From the sequence record PP869411.1: a DNA stretch of 40,312 nt; one strand, given 5' to 3'. The first letter of the stretch is position 1. Every line of letters begins with the position of its first letter. A program made the position numbers and the translations under genes. Below the pieces are notes generated by a model, which did not search any database, was not told the origin of the DNA, and saw only the letters and a program-made list of their open reading frames with translations. Source of the DNA: Enterobacter phage vB_EclP_26. This document shows, in pieces, positions 1 through 40,312 of the stretch.

Positions 1-127
1 AGTCGCCATTATGTTACTCCTTACCGATTAAGGTGTTTGCGATACCCTCCAGTGAGACGTCTTTGTACATACCGCCCCGCTCTTGGACTCTCGCTTCTGC
101 TGCATTGCGTCGTTTATCACCAGCCGC
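1..127. repeat. 127-bp exact duplicate of 40186..40312; circular-assembly overlap, not a biological terminal repeat
   Basis: Window positions 1-127 are identical to the last 127 bases. The duplicate sits at the gp15 stop / gp16 start junction inside the structural module. Confidence 0.9.
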
Positions 128-2296
128 TTTGGTCTCGACGATACGAGCGCGGGTATTGGCTTTCTTCTCTGCTGCTGCATAGGCTGCGTCCTCAGCTTTC
201 TTCTGCTGTTCACGGTACAGTTTGCCAACAAGTTCTTTGTCGTAACGAATACGAATAGTCCCTGTAGCGTCCTGAAGGAATACTGAGCCATTCTGCTCAA
301 CTACGGATAGCTGAGAGTTCACGACCCAAGGGTTAGTCTTGATGAGCTGCTGACGTGCAGTCTCGATAACGTCTCGGCCCACCTGCCATGACTCAGGGTT
401 GTCCCCAATCATTAGCTGCTGCTTCGACACCATGCCAATTGACCGACCGTCCTGACCTTCAGAGTTGAAAGTCACGGTGTTCTCGTTCAGCCACTTCTGG
501 GTGTTCTGGGTAGCTGCGTCAGCGTTACCTGTGCGGTAGTACCAAGAGTCCCAGACCTTACGTGCGCTGGCGTCCATGCTGGTTGGCAGACGAGACAGCT
601 CCTTGTTCTGGGAGTCGTTCTTCAGTTCCTGCCACGCCTTGTCGGACTCAATGCGCATCTCACGGGATTGACTTGCGGCCTGCTTGTCTGCCTCAATCAT
701 GGTCTGAGGGTCGAGACCCATCTTATCCATCTGGTCAAACGTAGTGAACAGGGACGCTTGGTCAGGGTACAGAGCCGCAAAGCTGGACGGGTCCTGAGTG
801 TACGCACGGCGAAGGGACTCAAAGCGCTGCATCTTGTCCGGGTCGTACTGACCTCGAATCACAGCCGCTTGCCACTCACCAGCTGCATCGTCAGTCAGTG
901 TCTTATAGGCGTTACGGAATGGGCCGTTGTTGGTGTCAGCTCGCAGTAGGGCAACCTTCTGAGCATCCTTCGAGGCTTCCGGGATGTCCATCTTGTCAAT
1001 CTGGGCCAACTTGCTCATAGCGTAGTTGTTCATGTCCGAACGCTTGAACTCACCAGTAGACTCGTTGACCGGGAGGTCCTCGTAGTTGGTGGAGACATTC
1101 TCGCCATTCAGTCGCCTCTGATACACGTCGTCAATGACCAGCTGCTTATTCTGCGTCTGGATTAACTTAGTGTTCTCTTTGGCCTGCTCAGCTGACTTAC
1201 GCTTAACAGCCTCAAGTAGAGAAGCCTCAGCATTGATGAGCATTTGACGCTGAGGTGTTAACTCTTCGCCCGGTTGAAGTTGGTTGTTCTGAGCCTTTAG
1301 TTTCTGGATTTGGGCCAGACCTATAGTCGGGTCATCCTGAAGCACCGCAGACTGGACGCCTAACGCCAAGTCCTCCTGATACTTCGCCACCAGCTTATAC
1401 TCAGTTCCCTGAGCCTCGACCACAGCAGCATTGAAGACGTCAGGTCCTACAATCTCCTCGACCGTAGCGTCCACGCCATTAAGTGTGAGACGTTCGCCAC
1501 GTACCTGCTGGAGGAAGTTGGAGCCACCGGACTTCTGGATTGCGTCACGTACCGTCTGAGTTATGACCTCTCGTGCACGCTGGTCCGAAGGGATAGCCGC
1601 AGTTGTCAACCCATCACGCATGTAGGCCATGAAGGTCTTACCAGCCTCAGGGCTACGCATCAGGTCGCCGTCATTCAGAAAAGAGTTCATCTCAATGCGG
1701 GTATTAAGCATAGCCGTCTGTTCTGACTGCTGGCTGAAATACTTATTGAAGGACCCATAGATGGCGATGTTACGGTCAGTGATGTTATCGTTAAACCCAC
1801 GCTGGTAGAACTCGTCAGCAGGGTTAATCCCGGCCTCCTCAGCATAGGACTTAGCGGCATCCTGAAGTCGCTGGTGGCGATACTCTTCCATCTCACCGCG
1901 AGTCCTGAACTCACCGTTCTGAATCTTGACGTTAATCTCATCGTCTACCGCGAAGGCAGCGTTGCGACCAGTCTTGACTCTCAGTGCTTCCATAGCATAC
2001 GGGTCGTCCTGATACAGGAGTGTCCCATTCTGGATGGCGTCCCGTCTCTGCTGAGGCGTCAGCTTGCGGATAATCTCGTTAGACCGCTCATCTGCTTGAG
2101 TCTTCCTCTGGTCATCGAACTGCTTGTAGAGACCAGTTCCTGCTTCCACGAAGTTGGTGAACGCACGGGCGAGACCAGAGTCTCCTGTGGGAGCCTGAAC
2201 GTTTGCCGCCTGATAATCTACGCTGATAGCCTTGCCGGGAGCACGACCACGGCCCATCGTCCGGTTAGCCAAAGCTGATTGAATGTCACTAGCCAT
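14..2296 (-). CDS. internal virion (core) protein C, T7 gp15 homolog
   Basis: 760 aa. Long colinear similarity to T7 gp15 (ERSNEIIRKLTPQQRR, LLYQDDPYAMEALRVKTGRNAA, EMEEYRH, IRVRYDKEL). RBS GGAGG upstream. Confidence 0.93.
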   Translation of the reverse strand: MASDIQSALANRTMGRGRAPGKAISVDYQAANVQAPTGDSGLARAFTNFVEAGTGLYKQFDDQRKTQADERSNEIIRKLTPQQRRDAIQNGTLLYQDDPYAMEALRVKTGRNAAFAVDDEINVKIQNGEFRTRGEMEEYRHQRLQDAAKSYAEEAGINPADEFYQRGFNDNITDRNIAIYGSFNKYFSQQSEQTAMLNTRIEMNSFLNDGDLMRSPEAGKTFMAYMRDGLTTAAIPSDQRAREVITQTVRDAIQKSGGSNFLQQVRGERLTLNGVDATVEEIVGPDVFNAAVVEAQGTEYKLVAKYQEDLALGVQSAVLQDDPTIGLAQIQKLKAQNNQLQPGEELTPQRQMLINAEASLLEAVKRKSAEQAKENTKLIQTQNKQLVIDDVYQRRLNGENVSTNYEDLPVNESTGEFKRSDMNNYAMSKLAQIDKMDIPEASKDAQKVALLRADTNNGPFRNAYKTLTDDAAGEWQAAVIRGQYDPDKMQRFESLRRAYTQDPSSFAALYPDQASLFTTFDQMDKMGLDPQTMIEADKQAASQSREMRIESDKAWQELKNDSQNKELSRLPTSMDASARKVWDSWYYRTGNADAATQNTQKWLNENTVTFNSEGQDGRSIGMVSKQQLMIGDNPESWQVGRDVIETARQQLIKTNPWVVNSQLSVVEQNGSVFLQDATGTIRIRYDKELVGKLYREQQKKAEDAAYAAAEKKANTRARIVETKAAGDKRRNAAEARVQERGGMYKDVSLEGIANTLIGKE

Positions 2297-2307
2297 TTAG
2301 CCTCCTG

Positions 2308-2895
2308 TTAGTTGTGACCTGTTGGTGTGCCTTTAGCGGCAGAGATTGGAGCTGAACCGCCAGAACTAGAAGTCCCGGCAATGGATTTACCCATAGCGTA
2401 ACCACCTGCTCCAGCAGACGCAATGTTGAGAGCGTGGGCTAGAGGGCTGGTTCGGATGATTTTACCTTGTCCATTTATGGCGGACTTGGTGTTCTCAATG
2501 TTAGCGATACGGTTACCGAAGATAGCCGCATAGTCGCGGTTGTAGCTCTCGGTGATACCAGCTCGCTCCTTAACGGTGTCTCCTTCTACCTGACGCTCAA
2601 TTCTGTTCATGGAGTTACCCTCCAGTCCAGACTCAGCGATAGCAGCCCTGACCATTCCCTGATTACGAATGCCATTAAGTGTGGTCTCTGTCAGTTCTTG
2701 AACCTGCTGCTCCTTAAGGTCTCGCTCCTGCATCCTCAGGTTGGCGTCGGAGTAGTTCATTTGCTTGACCATCTCCTGTGCCTGTCGGTTCTGAGCGTCT
2801 ATTGCAGCACCCTCAGCCTTTGCTTGCTGTGAGGCACCCATAGTCGCACCAGCTACCGCTAACATTCCCATGCCAATAGAAACTGGTTCACACAT
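2308..2895 (-). CDS. internal virion protein B, T7 gp14 homolog
   Basis: 195 aa with MC.. start and Q/A-rich N-terminus. Similar to T7 gp14 (YNRDYAAIF vs YRRDYQAIF). Lies between gp13 and gp15. Confidence 0.85.
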   Translation of the reverse strand: MCEPVSIGMGMLAVAGATMGASQQAKAEGAAIDAQNRQAQEMVKQMNYSDANLRMQERDLKEQQVQELTETTLNGIRNQGMVRAAIAESGLEGNSMNRIERQVEGDTVKERAGITESYNRDYAAIFGNRIANIENTKSAINGQGKIIRTSPLAHALNIASAGAGGYAMGKSIAGTSSSGGSAPISAAKGTPTGHN

Positions 2896-3015
2896 CTTTC
2901 ACCTCCCGGTTGCACTTGTAACACCACCAGTACGAAGACCCTGAGTATCCAGATAGTGTTGGATGGTTCCCGCACTTAGGACACAAGAGCCGGGTGGCTA
3001 TTAACCCATTGAGAC

Positions 3016-3474
3016 TCATACGTCCTCCTTGGAGATAGTGAATAGTTGAAATACCTCACCAGTTACAGGACTTTTGGTCCACTCATCGTGGAACTTAGCG
3101 CCTAGCAACTGCAAGAATTTAATGTGAGACTTATTGCCTGACCAAACGTAGTTCCAGATGGTCCCGTATTGGTCTAACATTAAGTCCCTGTACTCAGAGA
3201 TGCGCTGGATAAACTCGCGTCTTCCCTTAGAGTCAAGCAGTTGTACCTGACCCGAGGTAAGGAACCAAACGTTGTCACCTTGGTTTCCACCATACGCATA
3301 CACCTCGCCTGTTCGGTCGGTCAAAACCACAGATGACTCAGTGAGGTGGGATAGCATTCTTTCAGTCATGCCTAAGCAGGACCCAAAGTTTGCTATGGCC
3401 TCGTTGGTATCATCCTTTGATAGGTGCCAGAGGAAATAATGAACGTCCTCTTCTGTAGCCTTACGAATGTGCAT
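3016..3474 (-). CDS. internal virion protein A, T7 gp13 homolog
   Basis: 152 aa; MHIRKA.. resembles the gp13 start MMIRKA; WFLT and IKFLQLLGAKF motifs; synteny. Confidence 0.75.
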   Translation of the reverse strand: MHIRKATEEDVHYFLWHLSKDDTNEAIANFGSCLGMTERMLSHLTESSVVLTDRTGEVYAYGGNQGDNVWFLTSGQVQLLDSKGRREFIQRISEYRDLMLDQYGTIWNYVWSGNKSHIKFLQLLGAKFHDEWTKSPVTGEVFQLFTISKEDV

Positions 3475-3505
3475 AAAGTCTCCTTATGACTTAAAGGGCC
3501 TATAG

Positions 3506-3525
3506 TCCCTATAGTGATAGTTTAG
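3506..3525 (-). promoter_or_regulatory. phage-RNAP promoter (phi13 equivalent)
   Basis: Minus strand reads CTAAACTATCACTATAGGGA; one of 12 copies of this motif. Confidence 0.8.
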
Positions 3526-3550
3526 GTGAATCTATAGGCCTTTCAATAGG

Positions 3551-5917
3551 TTAGATACTCTTAGCTTTCTTAGCGTATGAGGCCTCCCAGCCACACCCAA
3601 CGATGGACACAGGGGTCGGAGCGTCTGACTCAATGACCAGAGAAGTCTCTCTTGCGTCACCGTTCATCGGGATGCGCCACTGTCCGGTAATCAGCGGTAC
3701 ACCACCAATCACACCATCACCAGCTTTGTACCCGTTCAAGTGGTTGTCGAACACACGGCTACGGTTAGCCACCAGCGCCTCCAGTTGCCCTGTGGACTGA
3801 TAGTTTACCCAAGCTCGACGCAACTGCAAGCGCCCAGTGTCCTCGGTCACGGTCCCGTTCTGGTCCTCGTGCTTAATGAGGAACCGGGAGAACTTGTAGC
3901 GGAACTTGTAGACTCGACCCACGTAGACGAACACTCCAGACCAGTCACCTTTCAGCTTGACCGTAGGGTTGAGACCCCAGCCGCCAGACGGACGGTCCAC
4001 CACAGTGTATGCCCCAGCCTGCGTAACAATGACGTATTTTTCACCCTGAGGGTTGCCACCGTAGAGAGACGCTAGGTTAAACGTGGTGATGTTCGTGTTA
4101 GGGTCATACAGCTCCGGTCCAACGTAAGTCTCCACCTTAGAGTCTACATGGATGCGATATGGTTCACGCTCGAAGTCCGTGGCCTCTTTGATAAACTTGA
4201 CGGTCTCGAAAGTAACACCAGAGGCATCACGAGTCACCATGTAAATCTCAGAGCCGATGGAGCTGATAGCCAGTACCTCTCGTCCTTCTTCCAGTTCCCA
4301 GTGAGACCATGAGGCCTGCAACTGTACTCCATCCTTGAAGAGGAACTTGTAGATGAACACACGGTTAACCGCTCCAGTGGTAAGGACCGAAACGAAGTTC
4401 TCAGTCGAGGACCCTTGGATGTCGAACACTCCGTTAGGGATGTAGGACAGAACGTGACCAGTGGTATCGTCCGCGTCCTTGACGTCAGTCACATCAGCCA
4501 CCGCAAAGTAACGGTTAATGCTGGTGAACGAGCCACGAGGCGCAGAGAAGAAGACAGAGCGTCCTACTGTGAACGGACGAGCCGCATCACTCACAGCGAA
4601 CTCAGAACCCACGTCAAGCTGGATGGACTTAGAGGTCAGGACTCCAGAGCTGGTCATCACGAATTGAACCTCGTCGGACCACAGGAGCAGTTGTTCAGCG
4701 AACGGTACGGCATACTTCAGCACGGAGATGCGCGGGTGACTCACAGCCACATCAATCGGGTCGTCATCACTTAGGGTCGCCACCGACTTAGGGAAGAACG
4801 CAAAGTAACCAGCTGAACGGGACATAATGACGTTCTCTCCAGACAGGAACCCTAATCGGTTACGGTAGAAGAACACATCGTTAATCGTAGCGTCGACAAA
4901 GCTCGGCATCGGGTTCGTGTCATCGTTACCAGCACCACGCTCACGCCAGCTCAGAGGTTGCAGCTTAAAGGTCCCATCAGCCTGACGAATCAGACCCTGA
5001 GGCATTGTCGCTGCGTTAAGTCCCAGAACCACTCCCGGTGCGATAGTCTCCTGCCAAGTCTTAGTCGTGGTGTTGTACTTCACGTAATACTCGTCAGCTG
5101 AGCTACCGGACTCTCCCTGAATCTTGATGATGTAGCCGTTCGGTGCCGCCAGAGGCAGCTTGCTCACAGTCTGAACAGTGTCAAGCACAGCGTTGATTAA
5201 CTGGTTAGCATAGCCGTCTTTGGTCTCCACGACAGTAATGTCCGTACCTGAGGGTGCCACAATCTCGATGTAGCCGGACCCGAGGTTGAACGTATAGGTC
5301 GGATAGGCAGCTACCAGAAGGGTCCGCAGGGCCTCACCGATTGCCTGTGCGTCCACCTTTGGAGGGTCAGTCTCTGCGTTGTTTCCCGGTGGCAGGGTAT
5401 GGCTGACTTCGGTCCCACCATTAATAGAGACCTTAAGGGTTCTACCATACTGACCACCTCGTAGGTTAATCAATGCGCGAGACTTGCTGTTATACCCCGG
5501 ATAGCTAAGGTCTGTACCCTTGGACACCACCTTGGTGCGGTTAACAATGAACGTATAATCTGCAACCGTAACCACTCGTATATCGTCACGTGGGGACCGA
5601 GACGTGATGTAGGATAGGTCGTCAGCGGTTACTGGGATCTCCTCACCGTCAAGGCTGAATACACGGACAGTAGTCCCTGTGAACACGACGTAATACTGCT
5701 CTTGTTCATCGCGATTAATCAGGTGAAACTTGGGGGCCGGACCGAAGTCACCACCTACCAGTTTCTTGAAGAGACTCGGCGCACGCTTCTGGAGCCCCTC
5801 ACTCTCAGAGGACCAGCCGTTCACCTGTTCTTCCCCTTGGTCTGCGAACCTCAGGATGTCAGGCTGCTGGCTAATGCCACCCTTCAGGTTCTTTATGCTT
5901 TGTGTATAGAGCGGCAT
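3551..5917 (-). CDS. tail tubular protein B, T7 gp12 homolog
   Basis: 788 aa. N-terminus SIKNLKGGISQQPDILRF..QVNGWSSESEGLQKR is near-identical to T7 gp12. Confidence 0.95.
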   Translation of the reverse strand: MPLYTQSIKNLKGGISQQPDILRFADQGEEQVNGWSSESEGLQKRAPSLFKKLVGGDFGPAPKFHLINRDEQEQYYVVFTGTTVRVFSLDGEEIPVTADDLSYITSRSPRDDIRVVTVADYTFIVNRTKVVSKGTDLSYPGYNSKSRALINLRGGQYGRTLKVSINGGTEVSHTLPPGNNAETDPPKVDAQAIGEALRTLLVAAYPTYTFNLGSGYIEIVAPSGTDITVVETKDGYANQLINAVLDTVQTVSKLPLAAPNGYIIKIQGESGSSADEYYVKYNTTTKTWQETIAPGVVLGLNAATMPQGLIRQADGTFKLQPLSWRERGAGNDDTNPMPSFVDATINDVFFYRNRLGFLSGENVIMSRSAGYFAFFPKSVATLSDDDPIDVAVSHPRISVLKYAVPFAEQLLLWSDEVQFVMTSSGVLTSKSIQLDVGSEFAVSDAARPFTVGRSVFFSAPRGSFTSINRYFAVADVTDVKDADDTTGHVLSYIPNGVFDIQGSSTENFVSVLTTGAVNRVFIYKFLFKDGVQLQASWSHWELEEGREVLAISSIGSEIYMVTRDASGVTFETVKFIKEATDFEREPYRIHVDSKVETYVGPELYDPNTNITTFNLASLYGGNPQGEKYVIVTQAGAYTVVDRPSGGWGLNPTVKLKGDWSGVFVYVGRVYKFRYKFSRFLIKHEDQNGTVTEDTGRLQLRRAWVNYQSTGQLEALVANRSRVFDNHLNGYKAGDGVIGGVPLITGQWRIPMNGDARETSLVIESDAPTPVSIVGCGWEASYAKKAKSI

Positions 5918-5926
5918 GTCGCCTCC

Positions 5927-6154
5927 TTATATAATGGACATTAGAACGTAGCCTTCAGCGATGAACCCAACGTCAGCTACATGGAGGACCTTTCGAGACA
6001 CTTGGTTCCCGGTGTATCCGTTGTGGTATTCACGCAGGATGAGCCAGTCGCCAGCCTTGAAGTCCCGGTCATTAAGTCTAAGCTCTGCTGTCTTCAGGCC
6101 CAAGCTTACAGGCCCAAAGAACTCAGGGTCAATCTTCAGTTCATGTTGAGCCAT
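5927..6154 (-). CDS. ASCH / DUF3850-like small protein inserted between gp11 and gp12
   Basis: 75 aa (MAQHELKIDPEFFGPVSLGLKTAELRLNDRDFKAGDWLILREY..YTGNQVSRKVL). The GxKTxExR ASCH/PUA-like signature is present. ATG overlaps the gp11 stop (TAATG). T7 has no gene here. Confidence 0.6.
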   Translation of the reverse strand: MAQHELKIDPEFFGPVSLGLKTAELRLNDRDFKAGDWLILREYHNGYTGNQVSRKVLHVADVGFIAEGYVLMSII

Positions 6155-6717
6155 TAGTCCCTCCCGATAGAAGACATCATGTTGTAGCGACCAGAGTCCA
6201 TCTCGTACTCCATGACCTGCTGGTACAGCTCCTGCTCCTGCTCCCGAAGGTACTGCTCAGACTCCGGGCTACCGAAGAACTTAGCGTTGAACTCTCGGCT
6301 GGCCTTGGTCACAATGTAGTCCCTGAAGACCACAGGCATCTCAGCGAACGGCTTCAGGTCTACCAGCTCGACCACAGTTGGTCCTGAGAAGATGTCGGTC
6401 TGGTTAATCAGGTCGTATAGCCAACCATCACGATTGGAGAACTTACTCTCTGACCCAGTTGTCAGGACCTTGATGTAGGACGGTAAGTATCGAATCTTCC
6501 CAGCTGTGTTAGGGACCAGAGTCGCCTCTTCATTGATGTTAAAGTTCCAGCCTTTAGCCTGAATCTGACGGTTGACTCGTGTCAGGATTCGCACAGCGTT
6601 CGTTACGTCTGCGTTGTTCTCGTCAAGCTGTAGGACTGGAGGTTCCCCGATAGCAGCCAACATATCGTTGATTGCCTCAAGGTCTTCGTTAGGATTCAGC
6701 GGAACGTATTCTGCCAT
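6154..6717 (-). CDS. tail tubular protein A, T7 gp11 homolog
   Basis: 187 aa; AINDMLAAIGEPPV, NRQIQAKGWNFNI, IVTKASREFNAKFFGSPE and MEYEMDSGRYNM match T7 gp11. Confidence 0.93.
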   Translation of the reverse strand: MAEYVPLNPNEDLEAINDMLAAIGEPPVLQLDENNADVTNAVRILTRVNRQIQAKGWNFNINEEATLVPNTAGKIRYLPSYIKVLTTGSESKFSNRDGWLYDLINQTDIFSGPTVVELVDLKPFAEMPVVFRDYIVTKASREFNAKFFGSPESEQYLREQEQELYQQVMEYEMDSGRYNMMSSIGRD

Positions 6718-6732
6718 ATGTCCTCCTTAAGC

Positions 6733-6773
6733 AAAAAAAAACCCCTCAAGCACCCGAAGGCACCCAAGGGGTT
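6733..6773 (-). terminator. Tphi-like rho-independent / phage RNAP terminator downstream of capsid
   Basis: The minus-strand RNA AACCCCUUGGGUGCC-UUCG-GGUGCUUGAGGGG followed by U9 gives a 13-bp stem (with G:U pairs) and a UUCG tetraloop. Close to T7 Tphi (AACCCCTTGGGG..CTTGAGGGGTTTTTTG). Confidence 0.8.
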
Positions 6774-6777
6774 TCAA

Positions 6778-8090
6778 TTAGTTTGTGAACGACACGTTGA
6801 ACTCACGGATTTGATTACCGTCATATTCAACCGTTACAAGACCGCTCACAGCAGAGGTGGCCTTGAAGTAGAGACTGTTAGTTCTCCGGGAGTAGCTAAC
6901 ACCATCAGGCGTAGCAACTACAAGCTTGGACCAATCGGTCACATCAGAAAGCTCAGGGAAGTCAACCTTCAAGCTGCTTCCCACGGTAGATTCTAAAGTC
7001 TCCAAGGTCGGACCCTCGGAAGTGAAGGACCTAAAGGTCGTTAACCCGCTGCTGCTGGGCTGAAAACCAGTGCGCCAGCTGCTTCAGGACGCAGACCGCC
7101 GTGACCCATCGCGTACTTACCGACAATCAGGTCGCCCTGAGCATCGACGTCACGGTCACGTTCCAGAGCCAGGTCGCGCAGCTTAACGGTACCAACCGCA
7201 GAGCGGTGACCGAACAGGCCCACAACGTTGTCCAGAGCAACCTTAACATCGCCACCAGCGGTAGCAGGGAAGCCGTGTTTCTGACCAGATGCGATAGAGA
7301 TGCCATCATCACCACGAGTCTCACCAGCGCCACCCTGAGTCAGGTGCGGAACCTCGACCACAGTGAAGCCCATTACGTTACGGATGTTACCAGTCTCTGG
7401 GTCAATCAGTGCCGCGTAGTTAGCAGCGTTAGGCATCAGGGCCGCGAGGATTGCAGAGTAGTTATCCGGTGTGGTGTAGAAGTAACGGTCGGACGCAGGA
7501 ACATAGTTCTTAGTCAGACGCGCACGGGCGATAGTCAGCTGACCGATGATTGCTTCACCCAGCTTAGCCGGAGTGTTCAGGTCTGCCAGTGTACCCACTT
7601 CCAGTACGGACGCGGTGCCCAGACCAGCGATGTTCTCGTTGGACGCAGCAGGCAGGTTACACAGGATCGCCATCTCAGCCAGTACCGCACCATCAGCAGC
7701 GATAGCCAGAGCTTCGCCCAGTTGGTTGGAATACTCGCCAGCCACATCGTAGTGGTTCATGGCATCTTCAATGTCGAAAATCATCACGTCAGCAGTCAGC
7801 AGACCGTCGATGGTGATAACCTTCTCAGTGTGCTTGATGCCCTTACGCTTATCAGACAGGCGCTCACCCGGTGCCAGATACACACCAGAGGTGCGGCCCA
7901 TGACAGGGAACTGAGCGGACTTACCGTTCTGAATGGTGCGTACAATATGCTTGTCAGCGGTCACAGAACGACGAGCGAATGCGGTCAGGACTTCACCAGC
8001 GAAGACCTTGAGGAACAGTGCTAGTGCATCGGTAGCTGACTTGCCTTTGCCTTGGTCGGTACCAATTTTCTGACCCGGAACGTTTGCCAT
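6778..8090 (-). CDS. minor capsid protein 10B, made by programmed -1 frameshift from 10A at GGTTTTC
   Basis: The -1 frame stays open from the slippery heptamer (minus-strand G GTT TTC at 7068..7062) to the stop at 6778. This matches the T7 10A/10B frameshift site G GUU UUC. The track ORF 6778..7005 is the C-terminal part of this extension. Confidence 0.65.
7041..8090 (-). CDS. major capsid protein 10A
   Basis: 349 aa, highly similar to T7 gp10A (LALFLKVF.GEVLTAFAR, HTEKVITIDGLLTADV, NYAALIDPE, HRSAVGTVKLRDLALER, KYAMGHGGLRPEAAGA). Confidence 0.97.
   Translation of the reverse strand: MANVPGQKIGTDQGKGKSATDALALFLKVFAGEVLTAFARRSVTADKHIVRTIQNGKSAQFPVMGRTSGVYLAPGERLSDKRKGIKHTEKVITIDGLLTADVMIFDIEDAMNHYDVAGEYSNQLGEALAIAADGAVLAEMAILCNLPAASNENIAGLGTASVLEVGTLADLNTPAKLGEAIIGQLTIARARLTKNYVPASDRYFYTTPDNYSAILAALMPNAANYAALIDPETGNIRNVMGFTVVEVPHLTQGGAGETRGDDGISIASGQKHGFPATAGGDVKVALDNVVGLFGHRSAVGTVKLRDLALERDRDVDAQGDLIVGKYAMGHGGLRPEAAGALVFSPAAAG
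7062..7068 (-). promoter_or_regulatory. -1 ribosomal frameshift slippery site (G GUU UUC)
   Basis: Heptamer in the 0 frame 22 nt before the 10A stop; the downstream -1 frame is open for about 96 codons. Confidence 0.6.
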
Positions 8091-8197
8091 ATGATAAATC
8101 TCCTATTCGAATGAAAGATAAAGTTTAGTTACTTCGTTGTGCTCAATCCGTATGAACTGAAGTTACAGGGAAACCAGAGGTATCAGTTCTCTTGGTC

Positions 8198-8217
8198 TCC
8201 CTATAGTGATAGTTTAG
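8198..8217 (-). promoter_or_regulatory. phage-RNAP promoter (phi10 equivalent) with T7-like leader hairpin
   Basis: CTAAACTATCACTATAGGGAGACC. The leader GGGAGACCAAGAGAACUGAUACCUCUGGUUUCCC resembles the T7 phi10 leader stem-loop. The RBS is UAGGAGA before the capsid ATG. Confidence 0.85.
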
Positions 8218-8224
8218 TCCCACC

Positions 8225-9106
8225 TTACAGGCTGGACACGGCTACCTTAGCGCGGACCTGATTAGTGTACGTAGCGTCACGCAGATAGCGCGGGTCACTC
8301 ATAGCTTTAATCATGTCAGCCTTAGAGCTGAAACCTTCGGCCTGAGCCTTAGGTGCGACCACAGGCGGTTTACCTTGAGTCGTGATGGTTCGTGTAGGTT
8401 TAACGCCAACAGCCTTACCCAGAGTCTTACCAGCCAGATTCAGGATAGCCTTAGTTGTCGCAATGTCTTTACGGACAATAGCGGCTTCCAGTGCATCCTT
8501 GGTCGACGGGTCGTTAGCCTGAAGATGAGACAATACGCGATTAAACTGGTCAGGACCACCAGCGAAGCGAACGATGCCAGCAGCATACTGTTCAGCCAGA
8601 GCTTCCTGTCCACGGACAAACGAGTCTACGAAACGCTTGGTATACCCGGCTTCTGCCAGCTTAGCGTAGGATGCTTCAGAGAGCTTACCGTCTTTGGCGT
8701 ATTCAGCCTTGATAGCGGTAATTTCGTCAGCAGTAACCTTACCAGCTTCAACAGCACCAGACACCATGTCGTCGAATGCAGCTTCGTTCTCATCCAGAGC
8801 GGTGACACTTTCGGTCAGCTCTTTAGGGGTTTCACCAAGTTCTACAAACTCTTGGTCATCACCTTCGGTATCGGACTCATCGTCGTCACCTTCAGCCTCT
8901 TCACCTTCAGCCTCTTCGACGTTCTCGTCTTCTTCGGTCGCTTCTTCTTGCTCAGCTTCCAGTTGCTTGAAGGTAATGGCATCATCACCATCTCGGACAG
9001 CTACGTCCTGCTCAAGCATAGACTTCTGGTGTTCGTTCAGGTCCTCGACGGAACCAGTGATTGCATTGGAGCTAACGCCGAACTCGGCATAAACTGATTG
9101 GGACAT
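8225..9106 (-). CDS. scaffolding protein, T7 gp9 homolog
   Basis: Very acidic. SVYAEFGV, VAVRDGDDAI, SYAKLAEAGYTKRFVDSFVRGQEAL and KAMSDPRY match T7 gp9. The start is taken at an internal ATG with RBS AAAGGAGAG; the track ORF starts at 9148. Confidence 0.9.
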   Translation of the reverse strand: MSQSVYAEFGVSSNAITGSVEDLNEHQKSMLEQDVAVRDGDDAITFKQLEAEQEEATEEDENVEEAEGEEAEGDDDESDTEGDDQEFVELGETPKELTESVTALDENEAAFDDMVSGAVEAGKVTADEITAIKAEYAKDGKLSEASYAKLAEAGYTKRFVDSFVRGQEALAEQYAAGIVRFAGGPDQFNRVLSHLQANDPSTKDALEAAIVRKDIATTKAILNLAGKTLGKAVGVKPTRTITTQGKPPVVAPKAQAEGFSSKADMIKAMSDPRYLRDATYTNQVRAKVAVSSL

Positions 9107-9199
9107 TAAGTCTCTCCTTTGGTAGTTAATAGGACAGACTGTAGGCATGGAATCTTCGGTCTAATACCAGTGGCCTTCCATACAACCTACAATCTATTG

Positions 9200-9219
9200 T
9201 TCCTATAGTGATAGTTAAG
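9200..9219 (-). promoter_or_regulatory. phage-RNAP promoter (phi9 equivalent), slightly variant
   Basis: CTTAACTATCACTATAGGAA; overlaps the 3' end of the portal gene. Confidence 0.7.
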
Positions 9220-10783
9220 CCTGAGCCATGTCCTCACCAGCCCCCTGACCCACCGCAGCACCCATATTAGCACCCGCAGCACCAGCGCCTTGAACTACAG
9301 CGTTCTGAGAGGACTGCTCAGCCATGCGTTGCAGCTTCTCGTCCTGCGTGAGGAGGAGACCAGCGGTGTCGATACCTAGTGCGTTCAGCAGTCGGAGCTT
9401 AAGGGTCGGCAAGTTGATGTCCGGGTCCTGCGCCAGAGGCTGAAGTCCTGTCATCATGTTCACTGCCTGCGTCAGCTTCTCCAAGTCCTGACCGCGACCC
9501 AGAGCTTCCAGACCAGTGGAGACCGTAGGCTCTACCGCTTCTTTCGGAAGTTCAGGAATCATGCCAGCAGACTGAAGTTGGTTCATCAGTACACGGACCA
9601 AAGGCAGCTGCATCTCCTGCGATTGCACAGAGTACACGCCACCTAAGGTCGCCTCCAGCTCACCAGCCACATAACGAATCTCTTCAGCAGTCACTCGCTC
9701 AGCATTACGCTGAACAGCACTATTAAGAAGGAAGGCCCAGCCTAAACGTTGCTCGATAGCGTCAGCCACCGACTTGGCAATCGTAAAGTCCTGACCTTTC
9801 GTCAGTTGCAGGAAGTTGATGTCCTCTACGCGCCCAGCCACGAACTCACCTGTCGCCGCCTTGTTCAGACGTCGAGGCTGCGTGATACCGTTCGGGTTAA
9901 CGAGGCCCACCACCTTGGAGGCTACCTTAGCCATTTTGGTGATAGCTTCTGTAATCGTCTCCAGAGAGTTAAGGTCACCCAGATACTCTTCACAGTAAGA
10001 ACGACCATAGTCTTCACCATCCAGTCGAACCATTCGCACCGGGATGTATGGACAGGCAGTCAGTGGGTAGGAACCCTCGGTCCCAGTCACTTCGATACCC
10101 TCCACCTCCTCATAGCGCAGGTACTCATCGTCCTGACGGTAGATGTGCGTGTACACTTCCACCTCAGTGTCAGGCTCATAGTCATCAGCGCTGAGCTGGG
10201 ACTTGACGTCCTCAGGAAGCGCACTAAACGCCACCTTGTCTAGAGTGACAATCTGCAATACGTTGCCGAAAGCATCTCGCTGGACCACATAGGAGACCAG
10301 ACGATACATGCGCATAGGACTGTAGGTCCCTTGCTCCGGCTCAGGAATGTACAGCAGACAGTTTCCCGACACGATTAGCTGCTTCAGGGCTTCAAACAGT
10401 GGAACACGGAAACTGTTGGTCTCCATGTAGGCCATTAAAACTCGCTCGACCATAGCCAGCCCCTCGTCAACACGGGCCGCAGCCTCAGAATCTTGACTCA
10501 AGGTCTTGGCCTCATACTCAGAGACGGTAAGTCTCATCCACGGGGCCTGCGGGAATAGAGCCAGCATCAGCTTAGCCGCGAGGTTGTTCAGACAGCGTGC
10601 TCCAACGGCCTGCCACGGGGTCGTGTACTCGGTAGACGAGTTATCGGACTCCTTCGGGAACAGGGACGGGATGGTCACAGCCGCACAGTTCTGAGCTCGG
10701 GTCTCATAAGGTTGGCGACCGTTCTTTAAGCGGTCATATACCGCCTTGGCTCCTTCGGCTGCAAAGCCTTCACGTTCAGCCAT
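9215..10783 (-). CDS. portal (head-tail connector) protein, T7 gp8 homolog
   Basis: 522 aa with near-identity blocks to T7 gp8 (PYETRAQNCA, IPSLFPK, TPWQAVGAR, KLMLALFP, YRLVSYVVQRDAFGNVLQ, RVTAEEIRYVA). Confidence 0.97.
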   Translation of the reverse strand: MAEREGFAAEGAKAVYDRLKNGRQPYETRAQNCAAVTIPSLFPKESDNSSTEYTTPWQAVGARCLNNLAAKLMLALFPQAPWMRLTVSEYEAKTLSQDSEAAARVDEGLAMVERVLMAYMETNSFRVPLFEALKQLIVSGNCLLYIPEPEQGTYSPMRMYRLVSYVVQRDAFGNVLQIVTLDKVAFSALPEDVKSQLSADDYEPDTEVEVYTHIYRQDDEYLRYEEVEGIEVTGTEGSYPLTACPYIPVRMVRLDGEDYGRSYCEEYLGDLNSLETITEAITKMAKVASKVVGLVNPNGITQPRRLNKAATGEFVAGRVEDINFLQLTKGQDFTIAKSVADAIEQRLGWAFLLNSAVQRNAERVTAEEIRYVAGELEATLGGVYSVQSQEMQLPLVRVLMNQLQSAGMIPELPKEAVEPTVSTGLEALGRGQDLEKLTQAVNMMTGLQPLAQDPDINLPTLKLRLLNALGIDTAGLLLTQDEKLQRMAEQSSQNAVVQGAGAAGANMGAAVGQGAGEDMAQA

Positions 10784-10794
10784 TTATCACCTCC

Positions 10795-11043
10795 TTAAAG
10801 CGAGATACCGCCACCAGATGTCCGAGAGACCTGAAGTGCACGCTTACCGACTTTCTGGGGCTTCTTAGCCGCAGTGTCTTCGACTTGGGTCTCAACGTCT
10901 TCTACTGCTGCGTCTGGTACTGCTGCGTCTGGTGCAGGAATCGGAGCTGCGTCAGCTTGAGCTGGTGCGTCCGCTCCAAGGCCTACAGTGTTCAGAGCGC
11001 CACCGACCACCTTCTTAAAGGCTTTACTAATGGATTTACCCAC
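10795..11043 (-). CDS. gp7.3-like tail/injection protein
   Basis: 82 aa starting MGKSISKAFKK and ending SGGGISL, compared with T7 gp7.3 (MGKKVKKAVKK...SSGGGINI). Confidence 0.7.
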   Translation of the reverse strand: MGKSISKAFKKVVGGALNTVGLGADAPAQADAAPIPAPDAAVPDAAVEDVETQVEDTAAKKPQKVGKRALQVSRTSGGGISL

Positions 11044-11440
11044 GGTTAATCTCCTTGGTTGTAACGATGTCTACCGACCCAGAAACATGCTTGACACGGG
11101 AATACCAGACCAGACCCCAGCGTCGACACTCTTCGTTTATGATGTGACTGACAGTCTCAAGAACCTTGCGGGAGGACTGCGAGTCACGGCGAATAGCGAC
11201 GATTGATAGGTCCAGACCGGGAGTCGGTCGGTGCCAAGATGCGGTAGCCAGCATGTACAAGTACGCTACTGGTGAACCTGAGACATCGTAGATTGTGTAT
11301 TCTTCACCGTCGAACTCATCAGCCATACGGTAGGTATGAGCCTTAAAGTCCTCGAATGAGCTGAAGTTAGACTGCCCGTCTTCCCAGAGGCGGCAGGCGC
11401 ACATGTGGCGACCCTCGCGTGAGTTGAGGTATGGAAGCAT
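11036..11440 (-). CDS. gp7-position hypothetical virion/host-range protein
   Basis: 134-aa ORF between gp6.7 and gp7.3; the call is positional only and the start codon is uncertain. Confidence 0.5.
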   Translation of the reverse strand: MLPYLNSREGRHMCACRLWEDGQSNFSSFEDFKAHTYRMADEFDGEEYTIYDVSGSPVAYLYMLATASWHRPTPGLDLSIVAIRRDSQSSRKVLETVSHIINEECRRWGLVWYSRVKHVSGSVDIVTTKEINRG

Positions 11441-11444
11441 GGTC

Positions 11445-11672
11445 TTACCCCATGTTGACGCCAGAGTTACGCATAGCGCGACTCACGGCTGATTTGTCTT
11501 TTGGTGCTGCCGACTCCTTCTTGACCTTCAGGTCTGAAATACCTTTGGTCTCCTTCTCAGCAGCACCACCCTCAGACCCAATGTCAACGCTAGCTACTTC
11601 CTCACTCAGAGGCGCAGGCTCAGGGGCTTGGACTGAAGGTTTCGGGGTGCTAATTTTAGGACTGAAACACAT
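11445..11672 (-). CDS. gp6.7 homolog (small virion protein)
   Basis: MCFSPKISTPK...PEPAPLSEEV matches T7 gp6.7 MCFSPKIKTPK...VEPAPLTQEV. Confidence 0.85.
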   Translation of the reverse strand: MCFSPKISTPKPSVQAPEPAPLSEEVASVDIGSEGGAAEKETKGISDLKVKKESAAPKDKSAVSRAMRNSGVNMG

Positions 11673-11683
11673 GGTCCCTCCTG

Positions 11684-11956
11684 TTAATCGAACTGAATGT
11701 TGTCCTTCAGGTTCTGACGTTTAGCGATCGCTGAGTCCACAGACTCGGAGGCGTAGCCCAGACCAGCAATGAAGCCAGCGATATAGGCGTCACTGTAGCC
11801 AGCAGCCTTCAGGTCACGGATGGTCCCACAGCGTGAGACATAGCGCTCATTGAACAGAACGTGCAGGAATTGGATTGCAGACTCTGAGAACGCAGGGACT
11901 TTAAGTCTCTCGTCGAGCTGCTGATTAACAATATCATCAATGGCCTTAATGCCCAT
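11684..11956 (-). CDS. gp6.5 homolog
   Basis: 90 aa; the C-terminal half AYIAGFIAGLGYASESVDSAI resembles T7 gp6.5 as recalled. Confidence 0.6.
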   Translation of the reverse strand: MGIKAIDDIVNQQLDERLKVPAFSESAIQFLHVLFNERYVSRCGTIRDLKAAGYSDAYIAGFIAGLGYASESVDSAIAKRQNLKDNIQFD

Positions 11957-12020
11957 CTTAAAGTCTCCTCTTAAAGTTTTAACTTAAGTCTATCTTATAG
12001 TCATAACTTAGGTCCTAAAG

Positions 12021-12040
12021 TCCCTATAGTGATAGTTTAG
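12021..12040 (-). promoter_or_regulatory. phage-RNAP promoter (phi6.5 equivalent)
   Basis: CTAAACTATCACTATAGGGA. Confidence 0.8.
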
Positions 12041-12161
12041 TGTTTCACCTATGGGTAGCTGTTAGAACGATAGGTTATGACTATCGGTTAGACTCAGTGC
12101 TTCGGACGATTACCGAAGTAGTGATACGCGGCGTAAAGGGCCAGAAGTCCGGCCCAATAGA

Positions 12162-13028
12162 TTACATGTAAGGGGTCCACAGGATGACCTCCTTGGACTT
12201 AGGGTCGTAGTCAGACGCACGACAGATTCTCGCTACCTGAGCTTGTACCAGCAGTTCCTGTTCTGTCATCCCGGCCTTAGCAGCCAGAGTCACCATGCAG
12301 TCCCACAGCGTTTGGTCTTCACGCTTCGGATACTTCTTCCATTCGACCTTGAGCTGACCTTTGTTCTTACCAGTCTTCAGCTCTCGGGTCTCCTGCACGA
12401 AGTAATACGGTTCGTCAAGGAACGCTCGGGTCGTGTCCTCACCCATGCCCGGTATACCACCGTATCCATCAGTAGTGTCACCCTTGATGGTTTGCTCCAT
12501 GTGCCAGTAGTCTGCCTCAGCAGTCGTGTGGCTCAGGATTTCACCAGTGGTTAACCAGAAGAACTCACAGTTCGGGATGGTCTTGAAGTCCTTATCGCAG
12601 GAAACCAGCACCGCGTGGTCACAGCCGACAATCTGAGGTCGGGTCCCGATGATACCCATACAGTCATCACCCTCAAGCGTAGGACGCAGGAAGCTGTTGA
12701 ACCGTGGGTCAGCCATCACCTCAGCCACGAACTTCTTGTAGCCCACAGGTTTACGAGACCCTTTGCGGTTCGCTTTGTAGGACTCAAGGACTGACTTACG
12801 CCAGTTCTCATCGTCTGTGAAGCACATAACAATCTTAGCGTCTTTCCACGCCTTGCGCTTCTTAACGATTTCCGCGATGGTATTCTCAAGTATACGCTTG
12901 GCTTTCGCGTGGTCGCAGATGAGTGTCCAGATGTCGTCTCCCCAGTCAGTCTCGTCCTCGGCAGCAGCCATAGAAGAGAAGACCAGATAGTCACCATCCA
13001 GAACCAGAGCAATCTTCTTGTCACTCAT
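12162..13028 (-). CDS. 5'-3' exonuclease, T7 gp6 homolog
   Basis: 288 aa; LDGDYLVF, CDHAKA, FTD..NWRK, YKANRK, KPVGY, SCDKDFKTIPNC, TIKGD.TDGY and KAGMTE match T7 gp6. Confidence 0.95.
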   Translation of the reverse strand: MSDKKIALVLDGDYLVFSSMAAAEDETDWGDDIWTLICDHAKAKRILENTIAEIVKKRKAWKDAKIVMCFTDDENWRKSVLESYKANRKGSRKPVGYKKFVAEVMADPRFNSFLRPTLEGDDCMGIIGTRPQIVGCDHAVLVSCDKDFKTIPNCEFFWLTTGEILSHTTAEADYWHMEQTIKGDTTDGYGGIPGMGEDTTRAFLDEPYYFVQETRELKTGKNKGQLKVEWKKYPKREDQTLWDCMVTLAAKAGMTEQELLVQAQVARICRASDYDPKSKEVILWTPYM

Positions 13029-13356
13029 CGCTCACCGCCTTGGCTTTGCTCATTGCTGGGACTGTTGCAGCCAGCAGTTTAACAGGACGATACAGGACCA
13101 CAACTGCCTCATATGGCTCTACCTCTACAGCGCCGGAGAACTCAGTCTCGTAGCCCTGCCAGTAGTCACCAGTTCGATAGAAGCTTGCCTCAAAGAATCG
13201 ACCAGTAGGCAGATGCTTAATGATGTCTTCCTTAGACTCCGCCTTGTGGCAGTCTGTCCAATCACCTGACTCAATGACCTCCCATTCGTCCGGCAGCTCG
13301 TCAGACCAAGGGTCTTCAATCAGGAACGACTTCAGGTCCTCTAAAGGGTTGTTCAT
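13021..13356 (-). CDS. acidic hypothetical protein at the gene 5.9 position
   Basis: 111 aa with a D/E-rich N-terminus, between gp5.7 and gp6; 4-nt and 8-nt overlaps suggest translational coupling. Confidence 0.5.
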   Translation of the reverse strand: MNNPLEDLKSFLIEDPWSDELPDEWEVIESGDWTDCHKAESKEDIIKHLPTGRFFEASFYRTGDYWQGYETEFSGAVEVEPYEAVVVLYRPVKLLAATVPAMSKAKAVSDE

Positions 13357-13562
13357 AGACAGCCTCCATGTTGATTCAGGAACTTAACGCCAGAAGCGGT
13401 AATCTCCCATGCGCCGTTATTACGCCCGTCCATAGACAGGCAGCTCAGATGTCCACGACTCGCAGCCTCAGCCACCAGTGCCGCATTGTTGCGGACGTAG
13501 TTGGACTGGAAGGTCTTCGGGCAGGACTTAAGGGCCGCTAGGACCCGTAAGTATTCGCTCAT
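13353..13562 (-). CDS. gp5.7 homolog
   Basis: 69 aa, about 80% identical to T7 gp5.7 (LKSCPKTFQSNYVRNNA.LVAEAASRGH.SCL, GAWEITASG). Confidence 0.92.
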   Translation of the reverse strand: MSEYLRVLAALKSCPKTFQSNYVRNNAALVAEAASRGHLSCLSMDGRNNGAWEITASGVKFLNQHGGCL

Positions 13563-13843
13563 CGTTTGAACCTCGTGCTAATGTTGGAGATGGTCGCACC
13601 GTCTTCCGGTAGCTCGTCTTTAAGTTTTGAAGCCAGAACAGACTTCAGGTGCAGCTCAATGGCTGCTTCGACCCCATGCTCTACAGCCGTCTCTACCAGC
13701 TTACGGGTCAGGCCGTCCTGCTTCTCACCAGAAACATAACCCTTGGTCATCGACACCAGCTCACGAGAGTAGGACTCTACATCTTCTGCCGTATAGACAA
13801 TCTTCAGGTCGAACTTGCAGGTCAGGCGTTTAGTAATAGCCAT
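13559..13843 (-). CDS. gp5.5 homolog (H-NS-binding protein family)
   Basis: MAITKRL.. matches the T7 gp5.5 start MAMTKRF. The ATG overlaps the DNAP stop (TAATG). The track ORF starts 6 codons earlier. Confidence 0.75.
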   Translation of the reverse strand: MAITKRLTCKFDLKIVYTAEDVESYSRELVSMTKGYVSGEKQDGLTRKLVETAVEHGVEAAIELHLKSVLASKLKDELPEDGATISNISTRFKR

Positions 13844-16014
13844 TAGTGACACTCCTTCCACGTTGGTCCTATCTTACCTTCGGTATCAAGGACGCATTTA
13901 AAGTTATAGAACTCACCCACCTTACGCATAGCAAGCTGAGCAATATTGACGACTTCTTCGGCAATCTCCTGAGTACGACACGCTATCTGTAGCTCATCAT
14001 GTACCCAAGCCATGTACGCGAAGTCTCCATCCCAGCCGTGGACATACCCGGCTTCTTCCAGCATACGCTCGGTCTCGACAATCCAGTGCTTACAGACGAC
14101 CGCACCGTCACCTTGAAGTAATGCGTTCAGTGCTGAGTGTGGCGACCGGATGTGAATGCGGCGACCGTCCAGACCTTTGAGCCAGCGACGTTTCCACTTC
14201 ACAATGTTCTCACCGTCGACCCACTTTGAGTCTGAGATGAGAGTATTCTGGACGGCTTCTCTCAGGTCCTTGATGGCTGGGGTACCCTCAATGAATTTCT
14301 TCATCAGGGCTGAACCTTCTTTCTTACCACCACCAACTATCAGTCCAATCTTCGCGGCCCCTGCACCATACAGGAACGCATAGATGAACGTCTTGGCGTT
14401 ATTACGGAAGGCATCATGGTCGTGGCTAGACTTGTCGCGTGGGACGTTAGGTGCTAACCCGGCGTTGACCGCATTGGCCCAATGGATGTCACCTTCGACC
14501 ACGGTCTTCGCATATTCACCACCATCAAACGGAGATGCACGGTTCCCCAGACAGCGGAGTTCAAGACCTGAGGCGTCGACCCCCACTTGAATCCATGGGT
14601 CTGGCTTGCCATTGTTCTTGTTCCACTGAGCACCAAAAGCACTTCGGCAGATTTCACCCCAAGGAGCACCGTTAGCCGGGACCTGAGCCATGTTCGGTGA
14701 ACTATGGGTCGCACGTCCGGTTACAGCACCACAAGGGTTAATCGACCCGTGCATCCTACCGTCAGGACCAACAAGCTTCAACCATGCGTTCTTACCTTCA
14801 GCCGCCTGACCGATACGCTTCTGGACCACCAGATACTCACGTACCAGCTCTACGCAAGCTTGGGCCTCAGGGTCATCCAGCTTAACGTCTTCCAGCGTCT
14901 CGTCGTCACACTTCGGCTTCCCGGTGTCGGTGAACTCTGTAGGCTCCCACCCACGGTCCATCAGAACCTTAGCCAAGTGGTCCCCGCTTCCGGGGTTGAA
15001 CTCGACGTAGGTTATAGGTGTGAACGGTGCGCCCACCATCGTATCACGGGAGTCTATCTCACAAGGCTCAAGACCTAAGCGCTGAGCTTTGTTCTTCGGC
15101 TTCTTGAAGATGGACCCGACCTTCGGATAAACGACTCGTGGGTACTTCGGCAGGTCCACACCAGTGCGTGGGTGCTTGAAGAACTCCTTGCCGCCTTTAG
15201 GCTGGTACCAGCTACCGAAGGTTGACCGGAGTTTATCTAGCAGCTCTGCACGCTTGATTGACAGCTCTCGATATAAGCCTTCGACAATCTCCGAGTTCAT
15301 CGGATAGCCGTTACGCTCCATCTTCGCACAGGTCCACGCTGCGTCATGTTCCAGACGCAATGCGTACACTGCTTCAAGTCCTGCTTCAGGTGACCCGAAG
15401 TAGAAACTGTCGGTGAGGAACTTCTTGAACAGGGCCAGAGTAACCACAACGTCTTGGACGTTATAGTCCAGCATGTCCTGACTCGGGTGTAACCACTCAT
15501 CGCCAGCCACATACGGGATACCTTCAGCCTTGCATCTGGCAATATAATCGGTCTTGTACTCACCCTTCATCTCACCGAGTCGATAACCCCAAGCCTCAAG
15601 AGACTGTCGGCCCATCATCTTCGGTGGCAGACGACCAGCTTTAACGGCCCCAATGTCCGAGAACTTAATGTTCGGGTACATCAGTCGGCCCATTACCAGC
15701 GTGTCTATCATCTTATGTTTCGGGAAGTTGAAACGCTTACCAAAATACTTCCGCTTAAGAATGTCGATTGCCGGGACGTCATAGTTAATCCCGTTGTGGA
15801 AGACCAGAAGTCCATGCGGCGTGGCCGCAATCTCTTCGACCTTCGCTACATACTCCTTGAAGCCACCGACAATACCAACCATCGGCGCTACCCCGTACTT
15901 CAGGGTCTCATTCGACTCGGCGTTAATCAGGACCCCACAGTGGAACTGAGAGACGGTATCCAAGAGACCATCAGTCTCAATATCACTCCCCCAGATATTC
16001 TGTAAGTCAATCAT
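13843..16014 (-). CDS. DNA polymerase, T7 gp5 homolog
   Basis: 723 aa. Exonuclease and polymerase motifs are conserved with T7 DNAP (FHCGV, VFHNG..YDVPA, LEAWGYRLGEMKGEYK, DYNVQDVVVT, NPCGAVTGRATH, AKTFIYAFLYGAG, DGDFAYMAWVHDE). Confidence 0.98.
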   Translation of the reverse strand: MIDLQNIWGSDIETDGLLDTVSQFHCGVLINAESNETLKYGVAPMVGIVGGFKEYVAKVEEIAATPHGLLVFHNGINYDVPAIDILKRKYFGKRFNFPKHKMIDTLVMGRLMYPNIKFSDIGAVKAGRLPPKMMGRQSLEAWGYRLGEMKGEYKTDYIARCKAEGIPYVAGDEWLHPSQDMLDYNVQDVVVTLALFKKFLTDSFYFGSPEAGLEAVYALRLEHDAAWTCAKMERNGYPMNSEIVEGLYRELSIKRAELLDKLRSTFGSWYQPKGGKEFFKHPRTGVDLPKYPRVVYPKVGSIFKKPKNKAQRLGLEPCEIDSRDTMVGAPFTPITYVEFNPGSGDHLAKVLMDRGWEPTEFTDTGKPKCDDETLEDVKLDDPEAQACVELVREYLVVQKRIGQAAEGKNAWLKLVGPDGRMHGSINPCGAVTGRATHSSPNMAQVPANGAPWGEICRSAFGAQWNKNNGKPDPWIQVGVDASGLELRCLGNRASPFDGGEYAKTVVEGDIHWANAVNAGLAPNVPRDKSSHDHDAFRNNAKTFIYAFLYGAGAAKIGLIVGGGKKEGSALMKKFIEGTPAIKDLREAVQNTLISDSKWVDGENIVKWKRRWLKGLDGRRIHIRSPHSALNALLQGDGAVVCKHWIVETERMLEEAGYVHGWDGDFAYMAWVHDELQIACRTQEIAEEVVNIAQLAMRKVGEFYNFKCVLDTEGKIGPTWKECH

Positions 16015-16030
16015 AATGTCTCCTATAGTC

Positions 16031-16072
16031 TAATCATAAAGGCCGCTACAGCATGTAACGACCTTGAGTCTA
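16031..16072 (-). ncRNA. conserved structured RNA element, class I copy B (RNase III-site-like / 5' transcript hairpin)
   Basis: Minus-strand UAGACUCAAGGUCGUUAC-AUGCU-GUAGCGGCCUUUAUGAUUA has an 11-bp stem. The paralogs at 23373..23414 and 33533..33574 preserve the stem through compensatory changes. Confidence 0.6.
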
Positions 16073-16091
16073 TCCTACAGTGATAGCTTAG
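16071..16091 (-). promoter_or_regulatory. phage-RNAP promoter (variant) upstream of DNAP
   Basis: CTAAGCTATCACTGTAGGATA. Confidence 0.65.
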
Positions 16092-16252
16092 TAGTCGGTA
16101 CGCAGGAAGTGATACATGAACTTTCGGTTCGCTCGCTTCCAAGCTACTGACTCGAAGCGCTGCTCGCCCAAGATGCGGGACAGGCAGTCTGCCTCTTCGC
16201 TCCACCACTTGAACATGAATCTGTGGTAGCGAGCCTTAAGTTTCTTAAACAT
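16088..16252 (-). CDS. small basic hypothetical protein (gene 4.x region)
   Basis: 54 aa starting MFKKLKARYHRF, with RBS GAGGAGA; the track ORF extends 15 codons upstream without an RBS. Confidence 0.5.
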   Translation of the reverse strand: MFKKLKARYHRFMFKWWSEEADCLSRILGEQRFESVAWKRANRKFMYHFLRTDY

Positions 16253-16300
16253 TATTTCTCCTCTTCGTGATAACACCAGCACCAAGGGTCGCCACACTTC

Positions 16301-18007
<1,707 letters not shown>

Positions 18008-18055
18008 TCACTCCTTAATCAATAGTGCGAACAAAGGGACAAGACTCGTGGTCTC

Positions 18056-18075
18056 ATCCCTAAGGTGATAGTTTA
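18056..18075 (-). promoter_or_regulatory. degenerate phage-promoter-like sequence upstream of primase
   Basis: CTAAACTATCACCTTAGGGA: TATA at -4..-1 is replaced by CTTA, so function is doubtful. Confidence 0.35.
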
Positions 18076-18285
18076 GCTGAAGAAGCCTTTCAGTTGCTCG
18101 GCCTTGGCCTCCAGACGTTTAGCTTCCCAGCTTGCGTCCTGAGATGCCAGTTGCGCAGCCTGCGACTTCGACGCCAGTTCCTCAGCAAGTTTCGCCTCCA
18201 CGCTGGCGACCTTTCGTTCCAGACGCGCAGCACGAGTATAGCCACGCACGACCAGACGACCCAGAAATTCAATAAACTTAATCAT
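18073..18285 (-). CDS. hypothetical coiled-coil protein
   Basis: 70-aa ORF between amidase and primase; Ala/Lys/Glu-rich heptads. Confidence 0.4.
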   Translation of the reverse strand: MIKFIEFLGRLVVRGYTRAARLERKVASVEAKLAEELASKSQAAQLASQDASWEAKRLEAKAEQLKGFFS

Positions 18286-18298
18286 GTTGTTCTCCTTA

Positions 18299-18757
18299 TT
18301 AGCCTCGGTCGGAAGTGACCAGTTCGTTAGTGTTCAGCCAGCGCTGCAAGTCGAAACTTGGACAGGCTTTAGGGGCCACATCGTGATGGGCCTTGATGTC
18401 TGCCTGTGGGTACAGGGACTTCAGGTCAGCCAGCTTGGTACGCAGGGAGTGCATCTGGGCAGGAGTGAAGTTAGCTTCAAACTTACCCTTGGCGTCGATT
18501 CCACCTACAAGGCAGACGCCTACGGACTTGGAGTTCCAGTCCTTAACGTGAGACCCTACGACATCCACCGGGCGACCTTCTTCAATAGTGCCATCTCGCT
18601 TGATGACGAAGTGGTAACCAACGTCAAGCCAGCCCTGCTGCTTATGCCACATGCGGATAGTGTCTACCCCGATGTCCTGAGATGGTCGGGTCGCTGAGCA
18701 GTGGACGAAGATGGCATCAGTCCGGCTACGTGGTTGGAACTGCACCTTACTTCCCAT
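18299..18757 (-). CDS. N-acetylmuramoyl-L-alanine amidase / T7 lysozyme, gp3.5 homolog
   Basis: 152 aa; AIFVHCSAT.PSQ, GWLDVGYHF.IKRDGT, GVCLVGGID.KGKF.ANFTPAQM, AHH.VAPKACPSFDL and NELVTSDRG are near-identical to T7 gp3.5. Confidence 0.97.
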   Translation of the reverse strand: MGSKVQFQPRSRTDAIFVHCSATRPSQDIGVDTIRMWHKQQGWLDVGYHFVIKRDGTIEEGRPVDVVGSHVKDWNSKSVGVCLVGGIDAKGKFEANFTPAQMHSLRTKLADLKSLYPQADIKAHHDVAPKACPSFDLQRWLNTNELVTSDRG

Positions 18758-18974
18758 TGTACACCACCAGCTCTACGATGACTAGGTTCAGGTGAGACTT
18801 GAAGCGCTCACTCACAGTCGTGTGCATCTGTAGGCGCTTATGGTTGAAGACGTGAGAGTTGCTGATCTTCACGTACACTTCGTCCGGGCGACCATGCACG
18901 ATGAACGCATAGCCCACCGGGATTTTATCAATAGTCAGGCGCTCACGTACTACCTGCACTTCTTTAGAGGTCAT
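18747..18974 (-). CDS. hypothetical small protein between gp3 and gp3.5
   Basis: 75-aa ORF that overlaps both neighbours by a few nt. Confidence 0.4.
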   Translation of the reverse strand: MTSKEVQVVRERLTIDKIPVGYAFIVHGRPDEVYVKISNSHVFNHKRLQMHTTVSERFKSHLNLVIVELVVYNGK

Positions 18975-19423
18975 TTCTTAGCTCCTTTCTTTGGGATGAG
19001 GATGCCAGAAGGCAGACGTACAGTCGCCTCCCGTAGCCACTCAACCGGGATAAATTTGTCGGCATACTTATAGCCGTTCTTTTCGCACCATGCGCCATAC
19101 GTGGTCGGAGACCCTTTGTATAGCTTGGAGCGGGACGAGCTGAACACGAACCGGATGTCTAACTCCGGGTGTTGCTCACGCACCAGCAGATGCTTCTTGC
19201 GGTCTTCGCTGTCGAAGATACCTTTGGTCTCGACAATGATACCGTTAGGCAGGATGAAATCTGGTGTGTACTTGTGGTCGGAAGCCGGAATCACATAGTT
19301 GATATAATGGCTTTCGTACTCTGCCTTGACGCCATTCTGCTCCAGCCACTGCTGGTTCTTAGCCTCAAGTCCTGAGCGGTAGGCACCCACAGAGTGCCCC
19401 CGTTTTGGTGTCCATGCAGCCAC
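18971..19423 (-). CDS. endonuclease I (Holliday-junction resolvase), T7 gp3 homolog
   Basis: 150 aa; YVIPAS.H.YTPDF.LPNGI.VETKG, DRKKHLL.REQHPELDIR.VFSSSR.KLYKGSPT.YG. Confidence 0.96.
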   Translation of the reverse strand: MAAWTPKRGHSVGAYRSGLEAKNQQWLEQNGVKAEYESHYINYVIPASDHKYTPDFILPNGIIVETKGIFDSEDRKKHLLVREQHPELDIRFVFSSSRSKLYKGSPTTYGAWCEKNGYKYADKFIPVEWLREATVRLPSGILIPKKGAKK

Positions 19424-19425
19424 GA

Positions 19426-20124
19426 TTAGAAGTCGTAGTCACCAGCAGTGTCTTCAGTTGAGCCATCAGACCCATCGTCTTGGAAGTCATCTGCATTGAA
19501 GTCGCCATCGGTAGAGGCCTTGTAGCCATCAGACCCGATGTCTTCATCGTCACCCCAGCCACCGTCACCGCCAGTACCATCGCCAGTCCACTCTTTGAGT
19601 TTGACCAGCAGTACGGATTCGAGTTGCAGCTTGACGCTTGCACCAGTCGCAGCGTTCCACTTGAACGGCAGGACCTTAAACTTGACCTTCAGCTCGGAGC
19701 CTGTGCCAATATTCGGGACGTCACGGATGAGTTTAGCATCGGTGTCGTAGAACCGTAATACGATAGGCTCAGACTTGCCGTCTTTCAGGTAAGACGCAAA
19801 GCATTTGAACTTCAGGGTAACTGTGCCGTCACCGTTCTCAATCCACGGCATGTCGCCTTCACGTGGTTCGATAGGCTTCTTGCCACGCTGAACCTGAGGA
19901 GGGTTCTTCTCGTGGTCTGCGAGTGCTTTCGCATACGCATCGTCGTGAATCTTCTGCAAGACATCAATCATCTTGCGGACTTTTGGGTCTGACAGGTTGA
20001 ACGTTAGGTTGACTTTGTGCTCACCACGCTCGTTGAACTTGGTGTCAGCTTTATTCAGCCAGCTGTAAGGCTCGACCAGACCAGCTACTGGAGTGGTGAA
20101 AGTCTTCAGTTGTTCACGGGACAT
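19426..20124 (-). CDS. ssDNA-binding protein, T7 gp2.5 homolog
   Basis: 232 aa; NPP.V.RGKKP, EGDMP, NGDGT.T.KFKC.AS, GASVKLQLESV.LV and an acidic C-terminal tail ending in F. Confidence 0.95.
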   Translation of the reverse strand: MSREQLKTFTTPVAGLVEPYSWLNKADTKFNERGEHKVNLTFNLSDPKVRKMIDVLQKIHDDAYAKALADHEKNPPQVQRGKKPIEPREGDMPWIENGDGTVTLKFKCFASYLKDGKSEPIVLRFYDTDAKLIRDVPNIGTGSELKVKFKVLPFKWNAATGASVKLQLESVLLVKLKEWTGDGTGGDGGWGDDEDIGSDGYKASTDGDFNADDFQDDGSDGSTEDTAGDYDF

Positions 20125-20156
20125 ATTGTTTCTCCTTTAGAGTTGAAATTAAGTTG

Positions 20157-20176
20157 TTCCTACAGTGATAGTTTAG
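20157..20176 (-). promoter_or_regulatory. phage-RNAP promoter (phi2.5 equivalent, TGTAGG variant)
   Basis: CTAAACTATCACTGTAGGAAC; overlaps the gp2 stop. Confidence 0.7.
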
Positions 20177-20412
20177 TCGTGCTTCTCAGGTCGGATGCGG
20201 CCTACCACAAAGCCTGCATCTTCATATTCCTGAGACTTTAGAGTAGCCTCTTCCAGAGACTTAGCGTATACCGGGACCTCGAAGGACTGAACTCGACCCT
20301 CAAGCTCCACGATATATTTCTTCTCTACAGGCTCGTACATGCAGCGGTGGGCGCAGGAGTGATTCTCCATGCCTACATCCTTTGCATACTGACAGCCATT
20401 CTCACAGGTCAT
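20173..20412 (-). CDS. host RNAP inhibitor gp2 homolog with Cys-rich N-terminal extension
   Basis: The C-terminal 48 aa ([45 protein letters not shown]) aligns to T7 Gp2. The N-terminal 30 aa carry CxxxC...CxxxC. RBS GGAGAGGA. Confidence 0.8.
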
Positions 20413-20490
20413 AGTCCTCTCCCTTTCCAGAGGTTGTACATTTCGAGGTAGTTGGTGTCACCAGTCTTCTCGAACATCATCTCACACCAG

Positions 20491-20985
20491 CTACTTGGAG
20501 TCATTACCACCAGCCTTACTCTGAGCTACCAGACGCGCACCGAAGAACTCGACTTTCTCAGCATCGTACAATCCATCATCTTTAGCGCCAGCCTTACGCA
20601 GACCTAAAGTACGCTGAGCGGCCCGACGCCAGATGGCCTTGAACGCGTTGCCCTCCGCAAAGTTCATACCCAGAGCTTCGATGATGTCATTACACTCAGC
20701 GATGTACTCAGGTCGACCGGGAGTCGTTGTCTTGGTGATAGACACTTGGTAGTAGTCTGCTGACCCACCAGTGTACGTAGGTTCGGTCTTGGCTGCCACT
20801 GCTTTTCGCAGATTGCCAAAGGACACTGCTGTTTCATCACTATTGAAAGGACACTCACCGCATGCAATTCCATGACAGTTGATTCCGCCGCCACAATAAT
20901 CATGCGTATCAGGCTTATCAGGGTTCTGCTCTACCAACATTACCGCAATCTTCCAGTCCTTTGAGCCTTCAGCTAAGTTAGTCAT
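20491..20985 (-). CDS. gp1.7-like protein (nucleotide kinase family / DUF3310-like C-terminus)
   Basis: 164 aa with a Cys cluster (C.GGGINCHGIACGEC) like T7 gp1.7 and a conserved C-terminal region; synteny. Confidence 0.55.
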   Translation of the reverse strand: MTNLAEGSKDWKIAVMLVEQNPDKPDTHDYCGGGINCHGIACGECPFNSDETAVSFGNLRKAVAAKTEPTYTGGSADYYQVSITKTTTPGRPEYIAECNDIIEALGMNFAEGNAFKAIWRRAAQRTLGLRKAGAKDDGLYDAEKVEFFGARLVAQSKAGGNDSK

Positions 20986-21238
20986 TGACCACCTCCTTCA
21001 CGAACTCAACGAACAGACGAACACGAGGCCACTTGGTGTAGACCACAGGCACGCTGGTTTCAATCTTCTGGCGGGCCTCTTCAGCTTTGCCCGGAGTAAT
21101 CAGAGCGTAGACTGTAGGTGCCAGCTTAACGGCCTTCCCGAAGAAGCCAACCTTCTCGTCACGCTTAATGCAGGCGAACGGGTTGTTGGACAGGTGGAAG
21201 GTCTTTGAATAACGGTTGAACATTAAGTTCTTAGACAT
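20978..21238 (-). CDS. hypothetical protein (gene 1.5/1.6 region)
   Basis: 86-aa ORF directly downstream of a phage promoter, with RBS AAGGAGAAA. Confidence 0.5.
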   Translation of the reverse strand: MSKNLMFNRYSKTFHLSNNPFACIKRDEKVGFFGKAVKLAPTVYALITPGKAEEARQKIETSVPVVYTKWPRVRLFVEFVKEVVND

Positions 21239-21273
21239 AAGGTTTCTCCTTAAAGTTGAGGGACTCGACGTTG

Positions 21274-21293
21274 GTCCTACAGTGATAGTTTAG
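21274..21293 (-). promoter_or_regulatory. phage-RNAP promoter (TGTAGG variant)
   Basis: CTAAACTATCACTGTAGGAC. Confidence 0.7.
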
Positions 21294-21388
21294 TCGTCTA
21301 GACACTCGCCTACCAGCCACGTGAGGCCGTAGACCAGCAGCCATGACAGTATGGCAACTGCTGTGATAGAGAGCATAGGCATAAGCAT
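21290..21388 (-). CDS. possible 32-aa hydrophobic peptide
   Basis: MLMPMLSITAVAILSWLLVYGLTWLVGECLDD, preceded by GGAGGA. A promoter is embedded in its 3' end. It is below the track ORF length cut-off. Confidence 0.3.
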   Translation of the reverse strand: MLMPMLSITAVAILSWLLVYGLTWLVGECLDD

Positions 21389-21442
21389 TGGTCCTCCAGA
21401 ATGCGAAAGACCCAGTAGTCCGCGAAGACCACTGGGTTGACG

Positions 21443-21904
21443 TTATAATGAATCTCTTAAGGCTACTGCCTCGGCTATGGTATCGAACGTACCGTATGAC
21501 TTACGCTTTATCCGCAGTTGCCAGCGACCAGTCCTTGGCTCAAAGTTAACATACTTCTCACCAGACTTGCAGTGGCTACGGACGGCGACGTTTGTCAGGT
21601 TCACTGCCTGAGTTACACACCTTAGGTTCTCAATTCGGTTATCAGAAGGGTCTCTGTTTATATGGTCAATAACCATTCCTTCCGGTATCGGACCGTGAGT
21701 TAGTTCCCAGACTACCCGGTGTGCAAGGAGCTGACCTTTGGTTGTGTTTATAATCCAGTAGCCATCCTTGCGTCGATAGCCTAAGTGTTTACCCTTCAGG
21801 TTGGCGACTCCCGAAGGAGCCGTCCGGTCAACCTTAAATCTTGACTGTAGGATTGTCCTCAGTCCCTCGCCACTGGTCGAATGACGGATGTCGCAAACTT
21901 CCAT
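21443..21904 (-). mobile_element. HNH homing endonuclease (HNH_3-type) inserted after the ligase gene
   Basis: 153 aa; GYWIINTTKGQLLAHRVVWELTHGPIPEGMVIDHINRDPSDNRIENLR. It overlaps the ligase 3' end by 71 nt in another frame. Confidence 0.85.
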
Positions 21905-22892
21905 CTGGTGTCTCCTCCATGTAGGTAATCTGACAGGCCCACCCTTTGTAGTAATCTGGGTCTGACTTTACGTTCTCTGTGAACTCGGACATAAGGGCGC
22001 GACTAATGTTAGTTGCGGAGACCTCCATCCCGTTCTCAAGCATAACGTCGAAACCAATTACTAGACCTTCGTTTGCGAGACCTTCGGTCCCCCATACTGG
22101 CCTAACAACGTGACCGTCTGCCTCTTCGCTTGGCTTCATTTTCCACATGCCAGACTTATTGCCTCGCTTGTATTTACCAAGTGGGTCCTTGACTACCAGA
22201 CCCTCATGTCCTTCCAGACGCTTCTCTTCGTACAGGGAGTTGAGCGACTCAAGGTCATAGACCGTGTGTGACTCAGACAGAACCCAGTCGATTTCCGGGA
22301 AGTATTTCTGGAGGAGAGGGACGATAGATTCGGCCTTCAGTCGGGTGACGCTGTGGATAGGACCTTCAGCTTTCGGGTCGAGGATGACGTTAAGGTCAAT
22401 GACCCCGTAGACAATGACTTGCAGCTTGTTAGGTGCTAGCTTGAATAATGTCTTAGTTCCCCACAGCTTCTTGTCCCAGTCAAGCAGCGCTCTGGTGTCG
22501 AACATTTTGTTAGCGTCCTTGAGATATTTGGTACGGATGAGACCTGAAGACGTGTTGAAGTCTACACCCTTGACCATGACCTCGCCGTCAATCATCAGGC
22601 CAGAGACTTCATGTCCTGCCTGCTTCAGGAACCACCGCCAGTCGCTAGCCTTCTGCTGTTCACCGGGAGACTGGTGTATGCCTTCGGGTACTGACATCCA
22701 GCTCAGCGCTGGCAGTTCTTTAGACTCACGGCTCAACCACTGGGTCTCACCCGTTGGGAAGACCGGAAGGTTCAGGCGCACGCCGTCATACTTCACCTCA
22801 GCTTCCAGCGACCCGGCTGCTTCCAGTGCTTTCTTAACGCCGGACTCAGAGTAGTCGACTGCGCGGTGTGGTGCGGTTTTGATAGTTGTCAT
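21834..22892 (-). CDS. ATP-dependent DNA ligase, T7 gp1.3 homolog
   Basis: KYDGVR adenylation motif. DGE.MVKGVDFNTSSGLIRTK, EGHEGLVVKDP, WKMKP, ISRALM.EFTE and WACQI.YMEETPDGSLRHPSF match the T7 ligase. The start is taken at an internal ATG with RBS GGAGA. Confidence 0.95.
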   Translation of the reverse strand: MTTIKTAPHRAVDYSESGVKKALEAAGSLEAEVKYDGVRLNLPVFPTGETQWLSRESKELPALSWMSVPEGIHQSPGEQQKASDWRWFLKQAGHEVSGLMIDGEVMVKGVDFNTSSGLIRTKYLKDANKMFDTRALLDWDKKLWGTKTLFKLAPNKLQVIVYGVIDLNVILDPKAEGPIHSVTRLKAESIVPLLQKYFPEIDWVLSESHTVYDLESLNSLYEEKRLEGHEGLVVKDPLGKYKRGNKSGMWKMKPSEEADGHVVRPVWGTEGLANEGLVIGFDVMLENGMEVSATNISRALMSEFTENVKSDPDYYKGWACQITYMEETPDGSLRHPSFDQWRGTEDNPTVKI

Positions 22893-22897
22893 TCTGG

Positions 22898-23158
22898 TTA
22901 TCTCCACAGTTCAAATTGTTTAAGTGCGTTGTAAGCTGGCCCGATGGCATCGGCGTACTCTGTTGGACCCATCGAGTCGTTAAACTCAAGTCTCGCTATC
23001 AGGTCTCCTCGCTCATACCCTCCCTTAGGGCTGAATATAGGAGGCATTCTGAAGGTCATCCTCTCGACCTTAATCTTACGACTCAGGTCCTCGTACCAGT
23101 CCTGTTCTACCACAAGTCCGAGGCTCTTGGCAAACTCCTTAAGCTCATAATGGTTCAT
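22898..23158 (-). CDS. gp1.2-position hypothetical protein
   Basis: 86 aa; the call is positional (between 1.1 and the ligase). Confidence 0.45.
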   Translation of the reverse strand: MNHYELKEFAKSLGLVVEQDWYEDLSRKIKVERMTFRMPPIFSPKGGYERGDLIARLEFNDSMGPTEYADAIGPAYNALKQFELWR

Positions 23159-23161
23159 ACC

Positions 23162-23341
23162 TTACGCTCCTACGAAATACTTCTCTTGGTTGACCATTGA
23201 GTCTTTACCTTCAGCGTTGCGGAAAGCACCCTTTACGCCACCACCGCGCTTGGTCTTATTCAGCTTGCGACCCTTAGGCATGTAACCTTCGGTCTGCTGA
23301 CGTTCACGGATGCGCTCGAAGTTAATGGTGTTCTGATACAT
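23162..23341 (-). CDS. gp1.1 homolog
   Basis: 59-aa basic protein containing GRKLNKTKR, as in T7 gp1.1. Not in the ORF track (<60 aa). Confidence 0.7.
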   Translation of the reverse strand: MYQNTINFERIRERQQTEGYMPKGRKLNKTKRGGGVKGAFRNAEGKDSMVNQEKYFVGA

Positions 23342-23372
23342 GGTTAAATCTCCAGTAGTTTTGAGTTAGGGT

Positions 23373-23414
23373 TAATCATGAAGGCCACGACTTTGAGTCA
23401 TGACCTTTAGTCTA
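23373..23414 (-). ncRNA. conserved structured RNA element, class I copy C (R1.1-like position)
   Basis: UAGACUAAAGGUCAUGAC-UCAAA-GUCGUGGCCUUCAUGAUUA; an 11-bp stem with covariation relative to copies A and B; lies immediately downstream of a phage promoter. Confidence 0.6.
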
Positions 23415-23434
23415 ATCCTATAGTGATAGTTTAG
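23415..23434 (-). promoter_or_regulatory. phage-RNAP promoter (phi1.1 equivalent)
   Basis: CTAAACTATCACTATAGGAT. Confidence 0.75.
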
Positions 23435-23913
23435 ATGGGCCGGATTCCTCTGCGCCAAGCGCGGGCCACCAGCTTAGCGTCACGTTCAGCAGCCGCATCC
23501 TTCCCGGTAAGCTCCACCATCTCGAAGTCGTACTGAATGCGTCCATCTATGTCAGACTTTCGGTAGACGAAATCCTTACGGGACCCGTCAGTATGCAGCT
23601 GGTGGATTGTCAGGTTTCTGTCGTCGTCGTCCACGGTGAACCACTTCACGTCCTTGCCGCATGGTCCCGGCCCGGTCTTAAAGACTGTGGGCTGGAACAG
23701 TCCGTCAAACAGCGCCTTGAACTTGATGCCGACCAGACGCTCACCTTTCGTTGGTGCCTCCTTGCGTCGTTGGACTTCAAGCATCCGTTCACCCACCGCC
23801 AGCGCTTCTTTAAGCTTGCCTATCTCGTTACTCTTGAGGGTACTCAGCTCATGGCTGTTCTTCAGGTGGACTTCAAGTTCTGCGATGCGTGCTTTCAGTT
23901 TACGGTTAAACAT
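23431..23913 (-). CDS. hypothetical protein (gene 1.05 region)
   Basis: 160-aa ORF with a coiled-coil N-terminus and RBS GAGG. Confidence 0.5.
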   Translation of the reverse strand: MFNRKLKARIAELEVHLKNSHELSTLKSNEIGKLKEALAVGERMLEVQRRKEAPTKGERLVGIKFKALFDGLFQPTVFKTGPGPCGKDVKWFTVDDDDRNLTIHQLHTDGSRKDFVYRKSDIDGRIQYDFEMVELTGKDAAAERDAKLVARAWRRGIRPI

Positions 23914-23990
23914 GGGTTAGCCTCTTCTGCGTTGGATTAATGTGAATACTGCAAGTGCTAGGAGCCAGACTCCCAGCCACTGTAGGTCTG

Positions 23991-24191
23991 TCATTTGGTT
24001 ACCGCCTCGGCTAGGGCCTGTTCGTGGGACTTCTCGACCTGCTGTACAAGCCACTTAAAGGAGACGTTAAGCTGTTTGGACATCTCGGTTGGGATGACCG
24101 TGGTCTTCACCAGACCCTTGCCGTTGTGCTCGGTCACGGTCACGATTTGAGTGCCGCCTTTAATACCAGTCTGCTTGTGTGCAAATTTCAT
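23991..24191 (-). CDS. hypothetical small protein downstream of RNAP
   Basis: 66 aa starting MKFAHKQ, with a strong RBS AAGGAGG; the track ORF begins at an upstream TTG. Confidence 0.55.
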   Translation of the reverse strand: MKFAHKQTGIKGGTQIVTVTEHNGKGLVKTTVIPTEMSKQLNVSFKWLVQQVEKSHEQALAEAVTK

Positions 24192-24204
24192 AGTTAGTGC
24201 CTCC

Positions 24205-26886
24205 TTAGGCGAATGCAAAGTCTGAAGACAGGATGTCTTCGATATTCAGTTTACCGCGTGGTGGCAGTGGTGGCAACTTCTCGCGCTGAGACTCATGGAG
24301 CTGGTCCTCAAACTGCTCGTAGAAGTCTTGCAGCACATCGTTGTCACGGTAAGTCTCGACCATCGTCTCACGCACACCCTTGAAGAGTGACTCAGCGTCT
24401 GCCGGGATGGTCCCGAAGCTGTCGTGAATGACCGCGAAGGACATTACGCCATACTTGCGGTGGGTGTGGACTACAGTCTTCCGCAGGTGGCTGCCATCCT
24501 GTGAGTGGACGAAGTTAGGGCTGATACCCGACTCCTGCTTGTGCTTGTCCAGCTCCTTGCTTGACCCTTTGTTGACTGTGGGTTGCAGGTTGAACGTTCC
24601 AAGGAACAGCAGGTTGAGACGTGTGGTATCACGCTTGCGGTATTCCTGCCAGACTGGGAACCCATCGGGTGTGACCCAGTGTACCGGGAGGCAGGGCTTC
24701 AGCACTTCTTTAGTCTTCTTGTCCTTGACTTCAGCAGCCAGCAGTTTCGCTGCGCCCTGTAGCCACTTCATCGCGTCTACCGCAGCAACTACGGTCACAC
24801 TAACCGCATCCCAAATCATCTTAGCCATGAAGCGAGACGCTTGGCTTGGGTCTGTGAACATAGCCCCTTTGCCGTTGTCGATGGCTGGCATCACGGTGTC
24901 CTCGAACACTTGGTCTGCGAACCCATACTCTTTCGACCCGTAGGCCAGAGTCATGACCGAGCGTTTAGTGACCGAGCGCGACATACCGTATTGCAGCCAC
25001 TGACGGGCCAGCTCACGGGTCCCAAGGACCAGACGCTCTGTAATTTCGCCTGTCTTCTTGTCCTCGAAGGTCTTCATCTCGTTGTCGCTACCGTTGACCA
25101 GCAGTTCCTTGAGTTGCTCCTCCACCCGGTCTGACACAATGCGGTAGATGTCTTGGACCTTACCGCTTGGCGTCAGGTTGACCGCATGTCCGCCAACGTG
25201 GTCCCGAAGCATAGCACTGAAGTGTTGAATCCCAGAGCAGGACCCATCGAATGCGATAGGCAGTGAGCAGGAGTAGCTCAGACCGTGGTGCATTACCCCA
25301 GCATACTCGAAGCAGAACGCGAGGAAGCAGAACGGCGAGTCTAACTGGCCCCACCAGTCAATGCTGTCCATCGGACTCTTGGCAGCTGCTAGGATGTTGT
25401 CGTGGTTGTCTTCCACCCACTTGATGCGCTCCTCAAAGGTGACCTTATCCACACCTGCGCAGTTCGCACCGTGCACCTTCAGCCATTTGAAACCGTCAGC
25501 ACCGATAGGCTTGCCAACTGCCAGAGTCAGGAGACCCTTCTGCATGTCGTTTCCTTGCGGGTTGAACATCGGGACCGCATACACTCGACCACGCCAGTCC
25601 ATATTGTACGGGAACCAGATGGCCTTAAACTGTGAGAACTTATTGGCCTGACTCACGATGAAGCTCAATGACAAACGGCGGGACTGTCGGGCCTTCTCTC
25701 GACGGTAGATACCTGCTGCCGCTTTCTTCCACGCTTTCAGTTCCTCCTCAGTCTCCCCTGTGTAATCCTCAGGTTTCATCGGGTCCATCTGCGGGATGTC
25801 TGCGATAGGTGTGTTGTTGAGCTTCTCGACCATGTTCACCACGTCCAAGACCTTCTTGTTCACCTTCCACGGTGTCTGCTGGATGATGTTGACCGCTTCG
25901 TACACCTCCGGCATGTACACGTCTTCATAACGAGCGACCGCAGCCTTTGACCCTAAGCGAATCAATGGGAGTGGTCTGCGACCTTTCGCCCAGTATCCTC
26001 CACCTACCACGCCATTCCACGGCTTAGGCGGGACGACACATGGTTGATACACCGGGGCGATACCTGCCAGTGAGAACCCACGCTGAGCCATCTTCTTGAC
26101 CCAGAAGTCTGACAGGTGGACCATCTCAACGTCTGCCGCAGCGTTGCCTGCACCGTATCGCTTCAGCTCTACCAGCTGTGAGGACTGGATGACCAGCTCC
26201 AGCATCTTGATGCCAACGTGTACCGCTTCAGTCGGACCCCAAGTGCCCCACGCATCAGCCAGCTGCCCCTGCTCAAGCATGGACGCTTCTACTGCCTGCA
26301 TGTAGGCTTTCTTATAGGCCTGACCAGCGCGTTTCTTCAGGTTCTCCGCAATGGTCTTCTTGAAGTGTTCCTGTTCCTGCTCACGGATGCGACCGAAGCG
26401 TATTTCATCTTCAATCGTGCGGCCTATTGCTGAGGCCATTGGCGTAATCGGTACGCCCTCAGGCTTGACCAGCTTCGAGAGGATGACTTTCAGTATGATG
26501 ACCGCAGCCGCCTCAGGTGATACTTTAAGTGAACGGTCTTTAACGGCCTTCTCTTCTGTGCTCAGCATGGTAAACGCCACGCTCGGGCGGGAGGTCGATG
26601 CCTTTCCGTCTGGCCCCTCGTGCCACTCACGAATCGCTTTCGCTATGGTCGGGACCAGCGTTTGCATCAGTGGCTTAGCAACCTGATTGTCTGCCAGTTC
26701 CCCGCGCTCAGTCTGACGCTCAAGGTTCTTAATGAAACGTCGCTCACCTTCAGTGTATGCCTCATGCTCAAGCTGAAGCTGTTTGACTGCGAGGTCCTGA
26801 CCGTAATGGTCAGCCAGTACATTGAACGGCTCAATCGCATTCGATACGTCAGAGAAGTCATGCTTTTCAATCGAGATGACGCTCAT
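24205..26886 (-). CDS. single-subunit DNA-directed RNA polymerase, T7 gp1 homolog
   Basis: 893 aa, highly similar to T7 RNAP across all motifs. The specificity-loop region reads TVNKGSSKELDKHKQESG versus T7 TINTNKDSEIDAHKQESG. The start is taken at an internal ATG (MSVISIEKHDFSD). Confidence 0.98.
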   Translation of the reverse strand: MSVISIEKHDFSDVSNAIEPFNVLADHYGQDLAVKQLQLEHEAYTEGERRFIKNLERQTERGELADNQVAKPLMQTLVPTIAKAIREWHEGPDGKASTSRPSVAFTMLSTEEKAVKDRSLKVSPEAAAVIILKVILSKLVKPEGVPITPMASAIGRTIEDEIRFGRIREQEQEHFKKTIAENLKKRAGQAYKKAYMQAVEASMLEQGQLADAWGTWGPTEAVHVGIKMLELVIQSSQLVELKRYGAGNAAADVEMVHLSDFWVKKMAQRGFSLAGIAPVYQPCVVPPKPWNGVVGGGYWAKGRRPLPLIRLGSKAAVARYEDVYMPEVYEAVNIIQQTPWKVNKKVLDVVNMVEKLNNTPIADIPQMDPMKPEDYTGETEEELKAWKKAAAGIYRREKARQSRRLSLSFIVSQANKFSQFKAIWFPYNMDWRGRVYAVPMFNPQGNDMQKGLLTLAVGKPIGADGFKWLKVHGANCAGVDKVTFEERIKWVEDNHDNILAAAKSPMDSIDWWGQLDSPFCFLAFCFEYAGVMHHGLSYSCSLPIAFDGSCSGIQHFSAMLRDHVGGHAVNLTPSGKVQDIYRIVSDRVEEQLKELLVNGSDNEMKTFEDKKTGEITERLVLGTRELARQWLQYGMSRSVTKRSVMTLAYGSKEYGFADQVFEDTVMPAIDNGKGAMFTDPSQASRFMAKMIWDAVSVTVVAAVDAMKWLQGAAKLLAAEVKDKKTKEVLKPCLPVHWVTPDGFPVWQEYRKRDTTRLNLLFLGTFNLQPTVNKGSSKELDKHKQESGISPNFVHSQDGSHLRKTVVHTHRKYGVMSFAVIHDSFGTIPADAESLFKGVRETMVETYRDNDVLQDFYEQFEDQLHESQREKLPPLPPRGKLNIEDILSSDFAFA

Positions 26887-26963
26887 ACTTAAAGTCCTTA
26901 TAACTGTTGTCTTATCACTAAAGTCTTTCACTTCAGTCCTGACTTATAGTCTTTCGACCTTGA

Positions 26964-26983
26964 GTCCTTTAGTGATAGTTTAG
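26964..26983 (-). promoter_or_regulatory. divergent phage-promoter-like sequence upstream of the RNAP gene
   Basis: CTAAACTATCACTAAAGGAC, followed by an R1-like structured region (GACUCAAGGUC..GACUGAAG). Confidence 0.35.
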
Positions 26984-26989
26984 TCCAAA

Positions 26990-27202
26990 CTACTTGCATA
27001 TCAGCGGGTTAGCGTGCAGATGGCTGAAGTCACCTTTGGTCGTCCAGCGCATAGCTTTCAACTCGGTACATGCCTTCAGTCTGGACTCCAAGATAGCAGC
27101 CATCTCGTTCAGTGCCACCTTGTCTCCGGTCTTATAGGCCAGCATAAAGCGGGACATAATGTTGTTAAAGTGGTCTTGCTTAGCGCGTTGTGATTTAGTC
27201 AT
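26990..27202 (-). CDS. hypothetical early protein
   Basis: 70-aa ORF whose start overlaps the upstream gene by 8 nt. Confidence 0.45.
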   Translation of the reverse strand: MTKSQRAKQDHFNNIMSRFMLAYKTGDKVALNEMAAILESRLKACTELKAMRWTTKGDFSHLHANPLICK

Positions 27203-27395
27203 TACAGTTTGCTCCTAAGGTTGCGATATCAAAGACGTTTGCGAGGTTGCGCATAAAGCGTCCGTTTGGTTGTCTTACAGTCCAGCGTCCCAGTGATACA
27301 TACTGGAAGCGGTAGACTTTACGTGCCTTCACGATGTCTTTCGTGATGACTGCGAGTATTAACCCGTAGCCGATGACCAGAAGTAGCCAGCCCAT
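27195..27395 (-). CDS. hypothetical early membrane protein
   Basis: 66 aa with an N-terminal transmembrane helix (WLLLVIGYGLILAVI); its start overlaps the upstream stop (TAACTATG). Confidence 0.45.
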   Translation of the reverse strand: MGWLLLVIGYGLILAVITKDIVKARKVYRFQYVSLGRWTVRQPNGRFMRNLANVFDIATLGANCND

Positions 27396-27397
27396 AG

Positions 27398-27559
27398 TTA
27401 CCCCGCCAGTCCGCAGAGAATCAGGAGACCGCGCACGATGCCTACAGGTGACACAATGATGTCGACTGCTAGCCAGCCCCAGTGACCAGCGTTGCCATCA
27501 GTCGCTACAGCAGTGACCCAAAGTGCGATGATTACGATGTAGGTTAACAGTGCTTTCAT
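27398..27559 (-). CDS. hypothetical small membrane protein
   Basis: 53 aa (MKALLTYIVIIALWVTAVATDGNAGHWGWLAVDIIVSPVGIVRGLLILCGLAG) with RBS AGGAG; not in the ORF track (<60 aa). Confidence 0.4.
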   Translation of the reverse strand: MKALLTYIVIIALWVTAVATDGNAGHWGWLAVDIIVSPVGIVRGLLILCGLAG

Positions 27560-27625
27560 GGTAATGCTCCTATATGTTGTGAGTAATAATCTTTGAGACC
27601 ACTATATGTAGTGGCCTCTCGCCTA

Positions 27626-28360
27626 TCACTCGGCTATTGCATTCAGCTTGCCTTGCATCTCGTCTTGATGGTCTGCCTGAGTCCAAGACACCGGGTCCGT
27701 GATTATTAAGCGCCCGTTATTGTCTACCATCACGTTAGCGCGATGAGTGTCGAATGAGGCCAGACCGTAGAAGAACGTGTGAATCTTACGTGCAGTCTTA
27801 GCCAGCTCCTTGATGTACTGAGTCTCGACGTGTGCGAACTCAGCTCGCGCCTCGTTGCCAAGCCACCAAGTCAGTGCAGCGTCTGGCATCTCGCAATGGT
27901 CTATCACTGAGTTGACTACGCGCCACGACACGTTTAAGACTCGCTGCTCGTAGGTCTCACCATCCCGGCAGTAGTCACCGCCGATGTCATTCAGTGAGCG
28001 GTACTTATCCATAGCCACCATGTAGGCCCTGCTGAAGCGCTTGACCAGATGTATGACCGGAAGTCCTGCCATGCCCTCATTCTCTCGGCAGAAGGCCGCA
28101 TACGCAGCGCCTGAGTCATCCTTCTTAAAGCCCACCTTGATAGCGTAGCCCGGCAGGTCCTCATGTTCAAAGGCAGCGGCGAAATGTCCTAAGCCTAACA
28201 GCTTGTAACCGTGCTCTTTAGCCAGTATCTCAAAAGCTCCCCAGCGTGGCTGACCTGCTATCCCGGCGCTTGAGTCCTCAATCTTATAGCACTCCTCGTA
28301 GATGATAGCGTGAAGCTGAGACATCAGGTTATTCATGATTACTTTATCGTGTGCATTCAT
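27626..28360 (-). CDS. serine/threonine protein kinase, T7 gp0.7 kinase-domain homolog (short form)
   Basis: 244 aa; G.GHFAAA, IKVGFKKDDSGAAYAAFCR, ASFD.H and ITDPVS match the T7 gp0.7 N-terminal kinase domain. The C-terminal host-shutoff region of T7 (359 aa) is absent. Confidence 0.85.
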   Translation of the reverse strand: MNAHDKVIMNNLMSQLHAIIYEECYKIEDSSAGIAGQPRWGAFEILAKEHGYKLLGLGHFAAAFEHEDLPGYAIKVGFKKDDSGAAYAAFCRENEGMAGLPVIHLVKRFSRAYMVAMDKYRSLNDIGGDYCRDGETYEQRVLNVSWRVVNSVIDHCEMPDAALTWWLGNEARAEFAHVETQYIKELAKTARKIHTFFYGLASFDTHRANVMVDNNGRLIITDPVSWTQADHQDEMQGKLNAIAE

Positions 28361-28381
28361 CGTGTTGTTTCCTTCTTGTGG

Positions 28382-28411
28382 TTAAGTGACAATCAGTCAG
28401 GCCCCTCAGTC
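28382..28411 (-). promoter_or_regulatory. conserved early-region box, class II copy (R0.5-like position, upstream of kinase)
   Basis: The 26-nt motif GACUGARGGSSCUGACUGAUWGUCACU is shared with 29221..29249. Confidence 0.45.
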
Positions 28412-28428
28412 AAAGGACCTGTAGTCTA

Positions 28429-28749
28429 TCACTCTGAGACCTGCTCTAATACCTTCAGACGCTGTGCTAATACCCACGCACCACCCTGAGATTCTGGCCT
28501 GTCATAGGTCGTTATATCCTCCACCTCGACCTTAAACCATGCCCGACGCTCCCCAGACTTCAGGTCCAGCTTAAGATGTGGAGCGTTCTGCTCAAAGGTG
28601 CAATGCCAGCCCGGACGATATGCAAACCCTTTGGTCGGATGACTCTCTGCCTCGTACCATTCCCCGACCTCAATGACCGCCTTACGGTTGATGAACAGTG
28701 CTCCCAGTGTTCCATCCTTGCGGATTCTGAAGATTTTATATGCAATCAT
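28429..28749 (-). CDS. hypothetical early protein between SAM lyase and kinase
   Basis: 106 aa starting MIAYKIFRIRKDG, with RBS GGGAGGTGGTG 2 nt after the SAM lyase stop; no recognisable T7 counterpart. Confidence 0.6.
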   Translation of the reverse strand: MIAYKIFRIRKDGTLGALFINRKAVIEVGEWYEAESHPTKGFAYRPGWHCTFEQNAPHLKLDLKSGERRAWFKVEVEDITTYDRPESQGGAWVLAQRLKVLEQVSE

Positions 28750-28750
28750 C

Positions 28751-29203
28751 TTACACCACCTCCCAGAATCGACCTTCAGCGTCTTTCGTGAAGCATTCGC
28801 CCTTAGGCGCATCGACCTGCTGGAAAGACCCATTCAGACGTGTGACCCTGTAGCCATCCAGACCTTTGCAGAACATCAGGCCAGCCGTGTGAGTCTGTGA
28901 CTTGTAGACCATCACGCAGTCTTGCTCAAAGTCATTACAGGCCAGCCGCGCAACGTTGATAGCCTGAGCTTTTGACTCACAGCGCACACGATAGGTTCTC
29001 TCTTCAGTGGCGACCTTCTGTCCCTCCTCGCGGTAGCATCCAATCAGCCCGGTGCATTCAAGCACACCGTAGTATTCCGGTTCAGCTTGGAGTAGCGCCT
29101 TAAGGTCTAACTGACGGGCCATGTTAGCCATATCTGACAGGTTAGCACGTGCAGCAGAGACCAGAACATAGAAGACGTTTGCAGGTTCGTTAGTGTAAAT
29201 CAT
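28751..29203 (-). CDS. S-adenosylmethionine lyase (T3 gene 0.3-type SAMase), anti-restriction
   Basis: 150 aa, MIYTNEPANVFYVLVSAARANL..., strongly resembling the T3 SAMase N-terminus as recalled. It is the first early gene, with RBS AAGGA. Confidence 0.8.
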   Translation of the reverse strand: MIYTNEPANVFYVLVSAARANLSDMANMARQLDLKALLQAEPEYYGVLECTGLIGCYREEGQKVATEERTYRVRCESKAQAINVARLACNDFEQDCVMVYKSQTHTAGLMFCKGLDGYRVTRLNGSFQQVDAPKGECFTKDAEGRFWEVV

Positions 29204-29220
29204 GATGTGTATCCTTTAAG

Positions 29221-29249
29221 TTAGTGACTATCAGTCAGGGCCTTCAGTC
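29221..29249 (-). promoter_or_regulatory. conserved early-region box, class II copy (R0.3-like position, upstream of SAM lyase)
   Basis: Contains the palindrome TGACTGATAGTCA; a possible stem GACUA..CAGGG / CCCUG..UAGUC surrounds a large internal structure. Confidence 0.45.
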
Positions 29250-29410
29250 GCTCAAGTCAAGCCCGTCTCGCGGTAGACTCAAAGACCCTGTAGTTAGTCG
29301 CTATCGGCGCACATTAAGAGTGTTATCCATATTGTTAAAGAACATTCGCTTGGCTGTCGTCGCCTCGCTATCCCGTTTCAGTGTTGGGCCTCACCGTTTT
29401 GATGTGGTAC

Positions 29411-29440
29411 ATACTACTTTAAGTCGGTACATCTTGTCAA
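29411..29440 (-). promoter_or_regulatory. host sigma70 early promoter (A2/A3-like)
   Basis: TTGACA, an 18-nt spacer, then TAGTAT on the minus strand. Confidence 0.5.
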
Positions 29441-29551
29441 CTACTTTCTGTCGGTTGCCTGTTTTTCGTATGTCTTACAGGCTGACTACTCAACCGGACC
29501 GACCCGGCGTCTTCACTATCCGGTGTTTGCCGTGTCGTGTTGACGGAAGCT

Positions 29552-29580
29552 ATTAAACCAAAAGTTAGACCTACTGTCAA
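29552..29580 (-). promoter_or_regulatory. host sigma70 early promoter (A1-like)
   Basis: TTGACA, a 17-nt spacer, then TTTAAT on the minus strand. Confidence 0.6.
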
Positions 29581-29786
29581 CAACTATTTATCATGGTAAT
29601 TTATACAGTAGTCCAATGACTATATAAAGGCGACTACAGATGATTGACTTTAAGTCTTAACTATGGATAATAAGAGTCCAGTTGGCAGACACCAACAATT
29701 ACCCTAGTCAGACTGATAGTCTCCCTGACTGCTAAATAGAGACTATACGATAACCTGTGAGTCCCAGACCTAAGGACTCTGATAAA

Positions 29787-29850
29787 CTGTAGGTCTACTG
29801 AGTGTCTATTAACTGTAGGTGGTGAGACTGTAGGTAGTGAGACTGTAGGT
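29787..29850. repeat. short direct repeats ACCTACAG (x4), left-end unique region
   Basis: Plus-strand CTGTAGGT at 29787, 29813, 29828 and 29843. Analogous to the T7 CCTAAAG repeats near the genome ends. Confidence 0.7.
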
Positions 29851-29904
29851 CTCCAACGGTCTTAACCTAAAGAAGTGGTCGATTAGGTCAGGACTACCAG
29901 TTAG

Positions 29905-30116
29905 GACGATAGGTCTGATACAGATAGAGACTCAGAGACACAACATATAGTCCCAACCATGAGTCTTGACCACTAGATATGGACACCATTAGTCCTGACT
30001 TCAGGTCAACCTTGGGTCAAAGACTTGAGGTTTGACCGTAGGTCACTGGGGTAGGGACTTTTGGTCTGACTGAAAGAGGGCTATGGGGGAGACTTGAGGT
30101 TCTTGAAGTGTGAGAT
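29905..30116 (-). repeat. predicted direct terminal repeat region (one collapsed copy) and genome ends
   Basis: The minus strand from 30116 reads TCTCACACTTCAAGAACCTCAAGTCTCCCCCATAGCC, like the T7 left end TCTCACAGTGTACGGACCTAAAGTTCCCCCATAGGGGG. The region 29905-29935 reads GTGTCTCTGAGTCTCTATCTGTATCAGACC, like the T7 TR end GTGTCTCTCTGTGTCCCTATCTGTTACAGTCTCC. Boundaries are approximate. Confidence 0.45.
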
Positions 30117-30153
30117 AGGGTCTCAAACTTTTGGTCCAAAACTCATCGAGAGA

Positions 30154-30191
30154 CTGTAGGCCCTAGCTACTGTAGGTCAAGGACCGTAGGT
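30154..30191. repeat. short direct repeats ACCTAC(A/G)G (x3), right-end unique region
   Basis: CTGTAGGC, CTGTAGGT and CCGTAGGT on the plus strand. Confidence 0.6.
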
Positions 30192-30321
30192 CAGGCGACA
30201 CTAGGGTAGGCCAGTCAGTAGGATGACCCTAAGTGAGCTTCTCTTAAGGTGTTACCTAAAGTCCTTGACTACAGTAGCTAAGGTCAGTAGAGTAGCGTCA
30301 GCTATGAACTGACCTTAGGTC

Positions 30322-30435
30322 TTACCACCGCGAGCCGTGAGGCCATCTCATAGTCTTGTCGATGATAATCAGTCCAACGAAGCTTATCACAAGACCAGCG
30401 ATGATGACCACTAGCGCCAATATGTCCTTATCCAT
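30322..30435 (-). CDS. possible 37-aa membrane peptide
   Basis: MDKDILALVVIIAGLVISFVGLIIIDKTMRWPHGSRW with RBS AAAGGAGAG; not in the ORF track. Confidence 0.35.
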   Translation of the reverse strand: MDKDILALVVIIAGLVISFVGLIIIDKTMRWPHGSRW

Positions 30436-30471
30436 CAGTCTCTCCTTTCGTTGATTGTTACCATGATTGCG

Positions 30472-30630
30472 TTAATTACACTGAGTGACCAGAGTACATA
30501 CGAAAGTCTCGACCCACCCTGACCACTGACCTCCAGCAGTAAAGCCAGCAGCAAGTAGAACAGCAGCAAGAAACCTGTACGTAGCTCTATTGGTCGCCAG
30601 AGCTTTAAGAACAGCTTTGGTCTTACCCAT
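30472..30630 (-). CDS. gp19.5-like small membrane protein (52 aa)
   Basis: MGKTKAVLKALATNRATYRFLAAVLLAAGFTAGGQWSGWVETFVCTLVTQCN with a strong RBS AGGAGGT. It overlaps the 105-aa track ORF 30435..30752 in another frame; one of the two is spurious. Confidence 0.45.
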   Translation of the reverse strand: MGKTKAVLKALATNRATYRFLAAVLLAAGFTAGGQWSGWVETFVCTLVTQCN

Positions 30631-30804
30631 GCTACATACCTCCTGTCACTTGGGTCTACTTTAGTTATGAGGGTGTGATTATTACAATCACCCTCTCCAT
30701 CGGTGCGAACCTTAGGTAAGAACTCAGGAGTCTGCCTCCTAAGGTCTTGCATAAAGTATGCATATGCTTATTCATTGAGTCTTTACTATAAGTAACCGGG
30801 GGTC

Positions 30805-30825
30805 TTCCCTATAGTGATAGTTAAG
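30805..30825 (-). promoter_or_regulatory. phage-RNAP promoter (phiOR equivalent, downstream of terminase)
   Basis: CTTAACTATCACTATAGGGAA. Confidence 0.75.
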
Positions 30826-30917
30826 TCCAATCTGTATGTAAAACAATAAGTTACAAGAGATACCTAGCGCACTACTTACTGCTTAGACATGCAGTTTTCA
30901 TGCGTAGGTATTCACTC

Positions 30918-32681
30918 TTAGTGGAACTGTACGTAGGACCCTAAGTCGGACCCATCGTTCTCATCGAACTGTACACGGACCCCGTTGTCCCAGAAGTCAG
31001 TCTTGATTGAGTCGAAGCCCAACCGTGGGTCTTCCATCTGCTCCTCCAGCCACTCCTCAGTGACTTCACGTTGACCCTTGATGGCATCCTTAGCCATAGA
31101 CTCAACGAAGAACTGGACACCGATAGCCAGCGCATCAAGTCGGTCATCATGAGCCAAGGCTCCGCGCTCACGGCTGATACGGGTCATCTGGTAGAACAGA
31201 GAGTAGATAGGATTACGGACGCCGTCCTTATCAGAGGCAGACTGGTAGTCGGACACGATGGTAGCAGCGTTGACGATAAGTCTGTGAGACCCCATGATAG
31301 GCTCCAGAACGTCGCAGATGCGCATCTCCTTCTGACCCTTACTCTTCACCTCAGTCACAGCTGCCGGATGAATACGGGCCGCCACAGGCTTGAATAGCTC
31401 AATGTACATGCCATCACCGAAGTTACCCTCAATCACGTACTCGTTCACCTTCCACTTACGACCAATCTTGGCTAAGTTCTCCAGCGTAGAGTCCTCGTAC
31501 CCACCGCGCATACCACCAGCTTCCATCATGAAGATGTAGCCGTTGAGTTGGTACAGCACAGTGTAACCAGTCTCATCCTTACCACGACCACTAGGGTCAA
31601 TGACCAGAATCTTCTGGGTGTAAGAACTGAAGGCAGAACCTACAGTCTGATACGTATGGTAGGTGTCACCCATGAGTCCCACGTTAGGAACGTCGTCACG
31701 CTTGTTCTGACCGTTCGGAAGCCACTGGTAGACCATAGGGCTGGACGCTGGGTCCAAGTCCGCTACGATGAGGTCACGAAGCTTCAGTGGGTACTTCTCG
31801 GCATCCCCTAAGTTAGGGTTAAGCATGAACTGTAGAGCGAAGCCAGCCTTACCGTAGGACAGCTCACGCTCCCTCAGGTCCTCATCATCGAAGCGAACCG
31901 GGTCAGTAGGCAACCAGAAGTAACCCTCCGGGTCGGCCTCCAGTTCTGCCTGAAGCATCGGAGCCAGACGGTCGCCGTATGACTTCCAGTCCTTCGTATC
32001 GCGTGGATAGCGAGCAGGCCAGATAGTCGTCGTATAGCCACGACCTTCCAGCTCACGGTAGAGGGTCATCTCGGTCTGAGGGGTACCCAGATAGATAACC
32101 GTACCACCCGGCTTCAGGATTGCATCGAACTCCTTCACCAGCTCGGACAGTCGGTCTCGGGCGGCTTGAGTCGCTGAGTTACCGGGGACCTCGACGTCAT
32201 CGGCAATCAGGATGTCAGCACGGCTACCAGTTAACTGACCAGTGATACCCACGGACTTAACCGAAGGTGAGTGGTCTGGTTTGGCTGGCCCAACGTCGAA
32301 GCTAATCACCGCGTCTCGCTGTCCCTGCTTAGGCTTCAGCTCTTGTAGTTGAGGCATCAGGTCGATGATACGCTTGATGAAGATGGAGTTAGCGTCAGCT
32401 CGTTCCTTTGAGGCCGACACAATCATGAACTTCAAGTCCGGGTTGTTCCATAGCTTCCAGACCACGAATGCACACGTGATGAAGGACTTCCCGATACCAC
32501 GGAACGCCTGCAAGATGAAACGCCTGTTGTCGCCAGCTGAGAGCTTCTTCGCCATATCAATCTGGCACCGGGTCGGGACTGGTAGGCTCAATGCCTTCCA
32601 CAAGACGAACAGGAAGAACACAAAGTCTGCCTTCATCTTCGCTGTCATCTCGTCCTGACGGGCTTGTAAGTCTTTACTCAA
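30918..32681 (-). CDS. terminase large subunit, T7 gp19 homolog
   Basis: 587 aa with extensive identity to T7 gp19 ([101 protein letters not shown]). Confidence 0.98.
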
Positions 32682-33133
32682 TGCTCACCTCCTTTCTCCT
32701 GCTGCAACGCTCTCACGGTCCCCTGAAGGGCCTTAATCCATGCGTCGCCTTTCAGTCCGATGGCGATAAGACGCTTAGCATCTCGGTCGTCAAGTTCGGC
32801 GTAACCATCAATGACGCATCGACCGTCACTTTGCGGGGTTCCACTCGTGGGTTTGACCCGGAGCTGCAACCGCCGATTGTCAGACTTAAGGTCAGCAACA
32901 ATCCTATCAGTGCTGCCTTCCAGCGCGGAGAGTTGGTCCTGATAGTCTTTGGACACTTTGTTAACTTCGGTCTGTACTGAACTACGCTGCTGCTCAGCTG
33001 CTTCCAGTTTTGTGATGTACTCATTGTTTACCTTCGCCTCCCACTTAGTATCAGCTACCCAGTAACCAGAGGCGAACAGGAGTCCTGCCACCAGCCACGG
33101 AATGCACCTCTTAATTAATGTTAACCACACCAT
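32678..33133 (-). CDS. Rz-like i-spanin, T7 gp18.5 homolog
   Basis: 151 aa with an N-terminal TM segment; [36 protein letters not shown] and [10 protein letters not shown] match T7 gp18.5. Confidence 0.9.
32752..33024 (-). CDS. Rz1-like o-spanin embedded in Rz (+1 frame), T7 gp18.7 homolog
   Basis: [24 protein letters not shown] lipobox; C-terminal [19 protein letters not shown] matches T7 gp18.7 [19 protein letters not shown]. Confidence 0.8.
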   Translation of the reverse strand: MSTSQNWKQLSSSVVQYRPKLTKCPKTIRTNSPRWKAALIGLLLTLSLTIGGCSSGSNPRVEPRKVTVDASLMVTPNLTTEMLSVLSPSD

Positions 33134-33515
33134 ATACCTCCTTCAGTATTCTGGCGTGAGTCTCCTCGGCCCACTTGCTGACAGACTCTAAGTCCTCAGT
33201 TGTAGGGAACCGTTCGACTACTCCACGCATTGATATCTTGCCCCAGTAGACGAGGCAACCCTTAGTCTTGTTGAACCTTCTGTAAACTCCCTTTGGAATC
33301 TCACGGCTAGACTTTGTGTTAGCTTTATTGGCACCCTTCGGGATTGCCCGTAGGTTACTCAGCTCATTGTTGAGAGGGTTGCGGTCTATGTGGTCAACAA
33401 CGAATCCAGCAGGAACAGGGCCATTTGCGGCCTCCCATACCAAACGATGCACACCGTGTACCTTCCCATCCAATGTAACTTTGTAGTAGCCTCCGCTTAA
33501 ATACTGACCATCCAT
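33111..33515 (-). mobile_element. HNH homing endonuclease (HNH_3-type) inserted between small terminase and Rz
   Basis: 135 aa starting MDGQYLSGGYYKV, with RBS GAGGAG; HRLVWEAANGPVPAGFVVDHIDRNPLNNELSNLR. Its 3' end overlaps the Rz start by 23 nt. T7 has no gene here. Confidence 0.85.
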
Positions 33516-33532
33516 ATAGTTCTCCTCAATGT

Positions 33533-33574
33533 TAATCATAAAGGCCACTACATATAGTAATGACCTTGAGTCTA
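33533..33574 (-). ncRNA. conserved structured RNA element, class I copy A (R18.5-like position)
   Basis: UAGACUCAAGGUCAUUAC-UAUAU-GUAGUGGCCUUUAUGAUUA; 11-bp stem; located just 3' of the gene 18 stop. Confidence 0.6.
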
Positions 33575-33578
33575 ACAC

Positions 33579-33842
33579 TTACTGAACACCATACCCGGTG
33601 TCGTTATCCTCGGTTGCGCTCAGAGTCTTCTCGTACTCTGCGTTCAACGCCTCCATGTCAGCCAGAGTCTTCTCGTCCACAGACACCTTGCTCAACACAA
33701 AGTTGTGACGGGCCAGAAGCTTCTCGATGGCGTTATAGAGCTGAGGTGATCGCTTAGTGTCGTCACGCAAGTCTTTCAGCATTAAGCGGGCGCGCTCAGT
33801 ATCCAGCATTAACAGGAACTTCTCTAAGTCCATCTGCGTCAT
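33579..33842 (-). CDS. terminase small subunit, T7 gp18 homolog
   Basis: 87 aa; LMLDTERA..ML.DL.D...RSPQLYNAIEKLLARH matches T7 gp18. Confidence 0.9.
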   Translation of the reverse strand: MTQMDLEKFLLMLDTERARLMLKDLRDDTKRSPQLYNAIEKLLARHNFVLSKVSVDEKTLADMEALNAEYEKTLSATEDNDTGYGVQ

Positions 33843-34033
33843 GTCTTACCTCCACTCTTAATCGTTTTATAGACCAGCACACCAATCTGCACAACGGTGT
33901 ACGCGATAGCGGCTACATAGAACCACTCGTTCAGTGTGAGTCCAAAAAAGAACCGACTGGCACCATCAGCCGCAGCGGTCCCAACGATAGGTGAGGCTTT
34001 GAGGACCTCATTCTTGAAGTCTAACTCAATCAT
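33839..34033 (-). CDS. class II holin, T7 gp17.5 homolog
   Basis: 64 aa; LDFKNEVLKASPIVGT, FFGLTLNEWFYVAAIAYTVVQIG near-identical to T7 gp17.5. The start is at an internal ATG with RBS GGAGG. Confidence 0.92.
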   Translation of the reverse strand: MIELDFKNEVLKASPIVGTAAADGASRFFFGLTLNEWFYVAAIAYTVVQIGVLVYKTIKSGGKT

Positions 34034-34073
34034 AATACCTCCCGATGAACGGGTCGTCCTTGACCCAAAGTTA

Positions 34074-36239
34074 TTAACCACGTAACTGAATAATCTGAAG
34101 AGTGACGCCTGAATCACACGTCAAGGTAATGACGTTAGACGCATTCTTAGAGGATGTTACGTATTTTGTCGCCACAAGATGTACCATGGCGGAGCTAGTC
34201 GCAAGACGCTGCCTTGTATCGATGGTGAACTGTACGGTCCTGTTACCAACGGCCTCATAAGCAGTAACCTCAATCTTAGGAGCTAGATATCCATAAGCTG
34301 CCGGGTCTATTGTGGCGGTAGTTGCACCCGGAGAGATTATGTTTGCGGTAGAGTATCCGTCTATAGGTGACCATACTCGACCAACGAACGCAGTAGGAAC
34401 GATGTTGTTCTTATATGACTGGATGACAGGTACTCGGTCTGCCGAACCTGAGGATACAAGGTCGTAGTACAGCATGAAACTATCAGCCGCACGCGAGAAG
34501 TCACAGTTAGTGATTCGCGCAATTAGAGGTTTAGAGGTAGCAGCCTCGGTAAGTAGAGCCGTGAACAGAAGGTTATCTCCAGCAGTCAGACCGTCCATTA
34601 CAACCTCACGGTGCAGCCCTGTTCCTTGGTCAGCTCGCGCCACAATCCTGTCGGTGTTGAAGAACGTACCAGCTAAGACCTTGACAGTCTCAGAGTTCGC
34701 CCAGCGTACTGCGTGAGTCGCTCCGTTACACACACCAAAGGTTACGACACAGCTTCTGGTACCATACACACCAACTACCGGGTACTTCGTGGTCCCATTC
34801 CACTCAAAGTGGTCGATGTGAACAGACACATGGCCTCCCTGAGCAAGACCTCCAGTCACTGCCCCCGATACGCGTACACCGAGCTGTAGACCATTGATGC
34901 CTGTGTGTCGGAGTTTTCCAAGGTATTTGACCTTGATGGACCCGAAGGTCTTGGCGTTGACACCCATGCAGATACCCTCGTCGTCTGTGCCACGAACGTA
35001 CCCGATGTCTACGTGGCAGTCTTCACAGTCGCCATCAAAGTTAATGCCCCTGTGGTCAGACTCTTCGACACCTCCCTTACCAATAACGTAGCAACGCTTA
35101 ACGTGGTGGGCACCAATACAGTTGTTATTGTGTAGCTGCGGAGCATTGGCTGAGCTGAAGATGGTGGACAGCTTACCATCCAGAACGATGATGATGTTCT
35201 CCCAGTATTCAGTCAGGACCGTGAAGTCACCAGCATCCGGGTCGACTCGTGGGGTAATATCGAACATCCCGCCACTCTGACCGAGGACTGTAGCTGGCTC
35301 ACTTGCGTCCTTGTAGTAACCGATGATGTGGACACCAGTTGCAATGTGGAGCGTGAAGTTGTCGCGATACGGGTTAATGGACGAGCAAAGTCGGTAGTTA
35401 CCAGGAGTCTTAACCGTGAACGTGGAGTAATACTTACGGCGAAGGACTTTACGCATCAACAAGGTGTTGGCCCATGCAGCCGCAAAGTTGTAACTATCTG
35501 TAGGCTCAAGTCCCATCTTAACGAGGTCTGCCACTGGGTCCAGATAGATGAGCCAGCCGTCCCCTGACTTAATGTAGAACCGTGGGTCATTAGTTGGCTC
35601 AGCTGTTACATACTTCCAGTCGGTTGTGACGGTAGTTTTATTGAACAACGTGCGGACGAGTTGACCGTTCTTTGGGTTGATTGCAGGCACACCAGCTACA
35701 GTGTCAACCAGAACCATACCTCCACCAATCAGACTTGCGCCATCCGGTAGAGCCAGTCGAGCCAGAGTATCTAAATCCCCAGCAGATGCCAGAGCGTCGA
35801 TGACCTCGTTGTACAGGTTCTCTGTCTCATCGCGGTAACCCTTAACAATCTCGATACCGTCCTCGATAGCCTCAACAGCAGGCCGGACGTAAGAGTCAAT
35901 CAGGTCACGACCCTCTTCGGCGATATGGATAGCCTGAAGCTCAGATACCGTCAAGTCTTTGGCTGTAAGTACCGAACCGTCAGCGAATGTGACCATCGGC
36001 TCAGAGGACGTAAAGCGGTTAATCTGAAGAGTATCGAACCCAGTCTGGTCAGCCAGAATCTGAATCTCAGTGGACGTATTGAATGAGTAGTCATTGACCA
36101 CACGCAGGACCTGAGTACGCTCTGGGGTGACCGATGTGTCGACCAGCGTAACCACGACGAAAGGTCTGGCAAGATAGTCGAACGGGATTCGATATGTAAG
36201 CTGTCCGGCAGGGTAACGCTCGGTTACTGTTGTAGTCAT
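34074..36239 (-). CDS. tail fiber / tailspike: T7 gp17-like N-terminal adaptor plus beta-helix (depolymerase-like) C-terminal domain
   Basis: 721 aa starting MTTTVTE, with RBS AGGAGG. The N-terminus IPFDYLARPFVVVTL...IHIAEEGRD matches T7 gp17 residues 1-150. The C-terminus is rich in G/N/V/T repeats (GINGLQLGVRVSGAVTGG, HVSVHIDHFEWNG), typical of parallel beta-helix tailspikes. Confidence 0.88.
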   Translation of the reverse strand: MTTTVTERYPAGQLTYRIPFDYLARPFVVVTLVDTSVTPERTQVLRVVNDYSFNTSTEIQILADQTGFDTLQINRFTSSEPMVTFADGSVLTAKDLTVSELQAIHIAEEGRDLIDSYVRPAVEAIEDGIEIVKGYRDETENLYNEVIDALASAGDLDTLARLALPDGASLIGGGMVLVDTVAGVPAINPKNGQLVRTLFNKTTVTTDWKYVTAEPTNDPRFYIKSGDGWLIYLDPVADLVKMGLEPTDSYNFAAAWANTLLMRKVLRRKYYSTFTVKTPGNYRLCSSINPYRDNFTLHIATGVHIIGYYKDASEPATVLGQSGGMFDITPRVDPDAGDFTVLTEYWENIIIVLDGKLSTIFSSANAPQLHNNNCIGAHHVKRCYVIGKGGVEESDHRGINFDGDCEDCHVDIGYVRGTDDEGICMGVNAKTFGSIKVKYLGKLRHTGINGLQLGVRVSGAVTGGLAQGGHVSVHIDHFEWNGTTKYPVVGVYGTRSCVVTFGVCNGATHAVRWANSETVKVLAGTFFNTDRIVARADQGTGLHREVVMDGLTAGDNLLFTALLTEAATSKPLIARITNCDFSRAADSFMLYYDLVSSGSADRVPVIQSYKNNIVPTAFVGRVWSPIDGYSTANIISPGATTATIDPAAYGYLAPKIEVTAYEAVGNRTVQFTIDTRQRLATSSAMVHLVATKYVTSSKNASNVITLTCDSGVTLQIIQLRG

Positions 36240-36287
36240 TGGACCTCCTGTTGTGAAATTAATGGGAGTCTGTGGTAGCACTCCCGT

Positions 36288-36307
36288 TTCCTATAGTGAT
36301 AGTTTAG
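36288..36307 (-). promoter_or_regulatory. phage-RNAP promoter (phi17 equivalent)
   Basis: CTAAACTATCACTATAGGAAA; overlaps the gp16 stop. Confidence 0.8.
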
Positions 36308-39300
36308 TCTTTGATGTGAATGCCTTGCTCCTCAAAGGTTCCCAGCAGCAACTTCTGAGTAATCGGGTCGTTCGGGACCAGCTCTCGGAAGGTGTTATAC
36401 ATCCCGGTCATATAGTCTCGCTCATCGACACGGGTGTCCGCCTTGAGGTATCCCGCCAAGTTGTAAGCCGAAGCGCCAACGTTAGCAGCATATCCGAAGG
36501 CTGGGACCTGTTGCAGGAAGTTGCTCACCACGCCCATCACTGGGTCAGACTTAGCGGCTCCAAAGGTAATCGCACGGTCTGGCTTCTCAGTCGGAGACCG
36601 AGGAAGGATGGAGGAGCGGAGCATCTGAGCATCTTGATAACCAGCTATGCCACCTAGGATGTTAGCCACACCCAGTGGGCCACCAAGATGGGAGCTACGA
36701 GACAGAGCCGCATAGCCAATCATGGTCGGGTCAAGAGCCTGCTTCAGATAATCACGGTCACGACCGTCCTGCATAGCGTAGGCCTTAACGTGCGCCTGAG
36801 CCATGTAGTACAGACCAGCGAGTCCCATAGACATCGTGACGGCTAACGCTTGGTCAATCGCTCGGTTGTTCTTGGTGGCGTTGTAGTAGCTACGCATGGT
36901 TCGACCATTGATGGACTTGATGACGAAGTTCTTAAACTGGAGAACTGTCTTAGCCAGTGGGCCGTAGGCCTTGGCGTCCATGTTGGACAGCTTGTGTGGA
37001 CGGAGCAGGGTCTCATCAGCGATGGTATCTCCCATACGCCAGAGGTCCATAGCCCTTGGGTCCTGACTGAAGGCCTTCTTGTCCTTGATGGTCATCTTGC
37101 CGTCTGGACCACGAGTCACGGACTCACGGATTAGAGACTTGATGCCCTTCCACTGCTCCGGCGAGATACCAGCAGTCTTCAACCAGCGGTCATCGAACCT
37201 ACGCTTGCTCCCAGTCAGGCTATGCTCCACAACGTCAGACAGGAAGCCTTGACGCCCAGCATCCAGCAGGTAGTTAGTCGTGGAGTTCAGGACTTTAGTC
37301 AGCGGAGAGCGGGCTGCAAGCTCACCAGTGTAATACTTGGCAGAACCCAGAGCTGTAGCAGAGGTCTTACTCAAGTCGCTATAAGCACGCAGTCGGTCGA
37401 TGACATCCTGTTTGGATGGTCGGATTGAGTCGTCCAGCTCCTTACCGAAGACTATGTTGTGCAGGTCCTTAATCTCAGAGGCCCCGACCTTCTTGTTACG
37501 GAACGCCAAGTCTCTGAACATAGGGATGCCGTGCAGCATAGCTCGGACGTTACCACGGGCCAACATACCGCCAATCTCCGTCAGGTTCTGTACACCCATG
37601 TAGGCATTCTTAGCGAAGAACGATAAGTCTGTCATGGTGCGCATTACTGTAGAGAAGGCCGCATCGTCTGCACCATCACGTCGAGCACGCCCGGTCAAAA
37701 TCTTCAGGGTGTCACGTAGGGTTGAGACCTCGCCCTTCAGCTGACCATCGTCTCCAGCTTTGTTCATCAGGGTCTCTACCGCATCCTTCATCTCCTTGGT
37801 AGTCTTCCCAGTACCAGCCATGATAGAGATGTCGCCATTGACTCGACGGTTGTACGCCGGGACAATCTTGTCCATATCCCACTCACGCAGGTTGTTGACG
37901 CTGAAGGTCTCACCATTAGGCAGGACGATTGACATATCGCTATCGAACAGGTTACGAGCCTCTAAGAAGCTGTTGTTCTCCAGACCTACCAGACCCTGAA
38001 TGTTCTCCTCCATAACGGACGAGCGGGAGAACTGGTCAGTGTGAGAGATACCGTAGGCCTTATCGTTGGCGTACTTCTCGACCGCAGCCGCAAGCCCCTC
38101 TGGAGTCAACGTAGGGTCAGCCTCTAATAGCGCCTCGTCCACACGCTTCTTGACCTCAGGTCTGGACGCATAGCTGGTCAGCCACGACTTCTTGATGGCT
38201 TCTTGCAGTGCCTCGTTACTACCCAGCTCCCGGATGTAAAGTTCCTTCATCTGGTTGCTGTAGACGTGAGGGACATACGTGCCCTTGAAGCGGCTACCGG
38301 GGAATATAGACACAGCGTCTGCACGCCCAAACATCGCAGGGTTTTCCATCATCTCACGCTTGGCGTCGAACTGGTTCTTCAGCAGGTCATATACCTTAAG
38401 CTCTCCCGGAGTCAACTGCGACTTCAGGTCACCTGTGCCATCCTCGATAGCCAGCGACACACGTTGGTAGATGTCCTGACGGAAAGCACCGTTATCGCGC
38501 CAGAATGAAGTCTGGAAGTAAGGGTCCTTGAGGGCCTCAGTAACTGCATCGTCGATGTCATTATAGAACCTATGGTCCACTGCCCGGAGTCGCTCGAAAA
38601 CGTCTGACGCTGTGGTCCCAATCTTACCGCTGGCACCAGATTGCATACCAGTCGGTGAGCGAACCAAGTCTGACGCTAAGCCTCGAATCTCAGGGTTCTG
38701 GGACCGGAGGAGCTTAAGGCCAATCTCAGTCATGCCGCCAAGGTTCACACCAGCTGCTGCACGCTCAGGCTCAATCACATTGTCGAAGACTTGACGTGTC
38801 TTAGGGTTGAGAGGATTCTCACCAATCAGGATTGAACCATCTTCCAGTCTCACACTCCCCGGCTCGTTAGGTACATCAGCGAAACGCACACCATTATGCT
38901 CGAAGACCTCCTCACCCTCACGGAGAGGGATGCGCGACAGGTCCTGACCATCGGTATTACGGGCTGTCTCACGGGCTTCCAGACGGGTGGCTGGACCAGC
39001 GAACTCATTAGGTGTGGACTTACCGAGCACACGGCCCAGACCATCAGCTATAGCAGTCATTCCTCCACCGAACAGAGCACCTCCCATGATGGCTTCAGCA
39101 ACGTGAGCGTCACCACCAGCCACGGATGTACGGGCAATCTCAGAGGCACCAGCTAAGGCACCAGACTGAGCAGCCACAGTGAACATCTTGTTGACCAGCT
39201 TACCGCCCTTGCCAACTTGTCCAGCTACAGGAACGTAGGTCAAAGGGTCTACGCCAGCACCAATCACGCCAGCTGCCAGCTGAGCACCAGTCCCAGCCTT

Positions 39301-40194
39301 GGCCTTCTCTTGGTCTAACTTCTGGTTCTCCAGCGCTAGGTTGATGAGTTCGGTCAGGTTCTGTGGCGAGCCACCAGTGATGACTCCGTAATACTGAGGC
39401 ATGACTCCGGCCTGACGAATTTGGTCTAACTCATCGCGGGACCACTTGTGGTTATTCCAACGGGTAGGGTTAAACACATCGCCAATGACGTCTAGTGAGT
39501 CCTCGGTCTGACCAGCTCGGATAGCCACGCCGACCATTGAGTTCTTCACCTCTGCTTCAGCTGCACCGCCGAACCCGAACCAAGTAGAGCGGTCTGCTCG
39601 TTGGTCCAATGTCTCACCAGTGGACTTATAGAACTGCTCGCCCATTGACTCAACCGGAGCAGCAGGTGCCTGACCTTCCACATTCAGACCAGTAACACCC
39701 GGAAGGTCCTGACCCAAGGAGACCTTAGGCTTGGCCTTCAGGCCCTCGGTCAGTGCGTCAAAAACGTTAGCGCTTACTGGTGGAGTCTTTGGGGAGATAC
39801 CGTTGAGTGCGCGAGACACTCCCTGCTGGTAGACTTCTGGGTTATAACGTGAGCCAGTCTCATGGAAGCCTATAGCTTCAGCCAGAGATGCCAGAATGTC
39901 AGGGTCCTGCAAGTCGATACTTTGGGTCGCCGGGATGCCAGTAGCCGCTACGATTGAATCGATGTAGGCCTGTGTGTCATTCTCGTTAGGAGGAGCCCAG
40001 CGTCCGATAATCTTCTCGATTGAGTCGTAACCTTGGCGACCGTAGCTCATCAGGTTCTTAGCCAGAGCGCGGACACCAGAGTCAGGAGTGTCAAACGTTA
40101 CGAAGGACCCATCGTCCCCTGTGGCCCCTTCCCATTGGTCCTTAGACTTACGGATGTTCCCGATGTTGTTGTTGCGAATACCACGAGTCGCCAT
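36304..40194 (-). CDS. internal virion protein D, T7 gp16 homolog with divergent N-terminal domain
   Basis: 1296 aa. Colinear with T7 gp16 from about residue 200 onward (RLEARETARN, VRSPTGMQSGASGK, AKNAYMG, NTTNYLLDA, MDLWR, ALSRSS). The first ~130 aa lack the T7 SLT motif. The ATG follows the gp15 stop across the window junction (GGAGTAACATAATG). Confidence 0.93.
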   Translation of the reverse strand: MATRGIRNNNIGNIRKSKDQWEGATGDDGSFVTFDTPDSGVRALAKNLMSYGRQGYDSIEKIIGRWAPPNENDTQAYIDSIVAATGIPATQSIDLQDPDILASLAEAIGFHETGSRYNPEVYQQGVSRALNGISPKTPPVSANVFDALTEGLKAKPKVSLGQDLPGVTGLNVEGQAPAAPVESMGEQFYKSTGETLDQRADRSTWFGFGGAAEAEVKNSMVGVAIRAGQTEDSLDVIGDVFNPTRWNNHKWSRDELDQIRQAGVMPQYYGVITGGSPQNLTELINLALENQKLDQEKAKAGTGAQLAAGVIGAGVDPLTYVPVAGQVGKGGKLVNKMFTVAAQSGALAGASEIARTSVAGGDAHVAEAIMGGALFGGGMTAIADGLGRVLGKSTPNEFAGPATRLEARETARNTDGQDLSRIPLREGEEVFEHNGVRFADVPNEPGSVRLEDGSILIGENPLNPKTRQVFDNVIEPERAAAGVNLGGMTEIGLKLLRSQNPEIRGLASDLVRSPTGMQSGASGKIGTTASDVFERLRAVDHRFYNDIDDAVTEALKDPYFQTSFWRDNGAFRQDIYQRVSLAIEDGTGDLKSQLTPGELKVYDLLKNQFDAKREMMENPAMFGRADAVSIFPGSRFKGTYVPHVYSNQMKELYIRELGSNEALQEAIKKSWLTSYASRPEVKKRVDEALLEADPTLTPEGLAAAVEKYANDKAYGISHTDQFSRSSVMEENIQGLVGLENNSFLEARNLFDSDMSIVLPNGETFSVNNLREWDMDKIVPAYNRRVNGDISIMAGTGKTTKEMKDAVETLMNKAGDDGQLKGEVSTLRDTLKILTGRARRDGADDAAFSTVMRTMTDLSFFAKNAYMGVQNLTEIGGMLARGNVRAMLHGIPMFRDLAFRNKKVGASEIKDLHNIVFGKELDDSIRPSKQDVIDRLRAYSDLSKTSATALGSAKYYTGELAARSPLTKVLNSTTNYLLDAGRQGFLSDVVEHSLTGSKRRFDDRWLKTAGISPEQWKGIKSLIRESVTRGPDGKMTIKDKKAFSQDPRAMDLWRMGDTIADETLLRPHKLSNMDAKAYGPLAKTVLQFKNFVIKSINGRTMRSYYNATKNNRAIDQALAVTMSMGLAGLYYMAQAHVKAYAMQDGRDRDYLKQALDPTMIGYAALSRSSHLGGPLGVANILGGIAGYQDAQMLRSSILPRSPTEKPDRAITFGAAKSDPVMGVVSNFLQQVPAFGYAANVGASAYNLAGYLKADTRVDERDYMTGMYNTFRELVPNDPITQKLLLGTFEEQGIHIKD

Positions 40195-40312
40195 TATGTT
40201 ACTCCTTACCGATTAAGGTGTTTGCGATACCCTCCAGTGAGACGTCTTTGTACATACCGCCCCGCTCTTGGACTCTCGCTTCTGCTGCATTGCGTCGTTT
40301 ATCACCAGCCGC

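Follow-up and report, generated by a model that had tools for sequence, protein, structure and literature searches.

The 40,312-nt stretch of DNA from Enterobacter phage vB_EclP_26 (PP869411.1; hereafter the window) contains six RNA hairpins that are, at a probability of roughly 90% judged from their sequence, RNase III processing signals of the T7 group: three close copies of one another (sites A, B and C) and three divergent relatives in the early region (sites D, E and F). Their structure, covariation and strand specificity, their homology and synteny with the sites of T7 and T3, and the presence of a gp0.7-like kinase gene in the same genome are demonstrated here; cleavage, the positions of the cuts and the effects on mRNA stability and translation are predicted by analogy with T7. 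Genuine and well conserved as the hairpins are, they belong to the textbook picture of T7-group phages and imply no new biology. Their value lies mainly in annotation, in that the six sites predict mRNA boundaries and where the messages for gene 1.1, gene 5 and HNH/18.5 begin.

The genome is that of a K1F-like (Kayfunavirus-type) T7-group phage, with ~82-87% identity over ~80% of a 9-kb test segment; its relatives infect Enterobacteriaceae, and the phage is new only at about the species level. The genes lie on the minus strand in T7-like order, comprising 0.3 (SAM lyase), a gp0.7-like kinase, RNA polymerase, 1.05, 1.1 and ligase, followed by the 2.5 single-strand-binding protein, 5, holin 17.5, small terminase 18, HNH, Rz 18.5 and large terminase 19. 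The window also holds 12 phage promoters with the consensus CTAAACTATCACTRTAGGR, every one of them on the minus strand.

The original prediction had described a conserved 42-nt element at 16031-16072, 23373-23414 and 33533-33574. All three copies were found there, read on the minus (sense) strand as UAGACUCAAGGUCGUUACAUGCUGUAGCGGCCUUUAUGAUUA (site A, 16072..16031), UAGACUAAAGGUCAUGACUCAAAGUCGUGGCCUUCAUGAUUA (site B, 23414..23373) and UAGACUCAAGGUCAUUACUAUAUGUAGUGGCCUUUAUGAUUA (site C, 33574..33533). The pattern of letters that they share, AAGGTC-N15-GGCCTTNATGATTA, matches the window three times against 0.00 expected from 100 shuffles, which excludes chance as the source of these copies. An 11-bp stem is present in all three, with the pairs A-U, A-U, G-C, G-C, U-G and C-G held constant and the rest variable, and the loops are, as had been stated, unlike each other (AUGCU in A, UCAAA in B and UAUAU in C). 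The double changes reported at stem positions 7 and 9 are both real, but they had been assigned to the wrong copies: position 7 reads G-C/A-U/A-U, and position 9 U-A/G-C/U-A, in A/B/C respectively.

What had been missed is that each 42-mer forms just the core of a larger hairpin, 52-58 nt in size. In sites A-C this hairpin comprises an 8-9-bp lower stem, a 4x5-nt internal loop (ACUC/UAUGA in A and C, ACUA/CAUGA in B), the 11-bp upper stem and the variable loop. Folding of the three copies, one of the checks that had been proposed, gave -19.6 to -23.6 kcal/mol for 62-nt sense-strand RNAs (z = -3.8 to -3.95). Antisense RNAs of the same sites give weak folds (z = -1.0 to -2.0), since on that strand two conserved U-G pairs turn into C.A mismatches; the conserved U-G pairs thus make the fold specific to the sense RNA. 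For sites A-E, the minimum-free-energy and centroid folds all give the plan of lower stem, 4x5 loop and upper stem. The sites did not stand out when minimum free energy was scanned along both strands in sliding 64-nt segments, as GC-rich coding segments dominated the output. The same scan brought up a GC-rich 17-bp stem followed by UUUUU at 6737-6800 (-), which has the form of a T-phi-like terminator.

The likeness to RNase III sites that had been proposed goes beyond shape, as the copies are sequence homologues of the T7 sites. RNase III features are absent from the annotation of both T7 GenBank V01146 and the T7 RefSeq record, whereas the T3 RefSeq record (NC_003298) lists ten stem-loops annotated as "RNase III recognition site"; T3 was therefore taken as the annotated reference. 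The window core aligns column for column with T7 R0.5, R1.1, R4.7 and R18.5 and with six of the ten T3 sites (R0.3, R0.5, R1.1, R1.3, R4.7 and R18.5), with 15 invariant columns, and the four T7 sites share with those of the window the common core ACUCAAGGUC...GGCCUUYAUGAUU. T7 R1.1 (ACUCAAGGUCAUUCGCAAGAGUGGCCUUUAUGAUUG), whose RNA the Nicholson laboratory has studied, is identical to site C over the first 9 bp of the upper stem, and has the same ACUC/UAUGA internal loop, first 6-9 upper-stem base pairs and putative U-G/U-A distal box as sites A and C. It differs in the end of the hairpin, where the 11 bp and 5-nt loop of the window are replaced by 10 bp and a GCAA tetraloop. Both stems of site C are matched almost exactly by T3 R0.5 (AGUGUUAAACUCAAGGUCAUG...GUGGCCUUUAUGAUUAACAUU). 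The two-stem plan and the gene neighborhoods in T7 are as in the window, and synteny agrees with the positions originally proposed, such that B corresponds to R1.1, A to R4.7 and C to R18.5.

The Kayfunavirus type member K1F has five of the six sites in the same positions: 5' of gene 0.3, at the place of site E, 5' of gene 1.1, 5' of gene 5 and after gene 18. At the 1.1 site (L004:5568-5624, orthologous to B) and the 18.5 site (L004:36448-36504, orthologous to C) K1F has exactly the upper stem and loop of the window, whereas its gene 5 site has an inner stem and loop unlike those of site A. These hairpins are unannotated in the K1F RefSeq record, which likewise has no annotated gp0.7 kinase, and a literature search, which did not take in the original K1F genome report, returned nothing specific on the RNase III sites of K1F or T7-like phages. 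Other bacterial RNase III substrates, such as pre-rRNA stems, the lambda N leader, sib and the rnc leader, are also helices of about two turns with proximal and distal boxes (PMC1540722, PMC3867540), but they bear no sequence homology to those of the window, and in many of them both strands are cleaved. The signals of the T7 group form a homologous family of their own, in which the internal loop enforces a single cut.

Covariation was quantified in two alignments. In the first, of 16 sequences from the window, K1F, T7 and T3, 95% of cells are paired and double changes appear at 9 pairs, a result matched by none of 500 shuffles; controls in which the pairing partner was slid gave 26-50% pairing. 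This alignment was the basis of covariance model R1, which, with filters off, found two window sites beyond A-C (D and E) and recovered sites on which it had not been trained, namely T7 R0.3, R1, R1.3 and R6.5 and T3 R1 and R6.5. IMG/VR was then scanned with a pattern and the matches were searched with the model, which yielded 73 hits, 59 of them distinct and mostly in contigs of ~40 kb; about half of the pattern matches were chance occurrences, lying in unrelated contigs and lacking a covariance-model hit. Across the 59 distinct homologues, in an alignment (A2) fitted to the model structure and so favoring it, pairing holds in 96.1% of cells and double changes occur at 14 of 17 pairs, which none of 500 shuffles reaches, and sliding the partner brings pairing down to 25-50%. 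The family of T7 RNase III signals thus spans many T7-like contigs of ~40 kb with strong covariation.

A second model, R2, was built from the IMG/VR hits alone, without window sequences. Run on the window, it returns six sites, every one on the sense strand, with no other match at E<=10. Over the two models together, A-C score 47-70 bits and D-F 30-45 bits, and the matches across the four genomes are all on the sense strand except one at E = 0.45. The covariance-model search that had been suggested for T7-like genomes recovers T7, T3, K1F and IMG/VR homologues with the structure conserved. Rfam (15) gave no family at gathering scores and nothing at these loci at E<=1, and the T7-group signals appear not to be represented in that release; a covariance model that recovers unseen T7 and T3 sites could fill this gap.

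Site A (16023..16080, -), the equivalent of R4.7 in T7 and T3, lies directly 5' of gene 5 (DNA polymerase, ATG at 16014). It consists of an outer helix (CUGUAG/CUAUAG), a 2x2 mismatch, a lower stem (UAG/UUA) and an upper stem in which 16065..16055 pairs with 16049..16039; it folds at -23.6 kcal/mol (z = -3.94) and scores 54.2 bits (E 6e-11) with R1 and 47.4 bits (E 3e-9) with R2. Site B (23367..23420, -), the R1.1 equivalent, lies between gene 1.05 (23913..23431) and gene 1.1 (23341..23162), which were identified by Pfam Phage_T3_1_05 and Phage_1_1. Its 11-bp upper stem stands on the lower stem UAGG.UUAG/UUAA.CCUA, with a fold of -20.2 kcal/mol (z = -3.79) and scores of 61.5 bits (R1) and 56.8 bits (R2). 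Site C (33528..33579, -), the R18.5 equivalent, starts where gene 18 (33842..33579) ends, at the stop codon, and combines an 8-bp lower stem (AGUGUUAG/UUAACAUU) with the 11-bp upper stem. It is the top covariance-model match in the window (R1 70.2 bits, E 6e-15; R2 64.4 bits), with a fold of -19.6 kcal/mol (z = -3.95). As had been noted, this third copy separates gene 18 (small terminase) from the HNH gene, after which comes the Rz gene 18.5.

The placement of the other two copies at the 5' end of phage-promoter transcripts also holds, as promoters with the consensus CTAAACTATCACTRTAGGA lie directly 5' of sites A and B. The promoter of site A (16070..16092, -; -17 to +6) has its +1 at G16075 and that of site B (23413..23435, -) at G23418, start points set by analogy with T7 and T3 promoters, and each overlaps the 5' strand of the lower stem of its site. 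The arrangement at site B is that of T3, in which gene 1.05, phi1.1 overlapping R1.1, and gene 1.1 follow one another and the promoter at 5984-6006 overlaps the stem-loop at 6003-6053. T3 R4.7 likewise lies directly 5' of gene 5, as site A does, but T3 has no promoter before it. T7 has promoter phi4.7 after R4.7, whereas in the window the promoter lies ahead of site A and contributes to its lower stem. The 3' strand of that lower stem, GACUAUAGGAGA at 16021-16033 (-), whose location is equivalent to that of T7 phi4.7, resembles the 3' part of the T7-type promoter, CACTATAGGGAGA, and also holds the gene 5 Shine-Dalgarno sequence; it is kept in two related contigs and not in K1F, and the promoter-like sequence may be a relic or a coincidence.

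Sites D, E and F, absent from the original prediction, are more divergent than A-C and all lie in the early region. Site D (28384..28434, -; R1 match 28433..28380), which is R0.5-like, lies just 5' of the gp0.7-like kinase gene and comprises a 9-bp lower stem, 4x5 internal loop, 10-bp upper stem and 4-nt loop around the core ACUACAGGUC..GGCCUGACUGAUU (R1 39.5 bits, E 3e-7; R2 44.3 bits, E 2e-8; -23.4 kcal/mol, z = -3.89). Its orthologue in a related contig, L051:1634-1687, keeps the stem via compensatory changes. Site E (27581..27631, -; R1 match 27630..27577) overlaps the end of the kinase gene, the position of R1 in T7 (after gene 0.7), with a 9-bp lower stem, 4x5 loop, 10-bp upper stem and core GCGAGAGGCC..GGUCUCAAAGAUU (R1 30.0 bits, E 7e-5; R2 44.5 bits, E 2e-8; -24.8 kcal/mol, z = -6.39); compensatory changes are seen in its orthologues in the same related contig (L051:2442-2495) and in K1F (L004:1768-1823). 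Site F (29222..29303, -; model match 29302..29218) is R0.3-like and lies 5' of gene 0.3 (SAM lyase, 29203..28751). In its flanks, ACUACAGG..CCUGACUGAUAGUCACU, it agrees with the K1F counterpart 5' of gene 0.3 (K1F 1032-1087), which is of normal size, whereas the upper stem of site F carries an insertion that makes it ~30 nt longer, and branched. It is the weakest member of the set (R2 29.7 bits, E 9e-5; -31.6 kcal/mol, z = -2.75).

All six sites are intercistronic and on the coding strand, at positions matching R0.3, R0.5, R1, R1.1, R4.7 and R18.5 of T3 and T7. T7 has ten sites against the six detectable in the window, where the R2 search found none resembling R1.3, R3.8, R6.5 or R13. Just 5' of the RNA polymerase gene lies a promoter variant, CTATCACTAAAGGA (26978..26965, -), followed by the half-motif ACUCAAGGUC, and its core UAUCACUAAAG recurs inverted ~45 nt downstream as CUUUAGUGAUA. 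Read-through RNA from this region (26905-26985) could fold into a long hairpin that contains the promoter, in the manner of T3 R6.5 and R13; the region has no covariance-model match and folds marginally (z = -1.7). At the start of the early region, sigma-70-like promoters occur 5' of the gene 0.3 hairpin, one as TTGACA-18-TAGTAT at 29411-29440 (-) and a second with TTGACA ~140 nt upstream (~29550-29585, -), and these fit host-polymerase early promoters of the T7 A1-A3 type.

The kinase gene flanked by sites D and E (27626..28360, -) is a 244-aa ORF assigned to the gp0.7-type kinase family by its match to phrog_15752 ("protein kinase ... positively regulates RNaseIII", E 1e-108); no Pfam family matches it. 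Its T7 homologue phosphorylates RNase III and stimulates it. The T7 kinase raises the kcat of RNase III (PMC4858673), and by analogy the window kinase would act on the enzyme in the same way.

Processing at these sites would begin with polycistronic transcripts of the phage RNA polymerase, or of the host polymerase in the early region, that read through the hairpins. Co-transcriptional folding would give about two helical turns, with an 8-9-bp lower and a 10-11-bp upper stem separated by the asymmetric 4x5-nt loop. A dimer of host RNase III would then bind the helix and cut one phosphodiester on the 3' side of the loop, at YAU^GA by homology with T7, a single cut being expected because the internal loop distorts the target site. 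The T7 cleavage coordinates that Dunn and Studier reportedly gave in 1983 (1468, 5887, 13892 and 36856) all sit on the U of the conserved AU|G. On that basis the cuts in the window are predicted after U16036, U23378 and U33538, that is at U16036/G16035 (A), U23378/G23377 (B) and U33538/G33537 (C). The upstream mRNA would retain the stable upper hairpin at its 3' end and so be protected from 3'-to-5' exonucleases, and the downstream mRNAs (gene 5, gene 1.1 and HNH/18.5) would begin with a 5'-monophosphate G and a short Shine-Dalgarno leader, predicted to run 21 nt to the start codon of gene 5, 36 nt to that of gene 1.1 and 22 nt to that of the HNH gene. Internal loops confine E. coli RNase III to a single phosphodiester, and the 3' hairpins left behind shield RNA from 3'-to-5' decay (PMC1540722, PMC3867540); T7 R1.1 itself is cut at a single bond (PMC4858673). 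T7 grows without RNase III (PMC6938266, PMC4858673), which suggests that the fitness value of such sites is modest.

The distal box that suits E. coli RNase III best is UA/UG. Each distal-box substitution in a minimal R1.1 substrate reduced reactivity at least 5-fold (PMC1540722). In the putative proximal-box region, sites A and C read as R1.1 does (C.U, A-U, A-U, G-C), and their putative distal box is U-G/U-A, whereas site B has A.C beside the upper stem in place of C.U and U-G/G-C in the distal box, with G-C for U-A; the placement of the boxes on base pairs 8-9 is our own count from the cleavage site, set against PMC1540722. These differences give some room to the idea that the hairpins are bound by RNase III or another protein and left uncut, as stabilizing elements at 5' or 3' ends or as translational operators. 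An R1.1 variant with G-C at proximal-box position 4 binds the enzyme and resists cleavage (PMC1540722), and site B departs from R1.1 at that position as well as in the distal box. Site A, whose promoter-started RNA is predicted to keep the upper stem only, may carry an uncut hairpin at the 5' end, and the 3' strand of its lower stem overlaps the gene 5 Shine-Dalgarno sequence. Against this, sites A and C share the internal loop and first 6-9 upper-stem base pairs with T7 R1.1, which is cleaved efficiently; the T7 orthologues are cut both in vivo and in vitro (PMC4858673, PMC6938266); and the conserved 4x5 internal loop is one that directs single-strand cleavage (PMC1540722, PMC3867540). Natural T7 R4.7 and R0.5 also vary at positions where site B differs from R1.1. 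In view of the homology, binding without cutting is unlikely.

Readings that dispense with RNase III are less probable again. Stable hairpins between genes invite comparison with terminators or pause signals for the phage or host polymerase, yet the stems are followed by UAUGAUUA and by no U-run, and A and B lie a few bases past a promoter, where termination makes no sense. A terminator scan of 15000..34000 called none of A, B or C, the typical T-phi-like terminator of this genome lies elsewhere, after the major capsid gene (6800..6737, -), and we consider this explanation very improbable. An intrinsic or T7 class I terminator would combine a GC-rich hairpin with a run of U directly after it, a run that these sites lack. 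An element that acts in DNA, as a cruciform, replication origin or recombination site, might be imagined because the primary replication origin of T7 lies near phi1.1A and phi1.1B and a T3 origin is annotated near gene 1.05. But 2 of the 11 upper-stem pairs are the conserved U-G pairs, which are mismatched in DNA and become C.A in the weak fold of the other strand, and the model hits in four genomes keep to the sense strand but for the one marginal match; this strand asymmetry argues against a DNA-level element, to which we give hardly any credence. Just as little can be said for the copies being remnants or target sites of a mobile insertion, an HNH homing endonuclease, that left repeated DNA without RNA function. 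This was raised as the outcome that would overturn the original prediction, and it draws on the HNH gene adjoining hairpin C and on the other homing endonuclease genes found at the same spot in relatives. It is contradicted by K1F and most relatives, which have hairpin C between genes 18 and 18.5 without an HNH gene, by sites A and B, which have no HNH neighbor, by T7 and T3, which share the hairpins and likewise lack HNH beside them, and by the compensatory changes and G-U pairs, which show selection on the RNA fold. RNase III processing is the reading that we prefer for all six hairpins.

The HNH endonuclease gene itself (33111..33515, -; Pfam HNH_3, E 2e-18) starts 13 nt past the end of hairpin C and lies between that R18.5-type hairpin and the Rz gene 18.5, which in T7 is the next gene after the site. 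In most relatives, K1F included, the hairpin directly precedes gene 18.5; their homology to the window crosses hairpin C and breaks off at ~33530, slightly short of the hairpin's 3' end, at the start of the HNH insert. A few relatives (TM1, BUCT788) carry a different "homing endonuclease" at the same spot. The HNH gene is a later insertion, and the junction just after the R18.5 hairpin looks like a recurrent landing place of homing endonuclease genes.

The promoter overlap at site A is the only route to something new. Here the gene 5 promoter forms the 5' strand of the outer lower stem, so that the outer helix lies upstream of +1, and with the 2x2 mismatch in the lower stem the RNA started at G16075 is predicted by folding to form the upper stem only, 10 nt from its 5'-triphosphate end. 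RNA from the site B promoter is predicted to retain a 6-bp lower stem, and T3 phi1.1 transcripts include the entire annotated stem-loop, which those from the site A promoter do not. The overlap may, rather doubtfully, constitute a promoter-coupled processing switch, in which read-through RNA would be cut and promoter-started gene 5 RNA would be left uncut and stabilized at its 5' end. Two RNA populations of the DNA polymerase gene would then be handled differently, by a switch that T7 and T3 lack at this site. A weaker variant holds that the near-invariant core, conserved beyond the needs of pairing, might be read by a second sequence-specific factor.

Stable hairpins of other kinds were also seen in the window. 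Two lie near the presumed genome end or terminal-repeat region, 3' of gene 19.5, at 30269-30332 (-) and 30356-30391 (-); one of them has a perfect 11-bp stem, CUAAGGUCAGU/ACUGACCUUAG, and the other a short GUGAUAA/UUAUCAU stem with a very weak model match (E = 5). The promoter at 8212 immediately precedes a stable 5' hairpin, GGGAGACCA...UGGUUUCCC (8141-8212, -), which resembles the phi10 leader of T7.

Follow-up and report, generated by a model that had tools for sequence, protein, structure and literature searches.

The RNA polymerase gene and its genome

The window analyzed here, a stretch of 40,312 nucleotides from Enterobacter phage vB_EclP_26 (PP869411.1), encodes on its minus strand, at 24205..26886, gene 1, whose product is a T7-like single-subunit DNA-dependent RNA polymerase (RNAP) of the K1F/Kayfunavirus type, 893 amino acids long and starting with an ATG. 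In a Pfam search the product scored above the gathering thresholds for both RNA_pol (PF00940; 358.5 bits, cut-off 22) and RPOL_N (PF14700; 56.4 bits, cut-off 30.1), and it aligns end to end with the T7 RNAP structures 1aro/1cez (residues 1-893 versus 1-883, 1273 bits). The open reading frame, the domains and the structural match together confirm the original prediction of a T7-like enzyme at this position. The residues of catalysis and NTP discrimination, D547, K641, Y649, H794 and D822 (T7 D537, K631, Y639, H784 and D812), are invariant in an alignment of eight RNAPs. The fold, the domains and the catalytic residues are shared with T7 RNAP at 63% amino acid identity, and identities to the T7, T3, K11 and SP6 enzymes span 33-64%, while those to the enzymes of K1F, Ro45lw and IMM-002 reach 92, 95, and 96%, respectively. 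An exact match to the entire protein is found in UniRef (UniRef100_A0AAU7VFR0, Enterobacter phage vB_EclP_26). As to the start codon, a GTG at 26931, to which the mechanical reading frame extends (908 amino acids), was dropped in favor of the ATG at 26886, as the latter follows a Shine-Dalgarno sequence (TAAGGA) at a distance of approximately 8 nt and produces an N-terminus that agrees with both the K1F RNAP and the UniRef entry.

Besides the RNAP, the DNA polymerase (DNAP), capsid and tail-fibre proteins have exact counterparts in UniRef, also under vB_EclP_26, a phage listed by NCBI among unclassified Caudoviricetes, and for which our literature search returned no paper. We have little doubt that the window holds, on its minus strand and in circularly permuted form, the genome of a T7-supergroup podophage that is K1F-like (Kayfunavirus-type) and equipped with a K1F-type RNAP and 12 promoters. 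The layout of the T7 genome is matched, down to a putative Tphi-like terminator that follows gene 10. Differences from K1F are found in the tail fibre and in several early genes. The nearest deposited phages show, by megablast, 84-86% nucleotide identity over 75-89% of the query, and because genome identity is at this level, the phage is, judging from sequence, of a different species from any of them. The ICTV genus criterion is a nucleotide similarity of at least approximately 70% across the genome; identity multiplied by coverage amounts here to approximately 65-75% overall, a rough product and not a VIRIDIC calculation.

Twelve promoters of one type

A window-wide scan recovered 12 promoter-like 20-mers resembling CTAAACTATCACTATAGGGA, all on the minus strand, starting at 3506, 8198, 9200, 12021, 16072, 18057, 20157, 21274, 23415, 26964, 30806, and 36288. 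The twelve sites proposed originally are therefore real, with three positions to be moved by one nucleotide (16071, 18056, and 30805 become 16072, 18057, and 30806). No such 20-mer occurs on the plus strand of the window, even with up to five mismatches, and the chance expectation is also zero. In terms of position weight matrix (PWM) scores, the 12 sites range from 29 to 38 bits and are separated by a 16-bit gap from the next-best site in the window, at 13 bits. The degenerate consensus, of approximately 20 bp, reads (A/C)CT(A/T)AACTATCAC TATA GG(G/A)A, or ACTAAACTATCACTATAGGGA. Within it, the element at -12 to -8 is ACTAT in 11 of the sites and GCTAT in the remaining one, followed in the consensus by CACTATAGG.

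The -7 to +4 core of this consensus, CACTATAGGGA, is common to T7, and all twelve sites had been said to share it, a claim that was already half withdrawn by the mention of natural variants (TGTAGG, TAAAGG, and CTTAGG). Such variants do exist, five in number when G at -12 and T at -14 are included, and the exact core is found at just four sites (3506, 8198, 12021, and 30806), the others deviating from it at -4 to -2 or at +3/+4. The predicted divergence of the upstream part from the T7, T3, K11, and SP6 promoters stands, with ACTAT at -12 to -8 in place of the CGACT of T7.

Dispersed repeats of this kind may have other functions, such as signals for packaging or replication, or the ends of mobile elements, and our own basis for calling them promoters is the repeats as read in the sequence. 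This alternative is exceedingly improbable, given the strict single orientation of the sites, in agreement with gene direction, their placement 35-111 nt 5' of a start codon on the same strand, and the -7 to +4 core in common with the T7 promoter. Moreover, the Ro45lw annotation names the same sites phi1.6, phi2.5, and phi6.5, and one of the sites is identical to a minimal promoter validated biochemically. This is the phiOR-like promoter, CTTAACTATCACTATAGGGA (30806..30825, minus strand, predicted +1 at 30809), located after the gene for the terminase large subunit: together with one additional 5' base it makes ACTTAACTATCACTATAGGGA, the minimal promoter defined with the purified Ro45lw RNAP, for which deep sequencing placed the start at the +1 G (JBC 2025, PMC12272871). 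The same repeat has been described as a promoter in another Kayfunavirus (PMC13298934). The 20-mers are thus best read as the cognate promoter set of a single-subunit phage RNAP, in support of the original prediction.

Promoters of the early and middle genes

All of the sites described below are on the minus strand. The promoter of gene 1, CTAAACTATCACTAAAGGAC (26964..26983), has its predicted +1 G at 26967, 81 nt 5' of the RNAP ATG, and it presents one departure from T7, in which no phage promoter lies directly 5' of gene 1. Its TAAAGG replaces the TATAGG of the K1F counterpart (K1F 2475), and the variant recurs at syntenic positions in Ro45lw (2401), where TAAAGGAC likewise stands 5' of gene 1, and in IMM-002 (3400). 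A phage promoter directly upstream of the phage's own RNAP gene is a feature retained in the K1F-type group. The phi1.1-like promoter, CTAAACTATCACTATAGGAT (23415..23434, predicted +1 at 23418), shares +1 to +10, GGATTAGACT, with the syntenic site at K1F 5553. The phi1.6-like promoter, CTAAACTATCACTGTAGGAC (21274..21293, predicted +1 at 21277), stands 39 nt 5' of the ATG of gene 1.6 at 21238 and corresponds to K1F 7184. The phi2.5-like promoter, CTAAACTATCACTGTAGGAA (20157..20176, predicted +1 at 20160), precedes the single-stranded DNA-binding protein (SSB) gene 2.5 (ATG at 20124), with its TGTAGG variant also present at K1F 8500, and the phi4-like promoter, CTAAACTATCACCTTAGGGA (18057..18076, predicted +1 at 18060), precedes the primase/helicase gene (ATG at 18004), with the variant CACCTTAGGGA also present at K1F 10867 and IMM-002 12028.

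The promoter of gene 5, encoding DNAP, is CTAAGCTATCACTGTAGGAT (16072..16091, predicted +1 at 16075, ATG at 16014). This is the site with G at -12, scoring 31 bits, and it is the one promoter that is extra with respect to K1F, as the scan of the K1F genome returned no counterpart. Nor did the examined part of Ro45lw contain a phi5-type site at up to three mismatches. The variant is found 5' of the DNAP gene of IMM-002 (14018) and in four IMG/VR loci.

Promoters of the late genes

The phi6.5-like promoter (12021..12040, predicted +1 at 12024) is an exact consensus, identical to K1F 17178 including +1 to +10, GGGACTTTAG. The phi9-like promoter, CTTAACTATCACTATAGGAA (9200..9219, predicted +1 at 9203), lies upstream of the scaffold gene and corresponds to K1F 19999. 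Two further exact consensus sites are the phi10-like promoter (8198..8217, predicted +1 at 8201), which precedes the major capsid gene (ATG at 8090) and is identical to K1F 20998 including +1 to +10, GGGAGACCAA, and the phi13-like promoter (3506..3525, predicted +1 at 3509), which precedes gene 13 (ATG at 3474) and corresponds to K1F 25322. The phi17-like promoter, CTAAACTATCACTATAGGAA (36288..36307, predicted +1 at 36291), precedes the tail-fibre gene (ATG at 36239) and shares +1 to +10, GGAAACGGGA, with K1F 32598.

The six promoters of late and structural genes (phi6.5, 9, 10, 13, 17, and OR) all keep CACTATAGG, and the six of early and middle genes carry TGTAGG, TAAAGG, CTTAGG, or G at -12, variants that related phages conserve at the corresponding positions. 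The split resembles the class II and class III division of the T7 promoters, and by this analogy the variants may be ranked in strength. The phages compared retain the same non-consensus variant at each respective site, which suggests tuned promoter strength.

The specificity hairpin

By alignment, the equivalent of T7 Q744-I761 is the segment TTRLNLLFLGTFNLQPTV, codons 755-772, at 24571..24624 on the minus strand (coordinates follow from residue numbers, codon n running from 26886-3(n-1) down to 26886-3n+1). The key positions for promoter specificity are T7 748, 756, and 758 on the side of the enzyme and -12 to -8 on the side of the promoter (PMC11880802). R756, N758, N766, and Q768 of the window RNAP align with T7 R746, N748, R756, and Q758, so that T7 R756 is replaced by Asn, and the loop region for recognition of the AT-rich element has a two-residue insertion relative to T7. 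The peptide originally designated as the specificity loop, TVNKGSSKELDKHKQ, is present, but it forms the distal tip of the hairpin, while the contact positions sit just upstream, in RLNLLFLGTFNLQ.

The same R/N/N/Q combination occupies the 746/748/756/758 positions in the aligned RNAPs of K1F, Ro45lw, and IMM-002. In comparison with these three, S764T is the sole change specific to the window within codons 755-772; relative to K1F, this region differs by L760 (M in K1F) and T764 (S in K1F). Over the full length, the K1F enzyme (NC_007456), also of 893 amino acids, aligns at 92% identity without gaps (70 substitutions), and the Ro45lw enzyme at 95% (41 substitutions, among them the hairpin changes S764T and K776S). 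The nearest deposited RNAPs, those of Pectobacterium phage LET1, Escherichia phage IMM-002, and Enterobacter phages EP1 and IME278, are 96.3-96.5% identical, with approximately 30 substitutions.

A known specificity or a new one

The enzyme was originally proposed to be a new RNAP with a specificity of its own, owing to a divergent loop, and to form a novel orthogonal pair unlike any of the phage RNAPs characterized. The element at -12 to -8 is indeed unlike those of T7, T3, K11, and SP6, and identity to the respective enzymes is only 33-64%. Among approximately 50,000 phage records, none carries an identical 54-residue loop region, the best match covering 51 of 54 residues, and none combines K752R, S764T, and K776S, the substitutions in or near the hairpin. 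These three, however, are outside the three key positions, and they go along with an unchanged promoter consensus. The K1F genome, from which we derived the promoter consensus by a direct scan of NC_007456, shows an identical 20-mer consensus, CTAAACTATCACTATAGGGA, across 11 syntenic sites, and initially transcribed sequences are shared as well; 11 of the 12 window sites pair with these K1F sites, before genes 1, 1.1, 1.6, 2.5, 4, 6.5, 9, 10, 13, and 17, and after gene 19. In Ro45lw and IMM-002, the promoters match those of the window down to the variants at corresponding positions, the phi5 variant being included in IMM-002, and both phages share the contact residues with K1F and with the window. 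The exact protein is in UniRef, RNAPs at least 90% identical to it occur in more than 200 phage records, and at least 120 stretches of viral contigs in IMG/VR contain the motif. A genuinely new specificity is thus very hard to maintain, and novelty is refuted, because an identical consensus and a near-identical RNAP belong to phages already characterized, K1F and Ro45lw.

The polymerase/promoter pair is, instead, the known K1F-type pair, which has been put to the test and serves as a tool for orthogonal expression (PMC3458549, PMC4299498, PMC12218169). One example is the graft of the K1F loop, with which the K1F loop/promoter pair was active and orthogonal to the T7, T3, and N4 variants (PMC3458549). 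Another is the native K1F RNAP with PK1F, orthogonal in vivo and used in both E. coli and Halomonas (PMC12218169). This specificity class has been catalogued, characterized biochemically, and applied in synthetic biology, and the genome itself is that of a deposited Enterobacter phage; what is gained is an explicit promoter map for vB_EclP_26, with 12 sites and their predicted +1 positions. A 23-mer that we take to be PK1F, TAATAACTATCACTATAGGGAGA, had no match in a full-text literature search, and AACTATCACTATAGG was found by such a search in the Ro45lw and Sparklingdew papers.

Within the K1F type, K752R, S764T, and K776S might have modest effects on the affinity for promoters, on their strength, or on the tolerance of variants such as G at -12 or TGTAGG, a proposal to which we assign a slim chance. 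If true, the enzyme would be a slightly shifted K1F-type RNAP with some value for engineering.

Proposed mode of transcription and other elements

By analogy with T7, the host RNA polymerase would transcribe the early region first, including the 0.3-like gene, the 0.7 kinase gene, and gene 1. The phage RNAP would then recognize the twelve promoters of approximately 20 bp and start at the +1 G. The hairpin would read -12 to -8 (ACTAT) via Asn, Asn, and Gln at T7 positions 748, 756, and 758, and -7 would be read by the conserved Arg at T7 position 746; the change of T7 R756 to Asn may accompany that of C to A at -9. That the window RNAP would initiate at these promoters, and do so orthogonally to T7, T3, and SP6, is predicted from relatives, namely from the Ro45lw enzyme in vitro (PMC12272871), the K1F loop graft (PMC3458549), and the native K1F enzyme (PMC12218169).

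Two additional candidate elements were considered and not counted: a site inside the RNAP gene at 26511, AAGTATCACCTGAGG, which is absent from the top PWM hits, and an element 29 nt downstream of phi6.5, scoring 13 bits and folding no better than shuffled sequences (z = -0.8). Rfam and tRNA scans of the window produced no matches. The Tphi-like element, a putative intrinsic terminator, is on the minus strand at 6738..6775, flanked by the capsid gene and gene 11, and consists of a 17-bp stem with a run of T after it. Its position agrees with that of the terminator annotated in Ro45lw, and transcription would probably terminate there.

A known polymerase and promoter pair

The RNAP, a T7-like single-subunit RNA polymerase of 893 aa (gene 1, 24205..26886, minus strand), belongs with its promoters to the already known K1F-type system, and the pair is thus of low interest as a novelty. 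The original prediction had presented it as an enzyme with a new promoter specificity, and while the observation was largely correct, this claim was not: a search of the promoter 20-mer and the RNAP against relatives revealed that Escherichia phages K1F (NC_007456) and Ro45lw share an identical consensus and near-identical RNAPs (92% aa identity, without gaps, and 95%, respectively), which removes the novelty. Identity is also high with Pectobacterium phage LET1 (96.5%) and Escherichia phage IMM-002 (96%), and lower with T3 (64%), T7 (63%), K11 (61%), and SP6 (33%), and 211 phage records contain an RNAP at least 90% identical to this one. The K1F genome carries 11 sites with the same 20-mer, two of them exact, and at syntenic promoters positions +1 to +10 are also in common (GGGAGACCAA at phi10, GGGACTTTAG at phi6.5, GGAAACGGGA at phi17, named after the T7-like genes served). 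In the contigs of IMG/VR, AACTATCACTATAGG is found in at least 120 stretches, many of them on contigs of approximately 40 kb.

Such pairs have been characterized experimentally. The K1F specificity hairpin (T7 Q744-I761) was grafted into T7 RNAP and paired with a K1F-subfamily promoter, resulting in 17-fold induction and orthogonality to T7, T3, and N4 variants (Temme et al.; PMC3458549), a K1F-derived sigma fragment was employed in a “resource allocator” (PMC4299498), and the native K1F RNAP and PK1F are in use in E. coli and Halomonas, with low cross-talk with MmP1 and VP4 (PMC12218169). For purified Ro45lw RNAP, a minimal promoter, ACTTAACTATCACTATAGGGA, has been defined, with G at +1 by deep sequencing (PMC12272871), and this 21-mer is identical to the site at 30806-30826 in the window. 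For another Kayfunavirus, the promoters are described as CTWAACTATCACTATAGG repeats in a genome paper of 2026 (PMC13298934).

The gene itself is typical. A GTG start at 26931, produced by mechanical ORF extension, was dropped in favor of the ATG at 26886, as the latter is preceded, about 8 nt upstream, by TAAGGA, matches the K1F N-terminus residue for residue, and gives a translation that is an exact UniRef entry. The protein matches Pfam RNA_pol (358 bits) and RPOL_N (56 bits), aligns over its full length with the T7 RNAP structures 1aro and 1cez, and keeps all of the catalytic residues (T7 D537, K631, Y639, H784, and D812).

Promoter repeats

The predicted promoter coordinates were reproduced within 1 nt by a scan with the 20-mer CTAAACTATCACTATAGGGA, which recovers 11 copies at up to three mismatches and 12 at up to five, all of them minus-strand (the plus strand of the window yields none at up to five), with a chance expectation, from shuffled sequence, of 0. 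A weight matrix derived from these same 12 sites scores them at 29–38 bits; no other position on either strand exceeds 13 bits. Every site lies 35–111 nt upstream of a start codon on the same strand, the genes served being 1, the small ORF after 1.05, 1.6, 2.5, 4, 5, 6.5, 9, 10, 13, and 17, with a phiOR-like promoter, by its position, after the terminase gene. Positions -16, -15, -13, -11 to -5, -1, +1, and +2 are invariant, and -14, -12, -4 to -2, and +3/+4 vary. The core CACTATAGGGA, believed to be common to all twelve, is only present at 3506, 8198, 12021, and 30806. Nor are the variants particular to this phage, as they recur in K1F, Ro45lw, IMM-002, and IMG/VR loci: CACCTTAGGGA precedes gene 4 in K1F and IMM-002 as it does here, and the non-consensus core CACTAAAGGAC of the promoter at 26964-26983 (minus strand), 81 nt 5' of the RNAP gene, is identical before gene 1 in Ro45lw and IMM-002, K1F having TATAGGAC at that site. 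The latter promoter suggests positive feedback on gene 1; T7 is not known to have a phage promoter ahead of this gene. The twelfth site (16072-16091, minus strand), 5' of the DNA polymerase gene, combines a TGTAGG core with G at -12; K1F lacks an equivalent, but the site is kept before the DNA polymerase gene of IMM-002 and in four IMG/VR loci.

All six late-gene promoters retain CACTATAGG, whereas all six early/middle-gene promoters deviate from it, a split that matches class III versus class II of T7 and, by this analogy, suggests a plausible gradation of strength.

A degenerate promoter-like element, CCTAAGTTATGACTATAAGAT (approximately 11995-12015, minus strand; 13 bits), is positioned 29 nt 3' of the phi6.5 start site and is conserved at the equivalent K1F position (17223). 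A search for a significant RNA fold in this element found none, and it may represent either a duplicate promoter that has decayed or a processing/regulatory site.

Specificity loop and proposed transcription program

In T7, structure and covariation analysis show that specificity is determined by R746, N748, R756, and Q758, which read positions -12 to -7 (PMC11880802; PMC3458549). By alignment, the equivalents here are R756, N758, N766, and Q768, identical in K1F, Ro45lw, and IMM-002, with Asn (N766) replacing the Arg of T7 and T3 at the 756 position. The peptide TVNKGSSKELDKHKQ, previously quoted as the differing loop, maps to the hairpin tip, on the C-terminal side of these contact residues. 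The changes K752R, S764T, and K776S, all three close to the hairpin, are private relative to close relatives, and the identical 54-aa loop segment is absent from the phage records searched (best match 51/54). Phages with S764/K776 have the same consensus, and so nothing at the sequence level suggests that specificity is affected by the private changes.

A T7-style transcription program with a K1F-type RNAP explains the data best, a reading based on gene content and order, on motif statistics and homology, and on the identity with validated promoters. Judging from T7 and the literature on relatives, the host RNAP would produce an early transcript including gene 1, and the phage RNAP would then bind -17 to -5, melt -4 to -1, and start at the G at +1, the hairpin presumably reading ACTAT at -12 to -8, with A, not C, at -9 as the partner of the Asn in the T7 756 position.

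Genome layout and relatives

Searches with K1F proteins (tblastn) reveal a T7-like genome, read from the minus strand and circularly permuted, with genes 15-14-13-12-11-10-9-8 ... 1 following up the coordinates, genes 16-19 at 40146-30921, and the permutation point cutting gene 15. Positions 1-127 are identical to 40186-40312; this is the assembler overlap of a circularized contig, and the true circle is therefore 40,185 bp. The non-coding region of approximately 29.3-30.4 kb must contain the physical genome ends and the direct terminal repeat. A 105-aa ORF (30435-30752, minus strand), 57 nt 3' of the phiOR-like promoter and with no PHROG match at 1e-5, occupies the T7 gene 19.5 position or may be non-coding terminal sequence. 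A Tphi-like terminator, with a T run after its 17-bp stem, is predicted 3' of the capsid gene (6775-6738, minus strand). The early region (27626-29203, minus strand) encodes, by PHROG/homology, a 0.3-like protein, whose family label is SAM-dependent methyltransferase, and a 0.7-type protein kinase, while K1F as annotated lacks the kinase; K1F Ocr finds no tblastn match in the window. A sigma-70-like site (29440-29411) precedes the 0.3-like gene, in a scan barely exceeding shuffle expectation. There are two free-standing HNH endonuclease ORFs, both on the minus strand, one overlapping the ligase gene end (21443-21904) and the other separating the small terminase and Rz-like genes (33111-33539); neither matches the K1F queries, from which the annotated K1F HNH, within the DNA polymerase gene, was left out. 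The DNA polymerase here is uninterrupted (723 aa). Of tail-fiber gene 17 (34074-36239, minus strand), only the N-terminal 110–150 aa match K1F and known tail-fiber families; the divergent receptor-binding remainder (90%-identity cluster, n = 2) is likely the host-range determinant.

Four proteins, the RNAP, the DNA polymerase, the major capsid protein, and the tail fiber, have exact UniRef counterparts in Enterobacter phage vB_EclP_26 (taxid 3161160, unclassified Caudoviricetes), for which a literature search found no paper. The window is therefore this deposited phage or one almost identical to it. It is missing from the INPHARED copy searched, and with best whole-genome matches there of 84–86% identity over 75–89% of the genome, this phage is, judged by sequence, a species of its own, either in the genus Kayfunavirus or adjacent to it. 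Enterobacterial Kayfunavirus-type RNAPs are also found in records named “Staphylococcus phage MBBL139,” “Enterococcus phage IME_EF3,” and “Mesorhizobium ciceri” (WP_236383611.1, partial), which are probably mislabeled or contaminated, and RefSeq misnames these T7-like enzymes “N4-like RNA polymerase.”

Follow-up and report, generated by a model that had tools for sequence, protein, structure and literature searches.

A conserved gp0.36-gp0.37-gp0.38-type early module between the kinase and RNA polymerase genes of a Kayfunavirus genome

FtsZ is the target of the T7 early protein gp0.4. A second T7 early protein, gp0.6, targets MreB (bioRxiv 10.64898/2026.09.14.751387), and signs of selection are seen in gp0.5, a putative membrane protein that is still uncharacterised (PMC12798971). 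Under laboratory conditions T7 can do without its early genes 0.3-0.7 (PMC11482910). Nothing is annotated between genes 0.7 and 1 in either T7 or T3, as the initial annotation of the locus described here had correctly pointed out. In K1F the genes for gp0.36, gp0.37 and gp0.38 follow one another in this order and directly precede the promoter and gene 1. EcoDS1 carries the orthologues in the same order and position as an unnamed ORF, 'gp0.6' and gp0.38, as does Citrobacter phage SH4 in the form of ORF4-6, and Dev2 has gp0.6 and gp0.38 in the same position. These proteins are annotated as hypothetical in K1F, EcoDS1, Dev2 and SH4, and the paper on Citrobacter phages SH3, SH4 and SH5 lists the orthologues without a predicted function (PMC4925675).

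The window, by which we mean the whole stretch of 40,312 nt that was analysed, is a complete, circularly closed assembly with identical 127 nt at both ends, and it is a Kayfunavirus (K1F-like Studiervirinae) genome. The assembly is reverse-complemented, so that the minus strand is the coding strand throughout. The best matches over the whole region were to Kayfunavirus phages of Shigella, Salmonella, Enterobacter and Cronobacter, at approximately 85% identity. Read along the coding strand, the early genes are ordered SAM lyase, a PHROG 12224 protein, kinase, ORF1-ORF2-ORF3 and gene 1. The features considered below are as follows.

28751-29203, minus strand: SAM lyase of the T3 type (Pfam PF23780, E=7e-39), anti-restriction
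28375-28434, minus strand: second R0.5-like hairpin, just upstream of the kinase, sharing the element GAGTGATAGAC...GATTGTCACTT
27626-28360, minus strand: 0.7-type protein kinase of 244 aa, kinase domain only (PHROG 15752, E=9.6e-109), compared with 359 aa for T7 gp0.7 and 369 aa for T3 gp0.7; upstream neighbour of the module
27582-27630, minus strand: R0.5-homologous hairpin, directly upstream of ORF1; 5' boundary of the module
27567-27571, minus strand: Shine-Dalgarno sequence AGGAG of ORF1, 7 nt upstream of the ATG; (T)AGGAG is conserved in relatives
27398-27559, minus strand: ORF1, 53 aa, K1F gp0.36 family (PHROG 7319)
27212-27216, minus strand: Shine-Dalgarno sequence AGGAG of ORF3, within the 3' end of ORF2; GGGAG/GGAG is conserved in relatives
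27195-27395, minus strand: ORF2, 66 aa, family of K1F gp0.37, EcoDS1 'gp0.6' and T3 gene 0.6 (PHROG 2385)
26990-27202, minus strand: ORF3, 70 aa, short Dev2-type variant of gp0.38
26962-26984, minus strand: promoter-like site for the phage RNA polymerase, downstream of ORF3 and ahead of gene 1; 3' boundary of the module
24205-26886, minus strand: gene 1 (RNA polymerase), downstream neighbour of the module

The three ORFs proposed earlier, of 53, 66 and 70 aa, are thus present at the positions first assigned to them, on the minus strand, and purifying selection acts on all three. They form a cluster that is almost certainly the standard Kayfunavirus gp0.36-gp0.37-gp0.38 class I (early) module, a judgement that covers its identity and its anatomy together. 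The families, their order and their position are those of K1F, to which ORF2 is 76% and ORF1 70% identical. The novelty implied at first does not hold, since this is an ordinary Kayfunavirus module and ORF2 is homologous to T3 gene 0.6. The gene families are already catalogued and only their particular combination is new. At the megablast level the phage collection held no record covering at least 80% of this 801-nt stretch. What is particular to this genome is an ORF1-type gene together with a short Dev2-type ORF3, the lack of a mini-ORF found in relatives, a GANCND terminus on ORF2 and an 8-nt overlap between ORF2 and ORF3.

To describe the layout we compared 28 loci, comprising phage records and IMG/VR contigs. 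The arrangement was constant: hairpin, optional small hydrophobic gene or genes, gp0.37, an optional insert, gp0.38, promoter and gene 1. The ORF2 type was present in all 28, the ORF1 type in approximately eight, and in three loci nothing lies between the hairpin and ORF2, which makes an obligatory complex of the three proteins unlikely. The mini-ORF, unannotated and 29 aa in length, occurs in most relatives and is the one missing here.

The 3' boundary is well defined. The promoter-like site has its core, CTATCACTAAAGGAC, at 26964-26978, and is conserved in all relatives; at the equivalent position in EcoDS1 a 'phi' promoter is annotated. Across the minus strand we observed 12 such phage promoter-like sites against 0.74 expected. 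The true start of gene 1 is ATG 26886 and not GTG 26931: the tblastn alignments of relatives start at MSVISIEK, and the gene 1 homologue of SH4, ORF7, has a start identical to that at ATG 26886. A scan for sigma-70 promoters and terminators gave only weak 9/12 sites and no terminator, and an Rfam scan of 26500-29500 returned no match. Downstream of the promoter and ahead of gene 1, a candidate R1-like RNase III hairpin was rejected, as its fold was not significant (z=-1.5). The same interval contains a 10-bp inverted repeat, ATCACTAAAG/CTTTAGTGAT, which is seen in the Dev2-like subgroup only.

At the 5' boundary, RNA folding gave -20.5 kcal/mol for the hairpin at 27582-27630 (z=-4.27), and 0 of 200 shuffles were equally stable. 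It aligns with T7 nt 1428-1487, which is R0.5 between genes 0.4 and 0.5, and also with the annotated R0.5 of T3, which gene 0.6 directly follows. The alifold consensus of 23 sequences contains 13 pairs, of which three show compensatory double changes. Judged by sequence and predicted structure, the hairpin is homologous to the RNase III site R0.5 of the T7 group. The ORF1-ORF3 block follows it and is therefore the positional counterpart of the 0.5-0.6 block of T7 and of T3 0.6. Both hairpin copies start with the Glu-stop codons (GAGTGA) of the preceding gene, which for 27582-27630 is the kinase gene. The kinase is entirely absent from K1F and EcoDS1, and here it looks like a cassette with an R0.5-type element on either side. 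Because the second R0.5-like hairpin precedes the kinase, it is the kinase cassette, and not the module, that is unusual in position. The placement of the module between kinase and RNA polymerase reflects the order of modules and not the presence of new genes.

ORF1 matches PHROG 7319 over its full length (E=8.9e-18, residues 1-51 on profile positions 3-53 of 54), and its position, after the R0.5-like hairpin and ahead of the gp0.37 gene, is as expected for the gp0.36 family. Homologues were found by tblastn in 50 phage records, K1F gp0.36 included, and the pooled dN/dS of eight sequences was 0.25 (Nei-Gojobori, as for the other two ORFs). Further relatives are encoded in early regions of Melnykvirinae (phiR8-01 g005 and Dev-CD-23823 gp7), and an alignment scan of 185,579 bacterial and archaeal genomes detected no relatives. 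The hydropathy profile (Kyte-Doolittle, 15-residue window, used throughout) has two hydrophobic segments with peaks of 2.5 and 2.3, and we infer that ORF1 is a small inner-membrane protein that forms a two-segment hydrophobic hairpin. Fourteen residues are invariant, W14, T16, A17, D21, W29, D33, I34, P38, G40, V42, R43, G44, L46 and G50, and remain so across the Melnykvirinae homologues. The second segment carries a SPVG(V/I)VRG motif. This motif and the charged D and R within the invariant set argue for a specific interaction over a mere anchor.

ORF2 matches PHROG 2385 over residues 1-63 (E=9e-27), has homologues in 360 phage records by tblastn, and gave a pooled dN/dS of 0.24 across 28 sequences. 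Its uncharged N-terminus leads into a single transmembrane segment, with an N-terminal hydropathy peak of 2.7, and is followed by TKDIVKARKVYR, whose net charge is +4. Under the positive-inside rule such a charge would suggest an N-out/C-in orientation with a cytoplasmic tail. The tail contains the conserved motif RWTVRQPNGRF. Within the block GRWTVRQPNGRFMRNLAN the protein is invariant or nearly so, and the codons differ by many synonymous changes, with one Arg encoded by four codons (CGC/AGG/CGT/AGA), a Pro by three and one Leu by four. Phages that share the invariant tail infect Escherichia, Salmonella, Klebsiella, Enterobacter, Cronobacter, Citrobacter and Pectobacterium. The AF2 model, of modest confidence (pLDDT 65), has a helix at residues 2-34, a loop at 35-44 and a second helix at 45-64. 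An exhaustive HMM search of 1.84 billion representative proteins with the ORF2 profile returned just 12 clusters, all of short phage-like proteins, which indicates a small, phage-restricted family; no fusion to a known domain was found among them. In one relative, P0098, which carries a precomputed Pfam tag (PF26807), a different N-terminus that is not a transmembrane segment is joined to the ORF2 tail.

The initial annotation had described overlaps at both junctions of the cluster. At the first the genes are separated by a 2-nt gap (TAA-CT-ATG), and ORF2, whose ATG lies 2 nt past the ORF1 stop, is without a Shine-Dalgarno sequence of its own. The second overlap is real and spans 8 nt, AATGACTAA. 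ORF2 ends here in ...GANCND, and in most relatives in ...GSKL and a stop codon with a TAATG overlap. A 1-nt deletion in a run of G (GGGAGC to GGAGC) accounts for both the GANCND terminus and the 8-nt overlap.

ORF3 is 91% identical to Dev2 gp0.38. Homologues were detected by tblastn in 206 phage records, the pooled dN/dS of 27 sequences was 0.32, and against the Dev2 orthologue we obtained a pS of 0.49 and a pN of 0.056. It has no hydrophobic segment, its hydropathy maximum being 0.6, which bears out the earlier view that two of the three proteins, ORF1 and ORF2 by the same measure, have transmembrane helices. The match to PHROG 7066 covers residues 34-70 only. Using hhalign, ORF3 and K1F-type gp0.38 align with a probability of 98.6% when the tail is included, but once the tail is trimmed no homology to the K1F-type body (RQQQERDRVLQARLRAEGHK...GKLLVSGW) was found (probability 0.2%, E=0.32). 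Both body types end in the same invariant 14 residues, GDFSHLHANPLICK, which form part of the C-terminal peptide of the gp0.38 family, TT(K/H)GDFSHLHANPLICK, whose coding sequence directly precedes the gene 1 promoter. Over these 14 codons pS was 0.27 and pN 0.019 (dN/dS 0.057), so that constraint extends to the peptide itself and is not limited to the neighbouring promoter DNA. The AF2 model (mean pLDDT 79.7) has helices at residues 3-25 and 28-55, and the pLDDT of the tail is 50-60; ORF3 is accordingly predicted to be a soluble helical hairpin with a disordered C-terminal tail. A conserved linear peptide carried by a scaffold that can be exchanged points to a docking motif. Foldseek searches of the PDB and BFVD with the ORF3 model gave only matches with E>1, to generic helical hairpins. 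We also considered whether ORF3/gp0.38 could be the detached C-terminal shut-off domain of T7 or T3 gp0.7. This was rejected, the best BLASTP match having an E of approximately 1 and the gp0.38 HMM scoring 2.5 bits against T7 gp0.7 and 0.7 bits against that of T3.

Outside the K1F group, ORF2 has counterparts in T3 gp0.6 (65 aa; BLASTP E=1e-7) and in the homologue of KP32/Przondovirus (E=8e-12). They share with ORF2 the N-terminal transmembrane segment, the basic juxtamembrane stretch and the motif R(W/F)TVR-x-(P/R)NGRF, with an identity of approximately 40-50% that is confined to the tail. They differ in position, the T3 and KP32 gene lying upstream of the kinase and ORF2 downstream of it. 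T7 genes 0.5 and 0.6A/B also occupy the slot behind the R0.5 hairpin, but here the analogy is positional only. T7 gp0.5 is, like ORF1, a hydrophobic protein of approximately 50 aa and shares with it only a short (I/V)G(I/V)(I/V)(K/R)G(A/L)L stretch; the BLASTP match is insignificant (E=0.15 over eight residues). Between ORF2 and T7 gp0.6A, which unlike ORF2 has no transmembrane segment, BLASTP gave no alignment at E<=100, and the identification of ORF2 as gp0.6A, the MreB inhibitor, was rejected on this ground. The lack of recognisable similarity to T7 proteins that had been judged by eye is therefore upheld, and the MreB-inhibiting activity of T7 gp0.6 cannot be transferred to the module.

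A further comparison can be made with bacterial proteins. MgrB, SafA and AcrZ are enterobacterial inner-membrane regulators that are small bitopic or hairpin proteins. Their design resembles that predicted for the module: they have fewer than 70 aa and one or two transmembrane segments, and bind a larger membrane protein through a short soluble peptide that is conserved. No sequence relationship was detected, and the module proteins are phage-encoded and made only during infection. Searches of Pfam, NCBIfam and PADLOC with the three ORFs and with K1F and EcoDS1 gp0.38 gave no significant family, and a PDB sequence search at E<=1 gave nothing beyond one chance match. In the literature on gp0.36, gp0.37, gp0.38, T3 gp0.6 and T7 superinfection exclusion we found no functional study.

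Taken as a whole, the explanation towards which we lean slightly is that of a selected class I accessory module in an R0.5-type slot, with coupled expression and host-conditioning products. The scheme of expression on its own appears probable. Host RNA polymerase would transcribe the module as part of the early polycistronic RNA, and RNase III would cleave this RNA at the hairpin at 27582-27630. Translation would be coupled, with ORF1 initiated from its own Shine-Dalgarno sequence, ORF2 by re-initiation and ORF3 from the Shine-Dalgarno sequence inside ORF2. Following synthesis, ORF1 would insert into the inner membrane as a two-segment hairpin. ORF2 would be anchored N-out/C-in and place its invariant basic peptide of approximately 30 residues (RWTVRQPNGRF...) at the cytoplasmic membrane surface. 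Soluble ORF3 would display the invariant disordered peptide GDFSHLHANPLICK on its exchangeable helical scaffold.

Two alternatives concern the reality of the genes themselves. That the ORFs are spurious and non-coding is scarcely credible: they are short and have a functional annotation nowhere, but their dN/dS values lie well below 1, and the reading frames, Shine-Dalgarno sequences and start/stop coupling are conserved in dozens of diverged genomes, which effectively refutes this reading. It is also very improbable that the 3' end of ORF3, and ORF3 as a whole, is conserved as a DNA or RNA element for the expression of gene 1 and not as a protein. The conserved tail does abut the conserved promoter and leader of gene 1, several of its codons are invariant at the nucleotide level, and the ORF3 body upstream is swapped for unrelated sequence among phages, all of which would be consistent with such an element. 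However, the synonymous sites of the tail vary while replacements are almost absent, the comparison with Dev2 places the short-type body itself under strong purifying selection, and the 3' end of ORF3 showed no sigma-70-like site.

The remaining alternatives accept the proteins and assign them other tasks. At least one of them may neutralise a host defence early in infection, for example as a membrane-associated abortive-infection or exclusion effector. The module lies in the early region beside the anti-restriction SAM lyase and the kinase, and the patchy, mosaic distribution of ORF1 and of the ORF3 body is typical of accessory counter-defence loci. We nevertheless consider an anti-defence role unlikely, as ORF2 and the ORF3 tail occur almost universally, and in invariant form, in phages that infect many genera, a pattern more in keeping with a conserved housekeeping target than with a defence that varies between strains; the defence-system models of PADLOC match none of the three ORFs, and we found no support in the literature. 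Superinfection exclusion is a related idea. T4 Imm and Sp block injection by later-arriving phages, and small early membrane proteins could similarly alter the inner membrane or the route of DNA entry against later phages. ORF1, ORF2 and, in relatives, the 29-aa mini-ORF would amount to as many as three tiny membrane proteins made first in infection, and the restriction of ORF1 and ORF2 to phages in the genome and HMM searches described above would agree with this role. Yet the proteins showed no similarity to known Sie proteins, and the predicted cytoplasmic tail of ORF2 fits poorly with a block to DNA transit through the periplasm, making superinfection exclusion, in our view, a distinctly unlikely function for the module.

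We return to the reading of the locus as a selected accessory module. Its products would be dispensable host-conditioning effectors, each binding a target that is conserved in the Enterobacterales, and ORF1 and ORF2 would do so at the inner membrane. T7 gp0.4 and gp0.6, and the small bitopic membrane regulators of bacteria, serve as precedents for such effectors. By analogy, a role in host takeover, as had been proposed initially, is plausible, and we suggest more tentatively, as the likeliest of the roles considered, that the module may have a membrane-located host-modulating function. It is also conceivable, though we consider it very doubtful, that the small membrane proteins (the ORF1 type, the 29-aa peptide and the ORF2 type), possibly with the gp0.38 tail, form or target one inner-membrane complex. 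Superinfection exclusion by T7-infected and T3-infected cells has long been known and is unmapped. If the proteins did act on one complex, they would represent a function of the T7 group that is not yet assigned to any gene, with the ORF2 tail as the effector peptide, and a possible role would be superinfection exclusion or the silencing of a sensor in the membrane that detects incoming phage DNA.

For the annotation of this and related genomes, the three ORFs can be named after K1F gp0.36, gp0.37 and gp0.38, with ORF2 linked to T3 gp0.6 as well, and the map of the early region gains a view of the kinase as a cassette between two R0.5-type hairpins. The evidence gives no indication of a system of a new kind. 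In several genera of the Studiervirinae, few peptides of the early region are conserved as strictly as ORF2 and the gp0.38 tail. As they are strictly conserved yet uncharacterised, they make reasonable and cheap targets for deletion, toxicity and interaction screens, and success in such screens would extend the known list of T7-group class I proteins and their host targets, which includes Ocr, gp0.4-FtsZ, gp0.6-MreB and gp0.7.

The two ends of the window proved to be the same sequence, with positions 1-127 matching positions 40186-40312 and the identity extending over exactly 127 nt. Ends that repeat each other exactly in this way mark a circularly closed assembly, and the window is therefore a single complete genome of approximately 40,185 bp, presented in permuted and reverse-complemented form.

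Comparison of the small-gene module with its homologous loci also revealed that most relatives (loci L001 and L004, and 17 others) encode a hydrophobic peptide of 29 aa, MNIGYWVCLSPVIFLIAWGLLDAIKRGSL or a variant of it, in a mini-ORF.

Coordinates of the mini-ORF in two relatives
L001, 1879-1968
L004, 1563-1652

The mini-ORF is missing from the window, and in the records examined (Dev2, Pisces and EcoDS1) it carries no annotation. Its stop codon overlaps the ATG of ORF2, the gp0.37-type gene, as either TAATG or ATGA, and two loci, L021 and L030, contain it together with an ORF1-type (gp0.36) gene. The mini-ORF probably represents a genuine fourth gene of the module. The invariant tail of ORF2 was also found in a different setting. 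The 66-aa relative P0098, which bears a precomputed Pfam tag (PF26807), retains this tail (GRWTVRQPNGRF...LGSKL) behind a non-hydrophobic N-terminus unrelated to that of ORF2, and the tail is apparently portable to a non-membrane scaffold. Further downstream, four loci (L009, L012, L019 and L024) and the phage matches H22, H23 and H27 contain an insert between ORF2 and the gp0.38-type gene. These inserts measure 400-600 nt, and the annotations of CHRF_10037 and IMM-002 name endonuclease VII here, making the gp0.37-gp0.38 junction an insertion hot spot.

Directly 5' of the RNA polymerase gene we observed a site resembling a promoter for the phage RNA polymerase, ACTAAACTATCACTAAAGGACTC, which is kept in all of the Kayfunavirus relatives compared. 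In EcoDS1 the site at the matching place is annotated as a 'phi' promoter, whereas the annotation of T7 has no phage promoter directly upstream of this gene.

Features flanking the module in the window
26962-26984, minus, phage-RNAP promoter-like site
27572-27631, minus, T7-R0.5-like hairpin
27626-28360, minus, 0.7-type kinase, only 244 aa
28375-28434, minus, second T7-R0.5-like hairpin
28429-28833, minus, 134-aa ORF as called, overlapping the 3' end of the SAM lyase gene

The homologues of the 134-aa ORF indicate that the true start of this gene lies about 27 codons further in, because the Pisces CDS is 106 aa long and PHROG 12224 matches residues 28-132. The kinase is also short: gp0.7 has 359 aa in T7 and 369 aa in T3, and both of these proteins possess a C-terminal host shut-off region, whereas the protein in the window has the kinase domain without that region. 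On either side of the kinase gene, the two hairpins open with GAGTGA, the Glu-stop of the preceding gene. The pair has the look of a boundary of a cassette or of a recombination event, and would in that case explain why some relatives have the kinase, some lack it and some carry it at another place.
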